Shown here: one piece after another, positions 1 to 64,000 of the stretch
Layout: each line of letters opens with the position of its first letter
How positions within the stretch are numbered: position 1 is the stretch's first letter
Source of the DNA: Pecten maximus
Lineage: Eukaryota
Assembly (NCBI RefSeq): GCF_902652985.1
Contig: NC_047020.1
Location: forward strand, 7,440,001 to 7,504,000
Length of the DNA: 64,000 nucleotides
Reading direction: 5' to 3'
Translations under genes and position numbers: made by a program
Notes under the pieces: generated by a model
The model's database searches: none
What the model saw: the letters and a program-made list of their open reading frames with translations, nothing else
Told to the model about the DNA's origin: nothing

Positions 1-250
1 AAAGAGATTGACAATATAATGAGGCTTGTAGATAACACTAGAGATTGACTCTGGTGAAGTGACAACATGGAAGTGCTGTGAATGTATTTATTTTGGGGTA
101 TTACAATTTTTGGGCCTTAACATAGATTTCTACAATGAAAGTTGTAGTGGACAACAATGTATGGAAATGACATTAAGTTACCTGTCCTCATTGTCAGTTA
201 TAAGACTACCTGATAATGTACTGACTGGATTGATGGTTTATCTCTTACAG

Positions 251-325
251 GTGAAACACTTCACTAAATATGGAATGGACGAGAGTGACGAGGAAGATTT
301 GTCAGACTTGGCACAGAAACAACAG
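251..325 (+). CDS. NUP98: Nup98-96 exon with autoproteolytic site (VKHF/TKYGMDESDEEDLSDLAQKQQ)
   Basis: ttacag acceptor, gtcagt donor; matches the HF/SKYG cleavage motif. Confidence 0.9.
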
Positions 326-3300
326 GTCAGTACTGGTCAGTAGAAATGTCACTGGACAGTCCAGTCTGTGTTGTGTAGCTGATCCCTGTATCAGACGATG
401 GACCCTCCCACGTGGGACGAGAGGCTTGACTCCAAATGTCTTGTTATCTCAACTGTCCAAATCAATCCTGACTGCTGCAGTGGCATCTTTAAACAAAGCG
501 TAAACCTAAACAAGAATAAATTCTCAGAAAAACATCATTTTAGACATTGGAGCAACATTGATATCATGACAGAACAATCATGCTGGCAAAAAAGTGATAA
601 TAATAGTCATTTCAAGTATTATACAGCAAAAGAAACATTGTGGTTCTTTTTCACAAGATTTGTAGGCTACAATACTACAAGAGCCTGAAGATTCCTGTTG
701 TGAATCATGTTTAAATGGTTACTGTTCTGATGTCGAGATGATGAGTACTTGACCTTGGTGTATAGCCCGTCTTTGCCACACTTAAGCTATGCACAGTGCT
801 ATTTTCAAATCGAATGTTACGGACAATATACATCAGCAGCGGAATTAGCAAATTGGTTTCAAAGAAGATTATCCTGATACAAACAGGTGTTATGGACATT
901 TTTCATTACCACCAGAGTTAGCAAATTTTTCTCAATGAGAGTTTATCGTGACGCAAACGAGTGTTATGCACATTTTCCATCATTAGCAGAGTTAGCAAAT
1001 TGTTCTCAAAGAGAATTTATCCTGATACAAAGAAGTGTTATATACATTTTCCATCACAAGCACAGAAAGCAAATTGTTCTCATTGAGAGTTTATCGTGAT
1101 GCAAATGAGTGTTATGGACATTTTTCATCACAAGCACAGACTGCAAATTTTTCTCAAAGAGAGTTCAGCGTGATACAAACGAGTGTTGAAGATATTTTTA
1201 TCACCAGAGTTAACAAATGCTTCTCAAAGAGATTTTATCCTGTTAGAAAACTAGATCTGACATCATAGGTGTGTACTGTGTAGTGTTGGGAATCGGTTGA
1301 ATTTTTGTGATCGATCATCACTTGTGTGTAACCGATCGATGATCGATTAAAATCGATTAATTTCCAAATGTATATTTTGTATTCATGTCTCAATATTTTG
1401 TGAAATGCTTTCAACAACAATTTCAGTTTTAGTTTTAGTCATATTTAAGGTATCAGTACTTAACAGACCTAATGCTTCTTGTTTTCATTAAAAACCAAAA
1501 TGTTTCCATAAAATAGACCCTGTGCGTTTACCGGGAAGAAGGATCGTATACATTGACGTTGCTTCCATAGCTAGTCGCTTATGTTCTCACAAACAAAATC
1601 TTAGTCATCGGTACGTTTGCATTCCTCCTAGTATTACAACACTGTACCAGTTATTGCGACGCTTGATTTTGTATGATACAAGCATAACCATTTCCCGCAA
1701 GCGACTGTGTTGTAGGCCTAGACATTGTCAAGCTGAACTTGCGGATGTTTATCTGAAATCGCAAATATATTTTCATAAAACCTGAAGTAGGGCACTTCCG
1801 ACGAAACTCGATTACATATTTCTTACTCGATTAATTGATCAAACGTCTCAAACAAGTGATACTCGACGAACTCGATTAATCGGAACACCACTAGTACTGT
1901 GTGATTACATACAATTTTACTGGCTTCATTTGATCTAAATATTGACCCATTTATCTCCACTTTACAGCTATATCTATAACATATAATATTAACAATCCAG
2001 TATTTGTTTATAGTAATACATATGTTTAAGAAGAGAAAGCAAGTAAAAATCATACAGAATTATCCTTCAATTATTTCAGAAATTTGAAGGAAAGCTGAAA
2101 ATATTTGAAAATGATATATTTAAAAATTGAACTTTAGGTCTTAAATAATTATTTGTAATTGATGTAGTCCCACATGTCTTGTTCAGATATATGTAATCTA
2201 CACATGTTGTAGGTAATTACTTGGGATTAGTAAAAGTTCATCAATTTTTAAGATTCATCTCTTTTGAACCTGATAAATTCAAATTAATTTCCACTTTTTT
2301 TTTTTAAATTGACAATTTCAAAGAAAGGGTTAAACCTTAACAAAAATATGAAAAAAGGCCCACAGAAAATATTGTGTTACCAATATCATATCATGACACT
2401 AACTTGACATTAAAAACAATATACACGTATAGACATTGATTAAATCTCTTGTTTTTTTTTGTTTTTTTGTTACAGAAATTACAGATGTAATGACACAAAA
2501 TATTATTTTAGTTGATCATGATACGTTTACAGAAATGTAGAAAATACACAATGTTATGTCTAATATGCATGTTATTTTGTCATATTGAAAATAAAAGTAC
2601 TAATCACAAACTGTTGTCTTTTAAATACATTTATTTCAACTCAGAATTAGTTATGTTAGAGAAATACATACCGTACTAATGTGTGAAGAATGTATTGGTA
2701 TAACAGAGTATATCACTACTGTATTGAAATAACTACTGTCTATGATCTTACACATGATTTTAGTATTGGTATAACAGAAACAAGAAGTAAAAACACAGTA
2801 TACCAGTAGTACTTACACATGATTTTAGTATTGGTATAACAGAAACAAGAAGTAAAAACACAGTATACCATTACTGTACTTACACATGATTTTAGTATTG
2901 GTATAACAGAAACAAGAAGTAAAAACACAGTATACCAGTAGTACTTACACATGATTTTAGTATTGGTATAACAGAAACAAGAAGTAAAAACACAGTATAC
3001 CATTACTGTACTTACACATGATTTTAGTATTGGTATAACAGAAACAAGAAGTAAAAACACAGTATACCATTACTGTACTTACAGATGATTTTAGTATTGG
3101 TATAACAGAAACAAGAAGTAAAAACACAGTATACCAGTAGTACTTACACATGATTTTAGTATTGGTATAACAGAAACAAGAAGTAAAAACACAGTATACC
3201 ATTACTGTACTTACAGATGATTTTAGTATTGGTATAATAGAAACAAAACATAAAAACACAGTATACCATTAGTACTTACAGATGATTTTAGTATTGGTAT

Positions 3301-6300
3301 AACAGAAACAAACCATAAAAACAGAGTATACCAGTAGTACTTACAGATGATTTTAGTATTGGTATAACAGAAACAAGAAGTAAAAACAGTATACCACAAC
3401 TGTCAATGGAAAGAATGAACATTGCTGTGTCTACCAAACAAGGCTGGCATATACTCCAGAAGTAAATAGGCCTCATGCTATCTTCAATCCAATTATATTT
3501 GTTTGTTCCAGCAATTCACAACTTAAGTAATGAAACGGTAAGCACATGGATATCTAGTAAAAGATGATTGATAATGAAACCGTAAACACATGGATATCTA
3601 GTAAAGATGATTGATAATGAAACAGTAAACACATGGATATCTAGTAAAGATGATTGATAATGAAACAGTAAACACATGGATATCTAGTAAAGATGATTGA
3701 TAATGAAACGGTAAACATTGATATCTAGTAAAGATGATTGATAATGAAACAGTAAACACATCGATATCTAGTAAAGATGATTGATAATGAAAAAGTAAAC
3801 ACATGGATATCTAGTAAAGATGATTGATAATGAAAAAGTAAACACATGGATATCTAGTAAAGATGATTGATAATGAAACAGTAAACATTGATATCTAGTA
3901 AGGATGATTGATAATGAAACCGTAAACACATCGATATCTAGTAAAGATGATTGATAATGAAACAGTAAACACATGGATATCTAGTAAAGATGATTGATAA
4001 TGAAACAGTAAACATTGATATCTAGTAAAGATGATTGATAATGAAACAGTAAACATTGATATCTAGTAAGGATGATTGGTAATGAAACCGTAAACACATC
4101 GATATCTAGTAAAGATGATTGATAATGAAACAGTAAACACATGGATATCTAGTAAAGATGATTGATAATGAAACAGTAAACATCAATATCTAGTAAAGAT
4201 GATTGGTAATGAAACCGTAAACACATTGATATGTAGTAAAGATGATTGATAATGAAACAGTAAACACATGGATATCTAGTAAAGATGATTGATAATGAAA
4301 CCGTAAACACATGGATATCTAGTAAAGATGATTGATAATGAAACAGTTAACATTGATATCTAGTAAAGATGATTGATAATGAAACAGTAAACACATCGAT
4401 ATCTAGTAAAGATGATTGATAATGAAACAGTAAACACATGGATATCTAGTAAAGATGATTGATAATGAAAAAGTAAACACATGGATATCTAGTAAAGATG
4501 ATTGATAATGAAACAGTAAACATTGATATCTAGTAAGGATGATTGATAATGAAACCGTAAACACATCGATATCTAGTAAAGATGATTGATAATGAAACAG
4601 TAAACACATGGATATCTAGTAAAGATGATTGATAATGAAACAGTAAACATTGATATCTAGTAAAGATGATTGATAATGAAACAGTAAACATTGATATATA
4701 GTAAGGATGATTGGTAATGAAACCGTAAACACATCGATATCTAGTAAAGATGATTGATAATGAAACAGTAAACACATGGATATCTAGTAAAGATGATTGA
4801 TAATGAAACAGTAAACATCAATATCTAGTAAAGATGATTGGTAATGAAACCGTAAACACATTGATATGTAGTAAAGATGATTGATAATGAAACAGTAAAC
4901 ACATGGATATCTAGTAAAGATGATTGATAATGAAACCGTAAACACATGGATATCTAGTAAAGATGATTGATAATGAAACAGTTAACATTGATATCTAGTA
5001 AAGATGATTGATAATGAAACAGTAAACACATCGATATCTAGTAAATATGATTGATAATGAAACAGTAAACACATCGATATCTAGTAAAGATGATTGATAA
5101 TGAAAAAGTAAACACATCGATATCTAGTAAAGATGATTGATAATGAAACAGTAAACATTGATATCTAGTAAGGATGATTGATAATGAAACCGTAAACACA
5201 TCGATATCTAGTAAAGATGATTGATAATGAAACAGTAAACACATGGATATCTAGTAAAGATGATTGATAATGAAACAGTAAACATCAATATCTAGTAAAG
5301 ATGATTGGTAATGAAACCGTAAACACATGGATATCTAGTAAAGATGATTGATAATGAAACAGTAAACACATGGATATCTAGTAAAGATGATTGATAATGA
5401 AACAGTAAACACATGGATATCTAGTAAAGATGATTGATAATGAAACCGTAAACACATTGATATGTAGTAAAGATGATTGATATTGATGTCATTTTTCAAT
5501 GACATCAACACTGAATTGATAAACATACATGCCAGAAATCAACATACAATATGATAATATCTTCAAGAAATAACGAGAAAATTACATGTTTCAAATTCTG
5601 TGCATGTGTGTTCAGGACAGTTTTGCTATTGTTTTTACTGGTAACAGTATTTGGAGACAATACAAGCACACTCGCTATACCTATTAAAAAAAATGGTGTC
5701 CAGATTATGTATAATAAAGGTTACCTCCATAATAAGTCATTCTAACTTACGAAATATCAATTGAAAACATGCACAACTTTAATGTTGAAAACAGCCCAAC
5801 TTCATCAGGAAACATTTATTCTTGTACACAGAATGAATAAGTGAAATGCGAGAAGTTATTTCACAAACACAATTCTTGTGTTAAGAAAAAATTGTTGGAG
5901 TACTGGTGTCAAAGGTGAGTGGGGGAAATTTGGACAAAACATTTAAAATGTGAAAGTCAGTTTTGTACTGAATTTTTAGAAATTATAACTTGTGGTAAAG
6001 TGATGTCAGATATGGTATAATTCCTAAGGTGATACACCTTCCATGAGATTGTTGCCAGGGTATAATGAAATGGCATTAAAACGATAAAATTCATAGCAGG
6101 GTATACTGGAATTGCCCTGAAATAAAATGTTATGATGTGGTCCGCATCCCTTGAGAATGTTGCCAGGGTATACTGGAATCACCCTGCTATATATAATGAA
6201 TGTCTTTGGTATTATTTGGTATGTAAGCGATAGTGCAATCGACAGTGAAAAATAAGAAAACAAATTTTGTAGACTTGTAGTTGACATAAAAGGGATGGTG

Positions 6301-9300
6301 AGTACAGCTTTATACGATTACCACCAATAACAAAAAAGAGGACTGTGATAGCAGAAGGTTGGCACCTTCGGAGAGTATTACTTATCCTTGGGGAAGATAA
6401 TTCTAGTTACAGTTGCATTGGTTCTAGTTAGAATTGGATTAAATTAGAATATTTTGGAAGCAAAATAATTTCGTCTGTCAAAATGTGATTTGTTAATAGA
6501 TACTATGAAATAAATAGCTTACATTTGAAAACTTATAGGGTTGATTACTAAGAAACTTTACATACCAGTATCTATTTAACTGTGTTTGATCATTGTTGAC
6601 TTTCATCATCATGATGGTTTTTTCATCCTCATCACCATTTTTTCATCCTGGTCATTTCAGAAACCTGGTCAACAGAAGCCTGGCTTGTCAAAACAGCTGC
6701 CCCCACATGTAGGACATGGACAGTCATATATCCCTCAACAGCCTACCAATGGTGCGGCACCACCCCCAAAGTTCTCATTAGATATATCACAGCCAGCAAT
6801 GGATGACCGCCCTGTCCCTATGGGGGATGATGATGATGTTCCAGACCTCTCACACAATGACATCCCAGAGGAATATATCGATGATATGGGTACTAAACAT
6901 ATTTACAAAGCTGATCTCTGGTACATTGTATTTACAAAGCTGATCTCTGGTACATTGTATTTACAAAGCTGATCTCTGATACATTGTATTTACAAAGCTG
7001 ATCTCTGGTACATTGTATTTACAAAGCTGATCTCTGGTACATTGTATTTACAAAGCTGATCTCTGATACATTATATTTACAAAGCTGATCTCTGGTACAT
7101 TGTATTTACAAAGTTGATCTCTGGTACATTGTATTTACAAAGCTGATCTCTGATACATTGTATTTACAAAGCTGATCTCTGGTACATTGTATTTACAAAG
7201 CTGATCTCTGGTACATTGTATTTAAAGCTGATCTCTGGTACATTGTACATTGTATTTACAAAGCTGATCTCTGATACATTGTATTTACAAAGCTGATCTC
7301 TGATACATTGTATTTACAAAGCTGATCTCTGGTACATTGTATTTACAAAGCTGATCTCTGGTACATTGTACATTGTATTGACAAAGCTGATCTCTGATAC
7401 ATTGTACATTGTATTTACAAAGCTGATCTCTGGTACATTGTACATTGTATTTACAAAGCTGATCTCTGATACATTGTATTTACAAAGTTGATCTTTGATA
7501 CATTGTACATTGTATTTACAAACCTGCATTGTATTTACAAAGCTGATCTCTGATACATTGTACATTGTATTTACAAAGCTGATCTCTGGTACATTGTATT
7601 TACAAAGCTGATCTCTGGTACATTGTATTTACAAACCTGATACATTGTACATTGTATTTCTGTGTAGGTGACGAGGACTTGGATGATCAGGATGAAGGGC
7701 CAGCCTCCCACAGACTAGCAGCCAGTATGGGAGTCAGTGCCCATAGCATGCAGATGATGAAGGCATCCTTCTTCGGGGATGAGGAACAGCATAATGGAGG
7801 AGGTAAGAAATATGTAAAATATTAACAGTATTTGTGAAATACATCCCTATGAAGATTACATAGTTGGCTGCGTTTCTTGTGTTATAGTAATAAACAGTAA
7901 TATTTTATCTTTATTTTCATGCTAGAAGCATTGCACTACATTTAGCACTACCAGTTATTCTAGTTACACTTTTTCTGTAGCAAACCATGATGGTGAATGA
8001 ATTCATAACTGCTCTAATTGTTTCAGATTTGATAAGGCTTTAATTTAGGTGTGCCAAATAAAGTATATTGATAGTATCTGGTTGAAATAGTTCATCCTGG
8101 ATTACCAAAACTAGTTTCCTTATATACAGATAGAGACAAGGCGATAGAGAAACGCCACGAGACAACAGACAAACACGGACCTAGTCTCTTTAGCTCAGCC
8201 TACAAATCCAAGTGTATGTCTCCTGTCAAACTGTCACAGATGCCACAGACCACAGACTTTAGGGAACAACAAGGTAAGAATGATCTGGTAAAGGTTACAT
8301 CATCAACCTTATAACAACACAGATCTGGTAAAGGTTACATCGTCAACCTTATAACAACACAGATCTGGTAAAGGTTACATTGTCAACCTTATAACAACAC
8401 AGATCTGGTAAAGGTTACATCGTCAACCTTATAACAACACACATCTGGTAAAGGTTACATCGTCAACCTTATAACAACACAGATCTGGTAAAGGATACAT
8501 TGTACATTGTATTTCTGTGTAGGTGACGAGGACTTGGATGATCAGGATGAAGGGCCAGCCTCCCACAGACTAGCAGCCAGTATGGGAGTCAGTGCCCATA
8601 GCATGCAGATGATGAAGGCATCCTTCTTCGGGGATGAGGAACAGCATAATGGAGGAGGTAAGAAATATGTAAAATATTAACAGTATTTGTGAAATACATC
8701 TCTATGAAGATTACATAGTTGGCTGCGTTTCTTGTGTTATAGTAATAAACAGTAATATTTTATCTTTATTTTCATGCTAGAAGCATTGCACTACATTATG
8801 ATAGCACTACCAGTTATTCTAGTTACACTTTTTCTGTAGCAAACCATGATGGTGAATGAATTCATAACTGCTCTAATTGTTTCAGATTTGATAAGGCTTA
8901 AATTTAGGTGTGCCAAATAAAGTATATTGATAGTATCTGGTTGAAATAATTCATCCTGGATTACCAGAACTAGTTTCCTTATATACAGATAGAGACAAGG
9001 CGATAGAGAAACGCCACGAGACAACAGACAAACATGGACCTAGTCTCTTTAGCTCAGCCTACAAATCCAAGTGTATGTCTCCTGTCAAACTGTCACAGAT
9101 GCCACAGACCACAGACTTTAGGGAACAACAAGGTAAGGATGATCTGGTAAAGGTTACATCATCAACCTTATAACAACACAGATCTGGTAAAGGTAACATC
9201 GTCAACCTTATAACAACACACATCTGGTAAAGGTTACATCGTCAACCTTATAACAACACAGATCTGGTAAAGGTAACATTGTCAACCTTATAACAACACA

Positions 9301-12300
9301 GATCTGGTAAAGGTAACATCGTCAACCTTATAACAACACACATCTGGTAAAGGTTACATCGTCAACCTTATAACAACACAGATCTGGTAAAGGTTACATC
9401 ATCTACCTTATAACAACACAGATCTGGTAAAGGTTACATCGTCAACCTTACAACAACACAGATCTGGTAAAGGTAACATCGTCAACCTTATAACAACACA
9501 TATCTGGTAAAGGTTACATCGTCAACCTTATTAACAACACAGATCTGGTAAAGGTTACATCATCAACCTTATAACAACACAGATCTGGTAAAGGTTACAT
9601 CGTCAACCTTACAACACAGATCTAGTAAAGGTTACATCATCAACCTTATAACACAGATCTGGTAAAGGTTACATTGTCTACCTTATAACAACACAGATCT
9701 GGTAAAGGTTACATTGTCAACCTTATAACAACACAGATCTGATAAAGGTTACATCGTCAACCTTATAACAACACAGATCTGGTAAAGGTTACATTGTCAA
9801 CCTTATAACAACACAGATCTGGTAAAGGTTACATCATCAACCTTATAACAACACAGATCTGGTAAAGGTTACATTGTCAACCTTATAACAACACAGATCT
9901 GGTAAAGGTTACATCATCAACCTTATAACAACACACGTTTACAAAATAATCTACACCTACACTGAACAAATCTACCAAGAGACAATTCCAGTACCTACCG
10001 GCCTACACTAGTACACTAGGTTTGTCAATTTAACACAGAAAGAAGTTATTTGATTAAGTACCATATCATAGTCACACCATATCCACAACCTTCCAGGAAC
10101 TAATTTCCCTATTTCTGGAGTATTCCCATGTTGTATATACTGGAATTAGCCCTAAGAACACTTAGCTTCACATAATTTACATACAGACACAAGCATTGAA
10201 GGAAAAGTACAAAATCCAGCACTTCTTTACAAAGAAGATGCTGAATATGAATTTTTTGATCAAACATTATAACTGAACTTGTAGTCTGTATGAACTATAA
10301 CAGTTACTTTGCAATGTTTGTATTATATATACATTTCGCATGTACTATATTTCATGGGGAAATCCTGTGTATTTATTAGTGAATTAGTGAATGCTATTCC
10401 AATATTGATAATAATCTGTGATTTGAAATCAGGAATAAGTTTTGTTAATCACTTGCAATATTAAAATGACTCATACACTCCTAAATCTAGATGTTAGATA
10501 AAAATAAATTGGCAAACTTCAGTTAACATACCTCTTTATGTATTTTCCATTTCTGTATTACTAATCAGGAATGTTTCCACCTCGTATCCATACACCTGAA
10601 CCTATACGACCTGCTAAGAAGAATTTCCAGTACCCACCTGTGGCTGAACACATGACTCTAGCTAGTGGAATGAAGCGTGAGGATTTCCCACAGAAGATTG
10701 TTGGCTCCCGTGTCCAGAGAGAAATTCCTGAGTATTCCAAATCGGAAATGTATGGGAAACAGAATCTGATAAAAGATGCCGCTTTGTTTATGGGACGGTC
10801 ATTCCGTGTGGGCTGGGGACCAAACTGGACACTCGCCCATTGTGGAACACCTATTACAAAGGAGATCACAGGTACAGTAAACAAGTCAAAGTTCATGTTG
10901 TTATCATTCTGTATTGTATGGGGACCAGACAAGTCCATTGTGACATGTTTAATATTTAAAAACGATATCTCAAGTAGAGGACTCTGTGTCAAGAGACTGC
11001 CAAGGGAAGTAAATAGAAACTAGATTCAAGGTCACAGAGGTCAAATTTGTTGAAACATTCAAATTACTTCTCAATAACCAAAAAAGCCCAGAATCATGAT
11101 ATTCAGATGGGAGGTTCCTGGCATGGAGCCCCACAAACTTTATGAAAAGCAATGACTTTGACCATATTAAATTCACGGAGGTCAAATGTATTAAAACATT
11201 CTATTGATTTCTTCTCACAAACCTAAAGGCCTAGAATAATATTTTGATGGTAGGTTCTTAGGATGGAGCCCCACAAAGTTTGCCAAAAGAAATGACCCTG
11301 TTTCTATATGATTTACAATCACTGCCACTGTGAAATATTCTTGTATTTATGGCTATCATTAGCTGATTCAAATGTCTGCATTTTTATCCTTAAATAAAGC
11401 CCCTTGTCTAGTGTAATAGTTTTAGTTTTGAAGTTTATTTCTGAATCAATTTAAGCTTAGTATTTTAAAATTGATAATTTTACAAAAAAATTGCAAATAG
11501 AGACAGTTATCGAGAGATTTTCTAAAAAGTTTTTAAGTAAGATATCAGGAGTTTTTGAGGAGTAACCATTTAGGATCACATTTCTGTTACAGAAGAGAAG
11601 GATGTGGTTGGGTTCTCACTGTTGTCGGGTGGGAGAACACGGCCTGCTGTAGACAGTACATACGAGTGGAAGGTCACCATGGAGAAGGTTGATGTGGCCG
11701 GCTACTTCAGGCAGGAGGACACAACTGTGGTGGTTAGTTTAAACATAGTTCTAGTTCATGACATACCAGTGAAAATGTCCTCTGATTCCAATAACCAAGT
11801 TATTGTGTAATATTTCAAACTTGAAAGAATTCGCGTATAAAACTAATGAGTTGAGTACTGAGAATTGTGAACAGAAGACATCATACCCCAGACTTTTACC
11901 TGTAAGTCCCATATATGTCTCATTGCTCTATAGTCCACCCCACCAGTAAAATTCTATTCTGTCCAGTTTCCAGATTTAGATTATCACTGTGTTTATTTTC
12001 ATTATCTATACTACATCCAAATAATATTCTATCAGTTACAAATAATCTAACTACTTACGGTATCTTGAAACTACGCCAATCAGTTTCTGTCTGAATTCCT
12101 AAATAACACTGCACGCATGTTTCTTTTAAAATAACTGCACCTGACTATCTCCTGTCAAACAAATCTGCTTTGGTCAATTTCTTTGAATTAAATCCTCTGT
12201 AACTTGTTCCAGAATAACTGTTCTTATCTCTATCTATCTAGCACAACCACGAGGAACTCCTGATGATCCAACTCGACCACTCGGAGAAGACGAGGTCCGA

Positions 12301-15300
12301 TTCCTGTCCTCACTTTGTACCTAGTCCAGGAGTGGATGCCCTACATCAGTATGCAGACAGGGCCAAGCTCGACAAACAGGATACTGGTAAGGTTCACAAT
12401 AGAAATCTTTATAGTAGTCACATGTTAAATGGTCACAGTATTTAGTTGTGTATCATTTTAGCTGCATTGTGACCTTTCAAACATTGTTCCTAGATAAATC
12501 TAGGTTAACATGTCCAAGATAAAAGGGGGTTGTGATATCAAGATAAACTGATCTTTTAAGGTGATATAAAAATATCAAAGATAAATGGATATTAAGATGT
12601 CTAGGTAAGATGAAAATTAAGATATGTAAGATAAAAAGCGTATTGTGATATCGAGATAAAATTATAAAATTTCAAGGTAAAAAATGAGAATATTTAAGAT
12701 AAGTGGATAAAGTAAGCGCACTTTGTTGCTTGCATATTTGGAGGATTTCAGAGAAAGGATAATATATGCTCACAGACCTGATTTAAACATTTACAGAGGG
12801 ACACCCAGATTATGACTCATTGAGTCACATGACCACAGTGTTTGACTTGTGCGTATCATTATGGGGACGGTTACCAGCCTTCCCAGACCTTGGTAGGTAC
12901 AGAAATTGGACTGTGTTACAGCTTAAATACTGAGAGATACATATTATAGTGCATGATTTTTAACCAGTAGCTACTGTGATTGTGTTGTAATTCACCAAGT
13001 CATTGCTTTAATTTTACTGCTTCAATTTTAATGATTCGAATGGTTGGTCTTTAACGTGAGAGATCATCTGGTTATCCTAGAGTTGATGACATTGAAATGC
13101 TGTTGTAGATGATATAGTAACATGAGTGATCGAGCTGGCTATCTTAGAGTGACATTGAAATGCCGTTGTAGATGATATAGTAACACTAGTGATCGAGCTG
13201 GCTATCTTAGAGTGACATTGAAATGCCGTTGTAGATGATATAGTAACATGAGTGATCGAGCTGGTTATCTTAGAGTGACATTGAAATGCTGTTGTAGATG
13301 ATATAGTAACATGAGTGATCGAGCTGGTTATTAGGTCATCTGACCCGAAGGGTCAGGATGACCTATAGTCATCATGCTTGTCCGTCGTCGTGCGCCGTGC
13401 GCCGTCCGCCGTCCGCCGTGCGCCGTGCGTAAACTTTTCACATTTCAAACTTCTTCTCAAGTTCCATCAGTGGGATTGAGTTGAAACTTGCCTGAAATGA
13501 TGCTGGGATGGTCCTGACCAAGTGTTGTTATTTTTCGGGTCAGTCTGAAATCCAAGATGGCCGCCACAGCCGCCATTTTGAAAACACATTTGAAACTTCT
13601 TCTCAAGTTCCACTGGTGAGATTGAGCTGAAACTTGCCTGAAAGTATCCTGGGATGGTCCTGAGGAAGTGTTGTTATTTTTCAGGTCGGTCAGAAATCCA
13701 AGATGGCCGCCATGGCAACCATCTTGAAAAACACATTTTAAACTTCTTCTCCAGTTCCACTGGTGCCATTGACCTGGAAATTAGTGAGGATGTTAAGGAA
13801 GGAGAGCCAACAAAGTGTTGTTATTTTTTGGCCCCGTAAAAACTTCGACATGGCAGCCATGGCGGCCATTTTGTAAAATGATTGCGCAATCATGGTTCTT
13901 CTAAACAACACCTATTTAAAACTTCTTCTCAAATTCCACCAGTGGGATTCAGCTCTTACTTACCAGAAATGATCCTGAGATGGTCCTGAGGAAGTGTTGT
14001 TATTTTTCGGGTCGGTCAGAAATCCAAGATGGCCGCCATGGCAACCATCTTGAAAAACACATTTTAAACTTCTTCTCCCGTTCCACTGGTGCCATTGAGC
14101 TGGAAATTGGTGAGGATGTTAAGGAAGGAGAGCCAACAAAGTGTTGTTATTTTGCGACCCCGTAAAAACTTTGACATGGCAGCCATGGCGGCCATTTTGA
14201 AAAGTGATTGCGCAATCATGGTTCTTTTAAACAACACCTATTTAAAACTTCTTCTCAAATTCCATCAGTGGGATTGAGCTGCAACTTGCCTGAAATGATG
14301 CTGGGATGGTCCTGACCAAGTGTTGTTATTTTTCGGGTCGGTCAGAAATCCAAGATGGCCGCCATGGCAACCATGTTGAAAAACACATTTTAAACTTCTT
14401 CTCCAGTTCCACTGGTGCCATTGAGCTGGAAATTGGTGAGGATGTTAAGGAAGGAAAGCCAACAAAGTGTTGTTATTTTTCGACCCCGTAAAAACTTTGA
14501 CATGGCAGCCACGGCGGCCATTTTGTAAAGTGATTGCGCAATCATGGTTCTTCTAAACAACACCTATTTAAAACTTCTTCTCAAATTCCATCAGTTGGAT
14601 TGAGCTGCAACTTGCCTGAAATGATGCTGGGATGGTCCTGACCAAGTGTTGTTATTTTTCGGGTCAGTCCGAAATCCAAGATGGCCGCCATAGCCGCCAT
14701 TTTGAAAACACATTTTAAACTTCCTCTCAAGTTCCACCAGAGCTGTTGGGCTGAAACTTGCCTGAAATGATCCTGAGATGATCCCGACCAAGTGTTGTTA
14801 TTTTTCGGGTCGGTCCGAAATCCAAGATGGCCGCCATAGCCGCCATCTTGAAAAACACATTTTAAACTTCTTCTCAAAATTCACCAATGCTATTGAGCTG
14901 AAACTTGCCTGTAATGATTCTGATATGATCCCGACCAAGTGTTGTTATTTTTCGGGTCGGTCCGAAATCCAAGATGGCCTCCATAGCCGCCATCTTGAAA
15001 AACACATTTAAACTTCTTCTCCAGTTCCACTGGTGCCATTGAGGTGGAAATTGGTGAGGATGTTAAGGAAGGAGGGCCAACAAAGTGTTGTTAATTTTTC
15101 GGCCTCGTAAAAACTTTGACATGGCAGCAATGGCGGCCATTTTGTAACATGATTACGCAATCATGGTTTTCCTGAACAACACCTATTTCAAACTTCTTCT
15201 CAAATTCCACCGGTGGGATTCAGCTGTAACTTACCAGAAATTATCCTTAGATGGTCCAGACCAAGTGTTATTATTTATTGGGTCAGTCAGAAATCCAAGA

Positions 15301-18300
15301 TGGCCACCATGGCCAACAGTGCCACTATATACTTGCTACAGAGAATGCATACTACAATAATATAAGGGTTTTAATTTAGAGTCAGATGACCGTTAAGGCC
15401 CCTGGGCCTCTTGTCTTAGAGTGACATTGAAATGCTGTTGTAGATGATATAGTAACATGAGTGATCGAGCTGGTTATCTTAGAGTGACATTGAAAAGCTG
15501 TTGTAGATGATATAGTAACATGAGTGATCGAGCTGGCTATCTTAGAGTGACATTTAAATGCCGTTGTAGATGATATAGTAACACTAGTGATCGAGCTGGC
15601 TATCTTAGAGTGACATTGAAATGCCGTTGTAGATGATATAGTAACATGAGTGATCGAGCTGGTTATCTTAGAGTTGATGACATTGAAATGCCGTTGTAGA
15701 TGATATAGTAACATGAGTGATCGAGCTGGTTATCTTAGAGTGACATTGAAATGCTGTTGTAGATGATATAGTAACATGAGTGATCATGCTGGTTATCTAA
15801 GAGTGACATTGAAATGCTGTTGTAGATGATATAGTAACGAGTGATCGAGCTGGTTATCTTAGAGTGACATTGAAATGTTGTTGTAGATGATATAGAGGAC
15901 TGTTACGATTACCATCATGACCGACGAGAGGCGCTGTCACAATGGCTCATGGACACATCAAAAGAGGTTATTAAAAAGGAGATCAGTGATGCTAAGTACA
16001 AAGTGAGTATCAATTTTAACATGAAATACTCAGTATATCATAAAGTGATTATATAGGAAAGCCCTCTAGGGCAAACACTTAGTTTATATATTAAGGTAAT
16101 GGGGCTGGTATATATTTTTCTAGATTAATAAATCATATTTGTAATTAAATTGTATTTGATCGCTTGGAAGCGAGAAATGTGTGTTTTCCTAATCAAGAAT
16201 GTTCTGTTGAAGTTTATTTCATTGTTTCAATAATAATGCTGTACATGCTGTGAGAACTTTAAGTACAGTTGAATAATTCAGTTAAAGAAATACTTCACTG
16301 TTAAAAATAAATCTGCAATCTCAAAAAAACAGTGAGTCATTCTTAATGTATAAAATCCTTCTTCAGAATAAGAACCACCTGCCTGCTGTACTGGCTCACC
16401 TAAGTGGTAACCAGATATCAGAGGCATGTTCCCTGGCCCAGTCTTCCTCTGACCACCGCCTGGCACTGACACTGGCCCAGGCTGCTGGCAGTCACATCCC
16501 TAGACAGCTGGTGGAGAGCATGCTTAACGAGTGGATAGAGCTCGAGGTGAGTACAGCCTGTCGTCCATATACTGGTACTAGTTAGGCCTGAAAAATAATG
16601 CAGTTTCTGCTAACACACTGGAAACAAGTATTTGAAAATTGGGTTCGTAGGTGGGGAATTGTTTTTCATCTTTTGAATAGTTTTTACTAGTAGGGTTATA
16701 TGGACAAGGAATCTTGACTATAATAGTCCCTCCATGAAAATGGATAAAACAATCTTCAGGGTAGGCACAAAAGTATGGGGCCTGTAGGGTTTACAGAAAC
16801 AGGATTTTTTTTTTAATGCTTTATATTATTATTTAGTTTATTTAGTTTGCTATAAGCTAGAGGCAATTTTTCTACTGATGCAGGTTTTATTTACTCTCTG
16901 GGAGTTCAATGTTATTAGTGACAAACGTGAAGTATATTGATGTTCAATGTTATTGGTGACATATATATATACAAGGATGGATGTTTTTCTGTTGTTAACA
17001 TCTGACTCTCATCAGATACTTAAGTTTTGTGTACAATAAAAAACATACGAATTAACAATAGATATATCTTATTTAATAGGCGTGTAGGTTATCTGGACCC
17101 AGTACGACAGAAGATTTACTCATTGATGGCTGGCCGCCTGGTCTGGCCTACACCCGAATCTACAGTTAACTCATGTGAATATATGGATTGGAAACGAGCT
17201 CTAGCTTTACATCTATGGTAAATATATAAAGGTCTGATTTCCATTGTCAAAATATGTGCCGAATATCTCCATTGTAACTCCAGTCACAGAATCCTGTTTA
17301 CATCTATATATAGACTGGAAGATTTATGTTTAACTCCTCTGGTACAAAGACTGCTGTAGGTCATCTGTCTTCTGTCAACTTTTGCCTTAGAGAACATTTA
17401 ACATTTCTAAAACCACTGAGCTGAATTCAACCAAATTATAGTGGTAACATCTTTGATCCTGGTCTGAGTTTAAAACTTGTTATTCAAGCCTTGAGAATGT
17501 TTGTCATGTACAGGTACCTGTGTCCTCCGAGTTGTCCAATCCAACAAGCCCTGGAAGAGTATGACAATGGCTTCCATGGAGCAACCACTTATGGCCGTTA
17601 CTGTAATCCTCCACTGCCACCATACCTAGAACAATCCTCTGATCTGTCAACCATGGGGACTGACGAGGACCTGGAAATCCAGGACACCTGCTATCACCTG
17701 TTGAAACTGTACTCTCAGAGGTCACACAATCTACAGCCACTCCTTAACCCATCCTCATCCACCTCTAGTCACCTGGACTACAGGCTCAGGTAAGCTCCTC
17801 TCTATATAGTCACCTGGACTACAGGCTCAGGTAAGCTCTCTCTCTATATAGTCACCTAGACTACAGGCTCAGGTAAGCTCTCTCTCTCTCAAGTCACTTA
17901 GACTAAAGGCTCAGGTAAGCTTTCTCTCTAGTCACCTAGACTACAGGCTCAGGTAAGCTCTCTCTCTCTCAAGTCACCTAGCACTAAAGCGCACTCAGTA
18001 AGCTCTCTCTCTCTCAAGTCACCTAGACTAAAGGCTCAGGTAAGCTTTCTCTCTAGTCACCTGGACTACAGGCTCAGGTAAGCTCCTCTCTATATAGTCA
18101 CCTAGACTACAGGCACAGGTAAGCTTTCTCTCTAGTCACCTAGACTACAGGCTCGGGTAAGCTCCTCTACCACTATTCACCTAGACTACAGGCTCAAGTA
18201 TGCTCATCTGCCCCCAGCTAGCTAGACTACATGTTAAAGTAAGCTTCTCTGTCTGCAGTCTCCTAAACTAAAGGCTCAGGTAAGCTTGTCTGCCATCAGT

Positions 18301-21300
18301 CACCTAGACTGCATACTCTGGTTATCTCAATCCTTCATTCCAGGTCACCTGCCCTCCAGTCAGTTGGAAAACATGTTGCATCATTAATCACGTCTTTATG
18401 ACGCCGTTCTTAAATAACATTTGTGATAATAGGACAAAAAGCAATATCAAACAAAACTGAAATCTTCTACAAAGTTCATTGTTCAACAGGTACTGTTAAA
18501 AAGCATGTGTATTGTTTGACAGGTAATGTTAAAAAGCATGTGTATTGTTTGACAGGTAATGTAAATAGCATGTGTATCGTTTGACAGGTAATGTTAAAAA
18601 GGATGTGTATCGTTTGACAGGTAATGTTAAAAGCATGTGTATTGTTTGACAGGTAATGTAACTAGCATGTGTATTGTTTGACAGGTAATGTTAAAAAGTA
18701 TGTGTATTGTTTGACAGGTAATGTTAAAAAGTATGTGTATTGTTTGACAGGTAATGTTAAATAGCATGTGTATTGTTTGACAGGTAATGTAAATAGCGTG
18801 TGTATTGTTTGACAGGTAATGTTAAAAAGTATGTGTATTGTTTGACAGGTAATGTTAAAAAGCATGTGTATTGTTTGACAGTTTATACACAACACACCAA
18901 AACAGTATGAAAGTCAAAAATTTATTGAATGGAACCAATAACTTGTTCAGGCTCATATTAAATATTACCTAAAGGTTTTGGCATTCTTAGGGGCTGCTCA
19001 TTCTTACAACTAAATAACATCAACTAACAATATTACATAATAAATTTTTACTCGCTACTAAAAAGATACACCTAAACAATTAAGATACTAATTATACTAT
19101 AGGGGCATGCAACCCCCAAGCTAGAGCGATCATAGCTTAGCTAGCTATGACTAATAGAAAGGAGAGAAACCTAGCTTGAGCGACCTCAAGCCACAGAGTA
19201 AGCAGTTGGTAGCTAAAAAGCAGGCAGTTCTGCTAAGACTGTTTCAGATGGGGCGACCCCCGAGCTTGGGTGATCCCAAGCATATCATCTACATAAGAAA
19301 TAAATACACAAAATATGATATAATGAATTGGGGGCAAGAAATTCCCCGAATTTAAAAGTGCTAATATCACGGCGTGATAAATTCATTACTGTGAGTGATA
19401 TCCTCTAACTATTCCGTACTAAGAAGAGCAGCCCAAAATAAAAATAAAAATGTGACAGCATGTAATAAAATAAAGCTTATAATTAACCAACACAGATGTA
19501 CAAAAAGGTGCTGCGAGCCGGCTGCCCCAACCTGAATCAGGGAGGTAGGTTTATCCAATGCTCAGACCAGCTTGCCAGGTGTTGTCTCACCATGAGGCCT
19601 TACTTACCCCTAAACAAATGAGCCCGAAACAAGTAAAAAAGACATGTAATAAATATAAATATTATAAGTAAACACATATAATAAAAACAACATATACACA
19701 TGAAAAGTACAGGCAATCAAAACAAAACAACAGTATATAAATATTAAAAGGTAATTATAATATAATATAAACAATTATACACAAACAACAGTAAAGAAAA
19801 CTGCAAATTATCAAAGGTGGAGGTGGGGCGGATGGTGGATGATGAATAAAACACTGCTGCTACAAATAATCACGCTGCTTGAAAATGAATGCAGGTGGCG
19901 CTATCCCCTGACGTATTTCCATTGGTCAAGAACATCACGTGATCAAAGGCGCGAGGTTAGAAATAGATATTTACTAACATGAAGACTGTGACGGGGTTTT
20001 TAAATGTTGTGTACAAACAACTATTTAGTAAACAAAATATCATGTAATGTTAAAAAGCATGTGTATTGTTTGACAGGTAATGTTAAGTATGTGTATTGTT
20101 TGACAGGTAATGTTAAAAACCATGTGTATTGTTTGACAGGTTATGTTAATAGCATGTGTATTGTTTGACAGGTAATGTAAATAGCATGTGTATTGTTTGA
20201 CAGGTAATATTAAAAAGTATGTGTATTGTTTGACTTCCATTACAGCTGGCATCTCCACCAATCCCTGGATGCACTTGGATACAGACACCTGTCCTCCTAC
20301 CATAGAAATTCCATACACATGAGCTTCGCCTCCCAGCTCGAGTCCCTTGGCCTCTGGGAGTGGGCGGTGTTCGCTGTACTTCACATTGAACAGCAAACAT
20401 AGTAAGTTATCACCCAGAATGATTTATAAGCCGAATCATGCTAGCTCCATGTGTTTAAGAACACAATTTAATCTGCGGAAAGGGAATTGGGCCTAATTGT
20501 CCAAAAATCAAATACAAAACTTTTTCTCTGTGTTCTCTGGTGAAATTATTTTAATGTCAGCTTTTGATCATTTGTTGATGTCAGACTAACAAGTCTAGTT
20601 TTTGTCATTTTAGTCGAGAGTCTGCTGTAAGGGAGCTGTTACTCAGACACGTCAGTCTCTCTAAAGACCATTTCTACCTGGAAAAGGAACAGTTCCTCAG
20701 AGAAAAACTTGATGTCCCAGCAGAGTGGATTCATTTTGCAAAGGTAAGGATGTTAAGTTGTTTATTGGATTGTAATTTTTAGTCCACCATCTTCAGATAG
20801 ACCAAATATAGACCATTCAATGGTGTGTGTTCAGATCCCTCTGGGATGTCTTGTTCATTGATGTTGGAAGATATTTCAGTACTTTTGTCACAGTTTGTCA
20901 GAGTTTTCTGGTCTTAGGAATTTGGCTAGGTACCGTTTCAGCTGCCTAATTCATCTATGTTTTCATTGGATAATGAAGTTAAGGAAACTTAATTTATCGT
21001 TATGTGAAAAATTAGGTTGCAGTATTCTTATCATTGGACTAAGCTTTCAACTTACTTTTTATAGGCAATGAGAGCAAGGTTTGAGAGTCGTCCCCATGAA
21101 GAGGCATGGCATTTGCTGAAGTCTGGACACTGGAATGACAGTCACCGCGTGGTACTGAATCACATAGCATCAGATGCTATCATCAGTGGTAGGTTTGGGT
21201 CACATCACATACATCACATACCCTGAGTGGTACTGAAACACATTGTATCAGATGCTATCATCAGTGGTAGGTTTGGGTCGTATCACATACATCACATACC

Positions 21301-24300
21301 CCGCGTGGTACTGAAACACTTTGTATCAGATGCTATCATCAGTGGTAGGTTTGGGTCGTATCACATATCCCTAGTGGTACTGAAACACTTTGTATCAGAT
21401 GCTATCATCAGTGGTAGGTTTGGGTCGTATCACATATCCCTAGTGGTACTGAAACACTTTGTATCAGATGCTATCATCAGTGGTAGGTTTGGGTCACATC
21501 ACATACATCACATACCCTGAGTGGTACTGAAGCACTTTGTATCAGATGCTATCATCAGTGGTAGGTTTGGGTCGTATCACATATCCCTAGTGGTACTGAA
21601 ACACTTTGTATCAGATGCTATCATCAGTGGTAGGTTTGGGTCACATCACATACATCACATACATCATAGTTACCCCCACCCACCCCTGCAGCAGCTTGTC
21701 TGTCTGTCCATACGAAAGTTTTGTCTGATAATTCCTCCTGAAGTAGTGATCCGATTCCAATGAAACGTCACACAAATATAAAGGACCATGCGTTGATGTG
21801 CATGCAGCTTTTCCCCCCTCAATATTATGGTTGCTGTGGTAAATGGTCACTATAAACAGGTTTTTTGATAAGGACCTATAGTAACTCCTCAGTTGTTCGG
21901 CTGATTCTATTCATGCAGAATTATTCTGAATTTTTGAAAGTTAAAAATACAGTGTCAGTACTATAAAACTTTATTTTGTAAAGCAAATAACAGGGAGTGG
22001 GGGTTCTATGGGGTTTTATCTTAATTGAAAGGTATATGACTCTTCATATTATTTTTGTTGTATCAAATAAGATAAAAATATTTCTCTATGACAGCAACTG
22101 TCTATCCACCTTTGAAGACAATGTTTTAATTACAAAGTTAATTTAGACATATGCCCTAATTTCCCCTTCAAAAACCTTTACCTCATAGACAAATTTCAGT
22201 CAAGTTTCTTGTCTGCAATTTAGAGTTTCATTCCTCACACTTTATCATCTTGTTTATTTTATAAATATTCAGGTTTATCTGCAGCAAACAAACAAAATAA
22301 CAAGAAAAGTTATTTTCCTTCAGTTGATATGTATTGATGCTTCTTTTCAGAAAACCATGACTATCTTAGAAAATTTCTAGCAGAGTTATCTCCTCCAACA
22401 CGCTGTAACAAAATTGTTGATTGGTCGAGGGGTGGTCATGTTTTCATGGACTACATTAATCTGTGTCAAGAGCTTGAGAATCTGAAGAAAGATCTACAAA
22501 AGGATGAGGTAAGTGTTTGTGGTAGGAATTCCACAGAATCATCGTCGGAATGATACACATCTGGATATAACTCAGATGAGGCCATATAAAATTAATTAGT
22601 TGGTTCTTAGGCCAATTTTTGAAAAAATACATGAGGAAGGGAAGCATTATTTTTTTTTTAAATTATTGGATGTAAAACATGAGGGTATTTTTTTTTATTT
22701 TTTCATTGACATCAAAATGAAATATTTTAATAAATGCTTTGAAGCAACTTCTGTGTTCATTAATTTCAAGAAGAAAAAGCAAAATTTTCACAAAAACGGA
22801 ACACAGCATTTTTTGTCGGGAAACGTCAAAGTCCCAATCACAATGGACCCATCCTTTAATGAAGTGCATAGTTGTGCCATTGTACAAACTTCCGAAAATC
22901 CCCCAAGTATATTCCATGGCAGTATTATTGAGTTTTAGCACTTGCAACTGCTTTTCGTTCAAAATGCTTGAAATATCAGTGAGACTAAAGCACAAACCGG
23001 AGTTTAAGGGGGCATAAAGGCAATTTTATTTTATTGTTTTTGCGACAAAATCGGTAATGCAGCTACAATGTTTTGGATGCGGGCACGCCTGAGAACCAAT
23101 TAATTTATTTTTTATGGCCTAAAATATCATCAAATGTTGCTTTCTTTATATTAGTCTTATATGAACACCAGTTTCTTCACCCTTATTAAATTTCTCTCTA
23201 AGGCAGTACAACAGGATGTAGAAATATCTGTTTAGTTAGAAATTAATTTCATATATACATTAAAATAAACCCAGATTATGATGGCTATATTGTTCTCAAA
23301 ATCATCTTTGAATTTGAAACATATCAATGCAAATTAAGTGCTTTGTTGTTTTGTAGCAACGCTCCAATGTACATCTGGAGGGCCTTCATTCTGATGTGAT
23401 GTCCCTGTGTAGCCGTGTAGGCAGCCTAGTGTGTACCAATTCTAAAGACAGGTATGGTTAGCTGCCCTGCCTATATACTAATATTTACTGGTGATTAAAT
23501 ATACACTCGTCAGCTGAAAGGCAGTAAGGCCGTAATAGCGGACGTAAAACCCATAAATAAATAAAGTTAAATATACACGACTTTTATCATAATGTGGTAG
23601 GAATTAATCAAGATGTTTTCATTTTCCGTAAAGATTATTTTGATATTTAATTTTCGACTTTGGCAAGCTACCACAAAGGGCTATTCCAGTGAATTATCAA
23701 CCCAGCAGGAGTACAGGTTTGTCAAACAAGGACCTCAAAAAACAATGAATTAACTAATACAATACCATATTATTATAAGATACATTTTCTTACACACCCA
23801 CCATGAAGAGATTTTTTTTCTGGTGTGGTTCTTAGGGATATATACATGTATTTTACTAAATGTCTTGCAGGAGAATGATGGATAATAGAGAAAATACATC
23901 TTACTATATGGTACTGTTTAAAGTAAATCACTTCTTATAGTGGTCCATATTCAACAAACCTTGAGTCCTCACATTAAGTAGATCTTTTACTGGAGTAGCC
24001 CTAAAGATCAATACCAGAGTGGATTTGTTAAGTCATTACAAACTATAAACTTTTTATTGGCCACAAGTTATTTCCTCTAAAATATAGATACAATGTTATG
24101 AAAGTATTGAAGTTTTAAAGTAAGAATTCAGTCACTGAAATCTGAATTCTGATGACTTCTTGAGTTTGATAAAAATTCTAGTTGTTGCTTCCTCAGGTTA
24201 TGTCAGTCTGAAATGTCAAAGAAATGTGCTTATCTCCTGCGGACGTTATTAACCTTACAAGGTCAGGATGGGGACCATCTACCTTCAAGGTCAGTATAGA

Positions 24301-27300
24301 CAGCTTAAAACTCTACTGTTTTAATGTGTATTAATATGTTGTACCAGTTCTCTACTAACATGTTGTACCAGTTCTCTACTAATTCACAATCATACAGAAT
24401 ATGATGGAATAGGTCTTGTGAGGAATAAAGAACAGAAAAAAGATGAAGTGGCATATTCAAAATACACATAGAATCCAAAAGAATAAAACTACATCAATAA
24501 ACAGTGAATTTGGTTCACTGATGAAACTGTCAAAAATACATAGGAACAAGACATACAAGTTCTTATAATAGACTGTTGTATAGATGGTAAGTCACAAATA
24601 CAGACAAAAACAATATATTGGACAGTGTTATAGTTGGTAAGTCACAAATATAGACAAAAACAATATATTGGACAGTGTTATAGTTGGTAAGTCACAAATA
24701 CAGACAAAAACAATATATTGGACAGTGTTCTAGTTGGTAGGTCATAAATATAGACAAAAACAATATTTTGGACAGTGTTATTTAAGGATTAACATCAATT
24801 ATGTTTTCTGTTATACAGTCATAACAGAAAAAACTGGAGTGTACTCTAAATAAACCGTGAAGCGGTTTATGAAGAGAGTACACTCCAGTTTTTTATGTTA
24901 TGACTGTATAACAGAAAAAATAATTAATGTTAATTCTTATAATTTAATTTCGTCTTATACACACCAAGATATTTCACTTTCTTTGGCGAACTCTTTTCTG
25001 TGATGAATTATTACGCAACGTCATCAGCCAATCAAAAATGACGTTACATTTCGCAACGTCAAAAATTTTGTTATGGAGGTATAACAAAATTATTTCAGCC
25101 AATGAAAATGCGTGTTTCATAAAAATTAAATTATAGTTGGTAAGTCACAAATACAGACAAAAACAATATATTGGACAGTGTTATAGTTGGTAAGTCATAA
25201 ATACAGACAAAAACAATGTATTGGACAGTGTTATAGTTGGTAAGTCACAAATACAGACAAAAACAATATATTGGACAGTGTTATAGTTGGTAAGTCACAA
25301 ATATAGACAAAAACAATATATTGGACAGTGTTATAGTTGGTAAGTCACAAATACAGACAAAAACAATATATTGGACAGTGTTCTAGTTGGTAGGTCATAA
25401 ATATAGACAAAAACAATATTTTGGACAGTGTTATTTAAGGATTAACATCAATTATGTTTTCTGTTATACAGTCATAACAGAAAAAACTGGAGTGTACTCT
25501 AAATAAACCGTGAAGCGGTTTATGAAGAGAGTACACTCCAGTTTTTTATGTTATGACTGTATAACAGAAAAAATAATTAATGTTAATTCTTATAATTTAA
25601 TTTCGTCTTATACACACCAAGATATTTCACTTTCTTTGGCGAACTCTTTTCTGTGATGAATTATTACGCAACGTCATCAGCCAATCAAAAATGACGTTAC
25701 ATTTCGCAACGTCAAAAATTTTGTTATGGAGGTATAACAAAATTATTTCAGCCAATGAAAATGCGTGTTTCATAAAAATTAAATTATAGTTGGTAAGTCA
25801 CAAATACAGACAAAAACAATATATTGGACAGTGTTATAGTTGGTAAGTCATAAATACAGACAAAAACAATGTATTGGACAGTGTTATAGTTGGTAAGTCA
25901 CAAATACAGACAAAAACAATATATTGGACAGTGGTATAGTTGGTAAGTCACAAATATAGACAAAAACAATATATTGGACAGTGTTATAGTTGGTAAGTCA
26001 CAAATACAGACAAAAACAATATATTGGACAGTGTTATAGTTGGTAAGTCACAAATACAGACAAAAACAATATATTGGACAGTGGTATAGTTGGTAAGTCA
26101 CAAATACAGACAAAAACAATATATTGGACTGTGGTATAGTTGGTAAGTCACAAATACAGACAAAAACAATATATTGGACAGTGTTATAGTTGGTAAGTCA
26201 CAAATACAGACAAAAACAATATATTGGACAGTGTTATAGTTGGTAAGTCACAAATATAGACAAAAACAATATATTGGACTGTGTTATAGTTGGAAAGTCA
26301 CAAATACAGACAAAAACAATATATTGGACAGTGTTATAGATGGTAAGTCACAAATACAGACAAAAACAATATATTGGACAGTGTTATAGTTGGTAAGTCA
26401 CAAATATAGACAAAAACAATATATTGGACAGTGTTATAGTTGGTAAGTCACAAATATAGACAAAAACAATATATTGGACTGTGTTATAGTTGGAAAGTCA
26501 CAAATACAGACAAAAACAATATATTGGACAGTGTTATAGATGGTAAGTCACAAATACAGACAAAAACAATATATTGGACAGTGTTATAGTTTGTAAGTCA
26601 CAAATACAGACAAAAACAATATATTGGACAGTGTTATAGTTGGTAAGTCATAAATACAGACAAAAACAATATATTGGGCAGTGTTATATTTGGTAAGTCA
26701 CAAATACAGACAAAAACAATATATTGGACAGTGTTATAGTTGGTAAGTCACAAATACAGACAAAAACAATATATTGGACTGTGGTATAGTTGGTAAGTCA
26801 CAAATACAGACAAAAACAATATATTGGACAGTGTTATAGTTGGTAAGTCACAAATATAGACAAAAACAATATATTGGACAGTGTTATAGTTGGTAAGTCA
26901 CAAATACAGACAAAAACAATATATTGGACAGTGTTCTAGTTGGTAGGTCATAAATATAGACAAAAACAATATTTTGGACAGTGTTATAGTTGGTAAGTCA
27001 CAAATACAGACAAAAACAATATATTGGACAGTGTTATAGTTGGAAAGTCACAAATATAGACAAAAACAATATATTGGACTGTGTTATAGTTGGAAAGTCA
27101 CAAATATAGACAAAAACAATATTTTGGACAGTGTTATAGTTGGAAAGTCACAAATACAGACAAAACAATATATTGGACAGTGTTAAAGTTGGTAAGTCAC
27201 AAATACAGACAAAAACAATATATTGGACAGTGTTATAATTGGTAAGTCATAAATACATAGAAGAATAACAATGTAAATAGACTGTTATATTATAATTGGT

Positions 27301-30300
27301 AAGTCATAAATACATTGAAGAATAACAATGTAAATACAGTGGAACTTTGTTAACTCAAACTCACAAAACTCGAATACCCCTCAAAAGTACTTTGTCATTC
27401 CCAACCCGATTTGCTCTTTATCCTTGTGAAAAAACTCGGAAAACTCGAATAACAATTTAAATAGAATGATAATTTGACATGTTAAATGTTAAATTACAGT
27501 TTGTATACAACAGTTATTTCCCTTTGTTCTGGAACGAACTCTTTTTATTAATATGGTTTAATTAAATATATATTTTTGTTGTTTATTTGTTATTAGATGT
27601 TTTTGCAAGTTCTAGACTTATTTATATAAGTGACTGTGATCTTCTATGAACATCTACATGCTTTTGTTATCATTTATGCAAATTTTACAGTACTATGTAT
27701 AGCTTATGCTAATGAGTACTTTAGGGGTTCCGACTGACCAATCAGGATTATCCCCTAGAGGGGGTCGCCAGTATTGACCATAGATTGAGGCAGTGTTTGA
27801 TGTAGGAGGTTGCTGTCATTTTTTCTATGCACTTTCTACGACTTTTCCAAGTGTTTTCACCGATCAAAAACTACCTCGAAGGTGCTTAACTTATAGCCTT
27901 ACGTACCTACAAACATGTGGACGAACTAAACAGTGATCATTTGTGTGTTGTTACAAGTGTTAAGAACTCCGGACATTTTCGTCTGCCGTTGTTTACGTGG
28001 AAAAGATTCGTTGTGTTTCTTCACGTGATGGATTATATGTAATACTCGGTCCATCGACCACTTTCTGTGCTGATCTTAGACACCATAACGTTTGATACGT
28101 TTAAGACTGTTAAATTAAAGGCCTGCGTTTCAGAGAATCGTATTCGGCGCCATGGGTTTTCGTCAACATGTGGTCGTGACCATGTGCCTTTGTTTGTAAA
28201 CGAACCCATTCAACCGTTTCGCCTGGTTTTAAATATGGGACCTAAACGCAGAAACAATCGTCCAACACCATATGATCCAGATTTATTGGAGAATTGGACA
28301 CTTTCCAGGTTACGGGAAGAGTTAAACAGACTAAATGAGCCCTTTCGTAGCAATGAGAAACGGATGGTGCTAGTAAAAAAGTTGAGGGACGCGAGGGCAT
28401 CGAGTGCGCGATCCCATAATGCACCGCGGCAAGATGGCGACCGCGGTAGTGTTGTGAATGTAAACAGCCAGCAAACTTCTAACACTGACAGCAATCACAC
28501 TAGAACTTTAATAGATTTAGTAAGCAGCTTAGCTGACAGCGTCACTAAACTGCAGGACAGTTACGTAAGGCTCGAAAGGCGAGTCTCTAACCGGACGAAT
28601 GATGACACCACAGCAGTGAATCAAACAACCGGACCCGAGCGTACTCTGACACGCAATGCCCCTGCAGCAGCTGCCGGGAGTGACGTACAAATAGCTACAG
28701 ACAATGTTAGAGGAACTCCAACAGAACCCACGTTCCTTGTGCCACCGACGGAGTATACACTAGAAACCGCCTATCGGAGTTTCAATCTCGCCAATACCGG
28801 TCAATCCCAAGGTGAGCAAATTTTGAAAAGAACTCGTTTTGGATTTGCGGCAGAATCGATGCCTTTAGTTGAGACTGTATCCCCGTCTTTGCGACAACAA
28901 ATTATTTCTGGTAAAGATGTTAACTTAGCAGCGCTGCTTATACCCTATTTCTGCGGCCAGAGTGATCCTGGTGCCCACACGTCCGAGAAACCAGACGTTA
29001 GACTAAATAGAACACTCACTCTCAGTGAATTTATTTTGGCTTTTGGGGTGTATAAGCATGTTATGTGTACTGCTCATCCCTCTAGGCATATCGAGTTAGA
29101 TCTCTACGAACGTGATATCGTCGATATGGGTACCCGTTATGCCTTTGGATTTTATGAGTACCATAAGCAATTTTCCTTACGTGCTGCTGCCCATTTACGC
29201 TTCAACAACACTCCCATAGACTGGTCCATTAGGGATAATACTCTCTTTTGTAACATTTTTGCGAATCAAAGACCAGTTACCTGTGAAGTTTGTTGTAGCA
29301 CTCTACATCAAACTAGTTTCTGCCCTACACCTACAGACCAGAGACCAGGACAATTCCAGAAAAATACTGGTACACAGAGAATCTCTACCAACAAAAGTTC
29401 TGCTACACTTGATTCCAAAGGAAGAAAGAAAGAATATCATGAAGGACGCGAAATTTGTAACAATTACAATGGATCAGACGGTTGTAGCAGGCCTGTGTGT
29501 TACTATCACCATGTGTGTTTGAACTGTAAGTCTGGTCACCCCAAGTTTGCGTGCCCTTTAGAGTTAACCAGGCCTCCTACTCGCAAGAAATAGCAGTATC
29601 ACACTCTTTAGTGATAACACCTATTGATATACCGGCTTTGACTTATGAACTTCGTAATCATCCGGATAGGTCGTTTGTTCAACTTTTGATAGATGGGCTC
29701 ACATATGGGTTTGATACCGGTTTTCAGACTTTACCGAATAGGTCTGTTATATGCAAAAATCTAAGATCAGCCTTAGATGACCCTGTTTGCGTTACCGATT
29801 TAGTACAAAAGGAATTAGACAAGGGATACCTTTTAGGGCCTTTTGACTCTATTCCTTTTACCAATTACCGTATTAACCCTATCGGATTGGCAGAGCACAA
29901 ATACTCAAAAAAGAAAAGGCTTATTGTTGACCTATCGGCTCCGCATGATGATTCCGACAACCCCAGTCTGAACAGCCTTATTGACAAGACAACATGCTCT
30001 TTACATTACGTTACTATCGATGATGCTATTCAGCTTATTAAATCACTGGGAAAAAATGCATGGTTAATGAAGACAGACATAACGGACGCTTTCAAGTTAT
30101 TACCTATCAAACCAGAACTGTGGCCTTATCATGGTATTCAGTGGAACAATAAGTTTTATTTCTTTACTAGACTAGTGTTCGGTAGTAGATCGAGCCCTAA
30201 GTTATTTGACAACCTATCTAGAGCAGTCTGCTGGATCGCAAGAAATAACTACAACTTATTGAACATTTTACATCTGTTGGATGATTTTCTAGTAATTGAA

Positions 30301-33300
30301 TCAGCTTCAGTGAATGCTACTGTTACCATGGAGAGACTCTTGTCGGTTTTTTCTAAATTACGCATTCCTCTAGGAGCTCACAAAACCGTGGGTCCCTGTA
30401 CTTCTTTGGAATACCTGGGGGTCATTTTGGATTCCGTTACCAGTGAAGTCCGATTACCATTGGAGAAGATAGCACGGATTTCAACTATAGTAGACTCTTT
30501 TAAGTGGAGGAAATCTTGTACCAAACGTGAACTCCTCAGTCTACTTGGTCATATGATTTTCGCTTGTCGGTGTATCAGACCGGGTCGCTCATTTGTTTCT
30601 CACTTGATTAAACTTTCTACAACAGTTGAGAAATTACATTATCATGTAAAACTCACCGACGATTGTCGCGCAGATCTCGATATGTGGTCTCACTTTTTGA
30701 GACAGTGGAATGGTGTTTCGTTCTTTTTAGATGACCACATAACCAATTCAGCTGACTTACATTTGTTCACTGATGCCACTCTCGACTCATTTGGAGGGAT
30801 TTATTTGAATCAGTGGTTTCAAGGATTTTTTCCTCAGAGCTTAAAAAATACTGACCCGTCTATGGCCCTTTTTGAACTATATCCGATTGTGATGGCGTGT
30901 GTTCTATGGGGACATCAGTGGTCTAAGAAACGTATTTTGTTCCACTGTGACAATTTAGCTACCGTTGAAATCATCTCGAAGGGACGTTCTAAAGTTAAGA
31001 GCATCATGGGGCTTATGCGTAAACTAACTTACCATTCTGCCATCAACAATTATGTCATCCATGCTATTCACATACCCGGGAAACTAAATAATGTTGCGGA
31101 TGCAATTTCTCGGTTCCAGATGCAGCGTTTCAGGCAGCTGGCACCCAAGGCCGATGCCTTTCCAATTCCCTGTCTCCAAATGTCTGCTTTAATGATGAAC
31201 TAAGCTCAGAGGTGGACAAGTTGTGGAACTGTGCTCTAAGTGAAAGAACTCTTGCCACTTACCGATCAGGTTTGAAGTGTTTTCAAACTTTCATTCTCTT
31301 ACAAGGCATCGCCTTTCCAGTGAATTCACTACCACCAGTGTCAGAAGATCTACTTATCCGTTTTGTCACTTATTGCCATACAGCCTTAAGCTTGAAATTT
31401 GACACTATAAAGCTGTACCTGGCTGGCGTGCGTTTTTTCTACATTCGTTATAATTTCGGAGATCCCCTAACTTACACTACAAGATTGTCATACATTTTAC
31501 GGGCAATTAAGAAAAATCGCGTAGGTGATACTTATAAACGTTTTCCTATCACTTGCGATGTGCTTACAAAATTGTGTTGGGTGCTATCTAGTACAAGTGG
31601 TGTGTTTGAGCCTTTTATTGACCAGATGCTCATATGTGTGTTCAAGACAGCCTTTTACGGCTTTCTACGATGTGGCGAGTTTACTTGTTCGAAACGCCAA
31701 GATCACAACTTTATTCGTTTCCGTGATATAAATGTGTTACCTGACAAGTCTTGTTTTCATCTGTGTTTACGCTCTTCGAAAACCGACCCATTCGGTAAAG
31801 GTGTGGTTATCAAAATCTTTGAGAATGGTTCGTTGGCTCCAGTATCCACGATGCAGAACTATTTACAAATGCGACTTTTGCAAGGTGCCAATCCAGATTC
31901 TCCTTTGTTTGTGGACAATGCACTTTCGTCCAAACCTCTTTTGCGCTGCACTTTTATCTCATACTTGAAAGATACTTTAACGCGGGTAGGGGTAGACAAC
32001 CGTGATTACAATGGTCATTCCTTTCGGATTGGTGCTGCCACCTCGGCTGCAGCAGCTGGTGTTGAAGACCATGTTATTCAAACTCTTGGAAGGTGGTCTT
32101 CCGATTGCTACGTACGATATATTCGCATCGACCCTTCGATCGTTGCTCTAGCTCAGATGAATATGACCATTACTAAGTAGGTTGTGTCTTATATTATAGA
32201 TGGCATGTTTATTATCCTAAGTACTGTATATAGGCATGTTTTCATGAGTTCATTCATTATATAATATGTTCAAATCAGTATTAATGATTTTATCTTAATT
32301 TATTGGGGGCTCTCACTCATAAGTAGTAGTGTATACATTTTACTTATTTCGCTCAATTTTGGCTTTTAATTCCAGGGGAATTTATACCCCCAATAAATCG
32401 TTAACATATACATTATATTTCTTCAAGAATACTTAGAGTCAAGAAGTTTCTCTGTCTCCTCGCACAGAGTCAAACTTTTTCTCTTTTATATTCTTTATAC
32501 GCAAACACTAGAGTCAAGTTGCTTCTCCACTCTTCTGGGGAGTCAAGCTTCTTCTCTATGCTTAGCCATCTCTTAAAAGCATAAAGTCAAGTTGCTTCTC
32601 TGAAGTTCGGCAGGGTCAAGCTTCTTCTTTATGTAGTTTTATACTTATAATTAGAGTCAAGTCGCTTCTCTGGAGTTTCGACAGGGTCAAGCCTCTTCTC
32701 TATGTTTTTTACTTAGGTTGGTAATAGTATGTTATGTATGTAGCTATGTTTTGAGTGAGTAGCCCCTGATTGCCAAATTTTATGTTTTCTGTAGTAATAA
32801 ACTGGTTAACTGTTGATTGCGTTTTTGTTGTATATAAAATGATAATTTGACATGTTAAATGTTAAATTACAGTTTGTATACAACAGTTATTTCCCTTTGT
32901 TCTGGAACGAACTCTTTTTATTAATATGGTTTAATTAAATATATATTTTTGTTGTTTATTTGTTATTAGATGTTTTTGCAAGTTCTAGACTTATTTATAT
33001 AAGTGACTGTGATCTTCTATGAACATCTACATGCTTTTGTTATCATTTATGCAAATTTTACAGTACTATGTATAGCTTATGCTAATGAGTACTTTAGGGG
33101 TTCCGACTGACCAATCAGGATTATCCCCTAGAGGGGGTCGCCAGTATTGACCATAGATTGAGGCAGTGTTTGATGTAGGAGGTTGCTGTCATTTTTTCTA
33201 TGCACCCACCCACCATCCCCTGCATCACCGCTTTTATTTCATTTTCTCTGCATTTTTATAATTTTTGCGATTACATCTTTCTGTCTTATGTATATCATGG

Positions 33301-34044
33301 TATGCATTACTTTCTATGTATTTTCTTTTGTATGGGCTACTCACTCTTTAGGTTTTTATGGTCTTGTCCAGGCTTTTAATTCCAGGGGAATTTATACCCC
33401 CAATAAATCGTTAACATATACATTATATTTCTTCAAGAATACTTAGAGTCAAGAAGTTTCTCTGTCTCCTCGCACAGAGTCAAACTTTTTCTCTTTTATA
33501 TTCTTTATACGCAAACACTAGAGTCAAGTTGCTTCTCCACTCTTCTGGGGAGTCAAGCTTCTTCTCTATGCTTAGCCATCTCTTAAAAGCATAAAGTCAA
33601 GTTGCTTCTCTGAAGTTCGGCAGGGTCAAGCTTCTTCTTTATGTAGTTTTATACTTATAATTAGAGTCAAGTCGCTTCTCTGGAGTTTCGACAGGGTCAA
33701 GCCTCTTCTCTATGTTTTTTACTTAGGTTGGTAATAGTATGTTATGTATGTAGCTATGTTTTGAGTGAGTAGCCCCTGATTGCCAAATTTTATGTTTTCT
33801 GTAGTAATAAACTGGTTAACTGTTGATTGCGTTTTTGTTGTATATAAACTGTGTTTTAATTGGTAAGTCATAAATACATAGACAAATAACAACGTAATTA
33901 AATAAGAGTTTTATATTAGATCAATTGATATATTGCAGGTTACTGGCTCCTCACATCAGTCGACTTCCCATGCCAGAGGATTACTGTCTTCAGGAACTAC
34001 GAGAACTCGTCAGGAGTCACATTATAGAGACAACAGTTACATGA
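251..34044 (+). CDS. NUP98: Nuclear pore complex protein Nup98-Nup96 precursor, 3' portion (autoproteolysis site plus Nup96), multi-exon gene span
   Basis: GT-AG exons join in phase except at one junction (near 17080). They give recognisable Nup98/96 motifs: VKHFTKYG, PASHRLA..MKASF, DAALFMGRSFRVGWGPNWTLAH, DWKRALALHLWY, FASQLESLGLWEWAVF, LLAPHISRLPMPEDY. The 5' part of the gene lies upstream of the window. Confidence 0.96.
835..1245. repeat. Degenerate ~75-bp tandem repeat
   Basis: Recurrent gcaaattttttctcaa.gagagtttatcgtgat.caaa.gagtgttatggacatttt. Confidence 0.7.
1281..1893. mobile_element. hAT-like MITE
   Basis: 8-bp TSD GTACTGTG (1273-1280, 1894-1901); TAGTG...CACTA termini; subterminal (c/a)tcgat motifs at both ends. 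Confidence 0.8.
2690..3395. repeat. 65/67-bp minisatellite
   Basis: Unit gattttagtattggtataacagaaacaagaagtaaaaacacagtatacca(gta/ttact)gtacttacacat. Confidence 0.95.
3527..5482. repeat. 43/41-bp minisatellite with 635-bp higher-order period
   Basis: Unit gatatctagtaaagatgattgataatgaaacagtaaacacatg; variant pattern recurs at 3768, 4403, 5038. Confidence 0.95.
6661..6889 (+). CDS. NUP98: Nup96 exon (low-complexity linker KPGQQKPG...EEYIDDM)
   Basis: tttcag acceptor, open frame, phase 0 in and phase 1 out fits neighbours. Confidence 0.75.
6895..7659. repeat. 29/36-bp minisatellite filling a whole intron
   Basis: Unit atttacaaagctgatctctggtacattgt. Confidence 0.95.
7668..7802 (+). CDS. NUP98: Nup96 exon (DEDLDD...PASHRLAASMGVSAHSMQMMKASFFG), copy 1
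   Basis: tgtag acceptor, gtaaga donor, conserved Nup96 N-terminal motif, phase 1-1. Confidence 0.88.
8130..8273 (+). CDS. NUP98: Nup96 exon (DRDKAIEKR...FREQQ), copy 1
   Basis: tacag acceptor, gtaaga donor, 144 bp, phase 1-1, open frame. Confidence 0.8.
8523..8657 (+). CDS. NUP98: Duplicate of exon 7668-7802 (copy 2)
   Basis: Near-identical copy at +855 bp with intact splice sites. Confidence 0.65.
8989..9132 (+). CDS. NUP98: Duplicate of exon 8130-8273 (copy 2)
   Basis: Near-identical copy (one synonymous cac/cat change), intact splice sites. Confidence 0.65.
10569..10871 (+). CDS. NUP98: Nup96 exon (…DAALFMGRSFRVGWGPNWTLAHCG…)
   Basis: Highly conserved Nup96 motif; AG/GT boundaries, phase 1-1. 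Confidence 0.93.
11593..11732 (+). CDS. NUP98: Nup96 exon (EKDVVGFSLL...EDTTVV)
   Basis: ttacag acceptor, gttagt donor, phases compatible. Confidence 0.8.
12242..12386 (+). CDS. NUP98: Nup96 exon (HNHEELLMIQLDHS...CPHFVPSPGVDALHQYA)
   Basis: Nup96-like CP.fVP..Gv.alh.Y motif; AG acceptor, gtaagg donor. Confidence 0.88.
12797..12892 (+). CDS. NUP98: Nup96 exon (…VFDLCVSLWGRLP…)
   Basis: LC.aLWG motif; ttacag acceptor, gtaggt donor. Confidence 0.88.
13060..15895. repeat. 63-bp minisatellite containing the acceptor and first bases of exon 15887; interrupted by a HINE
   Basis: Unit agagtgacattgaaatgctgttgtAG|atgatatagtaacatgagtgatcgagctggttatctt. Confidence 0.92.
13332..15414 (+). mobile_element. 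Non-autonomous Helentron-like element (HINE/DINE-1/pearl type) with internal tandem array
   Basis: 5' subTIR ggtcatctga plus local inverted repeat; (ccgt/gcgcc) microsatellite; ~140/186-bp internal repeats (326-bp period); 3' subTIR tcagatgacc; terminal hairpin aggccc...gggcct; host 63-bp unit resumes after it. Confidence 0.85.
15887..16002 (+). CDS. NUP98: Nup96 exon (…DRREALSQWLMDT…)
   Basis: RRealS.WL motif; ttgtag acceptor, gtgagt donor. Confidence 0.88.
16367..16546 (+). CDS. NUP98: Nup96 exon (…LSGNQISEACSLAQSSSDHRLALTLAQ…)
   Basis: Conserved EAC.LAQ.sgDHRLAL motif; cttcag acceptor, gtgagt donor. Confidence 0.93.
16585..16821. mobile_element. Degenerate PIF/Harbinger-like MITE
   Basis: tta|ggcctgaaaaa...gtttctg at left, cagaaaca...ttttttt at right; right end decayed. 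Confidence 0.4.
17080..17217 (+). CDS. NUP98: Nup96 exon (GYLDPVRQKIYSLMAG...DWKRALALHLW); 5' boundary out of phase by 1 nt
   Basis: Conserved DWKR...HLW motif; acceptor ambiguous (AG ending 17079 or 17087). Confidence 0.85.
17514..17789 (+). CDS. NUP98: Nup96 exon (YLCPPSCPI...PLPPYLE...DTCYHLLKLYS...LDYRL)
   Basis: Conserved Nup96 domain motifs; tacag acceptor, gtaagc donor. Confidence 0.93.
17766..18312. repeat. ~41-43-bp minisatellite made of the exon 3' end plus 5' splice site
   Basis: Unit agtcacctggactacaggctcAG|GTAAGctcctctctatat. Confidence 0.93.
18483..20234. repeat. 32/33-bp minisatellite split by an insertion at 18882-20043
   Basis: Unit gtgtattgtttgacAG|GTaatgttaaaaagcat; ends just before the acceptor of exon 20246. 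Confidence 0.93.
18882..20043 (-). mobile_element. Solo A-spacer-B relic of a Ngaro-like YR retrotransposon (non-coding)
   Basis: Minus strand starts atgatattttg and ends ttgtgtataaa, like the full element (atgataatttg ... ttgtatataaa). Shares collinear motifs (gtttgta.acaaca, gaccaat, C-rich ccaccatcc, ttttaa.t.c.ggggaattt...ccccc, gag.agcccct...tgccaaa, aataaa). Precise insertion in the host repeat. Confidence 0.8.
20246..20401 (+). CDS. NUP98: Nup96 exon (SWHLHQSL...FASQLESLGLWEWAVFAVLHI)
   Basis: Conserved motif; ttacag acceptor, gtaagt donor. Confidence 0.93.
20614..20743 (+). CDS. NUP98: Nup96 exon (RESAVRELLLRH...VPAEWIHFAK)
   Basis: Conserved motif; tttag acceptor, gtaagg donor. Confidence 0.92.
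21065..21188 (+). CDS. NUP98: Nup96 exon (AMRAR...HWNDSHRVVLNHIASDAIIS)
   Basis: Conserved hW...H....hlASDAII motif; atag acceptor, gtaggt donor. Confidence 0.92.
21149..21665. repeat. 78/69-bp minisatellite (7 copies) made of the last 40 nt of the exon plus donor
   Basis: Unit gtggtactgaa.cac....tcagatgctatcatcagtG|GTAGGtttggg... Confidence 0.93.
22351..22508 (+). CDS. NUP98: Nup96 exon (ENHDYLRKFLAEL...DWSRGGHVFMDYI)
   Basis: Conserved motif; tttcag acceptor, gtaagt donor. Confidence 0.92.
22580..23119. mobile_element. PIF/Harbinger-like MITE
   Basis: ~30-bp imperfect TIR ggccata.aaa.t.aatt..ttggttct.agg; flanks tga/taa. Confidence 0.7.
23357..23451 (+). CDS. NUP98: Nup96 exon (QRSNVHLEGLHSDVMSLCSRV...KDR)
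   Basis: LE.Lh..v.SLCSR motif; ttgtag acceptor, gtatgg donor. Confidence 0.88.
23507..23566 (+). mobile_element. 5'-truncated retroposon tail (SINE/LINE 3' end)
   Basis: 12-bp TSD ttaaatatacac (23495-23506, 23567-23578); tail ggacgtaaaacccat(aaat)n. Confidence 0.7.
24197..24289 (+). CDS. NUP98: Nup96 exon (LCQSEMSKKCAYLLRT…)
   Basis: L.QSeMaK motif; ctcag acceptor, gtcagt donor. Confidence 0.88.
24782..25134. mobile_element. 353-bp non-coding insertion with long terminal hairpin, copy 1
   Basis: ~70-bp inverted arms around ccgtgaagcgg; second inverted pair tataatttaattt/aaattaaattata; ttat duplicated at ends. Confidence 0.75.
25435..25787. mobile_element. 353-bp hairpin insertion, copy 2
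   Basis: No difference from copy 1 seen by eye; offset 653 bp = 353 + 6 x 50. Confidence 0.75.
27337..27450. mobile_element. Possible Tc1/pogo-type MITE end fragment
   Basis: ta|cagtggaact...aactcgaa motifs; only one end seen. Confidence 0.35.
27466..27832 (+). repeat. Split direct repeat A1
   Basis: 367 bp, matches 32839-33205; contains CCAAT at 27738. Confidence 0.93.
28235..29593 (+). CDS. Gag-like ORF1 (N-terminal helix-extension-helix-like segment; C-terminal CCHC/CCCH zinc fingers)
   Basis: First ATG at 28235 in the open frame; CEVCCSTLHQTSFC and CNNYN...C...C...HHVCLNCKSGHPKFAC. Confidence 0.88.
   Translation: MGPKRRNNRPTPYDPDLLENWTLSRLREELNRLNEPFRSNEKRMVLVKKLRDARASSARSHNAPRQDGDRGSVVNVNSQQTSNTDSNHTRTLIDLVSSLADSVTKLQDSYVRLERRVSNRTNDDTTAVNQTTGPERTLTRNAPAAAAGSDVQIATDNVRGTPTEPTFLVPPTEYTLETAYRSFNLANTGQSQGEQILKRTRFGFAAESMPLVETVSPSLRQQIISGKDVNLAALLIPYFCGQSDPGAHTSEKPDVRLNRTLTLSEFILAFGVYKHVMCTAHPSRHIELDLYERDIVDMGTRYAFGFYEYHKQFSLRAAAHLRFNNTPIDWSIRDNTLFCNIFANQRPVTCEVCCSTLHQTSFCPTPTDQRPGQFQKNTGTQRISTNKSSATLDSKGRKKEYHEGREICNNYNGSDGCSRPVCYYHHVCLNCKSGHPKFACPLELTRPPTRKK
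29551..31203 (+). CDS. Reverse transcriptase + RNase H (DIRS/Ngaro type)
   Basis: RLIVDLS, KTDITDAF, FGSRSSP, HLLDDF, LEYLG; RNase H FTDA, ELYPI, HCDN, NVADAISR; overlaps gag in the -1 frame, no ATG at start. Confidence 0.95.
   Translation: MPFRVNQASYSQEIAVSHSLVITPIDIPALTYELRNHPDRSFVQLLIDGLTYGFDTGFQTLPNRSVICKNLRSALDDPVCVTDLVQKELDKGYLLGPFDSIPFTNYRINPIGLAEHKYSKKKRLIVDLSAPHDDSDNPSLNSLIDKTTCSLHYVTIDDAIQLIKSLGKNAWLMKTDITDAFKLLPIKPELWPYHGIQWNNKFYFFTRLVFGSRSSPKLFDNLSRAVCWIARNNYNLLNILHLLDDFLVIESASVNATVTMERLLSVFSKLRIPLGAHKTVGPCTSLEYLGVILDSVTSEVRLPLEKIARISTIVDSFKWRKSCTKRELLSLLGHMIFACRCIRPGRSFVSHLIKLSTTVEKLHYHVKLTDDCRADLDMWSHFLRQWNGVSFFLDDHITNSADLHLFTDATLDSFGGIYLNQWFQGFFPQSLKNTDPSMALFELYPIVMACVLWGHQWSKKRILFHCDNLATVEIISKGRSKVKSIMGLMRKLTYHSAINNYVIHAIHIPGKLNNVADAISRFQMQRFRQLAPKADAFPIPCLQMSALMMN
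31212..32180 (+). CDS. Tyrosine recombinase
   Basis: Catalytic residues GFLRCGE (R), SKTD (K), HSFR (H,R), GRW, YVRY (Y); frame is open from 31092. Confidence 0.95.
   Translation: MDKLWNCALSERTLATYRSGLKCFQTFILLQGIAFPVNSLPPVSEDLLIRFVTYCHTALSLKFDTIKLYLAGVRFFYIRYNFGDPLTYTTRLSYILRAIKKNRVGDTYKRFPITCDVLTKLCWVLSSTSGVFEPFIDQMLICVFKTAFYGFLRCGEFTCSKRQDHNFIRFRDINVLPDKSCFHLCLRSSKTDPFGKGVVIKIFENGSLAPVSTMQNYLQMRLLQGANPDSPLFVDNALSSKPLLRCTFISYLKDTLTRVGVDNRDYNGHSFRIGAATSAAAAGVEDHVIQTLGRWSSDCYVRYIRIDPSIVALAQMNMTITK
32361..32838 (+). repeat. Split direct repeat B1
   Basis: 478 bp, matches 33371-33848; directly abuts A2. Confidence 0.93.
32839..33205 (+). repeat. Split direct repeat A2
   Basis: Copy of A1. 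Confidence 0.93.
33371..33848 (+). repeat. Split direct repeat B2
   Basis: Copy of B1; AATAAA at 33806. Confidence 0.93.
33939..34044 (+). CDS. NUP98: Nup96 terminal exon (LLAPHISRLPMPEDYCLQELRELVRSHIIETTVT*)
   Basis: Conserved C-terminal motif; ttgcag acceptor; TGA 34042-34044; AATAAA near 34393. Confidence 0.93.
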
Positions 34045-35825
34045 TAGTGTCTATAGCTTTTTTTAAAAAAAAGGATTTTTTCAGACTTCGAAATAAGTGA
34101 CAATTATGTTTTTGGTGATTATGTATTGATGATCATCAGCTACTATTGTATTTCGTTTGGGAAATGAAACCTTAAACAGTATAATATGTGATGAAATATC
34201 TTGTGGAATTATATTCCTTTATACACATAATTGGACAGGATACTGAGGAAGTTAAAATTTTGGTAAACTGTGAACATTGTGTAAGACAGTGATAAAGTTG
34301 GTGTCATTATTGACTGATAACTGGTCATACTAACGTGGAAACTGGACTGGAAATATGATATGTACGGTCATTTAATTTGTGGTTATATGTTTAATAAATT
34401 AGGCCTAAAAAGCCTTTAAAATATACCTTATATAAAGGGTCATTCCAGGTTAGAGTACATGTATATTGAAGAAGAGATGAGAGACATTCCTAATTGATGG
34501 TTTATACGCAACAAATCTAGAGGACCCGAGTTTTAGCTACTATCCTGTAATATTGACATAGATTCCTAGATCATGTACTCATCTTTTATACTTAACACAC
34601 ATCAACCTTATCAGCCTGAACTACTACATTTATTTGGCTGTCTTGGGGGCTACTAGACTCCATCAACTCATCCTTGATTATGGATTAATAGTATCTCGAC
34701 TAGATTTAGCCTAAATTGATCTGTAGTCTTATGTTGGGAGGTTCCATAGTCCAGGTTGGGACCTTTGGTCCTAGAGCTCATGTTGGGATTGAAGATCCTT
34801 TATCCTCCGGTCTGGGAGCCTATGTTGGTTAGTATACGAATGGTCAGGTTTTGTATATTAGGCACTGACAGCTTGTTATATAGGTAATTGCGGGAAATAC
34901 ATTATGCTATTAAATTGTCGGCACTCAAAAGACTACTTTAAAAAATCGACTTCATGTTTGTAATTCAAGAAATATACCTTGTACATGCTGAAAAATATGG
35001 TACAGTGCTTTGTGCGGACCTCTTCAGTTACCAGCTCTAGGAAGCTAAACACAGATACAGAAACAATCTTTAGTATGCATGGACTCTCAAGGATATGTAA
35101 ACATTACACAAAGTCGTTACATCTAAATTAAAATGTTTCTTGGGATCAGAACAAACACACAGAATATTTCTTGTGAACACATATTCACTTTCAAAAACAT
35201 CACCTCTTACACCAGTATGAAATACATTTGAAAAGAAATTGTAATTTAACTTGATCCTTTATTGTTGATTTGATATCAGTTGAAAATGTGACTTTTCAAA
35301 ATGAGATTATGAGGAAATAACTTTGTAAAGACTTTCAAAATGCTGACCATTCTGGTATTGATCTGTATACTGTTTACTGGTACTGTGGTATTGTGGTGCC
35401 ACCTCGCACTCCAGTGCGGTTTGTACGAGTTTTTAATTTATATCACGATAGACATACTTGGAAGTTCCTTGTAGCCTACTTCTGTATTTCATCTACTCTA
35501 AAATGATTTCCTTCATGATAGTGTTTTCATTCATAGATCATTGCATATCATTTTATTGTCAAGTTTTTCCTGCGATAACTGGGAACTGGACACATTCTTT
35601 GTGTGTGTAACTATTGTGTATAACTGATGTATCTTATTGTCTGAAAATTAAAAAAGCTCACTTTATCAAAGTATTTCTGAGACTTGTTTGTTCAACTGGC
35701 TGTACCAAATCAGGTGTAGTGAAGTTCTCCACATCCATATTTATGCCTGTACTATTTTGGAACTGATAAAAATAACAAAATGGTTGACAGGAAGCCATCT
35801 TGAAATTTCACAGTTGAATTTTATT

Positions 35826-36336
35826 TTTAGCTAACCTGGCCAGAAGAGCTGGTGAGCTTATGCCATGACACATTGTCAACATTTGCTTCAAATTGCTACT
35901 TGTCAAAAAGTCATGAATGGATTTTAACCAAATTTTGTCAGGAAGGTCCTTCGGGGTAGGGGAAGACATTTTGCATAAATGGTGACTGTAACCCCCTTTG
36001 GCCAGAGGGGCGGGGCCCAATAAGGGAAATAGAGGCAATTCCTTAAAATCACTTCTTGTAAAAAAAAGTTCTGAATGAATTTGAACCAAATTTGGTCAGA
36101 AATATCCTTAGGGGAACGGGAACAGATTTTGCATAAATGGTGAGGGCCAGAGAGAGGGGGCCTTGGAGGGTAAAAACTCCTTGAAGAATGACAGGATTTG
36201 GTCCGTGTTTGGTTTACACTGTAGTTGGAAGAAGCAGCAAAAAAGGCAGAAAAATAATTGTAATGTAACTTAAAATATTATTGCCAAGATTACTGAAATA
36301 TCCAGGTGAGTGATGCAGGCCCTCTGGGCCTCTTGT
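35826..36336 (+). mobile_element. HINE (non-autonomous Helentron-like), second family
   Basis: tttagctaacctg...ggtgagct 5' end; 3' caggtgag subTIR and aggccc...gggcct hairpin followed by cttgtt. Confidence 0.72.
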
Positions 36337-37097
36337 TATCATTTATTGAGATGTAATAAATGGGTATTTTTCTGAAACTTAATGTGTATGTTCCTCTTGG
36401 TCCTTAGTTGTACATATTCAGTTTTGAAACTGAATGGAAAAAGCAAAATGGCTAATTGTGGCCATCTTTAATTTGATTACAACCGTTTAAAACATGTTTC
36501 TCTATTACTCGGGAAGTATTTCATTTTCCTTAAATTTCATCATAGTGATTAGTCCCTTTTTGTACATGTTTAATTTTGAGACTGATCAATAAAAACCAAA
36601 ATATTGGATTTTGATGGCTACATGGAAAGTGTTTTCCTTATTAGTAGGTTCTTCTTTATCTCAAGTAGTGTATGTTCAATGATCAGAACAAAAGTGATAT
36701 GACAAAAGTCAATTGTACAGGCAAGGATAGAAAAGATGAAAGAAGTACAGAATTTATCAAACATGCAAAGAACCAGTGAAGGTTATACAGTGTTTGGGCC
36801 CAAAGATCCCTCAAGGATCTCTTGTTAAGCCTTCTTACAGGTAATGTTTCGTCTATTGAAACTGTTGACAAGTTTTAAAAAAAGGTTTATGGGATTTGTA
36901 AGAAGAAACTTTAAGAGAATGTGCAGGAACTCAATCTGACAAAGTGTTAAATTTTCCAGAGAGAATGTGCAGGAACTCAATCTGACAAAGTGTTAAATTA
37001 GTTCAGACACTGTTGGAACATGTTCAATAATGTTAGATCAATCTATTTGTAAATAAAATGCATCTCGGCATTCTGAAACTTAGCAGGAATGGGGGGG

Positions 37098-37136
<39 letters not shown>

Positions 37137-37829
37137 ATATAGTGTAGTATAGTATGGCACTGCTAAAACAAAGGTGGTGTTTGTTTTTGGGGAAAAAACA
37201 ATGACCGCCATTTTCTTTCCTCTGATTGGTCGAAATTTAAATATTGTCCGATTTTGATGAAATTTGGTATATATGTTCAAGGTGGACCACTTCACTTTTC
37301 AAACTTGGTTTCACATTCGTAAGAAAATTGCCACTGTTTAATGGCTTCTGATTGGTCAAAATTGACATATCTTTCAATTTCAATGAAAATTGGTTTAAGG
37401 GTATTACGGGACTTTGAATTCAACCGAATGGGTTTCGTTGCCACGGAGACCACAGTCATTCGCGTCTTCGAGAATATGGAAGGTGTTTGGGGGACTTCTG
37501 TAATGGTTTTCCATTACTATAAGTCCTTGTCGTATACCTTATGTAAATGCAATGGGATTTCAATTAAACTTACCAGCAATAATCCCTATACATTGTAGAT
37601 GTTGGTAATCAATAACACCTGAAAGAATTTGCCTCTTTGTTTCTTAAAGCTAAATTGACCCCAACCCTGTGTTACAAGACTACAATTAATTTCATTATTA
37701 CGACAGTTCTAGTTTGTGTATATTTCTACTAATGTATACATTTTATAACTAAACACAGTACTACCCATTGCCTTTTAAGTTTTATCTAAATATGTTTAAA
37801 TATGATACCAATATCATTTTATACAAAAA

Positions 37830-39230
37830 TACAGATATTTCTGTTTTAAATGCATATACAGATCTCTCTATCTCATACATAAATGAAGATATCTATTTGA
37901 TACATAAATACAGATATCTCTATATTACATGAATACAGATCTCTCTATTTTAAACATGAATACAGATTTCTATTTTACATAAATACAGATCTCTCCATTT
38001 TAAACATAAATACAGATCTCTATATTACATAAATACAGATCTCTCTATATTACATGAATACAGATCTCTCTATATTACATAAATACAGATTTCTATTTTA
38101 CATGAATACAGATCTCTCTATTTTAAACATAAATACAGATCTCTCCATTTTAAACATAAATACAGATTTCTATTTTACATGAATACAGATCTCTCTATTT
38201 TAAACATGAATACAGATTTCTATTTTACATGAATACAGATCTCTCTATTTTACATGAATACAGATTTCTATTTTACATAAATACAGATCTCTCCATTTTA
38301 AACATAAATACAGATCTCTCTATATTACATAAATACAGATCTCTCTATATTACATGAATACAGATCTCTCTATTTTAAACATAAATACAGATTTCTATTT
38401 TACATGAATACAGATCTCTCTATTTTAAACATAAATACAGATTTCTATTTTACATGAATACAGATATCTCCATTTTAAACATAAATACAGATTTCTATTT
38501 TACATAAATACAGATCTCTCCATTTTAAACATAAATACAGATTTCTATTTTACATGAATACAGATCTCTCTATTTTAAACATAAATACAGATCTCTCTAT
38601 TTTAAACATGAATACAGATCTCTCTATTTTAAACATAAATACAGATCTCTCTATATTACATAAATACAGATTTCTCTATTTTAAACATGAATACAGATTT
38701 CTATTTTACATGAATACAGATCTCTCTATTTTAAACATAAATACAGATCTCTCCATTTTAAACATAAATACAGATCTCTCTATTTTGAACATGAATACAG
38801 ATCTCTCTATTTTAAACATAAATACAGATCTCTCTATATTACATAAATACAGATCTCTCTATTTTAAACATAAATACAGATTTCTATTTTACATGAATAC
38901 AGATCTCTCTATTTTAAACATAAATACAGATCTCTCTATTTTAAACATAAATACAGATTTCTATTTTACATGAATACAGATCTCTCTATTTTAAACATAA
39001 ATACAGATTTCTATTTTACATGAATACAGATCTCTCTATTTTAAACATAAATACAGATCTATCTATTTTTAACATGAATACAGATCTCTCTATTTTAAAC
39101 ATGAATACAGATCTCTCTATCTCATACATAAATGAAGATATATCTTATACATCAATACAACTATCTTTATTTCATACATGAATACAGATATCTGTAATTA
39201 AATGTCAGATATCTCCAATTCAAATACAGA
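37830..39230. repeat. 23-27-bp satellite array
   Basis: Units aaatacagatctctctattttaaacat / gaatacagatttctattttacat. Confidence 0.93.
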
Positions 39231-39368
39231 TATTGAAATTAAATGGGTAAAAAACCCAAATGGCTTCAGTTGCCATTCTTATTCAAGCAGTCAAAGACCC
39301 TTCAGAGCTTATGTTATTTGTTTTTATGCCCACAGATTTTGAATAGAATTTATTAGGTCACCTGAGAC

Positions 39369-40079
39369 CAGAGACATATAGAGAGAGATAAGTAACATCG
39401 CTATTTTCCCGTACAAGTGGTGGCTCCCTTTATTCGTGACCACTCAAGCATATCCCTTATCGAGAGCGCCTTGTCCCCTATCAAACACACGCGAGCACAG
39501 GTAAATCGCGCTTTGCGCATGTGTGTATCGATGTACTGGAACTTATTCAACATGTTCTGGTTAATCCGCCATTACGTCGGACCAAAACATCGTCAATTTT
39601 AAATACACAAAAAGCACATCGTTTTATTTAGGCCACTACAAAAGTTACTACATAATCCAAAAACTATCATACTTATGGGATATGGTCTTGTTTATCATGT
39701 ACATTGTTATCATTTATCCGTATTTTCAAAAACCCCATAGGGACTCTTCGAAAATTGGAGATTCCCGCCGATCTTCCCTGTGGTGTGCTCGACTTTCATA
39801 CTCAAAATACAAACACTTTGACAGTAAATTGTGATATATTTCATATTGATGACACTTCTGCACTTTGATATTAATAAAATTAAAGCACATCATTGGATCT
39901 TGGTGATGATTTCAAATAGAAATTATCGATAATTATGTGTCTGGTTTTCAAGTTTTCTCCAATATGGCGTCAGGAGAAGACTGAACCGAGCGACCGCAAA
40001 GGATTGTGGCAAGGTCAGGGGCCACCACGTAGACATAAGGGGAAATAGAGAGCTGCCAATCTCTCTATATATGTCACTG
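39369..40079. mobile_element. MITE with CAGAGACATATA TIR and 7-bp TSD
   Basis: TSD ctgagac (39362-39368, 40080-40086); TIR cagagacatatagagag / ctctctatatatgtcactg. Confidence 0.82.
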
Positions 40080-40431
40080 CTGAGACGAAGCTCAGTTGAC
40101 TTATTGCTATTGTCTGGCGTCGTGCGTCGTAAACAATTTACTTTTTCAACTTCTTCACAATTACCAACAGGCCCAGAGACCAGATATTGGGTCTGCAGCA
40201 TGCTGGGATGAAGGGCTATCAAGTTTGTTCAAATAGATGACCTTGACCTTCATTCAAGGTCACAGGGGTCAAATGTGCTTAAATCTTTAAACTTCTTGAT
40301 AACCAAAAGGCTCACAAACCCAATATTATGTCTGTAGCATGCTTGGATAAAGAGTTACCAAGTTTGGTCAAATGGATGACCTTGACCTTGATTCAAGGTC
40401 ACGGGTCAATTATGCTTAAATTTTTAAACGA

Positions 40432-40652
40432 TTTTGGTTTGGTTTATTTTGTTTAACGTCCTATTAACAGCCAGTATCATATAAGGACGTGCCAGGTGTT
40501 GGAAGGTGGAGGAAAGCGGAGTACCCGGAGAAAAACCACCGACCCACAGTCACTACCTGGCATCTGCCCCAAGTAGGTTTCGAACTCGCAACCCAGAGAT
40601 GGAGGGCTAGTGATAAAGTGTCGGGACACCTTAACCACTCGGCCACCGCAGC
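40432..40652 (-). mobile_element. tRNA-derived SINE with V-domain-like core
   Basis: Minus strand: A box TGGCCGAGTGG, B box GAGTTCGAAAC, core ttttctccgggtactccgctttcctccac, tail ggacgttaaac(aaacc)n; acga flanks both ends. Confidence 0.85.
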
Positions 40653-41170
40653 ACGACTTCTTGATAACCAAAAGGCTCCGAGACCCAATATAAGGTTTGT
40701 AGCATGCTGGGATTGAAGGCTTCCAAGTTTGTTCAAATGGATTACCTTGACTTTCATTCAAGGTCACAGGGGTTAAATATGCTAAAATCTTTAAATGACT
40801 TCTTCTTGATAGCCAAAAGACCCAGAGACTCAATATTAGGTATGTAGCATGCTGGGATGAAGGGCTACCAAGTTTCTTCAAATGGATGAGCACCTTCATT
40901 CAAGGTCACAAGGGCCAAATGTGTTAAAATATATCAAAACTGAGGTGACCGTGAAGGCCCATGGGCCACTTGTCTTAGCATATTTTATCCCCAAATTTCC
41001 GGTGATTATTTATGTATTTTAGTATTACTTTATTATAGAAATAATTAAAGAGAATTATGAGGTTTTATTTTAACAATTACCTCGGATCTTTCTTTGCATG
41101 TTTTTAGTTTGACATTCTTAGACTTTTTCCACGGAATATGATAATTTCTAAGTTTTTTTTCAATATATCA

Positions 41171-41692
41171 AATAGGTAACCACATTATGACGTAAGACAG
41201 GTGGAATTTAATGGAATGGAATTACTTTATATCTTTTACAAATTATACATTTGTTTGCTTCGACAGAGACATATATATGGCAAGCCGTTTGGGTTTTTAC
41301 CTATTGGAATGAAGATTTAATTAAAGATATCTCTATTTAAAATGAAGATATCTTTAATTGAATTAGAGATATCTCTAATTCAAATAGATATCTCTAATTA
41401 AATTAAAGATATCTCTATTTGAATTAAAGATATCTTTAATTTTTATATTAATAATTATATCTTTATTTTGAATACAGATATCTGTATTTAATAGGTAAAA
41501 ACCCAAACTATATATGTCTCTGGCTTCGAGGATAATAAAAAAAATTACTATCTCACATCATTTACTTTACGTACAGTCATGAATGCAAACAATTTAAATG
41601 CACAATTTGTAAAAGAAATAAAGTGGTTTTATTCGAGCCTGTTTCTTCCATTAAATTTCACCTGTCTGACGTCATAATATTGTTGCCTATTT
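41171..41692. mobile_element. Inverted-repeat (MITE-like) element just upstream of the MIEAP-like promoter
   Basis: ~46-bp imperfect inverted repeat aaatagg.aac...attatgacgt.agacaggtg.aatttaatggaa. Confidence 0.65.
41264..41522. mobile_element. MITE with CAGAGACATATA TIR and 7-bp TSD
   Basis: TSD gcttcga (41257-41263, 41523-41529); internal agatatct repeats. Confidence 0.82.
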
Positions 41693-41734
41693 ACCGTTAG
41701 CAGGGAGTTCCGTTATCATCTTGTACACCTGTGA

Positions 41735-41835
41735 GGGCGATCACGTGACTTTGTTAAAGGCAATACACAAACTAACATTACGCATGCGTCATCACATCGT
41801 CGTGAGAGCCGGATAGAAAGCGTCGAAAATGGCGG
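41735..41835 (+). promoter_or_regulatory. Proximal promoter motifs of the MIEAP-like gene
   Basis: TCACGTGAC (E-box/CLEAR-like) 41741; ACGCATGCGT (NRF1-like palindrome) 41780; AAAATGGCG (YY1-like) over the ATG; locally CpG-rich. Confidence 0.5.
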
Positions 41836-41915
41836 AGTCTTTGAGACGTTTGGTGAATATCGGTACATTTACCGTGCTTCAAGAAAAATTAGAGAGATGG
41901 CTGCAAAACTATTAT
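41829..41915 (+). CDS. SPATA18: MIEAP-like exon 1 (MAESLRRLVNIGTFTVLQEKLERWLQNYY)
   Basis: ATG in good context; gtaagt donor. Confidence 0.92.
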
Positions 41916-44900
41916 GTAAGTACGGTACAATTATAGGATTTCTACATATCCCGATAGATCTTTGCACTTGTTACCATTGGAAATTTTATATAAACACGCA
42001 TGATTTCCACAACTGTCAAGATCGGGCTCGGTTGCTAGGCCGACAGAGTGATTATGTGAAGTATGCATGCTTATAAAATTGAATGTTGACAATGACGGTG
42101 CATACCACATTTTTACTTTTACTGATTTACTGGCAATTTAATACATTTTACTGGTTTATAATCCATTACATTGCGATAATTCTATTGCCGCCTTTGCAAG
42201 AACTGGTCCAGACTCGGTGTCCAGACTGAAACCTCAACTTTTAAAGTCGGATAGCAGAGAACATGTCATTTTTGTTGACATTCGGTTAGTCGAACAACAT
42301 CATGTTATGTGATAGATCTAGCATTTGAATCAAAATTCGAAAGTATTGCTGGGTAATTATGCATCTATTGTATTATTTGTTTTAAAAGATATTGAAAAAA
42401 TCCAAAACACATAATCCGTACTCTGAAAAAAGAGAAGCAACTTTTTTTCTATCTCTTTTTATATTTTAAAAGAATATTTTACTCAAATTTGTTATCATTT
42501 CTTCAAAAGTATTTTCTGTAATATATACATTTAATCTAGAAAAACATATAAAAGCATCCACAATGATATATTTTAATTTCATTTGATTTCAAGTTCATTT
42601 TAAGATGTTTAAAACTGGTATTTCCTCCTATCGTGAAATTTAATTTAGACCTGTAGATCTGCAGATCAGCAGTTTCAGAATTCCACTGACCCAATAAGTA
42701 GGTAAAATAGGTAGTTTGTTGTAGTAATATAGTATTTGTGTGTGGAGCACTATATATGTGCTATGGTTCACTTGACACCAAATGGCTGGTGGACATGAGC
42801 CAAGTTAGATTAACCAAGTGCTGCATTTGAAAGATTTCAGGATTGAATTATCGTTGAGATTTACACATTGGAACATAAATTTAACATGTTGTAATTGAAA
42901 ACTATTTAAAAGATAAATTTATCCCTATACTATATATATAGTTATAGAATTAAAAAAGTACATTAATTCATTCCACCATTATATGCAAGAAATTGTTAAA
43001 TTTCTGTACTCTACATTTGAATTGTCAAAAACTTTGGAGTCAAAATGGAAAGTTGATGTGCCTTTGAAGATGCAGTGAAAATCTCAATTTCATGTATCTT
43101 ATACTTTCCACATTCAATTGTCATGTTCTATTTATTCACATTCGATAGAATATGGTTTGATTATGCAATGAATTTTATTCTTCCATTTAAATGTATTGGT
43201 AAATTACTTTACATAAGTAATGTGGATTTGAAATAGAAATGGAAAACCAGTGAATTGGTATTACCCGGGTATATATTAAAAGTTTCAGCTGTGAATAATG
43301 TATTTGGAATAAATTTGTAGGCATTAGGTTACCACAGAACAGACTATTTACTGTAGAGCTGGGGTCGTTGGAGGGCAAAATTGTAATCCTCCTGACAACA
43401 TGGTGGTAATAGTATTGGAGGCAGTGATGTTTCTGACGTAAATGTCAATATTGAATTTACTTGCCTGTATTAATGCCTTATATCCCAACAGACACTACTG
43501 TAGTAATGTTCAAGTGCTATGTCAAGAATGTTGACTTAAAGTCCAAAGTAGTGGTCGTATCTTCTTAAACTGTTTGTCATCAATATGCTGAGACTTTTGA
43601 TACAAATACCAATGTGACACCTAGATTCCTCTGTCCCCAGCATTAGGTGATGGACATATTGATGAATATGTCCAGTCACCAAAATGTACACCATGTGTTG
43701 TTGCGGCCAGAGGAAACTTGGGCCTGGGTGATATTAGTTAGAGAACTCAACATGTTGTATATTTAATGTTTTTGCTTTATTGATTATTTTTCTACATAGT
43801 TTACACAAAAACTATTTCATCTTGGCCACAAATTTAAGACTTATGAAAATAGGACTGATTAATTATTAACTAAGGTTTTGAAGTGTTTTAAAGCTGATTA
43901 TAATGGTTTATGATCCTGTTATAACATGATACGTATCTATTATTCTGGCATCCAAGCTGTAGCTCAGGGGAAAATGGCAGTTTTTATTGGAAAACATATT
44001 CTGCGGTACAAATTACATCCGGAAAATAGTGTATTGATTTGCCCGGTATTTTGCATTTAAGCATGATCAATATGCTCATGTACTATTTATGGGTGTAATA
44101 ATCCGTAATCCATTTGACTGGCAGTGAGTGACAAATAAATCAATTACCTGTTATAACTACAATTTTGATAAGTATTTACCTTATCTTCAGGCTATTTTGA
44201 TGTAAAAAAGATTTTGCTTGTGAAATGGTTATTTATTTATTTTGGCTATTAAACAGTCAATTAGGGAAGTGCTTGCAGATAAATATAACTATATTTTGGT
44301 GTAATCAGGAACACATTAAACTATCTTACCCAGGACATTTTTGAGGGCTTTTTCAGTTTTTGGGGCTGATAATGGTCCCATTCCTGATTGAAATTATTTC
44401 ATTTTTAAACAATGTTTTCAGTTTACTCTAGAAAATTTTCTTTTCAATTCACCAATATTCTCAGGAAAAAAACCCTGCAATCTGACAAGTCATTGGGATC
44501 AATAACATTAGGTCAATAGACAGTTGTTACAACCACCTAAATCCCACATTGATCCCGCTGTAAATGGCCCAATTGTTTGGTTAGTGATTTTGATGACCGT
44601 CTACTACAGGAGAGCAGGAGTGGTCTGAGGTGGACTTCTATAGTAGTTTTGTATGTGTCGATGACCGTCGGAGACCAGGGGTGGGCCAGGGTAGACTTTT
44701 ATTACCCCTTCTATACAGTAGTTTTGTATGTGTCGGAGCACTCCCATCAATCTGTCCTGTGTAAATATATAGGCTACTCTAAAGGCTATGTATATGGTCT
44801 TTTCAATCTGTGAAACTTGAACTGTCAACAAACAAAGAATGTGCCCGATAAAACCATGTAGATATATGGTAGATCAGGTGTACTACACATGTACGTTATA

Positions 44901-47900
44901 TATATACATTGCCGCCAATACACAGGAATTCTGCAGGTCTCAGCAAGTTTTCATTCATACACCGCACTAAAGGGAGCTCACATACTAGGCAAGTTGTGAC
45001 AAGATTCCAATCATCTGTATAGGTGTTGTGTGGCATTGTAGAAAATGGCGGTTTACAGCAGGATGTAGATTCCAATACTTGTTAAATCCATTGGGAAATC
45101 TACACTTGCATAATTACTTGTGTGGAAATGACAAATTTGCTGGGGAAATTGGACACCAGAGTTACAATTCTAAATTGAACTGAATTCCATACATCTCTAG
45201 AATGTATGGTAGTAAACTTTGTGTAATGATGCTTTGTCACCCACTTCAGCATTCCTGTAGCCAGATTAGGTACACAAGTACATTGTGAACTATGATGCAT
45301 ACTTTTACCCCCTGCAAACTTCCTTGAGTAACAATGTCTTTTGTTAAGGAACCATGGATGATGTCCGCTAGGATAAACATGACCACAGACATTATATTTA
45401 AACAATGGCTTTCTTATTCATCTGTTACTTAGATTATTGTGTGAAAAATCTCCTTATTTCATAGGCAAAGCAATTAAATTCCATGTTTAAACACCAACTT
45501 GTTGCAACCTGAATCATCCTTTATTACATGTGTTTAGGTAAACTGGTGGCAAACATCACCTGTGTTATTCCACATGTATAAAGTTACTTCAATAGAAAGT
45601 CATGAAAATGGAGATATTCCTCTGATCTGTGATAAAGAATTTTTAAATTTGGAAGATAATTGAACTTGCAGCATTTTTGAAAGGTGTTAAGAATTTGTGT
45701 AAGAATGGTATGTACATTGTTCAATAAACTAATTTGTTTTACCTGTAAAAGGAGAAGTATTTGAAGAACATTCACTTTGAAAATTTGATTGAATTGTTAT
45801 TTTGTTCTTGGTGATGGAAAAGGATACACTTTTACAAGACACCTTATGGATTTTTTTAGACCAAATACAAATTGGAAAATAAGTAAATGAAAAATAAATT
45901 TGATAAGTATCAGCCATAAGATATAGGACAGCTCATATTGACCTTGCTTTTTAACACGATTCCAACTACTTACAAGATAAGAATTCTAGGCTACTGTTAC
46001 TATAAATATTCTACCAGCCCTTTTCTGTTCATTGGGATTATGAGATAAAATCACTTTAGTTCTGTTGGTAGATTGCCTGAATATATTAAAGTTGAAATTT
46101 TCACCTGTATATCTACTTTTTATCTGACCTGTGTACATTGGTTTAGAGATTAGTAAGTAAAGCTTTCTGTAACACGTAGATAAATACTTATCACTGAGGC
46201 TAGGTAAATGTGCTTATTGTACTCAGTGTATTGATTTGGTTCCGTAGTGTAAATTCCAAACACGTAAATTGATTAAATACTCGACAGTTCTTATCCTCAT
46301 TCAATCCATGCCTGTGTAATCAGATTTTCCGCAGACTTAGTTTGCCATTCAACCTTCAATGCTAGTATATATCCAAATTGAACACATCAAAATACACATT
46401 TAATAAATATTGATGTCATTTTTTGTTGGAAACTATAATGAAATCAAAGATGATAAACACGATTAAATTTTACTGAATGTTACTGGTCCAGTAATATTTG
46501 CTGATATAAATGTTGATGACTTGGCATAAGTCTTGTCTATTGAATTGTGTCTTCTGGTTGGTTTAAACCTCAACAACTTTTCAAAGTTTTACAGATGTTT
46601 CTGGAATATTTTCCTTACTCAAGACATTAAGTCATTTACAGGTTCTTAATCTAATATTTTGTACACATCAAAAATATTCAATAATGAAATAATTATATTT
46701 TTAAAGTGAACTTGAAGTGTCTTATTATATTAAAGTGGAAATATCTAGTAAAAAAACAGTCTACTTTTAAATGCAGATCAATATCAATTATATAAGTACA
46801 TGTAGTAAAGGTGTCTTTTTAAGATGTTGGATGTTATGCATACACACAGTACATGCAGAAACATGCTCAGGTGATGATTTTATTATACAGGTACATGTAT
46901 ATTAGCAAGTTATGGGTGAAGTAAGTTTAAAAAAAAAAAAAAAAAAAGTAATTTTCTTTTTTTTAACGACGCTTTTGGCCACCTGAAGACTGCCTTTTGT
47001 CCATCACTGTGCATTATCTGTTCGTGTGAAATTTCCTCTTTTTTTTTAACTTTTTAAAAGTATTAGCTAGGCCAGTAGAATGCTGGGATAAAAGGCTACT
47101 GGGCACTGGGGTCTAATGTGTTTTTAAGTTTTTAAACAACATCTCGACAACTCTTTTTTAGAGAGGCTCAGGGTCATAATATTGGACCAGTAGCATTCTG
47201 GGACTAAAGGCTACCAAGTCTGTTCAACTGAATGACCTTGACCCACTATGATGGTCACAGGGGTCAAATGTGTTTAAATCTTCCGATGTCTTCTCAGTAA
47301 ACAGTAAAGGTCATGATGTTGAAGATGAAAGCTACAGTCAATGCTTCCAGGTTTGTTTTATAATGATCCACTATGATCTACTTTCTAGGTCAAGGGTCTA
47401 ATGGGTTAAAGTTTTAATCTAAATTCAAAACAACTGTCTGTGTACACATCAGAACTCAGGTAGTGTCGACGTCGTTATTTTATTACATTCTCATTCTCAT
47501 TAGCATGCTTTTTAAGGATAATTTGAAGTAAAGAGACATGGGTCAGTTTCCGTAGTTAATTGTATATTGTACATGTGCTTTAGAATTTTCATTAATATCA
47601 TAAGGTGAATAAAAGTTTTTAATATATTACATTGTTTTAACATTTTCACACCTGACAATACTGTTACCATTGTTTTAATGTCTCCACATCTGACAATACT
47701 GTTACCATTGTTTTAATGTTTCGACATACAACAATACTTTGAATTGTCATTGTTTTACTATATGGATAATTTCCACACCTGATAGAATGTAAAGAATGAC
47801 CCTACAGGTGTGACTATAGCGTGTAACCTGATAATCAGGTCAATGATCGTGTTTGGCTGTTACAGTGTTCAAACAGCCATTGCTGCTGTATACATTATTG

Positions 47901-50900
47901 ATGAGTGGTGGACCAGATATTTCATCAATGATTCAGGGGTTAAATAATGAATCCCGGGAACTTCTCTAGACAACCCCTCTGTAGTGTGGGGCTGGGTATT
48001 GGATCCCAGGACCAACTCCAGATAACCCCTATATAGTGTAGGGCTGGGTATTGGATCCCAGGACCATCTCCAGACAACCCCAATGTAGTGTGTGGCTGGG
48101 TATTGGATCCCAGGACCATCTCCAGACAACCCCTATGTAGTGTGGGGCTGGGTATTGGATCCCAGGACCATCTCCAGACAACCCCTATGTAGTGTGTGGC
48201 TGGGTATTGGATCCCAGGACCATCTCCAGACAACCCCTATGTAGTGTGTGGCTGGGTATTAGATCCCAGGACCATCTCCAGATAACCCCTATGTAGTGTG
48301 TGGCTGGGTATCAGATCCCAGGACCATCTCCAGATAACCCCTATATAGTGTAGGGTTGGGTATTGGATCCCAGGACTATCTCCAGATAACCCCTATGTAG
48401 TGTGGGGCTGGGTATTGGATCCCACAACAACTCCAGATAACCCCTATATAGTGTAGGGCTGGGTATTGGATCCCAGGACCATCTCCAGATAACCCCTATA
48501 TAGTGTAGGGCTGGGTATTGGATCCCAGGACTATCTCCAGATAACCCCTATATAGTGTGGGGCTGGGTATTGGATCCCAGGACCATCTCCAGATAACCCC
48601 TATATAGTGTGGGGCTGGGTATTGGATCCCAGGACCATCTCCAGATAACCCCTATATAGTGTTGGGCTGGGTATCAGATCCCAGGACCATCTCCAGATAA
48701 CCCCTATATAGTGTGGGGCTGGGTATCAGATCCCAGGACCTTCTCCAGATAACCCCTATGTAGTGTGTGGCTGGGTATCAGATCCCAGGACCATCTCCAG
48801 ATAACCCCTATATAGTGTAGGGCTGGGTATCAGATCCCAGGACCTTCTCCAGATAACCCCTATATAGTGTGGGGCTGGGTATTGGATCCCAGGACCATCT
48901 CCAGATAACCCCTATATAGTGTGGGGCTGGGTATCAGATCCCAGGACCATCTCCAGATAACCCCTATATAGTGTAGGGCTGGGTATCAGATCCCAGGACC
49001 TTCTCCAGATAACCCCTATGTAGTGTGTGGCTGAGTATCAGATCCCAGGACCTTCTCCAGATAACCCCTATGTAGTGTGGGGCTGGGTATTGGATCCCAG
49101 GACTACTACAGATAACCCCTATATAGTGTAGGGCTGGGTATCAGATTCCAGGACCATATCCAGATAATCTTATTTAGAGGGGCTAGTGGGTCATGAATAT
49201 CGGGACCTTCTCTAGATAACCTTATTTAGTCTGAGGGGCTAGTGGATCATGGATATTGGGATGTTCTTTAGAGAATCTTATTAAGTCTGAGGTGCTGGGT
49301 CATTGATATCGGGACCTTCTCCAGATAGCCCCTATTTCGCCTGAGGGGCTGACTCCATAGGTTTAATGCCACTGAACACTTGCAATATTTATCTGATCTT
49401 TCTCTTTTGCTTTTCCCCTTTTCTTATGCACTTTCTTTCGGTGTTTAGTATTTTTGTTGTTGGTTTTTCCTTGACAACCAACCTTGTATGACTGCAGCTG
49501 TTGCATAGAAGTTAAAACTCCAAACAAACTGTGGTAGATCTTAGTAGGTTGGATGATATGAATAGAAATCAAATTAAAGTCACGTTTCTATAAATAGATG
49601 TTTCTCAAAACTTTGCTTGTTGAAGATCCTAATCCTCCACAGACATATGGTCAGGTGAAACATTCAAGTTCATATTTCAAAAAGCTCACCCCAAGGTCAA
49701 GGTAACTGTTAAAAAGAATGTTTGTTTTTGGCTTGAAGGATTCTTTTATGAGCATACACCGATTTAAGATTTTCAAAAGTGCAAATCACAGAAATGAAAC
49801 TTTTACCAGGAGTCCATGAGAATATGAAGGGCCCTATAAAAGATTGAACCTGGAGATAAGTATATGTTTTGGTGAGAGCTGATAAGATGTTTTTAATACT
49901 TTGGTCTTATGTTTCCATTGTGACAATAAGGAGGTAACAAGTGGGAGCTAGGTGCTCTTCAACATGGACATTTTGTTCACCAAGGTTTAAATGTCTGTTA
50001 ATATTTAACGGGGACTGTTGGTAGGATTTGTAGGATACAGGTAACAAAGATTTTATCTATACTGTCTGACTGGCCTTTTAAAAGGAAAAGCTTTCCCTGG
50101 TCTGGCTGGTATACATGTATAATGGTATGTTATGGAAAAACATAGTCAGATCAACCAGAATTATAATGAAGCATTGTACTTGATGTACTAGGGCGTACTT
50201 AGTTGCCAGTCATCAAAAAAACACCCACTTGCCTTTTCTGTCTGGACTTGCTTTTAATGTTTTATACAATGTACAATTTAAAAGATAATCTTATGATCTA
50301 GCTGAGAACAAAAATATGCTTTATGTTTGGAATATATTCAACAAAAAAGGAATTTGATTAATTCTACTTAGAGACCTGCTTTATTGTTCACACAATACCA
50401 GATATATTGTCTCCAGGAATCCACGGTATTATGAAAAATGATATTTGCCATTTACATCATTTAATTTTTGTGTACAAACTGAAATCAGACCATTACTACC
50501 TACAGTGTCAGAACGTCTATCTTGGTTTATAAGGATGCAAAAACTGTCTTAGCTTCTCACTATCTCTTTGTCCTAGTAATCTCAAATCTGAGATATTTAT
50601 TTACAAGTCTATGATACATTGAGTGTTTGGTAGCTTACAGTGGCTACTGATAATATAAAGTCTTAATTTACTAAAACAAGTTTTTGTTTTTGTTTTTACA
50701 GATCAACACATGTGATCAGAATGTGGCGAGGTGTTGTGAAATCATTGAGCTTAACGGCAAAGTCCAGGGCCAGCTCTTCAAGCTTCTTAGCGTCACTGCA
50801 GAGGCTGGTATGTCATTACTAGTGATATTACTCCAGTAATACTTTACACAACAGTAAACTGTCCTGTCAGTCAAACCTACCGATATATTTATATCGTATT

Positions 50901-53900
50901 CAATATTAATTGTATGTTTGAATCTATTTCCTGGTGTTGTTAACGATGTTTATCATGGCTAGGTTTTCATCTCTTTGGAAAAGATTATTGATGAGATTTT
51001 GTGTTTACGTCACATTAGAAATATATAGATGTCTCATGTATCAGGAATTATGGAAAAGTTCCTTAAGTATAGACCACAGATAAACTTGAAAGTTTACTTT
51101 CTTGAAACAGAACACCATACCCCCATATTACCTGAGATTTTCTAGCATTCTGAATCCTCCTTGTAATGTTGCTACTTCCTATATTGACCCACAGTTGAAT
51201 AGATCTTTGATAACAAGACTAAGGTTTTTCCCGGTCAAACAATGATGTCAGAGCTCAACATTTTTATTTACTCTCTACTGATTTTCTGAATGCAAATTGA
51301 AATACAAAATTATTCAAATATTTTCCATACAAATGTGGAATACAGGATGAATTGTTCTTTAACAGTACAGAGACCGGATAGTAACTCTGTGGCAGTAATA
51401 TACCGCTATGTATACACATCTAAAACAATCAATACTCTAATGGAATTTACAATTGGTGATAACTAATTCATGTTAAAGGTCACCAAAATCACCGTTTTGG
51501 AACGGAGCAAATAAAATGGGGCAATTGAATTTACAGTTTGATGTTAACTATTGTACATTGTGTGTACCAACACACGATAGGGTGTGAACACGCCCCTGGT
51601 TTGGAGCACTGGTTCATTTAGATCAGTCCCAACAAGACTAAAATCACTGGGTACATCAGAGATCAGGAGGGGATATTGTAATTTACTAGGAAGTTCTTTT
51701 GGTCAGATCGTCAAACATCAAGATCACTCTTACGAAAAATACAAAATTGCATGGCTTCTGCCCAATAATGTAACCCAAGGTCCTTTGGACTGAAAAAAAA
51801 CGCTCAAACTAAACACATTTATTCTGTACCCAAACATGGCTTGGGAATACTTTTTGATGTGAAAAGTCAAAGGTAAAGATTCCTTGCTATCGGTAGAAAT
51901 AATAATCTTTATATGTACATGTATCTCCCATTTGTGCATGTATCTCCCATTTGTGTATATATATCTGTATTACAGTCTGTGGTGTATATATCTCCCATTT
52001 GTGTATATATATCTGTATTACAGTCTGTGGTGTATATATCTCCCATTTGTGTATATCTGTATTACAGTCTGTGGTATATATATCTCCCATTTGTGTATAT
52101 CTGTATTACAGTCTGTGGTATATATATCTCCCATTTGTGTATATATATCTGTATTACAGTCTGTGGTGTATATATCTCCCATTTGTGCATATCTGTATTA
52201 CAGTCTGTGGTATATATATCTCCCATTTGTGTATATCTGTATTACAGTCTGTGGTATATATATCTCCCATTTGTGTATATATATCTGTATTACAGTCTGG
52301 TGTATATATCTCCCATTTGTGTATATCTGTATTACAGTCTGTGGTGTATATATCTCCCATTTGTGTATATCTGTATTACAGTCTGTGGTGTATATATCTC
52401 CCATTTGTGTTTATCTGTATCACAGTCTGTTTTATATATATCTCCCATTTGTGTATATCTGTATTACAGTCTGTGGTGTATATATCTCCCATTTGTGTAT
52501 ATCTGTATTACAGTCTGTGGTATATATATCTCCAATTTGTGTATATCTGTATTACAGTCTGTGGTATATATATCTACCATTTGTGTGTATCTGTATTACA
52601 GTCTGTGGTATATATATCTCCCATTTGTGTATATCTGTATTACAGTCTGTGGTATATATATCTCCCATTTGTGTATATCTGTATTACAGTCTGTGGTATA
52701 TATATCTCCCATTTGTGTATATCTGTATTACAGTCTGTGGTATATATATCTCCCATTTGTGTGTATATCTGTATTACAGTTAGTGGTATATATATCTCTC
52801 ATTTGTGTATATCTGTATTACAGTCTGTGGTGTATATATATCCCATTTGTGTATATCTGTATTACAGTCTGTGGTATATATATCTCCCATCTGTGTATAT
52901 CTGTATTACAGTCTGTGGTGTATATATCTCCCATCTGTGTATATCTGTATTACAGTCTGTGGTGTATATATATCCCATTTGTGTATATCTGTATTACAGT
53001 CTGTGGTATATATATCTCCCATTTGTGTATATCTGTATTACAGTCTGTGGTGTATGTATCTCCCATTTGTGTATATATCTGTATTACAGTCTGTGGTATA
53101 TATATCTCTCATTTGTGTATATCTGTATTACAGTCTGTGGTGTATATATCTCCCATTTGTGTATATCTGTATTACAGTCTGTGGTATATATATCTCTCAT
53201 TTGTGTATATCTGTATTACAGTCTGTGGTATATATCTCTCATTTGTGTATATCTGTATTACAGTCTGTGGTGTATATATCTCCCATTTGTGTATATCTGT
53301 ATTACAGTCTGTGGTATATATATCTCCCATTTGTGTATATCTGTATTACAGTCTGTGGTATATATATCTCTCATTTGTGTATATCTGTATTACAGTCTGT
53401 GGTGTATATCTCCCATTTGTGCATATCTGTATTACAGTCTGTGGTGTATATATCTCCATTTTGTGTATATCTGTATTACAGTCTGTGGTATATATATCTC
53501 CCATTTGTGTATATCTGTATTACAGTCTGTGGTATATGTATCTCCCATTTGTGTATATCTGTATTACAGTCAGTGGTATATATCTCCCATTTGTGTATAT
53601 CTGTATTACAGTCTGTGGTATATATATCTCCCATTTGTGTATATCTGTATTACAGTCTGTGGTATATATATCTCCCATTTGTGTATATCTGTATTACAGT
53701 CTGTGGTATATATATCTCCCATTTGTGTATATCTGTATTACAGTCTGTGGTATATATATCTCCCATTTGTGTATATCTGTATTACAGTCTGTGGTATATA
53801 TATCTCCCATTTGTGTGTATATCTGTATTACAGTTAGTGGTATATATATCTCTCATTTGTGTATATCTGTATTACAGTCTGTGGTGTATATATATCCCAT

Positions 53901-56900
53901 TTGTGTATATCTGTATTACAGTCTGTGGTATATATATCTCCCATTTGTGTATATCTGTATTACAGTCTGTGGTATATATATCTCCCATTTGTGTATATCT
54001 GTATTACAGTCTGTGGTATATATATCTCCCATTTGTGTATATCTGTATTACAGTCTGTGGTGTATATATCTCCCATTTGTGTATATCTGTATTACAGTCT
54101 GCGGTATATATATCTCCCATTTGTGTATATCTGTATTACAGTCTGTGGTATATATATCTCCCATTTGTGTATATCTGTATTACAGTCTGCGGTGTATGTA
54201 TCTCCCATTTGTGTATATCTGTATTACAGTCTGTGGTGTATGTATCTCCCATTTGTGTATATCTGTATTACAGTCTGTGGTATATATATCTCCCATTTGT
54301 GTATATCTGTATTACAGTCTGTGGTATATTGTTACAGGAGGTCTATACGGTGGGTCGGCCATCATTAAGTCCCGTCTCCTCCCCTTCCTCGGCAGCAACT
54401 TCTTCTCTTCTGGAGGAGCAGTGACTGCTGATGCCAGTCTGTCCGTCCTTGCCGAGGCTGCTGGCAAAAACAGGGAGCTGGATGAGCTTCAGGATATGTA
54501 CGAGAAATCGTTACAGGATTTGGAGGTGGACCTTGATGATAAGAAGGCAGAATTACAAGATGTCCGAGATGAGTGAGTGATGTTTCTGGGGAAGGAGGAC
54601 ATGTTTGTCTGTTTAAGAGTCTTAAGTGGTGATCAAAAAGGGTGTTATGGAATAGTACATTATACTGATAGGAAGATTGATTGTAATGTGATATTACCTG
54701 TCGATAGAAGAATGAGGCGAACGGTGAAACATTATATGTATGTATAAATGGTGTAAAGCTAGCGTTGGATAGCCACATTATCAGGCTCCGAGATTAAGAT
54801 TACTGAGAGACTAATTGATGGGCTGATGTAAGGGGGTTTCAGGGATAAATGGATCTATGCTTTTGAGGATATAAGTAAAAAAAAGCTCTCATTTGGTTGA
54901 TATTTAATCAGTAAGAAAATCAGCTGATAGGATATATGTGACAAGAGTCATTGTTTTTAAATGATGGAAGACATAGTAAGAGATGAATATTCTATCAGGC
55001 TGGTCTTATAAGGGTTGGTTCTTGACCTAAATATGCTGCTGATTTTCAGGCTTTTGGATGCAAAGAATGAGCTAAATCGCAGCATGCGTTCTTCACAAAG
55101 TGACAAGATGTTCCTGGAAACTGAAGTACAAGAGTTGAGAAGAAAGTAAGCACCTTATTGTAATTATTGTTAAAGTTTTCTCCTCCTTTCCACAGGCTGC
55201 AGGACACTAAAGAGGAGCTCAACCGAACTCTGCGTACATCCACAAGTGATAAAATGTTAACAGAGGTCGAAACTAGAGAGCTAAGGAGGAAGTAAGACAA
55301 AATTATATATAAATTGTGGTCAACCGTACTTGTGGTGACAACAGTTTCTCGCTTCTCCATAGCTCCTAGATGTCTTGTTTCTAACCCATTCATGCATACC
55401 TTTTCTTCAATTAACCGGGAAAATGCTGTGTTGGTTTTAGTTTCCATCACCCAATGTTGACTTGCTGTAATAGGCCATTTTAGACGTTGTTACTGCTGAT
55501 GTAACTCTCTGGAATAGTTTAGCTTATGAATTGCATGTTTTCCTAGGTGCCTCTGACCATTTTCCATGGTCTACAAACACATCAGTGTTTGTGAGGTATA
55601 TAGATATTTATATGATAAGTCATTTTATCTTTATACTACTGATCATCTAAGAGGTGTAACATGTGTATATTTTACACAGATACACAGATTTTATTCTGAC
55701 TATAGGAAATTGAAAAAATTCCTCTGCTGTCAGCTCAGTTGTAAAGAGATAGATTTTTCATAGTTCAAAGTCAGAAACTATCAAGTTTATATTACAATCA
55801 CAGGCAAAGTTGGCACCCTGTCTCACACCTCTGTTCTGACGGTCTATATTTACTCTTACTACACCGAATTGTGGCCACCAACTGTTGACAGCACTCTATA
55901 TATATCCATACCCTTACTGCACCGAATTGTGGCCACCAACTGTTGACAGCACTCTATATATATCCATACCCTTACTGCACCGAATTGTGGCCACCAACTG
56001 TTGACAGCACTCTATATATATCCATACCCTTACTGCACCGAATTGTGGCCACCAACTGTTGACAGCACTCTATATATATCCATACCCTTACTGCACCGAA
56101 TTGTGGCCACCAACTGTTGACAGCACTCTATATATATCCATACCCTTACTGCACCGAATTGTGGCCACCAACTGTTGACAGCACTCTATATATATCCATA
56201 CCCTTACTGCCACCGAATTGTGGCCACCAACTGTTGACAGCACTCTATATATATCCATACCCTTACTGCACTGAATTGTGGCCACCAACTGTTGACAGCA
56301 CTCTATATATATCCATACTCTTACTGCACCGAATTGTGGCCACCAACTGTTGACAGCACTCTATATATATCCATACCCTTACTGCACTGAATTGTGGCCA
56401 CCAACTGTTGACAGCACTCTATATATATCCATACCCTTACTGCACCGAATTGTGGCCACCAACTGTTGACAGCACTCTATATATATCCATACCCTTACTG
56501 CACCGAATTGTGGCCACCAACTGTTGACAGCACTCTATGTATGTATACTCATTCTTGTCCTCTGGACTGTCAGTCCCTACTCGGTCCTTTAGGAGGTTTC
56601 TACGTGTACCTCCAGGGATAGCCCTGTATGTAGTGAGGATGTGAAGGTGACAGTTATAGCCATATAACCGACACTAGTGCCACTGTTGTATATGGGTAAT
56701 GGTATTTTATGCACTGATCAGTAGATCAAAAGAATAGTTGTATAGGAGAAAAGTATGATTTTGTAGTGGTAGTATTAATATGGGAACGTTCTTAATCTGG
56801 ATAATCAAAACATATTCTTATACATATATTAAGATGAAGAAAAAAATTGCTTTTCTTGTGCAGATATAATATTAAGGAATATATATACATGTACATGTAG

Positions 56901-59900
56901 ATTTGAAAGAAATCAAATGTATTTTTTTAGACTGAATTGTTTTTCATTGTCAGGTTCTGTATTAAGGATTTCCCATTAGAAATCTCAGTAGTCATTCAGT
57001 TATAATCATTCCCAATATATTACGGGTATGTAGCTGTGTATTGAGAGTTAGTAAATCTCAATTCCATTCCAAAACCATGTGATATTTAAAGAGATGGAAA
57101 ATCATCTGTAGGTCAGATAAGTAATTTTATTTTTATACTTTTTAAAGATAAGATGGTAAGATGTTTGAAACTTTGATAATTTGACCATATGGCTGTGTTA
57201 CTGATGTGGTGGGTCGTCTTAAGGGTTGCTGTTTCCCCTCTGTTGTCTTGTTAATTTTAAGGTGTCTATTAAAGATGATCACATCAGACACATCGCTGGC
57301 ATGCTCATCGAGTGCTTCCATGCATGTGGCTTTGTATTTGCTTCAATGATTTAAGATTGGGTTGTTTGTTTCATTGACAAATGTTTGTATTTTGTTTTTA
57401 GTAGTAAATTGAATATACTATAATACAAATAAATTACTGCTGATTTCAATGAATTTGTTAAAATCACTATCTTAGCATTTGTAAAAAAAATCTTAGTACA
57501 TGAATAATTCCTGGTATATTGTGATATTTTCCAGTCATTTGTGACTTAGCCGACTTAAATGTTCTATTTAATGTTCTGTTGTGGATTATTGAAATGACAT
57601 AGCATTGTATATGTGAATGTTTAGGAGGAAATTACTGTTGCTTATACTTTATATTATATACATGTTTTATTGGTAAGATCACAGGAATACCAATGATACA
57701 ATAAATCATTATACATTGTAATGGGGACCGTTTTGCACCAGTGATAATGAAGATATGAAATAGCAAACATTTGGTAAACACAGATATATCACATTGAAAA
57801 TACTACCTTTGGACAGATAGACTCTAGAAAATTAGTCAAGAGGTTTGGTTTGATTTGTCAACAGATCTTCATTATAACTGGTACAATACACTGGTGGTCA
57901 TTTAGTTTGACGTGCGCACACTACCTCATCACCTCATACACACCATACAGCATATTGTCACCATCTGGCCACTGTGATATGAGTGCATGCTTCTCAGTTT
58001 TCTTACAAAATTAAATGGGAAATGTTGTCAAAGAAATCAGGGACATGTAATATTTTTATCTCTGAAATTTTTTTTTCTCTTCTCGGACTTGACTTGGATA
58101 AAGAATTCTATTAACAGCTGTAAGAACAAAGACATTTCTGTGGCAGGGTCATGTCAGAGTGGTTACTTAACATGTTCCAGCATGCCAGATAACCATCATT
58201 TTTACAGACTGTGTTGTTGTGCAGGTATCCTGTTTTTGCTTTGACATGATCCGGTCACCTAGATGTAGTTCTGGAATCTCATCACAGTGGCCACTGTTAC
58301 AAGGCACTTCTCCTAGATAGTAGTGGTCCCAGCAGGCTCGAACCACTAATACATGTAGTGTGTACTCGAGTGTGCTAATCTGTGATAATCATCGTTCTAC
58401 TATAGTATTTCAGACTTTGACACAATGCCAATATTCCACTATTGTTACAGATATCTTATGCCATATAAATATTTTAATGAATAGCTTCAGTAGATCATGT
58501 TCTTTAAAGTACTACAAGGAAAAAAATGCGAACCTAATCAGATTTTACAGGGACCAGGGCACACGTATGCAATAATAATGCTGGCAGACCTGTTTGTCGT
58601 GCCTGGCCAAAAGTCGGTATTTACCAGGAGTTCTATTGTAGTAGTAAAGTCAGTATTATACAGGTAGTGTTATTGTAAAGTTAATTGTACTGATCAGGTA
58701 ATTATTACCTGGTTAATACACAGCCTATACAAAGAGCTGCAATGCTGTGCTTTAGTAAATCACTTTCAGTTTCAAGGCTAATAGTCTATTGTAGTAGTCC
58801 ATTGTAGTATATCAGAATTAGTCCCAGCCAATAGAAGCTTCCTCTCATGTTTTCTCTTTCATTATATTCTGTTAAGAAATTTAATACACAATATAGTTAT
58901 ATTTAGTAATGCACAGCTTAACAGAAAGAAACACCAAGATATTTTATGCATATATACTATACAGTCTACATAAATGTGGTAAGAAAAAAAACACTAAAGA
59001 TTTGTGTCATTCATCTCTGTCAAAGGTTTGGATGACTTTAAAAACATTAAAAAGTAACATTCACGATTGGAATATGATAGATTGATTTCCTGCCAATATG
59101 AAAAGTATTAATCTGTTCATGGAATTTTCATACTCTTTTCATGTTCCTCATTCCAGTTATCATGTTACTGTACAAGGTATCATTGTGTGTTTTCATGTTT
59201 TTTTTTAGACTCGCACTAGCTGAGGATGAAGTGCGCACATTAAGATCCAAAGCAGGATTGCTAACTGATTACGAAACCCAAGTGCGCCGTTTGCGTGATG
59301 ATATCGCATTGCTTACATCTAGGAGAGATTCTCTGTACCGCTCTTCCTCTTCCATGTCATTGCCCCTAAAGGATGACACTTATTTGTCATCTCATTCACA
59401 ATTAAAAGATGACCTGCCTAAAAAGAGTGATTCTTATAAAGATCATAAGTCTGGGTAAGACTGGTAGTCGGTCATGACCAGCTGTATTTTATATGGTCAA
59501 GAGCTTTTGTAGCAAGCTTCTGTGTGATCTAGATTATACTTACATGTGGTTGAAGTTCTTGAGTTTAAATCTAAGACCAACCTGGTCCCAATATTTGTAT
59601 ATTTATTTGGTAAGCTGTGAAAGCAATTATCTGTGGCCAGGTTTTTGATTCAAATATCACTTTTGCTTTCCAACTTCAGATTCAAGAACTTTGACCATAC
59701 TGTTAAAACCGCACTCATCAGTAGCTGCTTGTCCAAAGTGTGTGTCAGTCTTACTCACCCTACTCGAACATCTTAGCCACCATACTCCTAGATCTCCATC
59801 ATACTCATCCTCCCATTGTCGTACTCTCTAACCATCTAAACCGTGATATTTGTTTTACAGCGTCTTTGTGTCCGTGGGCCTGGGAGTAGGCAGCTTTTAA

Positions 59901-62900
59901 AGTGTTCTCTGTGTTATTGTACACCTATACCCATTCTTGTTGAACTAGAAGCAGGTGTTCGTGTGAATTTAATGTTTAAATTTGTGTGCCATGACAAGCT
60001 GGATGATTTTTTGTTTTAAACAAGTTTTGCATTTTATTGATTTTTTTCATGGTATCCTAAAAAGAGTGTGTTTTTAATCTCTGTAGATGTTACTTTTTCT
60101 AAATGGAGCTTTTTTTCATTTTTTGAGGTGCTGGTTTTACAACATGAAATGCTTTTTTTGTTCAATTATAAATGGATGGTTATTTTGCTGTTAAAAAATA
60201 ACTTGAATTATGACATGAACTACACTGTATTTATTATAAGAAATAAGCTACAGTATTAAACTTGAAAAGGAACCTTTTCCATTTGTTATAGTTCAATATT
60301 CATTCAAATTCAAATTGAAAAGTGAAAGTTTCAGATAGCGGATACATTATTTATCAAGTCGGGAATCATTTGGACACATTACTTGTCTTTAGTTTTGAAG
60401 ATTTTTAATAATTCTTGCATCAAAACAGATTTTAATCTAATACTCAAAAAAAAAAAAAAAAAAAGTGAAAATGTTATTTGTGTCTTGCATGAATTAAAAA
60501 AAAAATGAATGATGTCCGTTGATTTTTCATTGTAGAGAAATAAATGATGATGTCCTACCAAGATTAAATCACTGGTAATGAAGACCTACTAAAACATGCT
60601 GGCTAATTGACTAAGGGTTTTGTTTGCTGTTACTATTGCTTGTTTATATGCATATTAAACCAAACATGAAATAAAACAAAAACAAAAAAAGAATTCTAAA
60701 TGCAATGTGATTTATCATAAAAAATACCATGATTTGTGAACACATCCTCATTGGAAGGCTTTTGAATTTGCGTTGTTTTGAGGCAATTGTTTTTTGTGTA
60801 TGAAAGTTTCAATAAGTTGTTTTGCTTTCTAGCATCAATGGATAAGCAAGGATCTAATGCATGGCAAGTTAACATGCTTTTAAAAGACAAACTGGAAACA
60901 TCTGCTTGTGGTGTCACAAGAATGGGTTAGATGACCACAGAGTTGTGTGACCACTCGCGTATCTCCATGTATAACTCTGGACAATGTCCATACTTGTTTT
61001 CCTTAGGCTGGCTGACTCCCAGGATGAAATTGTCAAGTTACGAGCTAGGTCTGGTCTTGTCGATGATTATCAGCGGGAGTTAAGGAATCTTAGGACTGAG
61101 CTCTCTATTGTCGGTTCCAAAAAGAGCTATCTTGATAGGTAAGCCTGGTATACTTGAAGGTGGTGGAATATAAAAATATATAGATATCATTCAAGACTGG
61201 TTCTATATGATAATTAATCCCTTTTACTCCATGCTTTTGGTACATTTTGGGAGCACATTTGATCACCATTTATTGATGTGAAGTTTATTTATCACTGTGT
61301 GGATCCCTTGAGCACCGTAATATGTATATGCTTTATTAGATAGACACATTTGATTTATTCTCACCAGAACTGATAATATGTCGAAGAGAAATGTAGTTAT
61401 CAATTCCATGTTATCGTAGTACGAGTATGGTGTTTCTGTTGTGTGAATTCTGTTGATATATGTACACCAGCATCTCCAACAGCACAAGTTGCCCAACATC
61501 TAGGTAACATGTGAAAAACTTAAACCTATTTATTTCTGATTTCATGAAAAGCTCTAAGCATTCCAGGTAAGACATTTTCAAATGCTTGCAATCTCATTTA
61601 CTAGTTAGAAGGCCCAATATCCAATCTATTGCTTCTGAAATCAATGTGGCAATATGGAGTTTTAATGTCTGAATTTCAAGTTGTTTTAAAACATGACCAT
61701 GCAGCGACCAGTAAATCTAATGAAAATTCTTGAAAATTTACTCAGGAGAACATTACTGGGGTATTCCTTTAGCTTAAAATTTCCTTCAACTTCAGTAATG
61801 AAATTTCCTTCAACTTTATTAATGAAATCCTATGGAAAAACCTTATGATTTCTTTCAGTAAAGGCATGTTTAAGAAAGCAAAGCATGTCCTAAATATAAA
61901 TTTTAACCATTTTATCCAGTTTTTCAAGACCTGCATTGGGCTATTCAAACTTTGAAAAAGCAAAAAAATGAGGAAACATTTTTTTTGTGTTCATTTTGCT
62001 TTTATTTTGAATTAATATCATTGTACTCCATCAGTGCAATACATACCAAAAATTGGAAAAGGAAATAAAATCTTTAGTATACATATATGAAAAATCAAAA
62101 ATTGATTTGGACTTGGTATGGTACCAAAGTCATAATATAAAAACATTTACTGCAATCAGTTAAATTTGATTTTATGACAACAATTTTTACATTGAATTTC
62201 TGTAGACTACTTCATTTGGTTCATGGTATTCAGAATGATCAGAAATTCTCTATAGTGGTGGTTTGGGTAGTTTAATATTGTGGCAGTAAGATAGTTCTCA
62301 GATTTCTTTTGTCGGTACCCTCATGATTGATCATTTTCAACCTAACCCCAACTCTCTGCATGTACTAACATCCATCCTAACTCTTTGTCTTTGATTTAAC
62401 AGGTACGCCATTAAATAACAGAAATAGATATAATTAATTTGGCACTTAGATCTATATTTGCATGATGTCACATTATTACAATGTTTTGACACATATTCTT
62501 GTGACAATAGTAATATTCAATGACTGTAATAGTTTTATGAATTAATAATTCATTCTGAATTTTGTTTGCCTATCAATTATTTATATGGTGTCTACACAAT
62601 GTTTGAACAAAGCGTATATTAGTATTGATAATTTTTCCCATGCATTTTTTGTCTTATCAATAAAAATTGTTCCTAAAAATGTGATTTTTCTGGTGATTAA
62701 AATGATTGCGTGGTACTGTTAATGACGTTTTTGATATGTTTTTTTTAATGAAATTTAAATTTGTCAATCACGATGAAAACAGAGACAATTTATTTATGAG
62801 ATATACCGAACTGAATACAACTCATGGTAAATATTATATATATATGTATTGAGGAAAACTTGTGGTAAATGTTATATATATGTATTGAACTATTTGTCTG

Positions 62901-63589
62901 CAGTGACATGCTTGGATCTCTGTCAAGCTACACTTACACGCCTCGTATCAGCTCACCTTTGTCCTGCAATGATGCTGTCCAGAAAGTGCGACAACACAAA
63001 CTCCTCTCACTTTTCAATGACATGTTCAGCCACCAACGACTTGATGCCATGGATACCCTGCGTCATTACACTGAACGACAATGAAAACAACCAGCGCATC
63101 ATCTTCCTTGCTATGCAGGTTTGTTGAACCATATATCCCATTTGAAATGCTTGTTTCAGTACTAGTCGTGTAGCATGGATAGGTCAGGCTTAAGAACATT
63201 AACATTCATTGGCAAAGAAGAAAATTTAACTGTCAGAGAAAAAATCCAATTGTTTACATGCTTATGAAGCCTCATGGTAGAAATAAATCCTCTAATATTT
63301 ATCTGTTAATTATGAAACATGGTGAAGAAGAAAAACATTGCTTCCAGTTATCTCCCCTGAGCTGTAAAAACCGAAATCTATACTAATTGAGAAAAAGAAG
63401 ATATTTACCTAAGACTCAATACTGTTGTAGGAAGCATACTGTGCAGCCAAACTGGCATTCCGTCAGTTCAAGATGAAGGTACGTGCTAACCTGGCGGCTA
63501 CACACATTGGCCCAGAGACGCTGGAGGAGGCTGTACAGGACTACATCAACAGGAACACAGATCTGTATGATCTGCCAGGAATGGTGTCG
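41829..63589 (+). CDS. SPATA18: Mitochondria-eating protein (MIEAP/SPATA18)-like gene, 5' portion, multi-exon span
   Basis: MAESLRRLVN...LQEKLERWL, NTCDQN...ELNGKVQGQLF, IKSRLLP, RLDA...QRIIF, EAY..AKLAFRQFK.KVR...AVQDY...DLYD all resemble MIEAP; gene continues past the window. Confidence 0.92.
47030..47462 (+). mobile_element. Degenerate HINE-like fragment
   Basis: Same internal unit as 40140-40920 (tagcat.ctgggat.aagggctaccaagt...gaccttgacc...ggtcacaggggtcaaatgtg). Confidence 0.55.
47955..49350. repeat. 52-bp minisatellite
   Basis: Unit ccagataacccctatatagtgtggggctgggtattggatcccaggaccatct, decaying at the 3' end. Confidence 0.95.
50702..50807 (+). CDS. SPATA18: MIEAP-like exon 2 (INTCDQNVARCCEIIELNGKVQGQLFKLLSVTAEA)
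   Basis: tttacag acceptor, gtatgt donor; conserved motif. Confidence 0.92.
51915..54329. repeat. ~44-bp minisatellite ending at the exon 3 acceptor
   Basis: Unit tatatatctcccatttgtgtatatctgtattacagtctgtggt(a/g). Confidence 0.96.
54338..54572 (+). CDS. SPATA18: MIEAP-like exon 3 (GLYGGSAIIKSRLLPFLG...ELQDVRD)
   Basis: ttacag acceptor, gtgagt donor; IKSRLLP motif. Confidence 0.92.
55050..55145 (+). CDS. SPATA18: MIEAP-like exon 4a (LLDAKNELNRSMRSSQSDKMFLETEVQELRRK)
   Basis: tttcag acceptor, gtaagc donor, 96 bp, phase 2-2. Confidence 0.82.
55196..55291 (+). CDS. SPATA18: MIEAP-like exon 4b (LQDTKEELNRTLRTSTSDKMLTEVETRELRRK)
   Basis: cacag acceptor, gtaaga donor, 96 bp, phase 2-2, paralog of 4a. 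Confidence 0.82.
55855..56538. repeat. 58-bp minisatellite
   Basis: Unit accgaattgtggccaccaactgttgacagcactctatatatatccatacccttactgc. Confidence 0.96.
59209..59454 (+). CDS. SPATA18: MIEAP-like exon 5a (LALAEDEVRTLRSKAGLLTDYETQVRRLR...KSG)
   Basis: tttag acceptor, gtaaga donor, phase 2-2, coiled-coil-like. Confidence 0.8.
61007..61138 (+). CDS. SPATA18: MIEAP-like exon 5b (LADSQDEIVKLRARSGLVDDYQRELRNLR...YLD)
   Basis: cttag acceptor, gtaagc donor, phase 2-2, paralog of the 5' part of 5a. Confidence 0.8.
62904..63118 (+). CDS. SPATA18: MIEAP-like exon 6 (…RQHKLLSLFNDMFSHQRLDAMDTLRHYT / DNENNQRIIFLAMQ); +1 frameshift near 63074
   Basis: tgcag acceptor, gtttgt donor; homology switches frame mid-exon. 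Confidence 0.82.
63431..63589 (+). CDS. SPATA18: MIEAP-like exon 7 (EAYCAAKLAFRQFKMKVR...DLYDLPGMVS)
   Basis: ttgtag acceptor, gtgagt donor; conserved motif. Confidence 0.92.
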
Positions 63590-64000
63590 GTGAGTGCATA
63601 CATCACTAACTATAGGATTAGGTTAAGTCAGTGTCCAGTCAAGATTTTGAATGTGCTGTGATTATAAAAGGCAATGGAACAGTTTGTAGTAAAGTAATCC
63701 TTATTAAGTCATGTTTTTGTGGGGTTTTTTATGTGTAGAGTTGAGGGTTTTTTTCCAGTTGTGTGTCACTTTTTTTTGCTTCATTTAAAAGGAAATTTAA
63801 AATATTTATTTAGGGATTTTTTTTTAATATCTTGCTGTGGCATTGCTTTTGCTGTTAATTTTGACAATCAGTAAAAACATGTTGTTAATCACATATACAT
63901 GTATACATTGTATATCAATTAAGGTTACTTTTGCACTTTTTTGCCTTGCTCAAAGAAAATAGTGCCTCTGTATTTTGTATATATTTTGACAGTGTTTGAC

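Follow-up and report, generated by a model that had tools for sequence, protein, structure and literature searches.

A variable array of two-fold symmetric hairpins inside a conserved long-range helix around the B repeat of an Ngaro-type retrotransposon, and its possible role as an RNA recognition signal

Introduction

The locus described here bears on two steps in the replication of tyrosine recombinase (YR) retrotransposons, namely the selection of their RNA and the initiation of reverse transcription. The packaging signals of retroviruses and LTR retrotransposons are short stem-loops which are read by a CCHC nucleocapsid and are situated towards the 5' end, beside a tRNA primer site. In the window, by which we mean the whole 64,000-nucleotide stretch of Pecten maximus DNA analysed, a preliminary description made from the letters alone had reported an array of eight copies of a short motif in the B repeat of a retrotransposon, and had proposed it to be a multivalent structured module of RNA or single-stranded DNA for binding of Gag or reverse transcriptase (RT), packaging or self-primed or protein-primed reverse transcription. 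The question which this raises is whether the array is a genuine structure and, if so, what it serves. The analysis established that the array is real, selected and part of a larger, previously unrecognised architecture. Judged from sequence, it appears to work like a cis-acting RNA recognition signal of a retroelement, and it belongs to none of the curated families tested. The locus offers natural controls, as there are families with different hairpins, with none, or with dozens of copies.

The host element

By its split repeats, its three frames and the lack of a methyltransferase, the element which harbours the array is classified on sequence grounds as an intact Ngaro-type YR retrotransposon (Table 1). 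The available text of two descriptions (PMC9210276, PMC8547959) gives the Ngaro layout as A1-[gag, RT/RH, YR]-B1-A2-B2 with near-identical repeats and no methyltransferase; the window element has the same split-repeat layout but no hydrolase ORF, and its array and long-range helix are absent from those descriptions as far as their available text extends. The Gag protein contains a CX2CX4HX4C knuckle, a CCCH-type finger and a CX2CX3HX4C motif. No Pfam family besides RVT_1 was matched by the RT frame down to E 0.5, nor was a methyltransferase tail found on it, while RNase H, which is without a Pfam match, was assigned from C-terminal motifs; none of the 17 intact RT frames exceeds 650 aa, in agreement with the lack of a methyltransferase domain which sets Ngaro apart from DIRS-like and PAT-like elements. 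The YR query gave 124 scored relatives in genome G000 and none in genome or viral contigs, and the RT alignment likewise revealed no relatives in viral contigs. The best-matching named RT relatives of the window element are from scallops and mussels. The RT tree comprised 17 intact frames (G000 rows only, with broken frames left out), and as the forks around the window element are unresolved in this tree no claim of co-evolution is made.

Cover by transcript data was patchy and of low depth: a run recorded as RNA yielded a 222-nt assembled contig over 32375-32596 at a depth of about 5 (4 of 24 runs examined), and one assembled contig joins the spacer and B in a run which is only presumed to be RNA. 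The element sits at the edge of a 50-nt satellite (24579-27330 and 33849-33900) with no evident target duplication, and the window is rich in other tandem arrays, its long open frames at 51863-54576 being a 44-nt satellite. Solo A-B remnants are known in Ngaro elements according to the available text of PMC8547959; at L031:6790-7327 (G000:C1) a solo copy 99% like the B repeat of the window, spanning from the 5' strand of the scaffold described below to the B end, was observed inside a simple satellite.

Table 1. Features of the element and of its 3' region (window positions)
Feature	Position	Strand	Basis
A1 repeat, left end of element; one substitution as compared to A2	27465..27832	+	repeat comparison
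gag-like ORF	28226..29593	+	stop-free frame; no Pfam match above cut-off
RT-RNase H frame, 557 aa	29530..31203	+	Pfam RVT_1, E 2.9e-12
Tyrosine recombinase (YR) frame	31092..32180	+	Pfam Phage_integrase, E 9e-6, just below curated cut-off
Long-range helix, 5' strand in B1 context, outside the repeat	32300..32319	+	duplex -31.1 kcal/mol, beats 20/20 shuffles
B1 repeat, starting at GGC of conserved TTTGGC	32361..32838	+	repeat comparison
Hairpin 1 (copies 1+2; middle triplets fully paired)	32434..32484	+	predicted fold, register test
Hairpin 2 (copies 3+4)	32509..32558	+	predicted fold, register test
Hairpin 3 (copies 5+6)	32579..32634	+	predicted fold, register test
Hairpin 4 (copies 7+8)	32652..32702	+	predicted fold, register test
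Long-range helix, 3' strand GAGTGAGTAGCCCC, then GCCAAA	32752..32779	+	sequence, duplex test
AATAAA, candidate poly(A) signal, present in B2 too	32796..32801	+	sequence
Two-stem hairpin across the B1|A2 junction	32824..32886	+	z -5.6; junction at internal-loop base
A2 repeat	32838..33205	+	repeat comparison
Unique spacer, 165 nt, C-rich tract at its start	33206..33370	+	repeat comparison
B2 repeat	33371..33848	+	repeat comparison
Second four-hairpin array, in B2	33444-33712	+	motif matches

The array is predicted to fold in a specific register

The eight motif copies of B1 start at 32435, 32466, 32510, 32539, 32583, 32612, 32653 and 32683, and a second set of eight is present in B2 at an offset of 1010 nt. 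In the 64-kb window the motif RRRGTCAARNNNNTTYTY has 16 exact matches, all in B1 and B2, and two further matches with one mismatch elsewhere (18 in total); shuffled windows gave a mean of 1.85 matches at up to one mismatch and none of 100 shuffles reached 18. The eight copies and their recurrence in both B repeats, as well as the alternation of short and long spacers (13, 26, 11, 26, 11, 23 and 12 nt in order), were thus borne out, while the strict GTCAAG consensus given in the preliminary description held for seven of the eight copies, copy 2 reading GTCAAA. The motif is best written as GAG-TC-AAG-nnn-CTT-CTC, a 17-nt quasi-palindrome, owing to which any two copies are able to pair and much of the pairing follows from palindromy alone. 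The spacing within pairs is near-fixed at 29 nt, with 295 of 309 neighbour distances at 27-31 nt, and the exact two-motif pattern was matched 320 times in genome G000 as compared to 0 for the reversed control.

In the predicted fold the array forms four rod-like, two-fold symmetric hairpins with the copies paired 1-2, 3-4, 5-6 and 7-8. Each hairpin comprises two small modules (CUU-CUC paired to GAG-UC-AAG) about nine pairs apart, the irregularity in a module being a UC bulge or a 1x3 loop, with two UC bulges per hairpin. The continuous middle helix aagtt/agctt which had been proposed was not upheld, as this part actually consists of AAG/CTT, a 2x2 pyrimidine loop plus a G-C pair, and then CTT/AAG, the middle being fully paired in unit 1 only.

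Against dinucleotide shuffles the fold of the array scored z -2.8 (plus strand) and -2.1 (minus strand) as RNA, and -3.6 (plus) and -2.9 (minus) as DNA. Total energy was z -1.7 relative to controls in which the eight motifs were kept and the spacers shuffled (20 of 300 as good), z -1.9 relative to triplet-permuted controls (11 of 300) and z -0.75 relative to a shuffled word repeated eight times (63 of 300). The 1-2/3-4/5-6/7-8 register corresponds to 47 expected pairs, 11-13 for each hairpin, and no sequence attained it in two control sets of 120 each (medians of 15 and 11 pairs), which indicates that the spacers specify four discrete hairpins. The earlier statement that consecutive motif pairs fold on each other is therefore sustained by the register test; in the comparison with tandem-duplicated controls which had been suggested, total energy was only weakly better, whereas the specific register was matched by none.

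Covariation and strand

The aligned set consisted of 23 of the 26 distinct 29-nt-spaced units, three near-duplicates from L036 being left out, and RNAalifold returned the same rod for these. Cross-pairing between the two copies of a unit gave 19 cells changed on both sides as compared to 8.7 in shuffles (0 of 500), counts which overstate independence as the units share descent. These two-sided changes were concentrated in the outer flank of the hairpins, which covaries across related families; at the outer pair 3-54, 22 of the 23 units are paired, by four pair types. The core pairs hardly vary and form through palindromy alone, and at the two central pairs 20-21 of the 23 units are open, giving the conserved pyrimidine loop. 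A self-hairpin of the single motif was rejected: its core pairs equally well, but its outermost flank pairs hold in just 5 and 6 of the 23 units, and 9 cells were changed on both sides as opposed to the 19 for cross-pairing. When 36 units were collapsed to 12 types for a permutation test of flank pairing, 40 of 48 pairs held in the outer flanks (p 0.003) and 25 of 36 in the inner flanks (p 0.06, not significant), such that the compensatory differences noted previously between units are sustained for the outer flanks and not for the inner.

Read on the plus strand, the non-Watson-Crick pairs of the motif cores are G-U in 9 cases and A-C in 2, and the same count of 9 versus 2 was obtained for the long-range helix before B2 in 10 selected families. 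By energy the strand lean is slight for the window insert (z -2.9 plus, -2.6 minus) and is reversed in L065 and L072. The lean of the wobble pairs to the plus strand suggests that the array is read as RNA. The single-stranded cDNA of DIRS-1 is antisense in the available text of PMC7192593, which, with the wobble pairs on the plus strand, disfavours the single-stranded DNA option; the register, the covariation and the parallel arrays in other families described below lend support to the proposed multivalent module as a structure of the plus strand.

A conserved long-range helix encloses the insert

The B repeat is framed by a long-range helix which is conserved between families; the array is a variable insert within it, the four hairpins being displayed in the loop which this helix closes. 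The GCCAAA which follows the 3' strand is complementary to the TTTGGC at the B edge, and a second 5' strand, perfectly matching, is found in the spacer before B2 at 33334-33346. For comparison, 40 loci around YR genes of 30-66% identity were taken, and 15 families were used for the helix tests. The families have a 3' frame order in common, namely a G-run strand before B1, TTTGG at the B edge, a C-run and the variable insert, followed by GAG(T/C)AGCCCC, GCCAAA, AATAAA and the B end; the B left edge is at or within a few bases of TTTGG in 13 of 17 elements. The helix beat all 20 shuffles in 11 of the 15 families before B1 and in 10 before B2, and was not recovered for L078, L079 and L046 in both contexts, for L050 before B1, and for L072 and L075 before B2. 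As the two upstream strands are located outside the repeat, each is maintained separately. In the own-partner test a family's own strand was best in only 5 of 15 cases before B1 and 7 of 15 before B2, the better-scoring partners often being close relatives with near-identical strands. In the B1 context the 5' strand can alternatively pair with the nearby C-run at 32387-32396, which suggests a two-state scaffold.

The G-run before B1 resembles a tRNA-Pro primer-binding site; a tRNA primer site at this position was rejected, as the run changes together with the downstream strand across families.

The enclosing helix, the turnover of hairpins and the amplification in non-coding families described below go beyond the preliminary description. 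Rfam gave a single chance match (E 4), outside the element, for window positions 27260-37080, and no match at gathering score for five related loci. Literature searches, with the founding Ngaro papers outside their scope, identified no description of RNA structure in Ngaro repeats, and neither 'hairpin' nor 'secondary structure' appears as a term in the main text of PMC9210276, PMC8547959 and PMC6681497.

Turnover of the insert between families and hosts

In a search of G000 with B1 the relatives matched mainly over the array. The module of the window fills the insert in L035, L040 and L083, and in L061 (RT 73% identical) a TAG variant is present as single and double modules, the half-hairpins keeping the folded module although the linear 17-mer is broken. 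The inserts of L065 and L066 contain hairpins with ATCGC loops, other repeated hairpins occupy the same slot in L042, L072 and L076, and the B inserts of L067, L071 and L075 are short with a fold z near 0; L068, with intact frames, has no evident array in its B insert. On the plus strand the insert fold z was -2.4 or lower in 10 of 15 families. Motif and fold are kept between families with proteins about 60-80% identical, while the linkers have diverged. Hairpin type and RT similarity do not correspond cleanly, with L065 (77%) having mainly the other type, common to L066 (64%), and in an alignment of the Gag fingers inspected by eye no residues were seen to go with a given type of hairpin.

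The same frame is shared by three elements whose contigs are filed under Sedimenticola and Ca. Thiodiazotropha MAGs and are probably host DNA. In six tests on these elements the long-range helix outscored every shuffle four times, and arrays of their own are present in L097 (z -3.1) and L098 (z -8.3), the latter consisting of six bulged hairpins with varying stems and constant loops, while the insert repeats of L095 give nested pairings and no discrete hairpins. Animal retrotransposon sequence in metagenome or bacterial MAG records, in this case L081 (NSIT01000324.1) and L094-L098, is probably host contamination. A separate observation concerns the distant family L075, where about 39 copies of the word GGTGACCGCAGTTGCCA, which can form a hairpin with G-U pairs, were found between YR and B1 (L075:5850-7400, minus strand).

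Non-coding families and mosaics

A 5.9-kb family with A and B repeats (L036:3366-9308, G000:C19) has no gag, RT or YR match and carries 37-38 internal motif copies per element in all four whole copies. These whole copies are 99.5-99.8% alike with repeats 99-100% identical, and the family has been recently active. Its pattern was found at 22 loci (L009-L030), two of them overlapping, which amounts to at least 21 distinct loci. The ends of this family resemble those of the L066 family, and its array is 75-87% like the arrays of the window's clade. A second non-coding split-repeat element, L082, has 25 motif copies, and mosaics at L034:5894-7254 (minus strand) and L093:5020-5750 string together B modules from two or three families. 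The exact two-motif pattern had 0 matches in viral contigs and one in metagenome contigs, L081, which represents the same 5.9-kb family and is therefore not independent evidence.

TOC1 of Chlamydomonas and kangaroo-1 of Volvox, of which one is non-coding, are likewise YR elements with split direct repeats in which short repeats form an internal array of variable size. In their case the repeats are plain tandem units which are not known to have been assigned a structure or function.

The RT of DIRS-1 acts in trans according to the available text of PMC7192593, so that selection on the parasites would be expected to favour anything which brings in the machinery of the helper.

Proposed function of the array

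We consider it about an even chance that the array constitutes multivalent cis-acting RNA recognition sites for the zinc-finger Gag of the element, a predicted partner, with packaging of the RNA or its selection into an RNP as the outcome. Each module would be a binding site for an RNA-binding protein which the element encodes, most probably through the zinc fingers of Gag and possibly as a dimer, and the many copies would raise avidity, by which the RNA would be selectively drawn into the particle or RNP where it is reverse-transcribed. On read-through RNA with both B repeats the number of sites would be double that on an mRNA which ends in B1. Over time lineages would swap one hairpin type for another, and non-coding parasitic families would gain by amplifying and collecting modules. 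The presence of zinc-knuckle CCHC and CCCH motifs in Gag supports recognition by this protein. It is weakened by the hairpin type not following RT similarity cleanly, by the existence of intact families without an array, and by the parasite which mixes L066-like ends with an array of the window's clade, a combination which fits a host factor equally. As in retroviral packaging signals, there are several short stem-loops, a Gag zinc knuckle and exploitation by non-autonomous elements; in contrast to these, the array has a 3' location, is duplicated with the B repeat and is enclosed by a long-range helix. CH-boxes serve genome packaging in the available text of PMC6681497.

A rather unlikely alternative is that the hairpins attract a host protein for RNA export or localisation (NXF1:NXT1 or a motor adaptor), by which unspliced element RNA would leave the nucleus or reach the germ line. 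The CTE of type-D retroviruses, as given in the available text of PMC4330390, has two lobes which each bind NXF1:NXT1, and it has in common with the hairpins a two-fold symmetric stem-loop with two motif copies and a position at the 3' end of unspliced RNA; transport by the host would also explain a family with L066-like ends profiting from the motif of the window. The CTE, however, is a single structure of about 130 nt (PMC4330390, available text), as compared to four hairpins of about 50 nt with pyrimidine bulges, and no Rfam or sequence match was found. Furthermore, the hairpin type changes between families in one host, and several unrelated types in a single host genome are unexpected for one constant protein.

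It is also unlikely, and to a greater degree, that the array binds RT (for recruitment, initiation or template switching) or is catalytic, and in this manner serves a self-primed or protein-primed start. The array is located about 70 nt inside the B left edge, which in 13 of 17 elements is found at the conserved TTTGG or a few bases from it, and on a repeat-annealing model this edge would be the start of the cDNA in B2 and its end in B1. The available text of PMC7192593 gives no known primer for DIRS-1 and, citing Poulter and Goodwin, mentions its 3' hairpin as a possible one. Against this explanation, hairpins vary in number and type from none to six and more, the array is more than 800 nt upstream of B in the non-coding family, no ribozyme family was matched, and the conserved candidate for priming is the scaffold and not the array. 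Priming by the array itself, as envisaged in the preliminary description, is hence improbable, given that the hairpins vary, that some intact families are without an array and that the conserved features flank it.

That the copies are sites in double-stranded DNA, either arm-type sites of the recombinase or enhancers for an A-repeat promoter, with the hairpins a by-product of the palindrome, has a low probability. Such sites would agree with the near-fixed 29-nt spacing, the invariant core, the position of B immediately upstream of A and the weakness of folding energy alone; they would not account for flanks which covary across two copies and not within one, for spacers which select a register, for the half-hairpins of L061 which retain the fold without the linear word, or for wobble pairs which lean to one strand. 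Neutral tandem duplication of a short palindrome in the 3' non-coding region is highly improbable, for although the units are clearly related by duplication and some families are without arrays, motif and fold are kept while linkers diverge, and other families and hosts carry unrelated arrays at this position.

The array could form part of a wider arrangement, which we regard as doubtful when taken as a whole, whereby the Ngaro B repeat would be a modular RNA domain running tRNA-independent replication. The conserved two-state scaffold would make reverse transcription start at the left edge of B2, for instance by folding back of the 3' GCC onto the GGC of that edge, and stop at the left edge of B1. 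The loop of the helix would serve as a plug-in slot for lineage-specific, multivalent protein-binding hairpins, which non-coding parasites would capture and amplify, and the hairpin at the B|A junction would be a folded single-stranded recombination site comparable to integron attC. If true, an entire superfamily of retroelements would have a cis-acting architecture of a new kind.

The B|A junction and the A2 edge

A junction hairpin was found in all 15 families (the window, L036, L042, L046, L049, L050, L061, L065, L067, L071, L072, L075, L076, L078 and L079) with z from -2.0 to -5.9, the repeat boundary coinciding with, or adjoining, the base of the internal loop, and a family's own arm was best in 10 of the 15. 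The attC site of integrons is a recombination site in folded single-stranded form, and the junction hairpin could be a single-stranded recombination site of this kind; it could also mask a poly(A) downstream element in B1 and thereby permit read-through. A C-rich tract begins exactly at the A2 right edge (33205-33220 in the window) in 15 of the 16 elements for which this edge was determined, the exception being L072, where the A2 edge is shortened by an indel, and it is present in L095 (3850), L097 (6957) and L098 (1939). The tract is possibly a signal for template switching or second-strand synthesis. Read as its reverse complement, the tract resembles a G-quadruplex sequence, and in L049, L050 and L071 it has four GGG runs.

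Follow-up and report, generated by a model that had tools for sequence, protein, structure and literature searches.

Among retrotransposons of the order DIRS, linear cDNA intermediates exist, and the primer is described as not known (PMC7192593). In DIRS-1 from Dictyostelium, according to the same account, the internal complementarity provided by the ICR is needed for replication, the cDNA is linear and single-stranded and the primer is likewise unknown (PMC7192593). In the LTR retrotransposon Tf1 from Schizosaccharomyces pombe, the element's own RNA pairs with the primer site and an RNase H cut is needed (PMC7175516); cDNA termini bearing primer sequence have been described as able to integrate by host repair (PMC11042837). 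The element reported here most resembles the Ngaro superfamily (order DIRS), whose repeats, in the passages considered, are laid out alike; solo AB copies, three ORFs that overlap and the lack of a methyltransferase match are shared as well (PMC4157794, PMC8547959, PMC9210276).

Layout of the Ngaro element in the window

The window, a stretch of 64,000 nucleotides from Pecten maximus, contains an intact Ngaro retrotransposon with the order A1-gag-RT/RH-YR-B1-A2-spacer-B2, all of its features lying on the plus strand. Split direct repeats are found downstream of the tyrosine recombinase (YR), in the order A1-ORFs-B1-A2-B2, and the gag-like, RT/RNase H and YR reading frames share one strand, the gag and RNase H labels being based on position. 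The A1 repeat (27466..27832, its start position having been read off the sequence) is 99.5% identical to A2 (32839..33205), and B1 (32361..32838) is 99.8% identical to B2 (33371..33848), which terminates at the recombinase crossover motif TATAAA. ORF1 (28043..29593, 516 aa from stop to stop) is considered gag-like from its position and a C-terminal Cys/His motif, a Pfam search having given no family above the cut-off. ORF2 (29530..31203) encodes a reverse transcriptase (RVT_1, E 2.9e-12), followed by 267 C-terminal aa without a Pfam match at E<=0.5; no methyltransferase match was obtained, and the absence of this domain sets the element apart from PAT/DIRS. ORF3 (31092..32180) encodes the YR (Phage_integrase, E 9e-6, slightly below the curated cut-off), with 151 matches in the genome; among viral contigs a YR search gave one weak match.

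Downstream of the ORFs, the B1 leader (32298..32319) comprises a T-rich flank, a G-run (32305-32309) and an imperfect 5' arm. A TTTTGGC strand (32357..32363) spans the B1 5' boundary at 32361 and can pair with the GCCAAA that follows the B1 3' arm and a linker (32752..32777 in all), and an inner C-run (32387..32398) offers the leader G-run an alternative partner, forming 12 bp with 32298-32309. B1 also carries a family-specific array of small hairpin repeats (32429..32715; B2 copy 33439-33725) and an AATAAA (32796..32801; B2 copy 33806-33811), a candidate poly(A) signal which 16 of 22 elements carry 43-63 nt upstream of their B end. The unique spacer, or B2 leader (33206..33370), starts with a C-rich tract (33206-33222) for which a duplex scan of 16 elements has detected no consistent partner, and holds the B2 leader arm (33334..33346); its counterpart is the B2 3' arm (33763-33776), with linker and GCCAAA (33782-33787) completing the segment 33763..33787. 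Sequencing data were available as contigs only, from four of 24 listed runs, with an RNA origin guessed for three of them. One 1040-nt contig runs from the B1 end to B2, and contig depth is higher there than over the ORFs, a comparison which gives no starts, ends or levels. A contig that ends at 33784 was set aside, having no match in another study.

Helices linking each leader to the B repeat

Tyrosine-recombinase retrotransposons of the Ngaro type carry a real, conserved and co-varying fold-back in their tail, and what is conserved is the set of helices by which the leaders are joined with the B 3' end. In the window, the B2 leader arm is a perfect complement of the B2 3' arm, which bears out the exact 13-bp reverse complementarity of 33334-33346 and 33763-33775 claimed in an earlier note on this DNA. 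A perfect 13-bp inverted repeat was equalled in 6 of 2000 shuffles of spacer plus B2, and the helix is present in both the MFE and the centroid folds. The folding z is -4.6, but the minus strand folds similarly above shuffles (z -4.3), so these scores are uninformative on RNA sense. G-U pairs exceed A-C within the B2 helices (8 versus 2, a small count), a sequence bias that leans to the sense RNA. The pairing of 32306-32319 with 32752-32766 that had been proposed upstream of B1 also exists, with one bulged T. Both 5' arms sit in unique leaders outside the B repeat and each pairs with a 3' arm, while the imperfect B1 arm is accompanied by two extra pairings, G-run/inner C-run and TTTGG/GCCAAA. 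An Rfam search of window positions 27000-34200 and five loci returned 0 matches at E<=1.

On the minus strand (18882..20043) lies a solo copy with the order A-spacer-B, a member of a non-autonomous family of Ngaro type, with its 5' arm at 19434-19420 and its 3' arm at 19006-18990. The pair 18991-18999/19426-19434 had been reported here as the compensated equivalent in a diverged relic; the pair exists, with a double change from A-T to G-C, and so do the three hairpins it was said to enclose, but the copy is a solo of a young family, 99% identical to L157, with a 33-bp satellite as host site. As it reads from 20043 to 18882, 19434-19426 belongs to its 5' arm, and the pairing extends to ~15 bp with one bulge. 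An ORF-less 5.8-kb family with at least 40 near-identical copies retains both arms.

Of the 13 elements mapped, 11 have a near-perfect B2 helix (L075, with its spacer deleted, being excluded), with an ungapped helix of 9-16 bp that is equalled by at most 1 in 100 shuffles in 11 of the 13; L079 and L083 have weak B2 arms. Cognate B2 arms pair at -24.8 kcal/mol against -12.8 for non-cognate arms (p 1e-5), the cognate partner being the best in 11 of 13, and the B1 arms give -24.2 against -16.6 (p 1e-5) over 28 elements (18 from the own genome, 10 metagenome contigs), permutation values that overstate independence because the families are related. The B1 test excluded L082, L107, L172, L182, L187, L178, L192, L196, L203 and L226, where the 3' arm is absent from the stretch or the anchor doubtful; L068, L075, L205 and L177 were anchored by position, and the inner C-run or TTTGG picks are doubtful in L071, L083, L173, L180, L197 and L215. 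Co-variation of the arms extends over families with YR proteins that share 40-65% identity with that of the window, each of six or more distinct arm sequences having retained its own complement between unalignable flanks, and the 3'-arm motif has 296 genomic matches versus one in the control. The inner C-run is retained and co-varies with the B1 leader. No co-variation was detected for the TTTGG/GCCAAA helix (p 0.11), the bases of linker and loop lack conservation, and in a distant clade the B2 arm exceeds shuffles in only one of six elements. Systematic differences separate the B1 from the B2 leaders.

The suggestion of a ~450-nt structured 3' domain under selection is upheld as regards selection on structure, given the co-variation of the arms, which are kept twice in unique sequence. 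Its size is not conserved, with 140-690 nt between inner C-run and 3' arm within this genome. A GGGG...CCCC hairpin, also claimed to be conserved, can form in just 6 of 25 elements, and the inner hairpins vary from family to family.

Repeat boundary, truncated copies and junction scars

The helices coincide with replication landmarks that the earlier note had not mentioned, namely the repeat boundary and a truncation hot spot. B starts between -4 and +3 nt from the TGG of the TTTGG/GCCAAA helix in all 22 elements, against a background of 0.14 and in an interval picked after the data were seen, and the boundary falls exactly after the T in ten of them. Extension of this TGG rule to elements with ~33% YR identity is, jointly with the tRNA-free two-copy priming set out below, a conjecture we think somewhat less probable than its opposite.

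The hot spot is the G-run zone of the B1 leader. Among 22 mapped breakpoints of 5'-truncated copies, which had been selected by the 3' arm and not by the G-run, nine lie between -7 and +1 of the first G (hand count; binomial 6e-10 on 9/400 and 6e-5 on 9/100). In 17 of 41 Ngaro-type G-run matches foreign DNA is found at most 8 nt upstream, with none at 9-70 nt (by eye). Several truncated copies begin exactly at the first G, and the recombinase crossover is the precise end point of the truncated copies. Duplications of 6-14 bp in the flanks surround five of 16 G-run-start copies (control 3/240) and none of six copies starting at A, and the starts which they define scatter from -7 to +1. The spacer/B2 junction shows abutting 9-16 nt duplications of the B start in 4 of 24 rows, versus 0 of 24 at leader/B1, as well as deletion and hybrid forms. 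The reciprocal products which the reading set out below predicts, ending at spacer/B2, were absent from 48 family copies and so tell against it, and none of 42 family copies, nor any mapped YR-selected copy, ends just before the G-run; four candidate places for a reciprocal truncation were discarded, having no family homology.

Proposed role and comparison with known systems

That the fold-back marks a replication landmark of some kind is quite probable. From its sequence context, it is likely the start and position signal of reverse transcription in Ngaro-type elements, an RNA cis-element that would fix where DNA strands start and end, likely via self-priming at B2, with strand assignment a matter of inference. 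We give roughly even chances to the stem being one helix of a fold-back that sets both the reverse transcription start site and the DNA strand ends, and the exact assignment of priming sites and strands can be put forward only tentatively. At B2, the perfect 13-16-bp helix would fold back the 3' part of the RNA, which could then serve, in place of a tRNA, as primer of minus-strand DNA at the 5' edge of B2. B2 would remain uncopied, both progeny B copies would derive from B1, and the spacer/B2 junction would be rebuilt in every cycle. The U-rich flank and G-run of B1 may serve as the plus-strand start, so that the linear intermediate would have a free end there, and half-integrated intermediates, joined by the recombinase at the B end and by host repair at the G-run, would give rise to the truncated copies. 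A U-rich flank with four or five G would be an unusual plus-strand primer, which tells against this reading. The fullest form of the proposal, in which the element's own 3' region, folded by the leader helix onto the B edge, initiates without a tRNA, a second and switchable B1 fold sets the opposite end of the linear molecule, and this two-copy apparatus explains the split repeats, appears possible but a little doubtful.

An alternative with perhaps a quarter of the probability places minus-strand priming at the G-run of the B1 leader, with the B 3' arm and linker (self-priming) or a host tRNA-Pro as the primer; the TTTGG/GCCAAA helix would stall reverse transcriptase at the B1 edge and force a jump to B2, the perfect B2 arm acting as an inactivating lock. 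It accounts for truncated copies that begin at the G-run and for the pairing of arm plus linker ~5 nt upstream of it in several families, near the -7 limit, and it gains from the relative strength of the TTTGG/GCCAAA helix, since 11 of 13 elements have the stronger form at B1, whereas priming at B2 would suggest the opposite. Against it stand the lack, among the copies mapped, of any ending right before the G-run and the out-of-register spacer/B2 duplications, which are hard to obtain by a jump guided by ~480 nt of homology. In seven families the leader matches the terminal 9 nt of the genome's own tRNA-Pro with CCA added, and in one family 8 nt, tRNA-Pro being the only tRNA compared, but the match is absent from the four-G families, whose leaders co-vary with their own 3' arm, and a search for a bipartite site gave no consistent second site.

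Other readings are unlikely to differing degrees. HDV-like ribozymes of R2-type elements have a nested helix order with a G-rich first helix at the 5' junction, and the order found at B1 (first G-run/C-run, followed by TTTGG/GCCAAA, which encloses a hairpin and a variable domain), together with copies that begin exactly at the first G, recalls them. A self-cleaving or nuclease-cut B1 leader, yielding a sub-genomic RNA from the G-run and leaving the B2 fold inactive, is nevertheless improbable, given the empty Rfam result, the lack of conserved catalytic loop, joining or linker bases, duplication-defined starts that do not fall on one bond, and a cut that would sever the genomic RNA. Barely more credit is due to helices that govern RNA fate, through poly(A) read-through at B1 versus the B2 signal, Gag packaging or 3'-end stability: AATAAA in both B copies makes read-through of B1 a necessity, there are systematic differences between the leaders and ORF-less copies keep their arms, but the AATAAA is not covered by the helices, and the TGG boundary, the hot spot and the junction scars are left unexplained. 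Chance matches, or neutral remnants of an older and longer repeat, are very improbable. Taken alone, the 9-bp match in the solo copy stands at chance level (462/1000 shuffles), the window holds ten other 13-bp inverted repeats at the same spacing and the distant-clade arms are weak; the diverse arms that each keep their complement and the genomic excess of the 3'-arm motif oppose this view, and the cognate versus non-cognate tests contradict it.

If the fold-back does act in replication, the finding narrows the priming question in the order DIRS to two predicted positions, the B-edge TGG and the B1 leader G-run, both backed by co-variation and by natural broken copies. It also supplies an annotation rule for Ngaro ends and reveals a class of putatively half-integrated copies whose flank duplications vary, which one would not expect from an element that uses a recombinase.

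In retroviruses, the primer-binding site and the U-tract/polypurine tract set the repeat edges, with TGG at the edge and a U-rich stretch before a G-run. The Ngaro landmarks differ in having no 18-nt match to tRNA-Pro and a purine run of only 4-5 nt, and both lie 3' of the ORFs. As in Tf1, RNA complementary to a site at the repeat edge is present, with GCCAAA/TTTGG at the B edge and the arms alongside; the Tf1 primer, however, is the first 11 nt of the transcript's 5' end, next to the 5' LTR, whereas the Ngaro candidate primer lies in a split repeat, within B near the 3' end. The Ngaro passages considered (PMC4157794, PMC8547959, PMC9210276) treat the repeats and contain no leader-to-B helices, TGG rule or truncation hot spot, and a literature search by title and start of abstract, covering the older Ngaro literature incompletely, found no description of such a structure; the TGG boundary rule and the B1 G-run truncation hot spot are new here. 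In DIRS-1, whose terminal repeats are inverted, the ICR complements both termini of the element and serves to restore the circle junction. The Ngaro repeats are direct, their helices connect internal leaders with a site within B that lies ~70-90 nt from its end, and the role of the ICR falls to the B1-A2 junction.

The stem and the element that holds it

An intact tyrosine-recombinase retrotransposon carries the stem at its 3' end. The element is composed of an A1 repeat (27466-27832), ORF1 (28043-29593), an RT ORF (29530-31203), a YR ORF (31092-32180), a B1 repeat (32361-32838), an A2 repeat (32839-33205), a unique spacer (33206-33370) and a B2 repeat (33371-33848). Such a split-repeat layout without a methyltransferase defines Ngaro in the relevant passages of three sources (PMC4157794, PMC8547959, PMC9210276). 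No methyltransferase match was found in the element, which, judged by its layout and this result, is an ordinary Ngaro member. Immediately after A2, nearly all families, whether close or distant, have a C-rich tract (33206-33222 and equivalent sites), with no consistent pairing partner among the families scanned.

The sequence matches reported in the earlier note have all been confirmed, including the B2 stem between the 5' arm in the leader (33334-33346) and the 3' arm inside B2 (33763-33775). This stem appears in the predicted fold, and a perfect 13-bp repeat was obtained in 6 of 2000 shuffles of spacer plus B2. Neither the B1 nor the B2 5' arm is part of the repeat; both lie in unique leaders, which means that a sequence complementary to the 3' arm has been kept twice. 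The pair at 18991-18999/19426-19434, previously attributed to a diverged relic, belongs instead to a solo A-spacer-B copy on the minus strand. That copy comes from an ORF-less family 5.8 kb long, which has split repeats and at least 40 near-identical members and to which it is 99% identical; the copy's 9-bp match, taken alone, is not significant against shuffles. The young element of this family, found at L157:3874-9807 (host genome G000, contig C19) and in no fewer than 40 places like it, has Ngaro split repeats, an interior of small hairpin repeat arrays the same as those in the window's B repeat, and a B repeat resembling that of a different family, not the window's.

The window is rich in minisatellite arrays with units of 25-326 bp, at 2600-9900, 13000-15900, 18445-20250, 24400-27300, 37800-39100, 47800-49200, 51850-54300 and 55700-56700, and both Ngaro copies sit inside such arrays. 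An open frame of 152 aa on the plus strand (10565-11023), with no Pfam match, is possibly an exon.

Conservation of the pairing among families

The comparison drew on 60 of about 150 YR places in the genome, picked to span the identity range, with 15 added later, as well as 80 metagenome loci. An ungapped 9-16-bp helix, matched by at most 1 in 100 shuffles, occurs in the B2 leader of 11 of 13 mapped elements. Cognate arms pair more strongly than non-cognate arms at both leaders (means of -24.8 vs -12.8 kcal/mol for B2; -24.2 vs -16.6 for B1 in 28 elements, where a bulge is usual), with p-values that count related families as independent. Each of at least six distinct arm sequences retains its own complement. 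The pairing exists in other families, and the fold-back is real and under selection. Among six distant elements (YR 32-38%), the B2 arm exceeds shuffles in one and the B1 arm in three, which counts against generality. The proposed enclosed domain of ~450 nt ranges from 140 to 690 nt across elements of the host genome, and the GGGG/CCCC hairpin, described as conserved, is possible in only 6 of 25 elements. Conservation does not extend to the fold inside B.

An inner C-run competes as a second partner for the G-run of the B1 leader, and the flanks of this C-run co-vary with that of the leader (-16.6 vs -13.9; 27 elements). A conserved third helix joins TTTGG to a GCCAAA located 3-13 nt past the 3' arm; in 11 of 13 elements it is weaker at B2 than at B1, and no co-variation was detected (p 0.11). 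Within the B2 helices, G-U pairs outnumber A-C (8 vs 2), a weak hint of sense RNA.

Repeat edge and truncated copies

In all 22 elements in which B1 and B2 are both present, the six distant ones among them, B starts at -4 to +3 nt of the B1-leader TGG, a range chosen post hoc into which a random point falls 14% of the time; in 10 of them the start is exactly after the T. The spacer/B2 junction shows no conservation and is scarred. Abutting 9-16-nt duplications of the B start are present there in 4 of 24 rows and at B1 in none of 24. Other scars are a short deletion, a hybrid with the B1 leader tail, and a duplicate that is longer and diverged. No reciprocal products were detected at this junction in 48 family copies. 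Junction variants at L270, L133, L361, L369, L370 and L079 comprise an internal deletion that ends at the G-run, spacer/B2 hybrids, duplications and deletions, and a 26-nt stretch of B1 leader duplicated in the B2 leader.

Matches to the 3'-arm motif number 296 in the genome, compared with 1 in the control. From the first 100 listed, 70 stretches were taken (all of the top 30, then 40 of the remaining 70); most of those left out were either the second arm of a pair or a copy already included. Copies were required to have at least 90% identity to a mapped element and an internal 5' breakpoint, one per locus, with three copies starting at A and two tandem-array rows set aside. By hand count, 9 of 22 breakpoints fall at -7 to +1 of the first G (binomial 6e-10 against 9/400, 6e-5 against 9/100); these represent three families, and the remainder are scattered. 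A DNA search added a G-run-start copy in the window's own family (L033). A second set, picked on the G-run, took 70 places from a list of 100; of the other 30, 28 were passed over as known or likely full-length and two were left out. Foreign DNA, judged by eye, begins at most 8 nt upstream in 17 of the 41 Ngaro-type matches of this set and 9-70 nt upstream in none, the set including three copies whose normal upstream sequence is not known. Where locatable, the right end of G-run copies coincides with the TATAAA crossover, either that of B1 or that of B2, and lacks poly(A). Flank duplications of 6-14 bp occur in 5 of 16 G-run copies, against 3 of 240 controls and 0 of 6 normal copies, and reciprocal products before the G-run were absent from 42 family copies. 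An unrelated dispersed repeat family shares the 14-nt GGGGGCTCTCACTC motif, set in another context (L248-L250, L252, L254, L261, L266, L272, L273, L276, L277 and 17 loci of the G-run set), accounting for about 40% of pattern matches.

A large number of YR-bearing copies stop precisely where B1 ends and have no A2-spacer-B2 (L005, L009, L010, L011, L025, L026, L076, L108, L111, L112), and solo A-spacer-B copies are likewise common; both could derive from repeat recombination or one-unit intermediates. Tandem extra A-spacer-B units, giving three B copies, occur at L151-L153 (G000 C2 near 11.93 Mb) and L286. At L107, the B repeat is broken ~300-2300 nt past the YR stop by an unrelated insertion that contains a long reading frame and is, judged by eye, probably a DNA transposon.

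Proposed mechanism and known systems

Retroelement repeat edges are set by priming or strand transfer. The favoured reading is that the minus strand self-primes at the B2 edge with the perfect stem as anchor, which would account for B1/B2 identity from exactly GG onward and for the out-of-register spacer/B2 scars. The U-rich flank and G-run would then be the plus-strand start. The truncated copies may stem from a linear DNA intermediate whose free end lies at the G-run: the recombinase would join its B end, and host repair the other. The main rival places the minus-strand start at the G-run, with the B2 stem as a lock; in its favour are the TTTGG helix, which is stronger at B1, and the seven families with a 9-nt match to tRNA-Pro, but neither the four-G families nor the spacer/B2 scars favour it. 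A role in RNA self-cleavage is less likely, as is one in controlling poly(A) use or packaging.

About 30 tRNA-Pro genes are clustered on both strands at L121-L126 (G000 C3 18.92-18.97 Mb). A second tRNA-loop-like motif, in ~14 dispersed copies (G000 C14, C4, C15), is possibly a tRNA-derived repeat or another tRNA.

No Rfam match was obtained, and a literature search covering work other than the original Ngaro papers returned nothing on Ngaro RNA structure or priming. What is new here is the cis-structure with its two landmarks as a variant replication signal, through a mechanism that we infer. Passages in the sources consulted describe VIPER, where SIRE is a solo A2-B2 (PMC6681497), and DIRS-1, which requires its ICR and has mainly linear single-stranded cDNA and a primer that is not known (PMC7192593). 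It is also described that cDNA ends bearing the primer can integrate through host annealing (PMC11042837), and that in Tf1, once RNase H has cut, the 11 nt at the 5' end serve for self-priming (PMC7175516).
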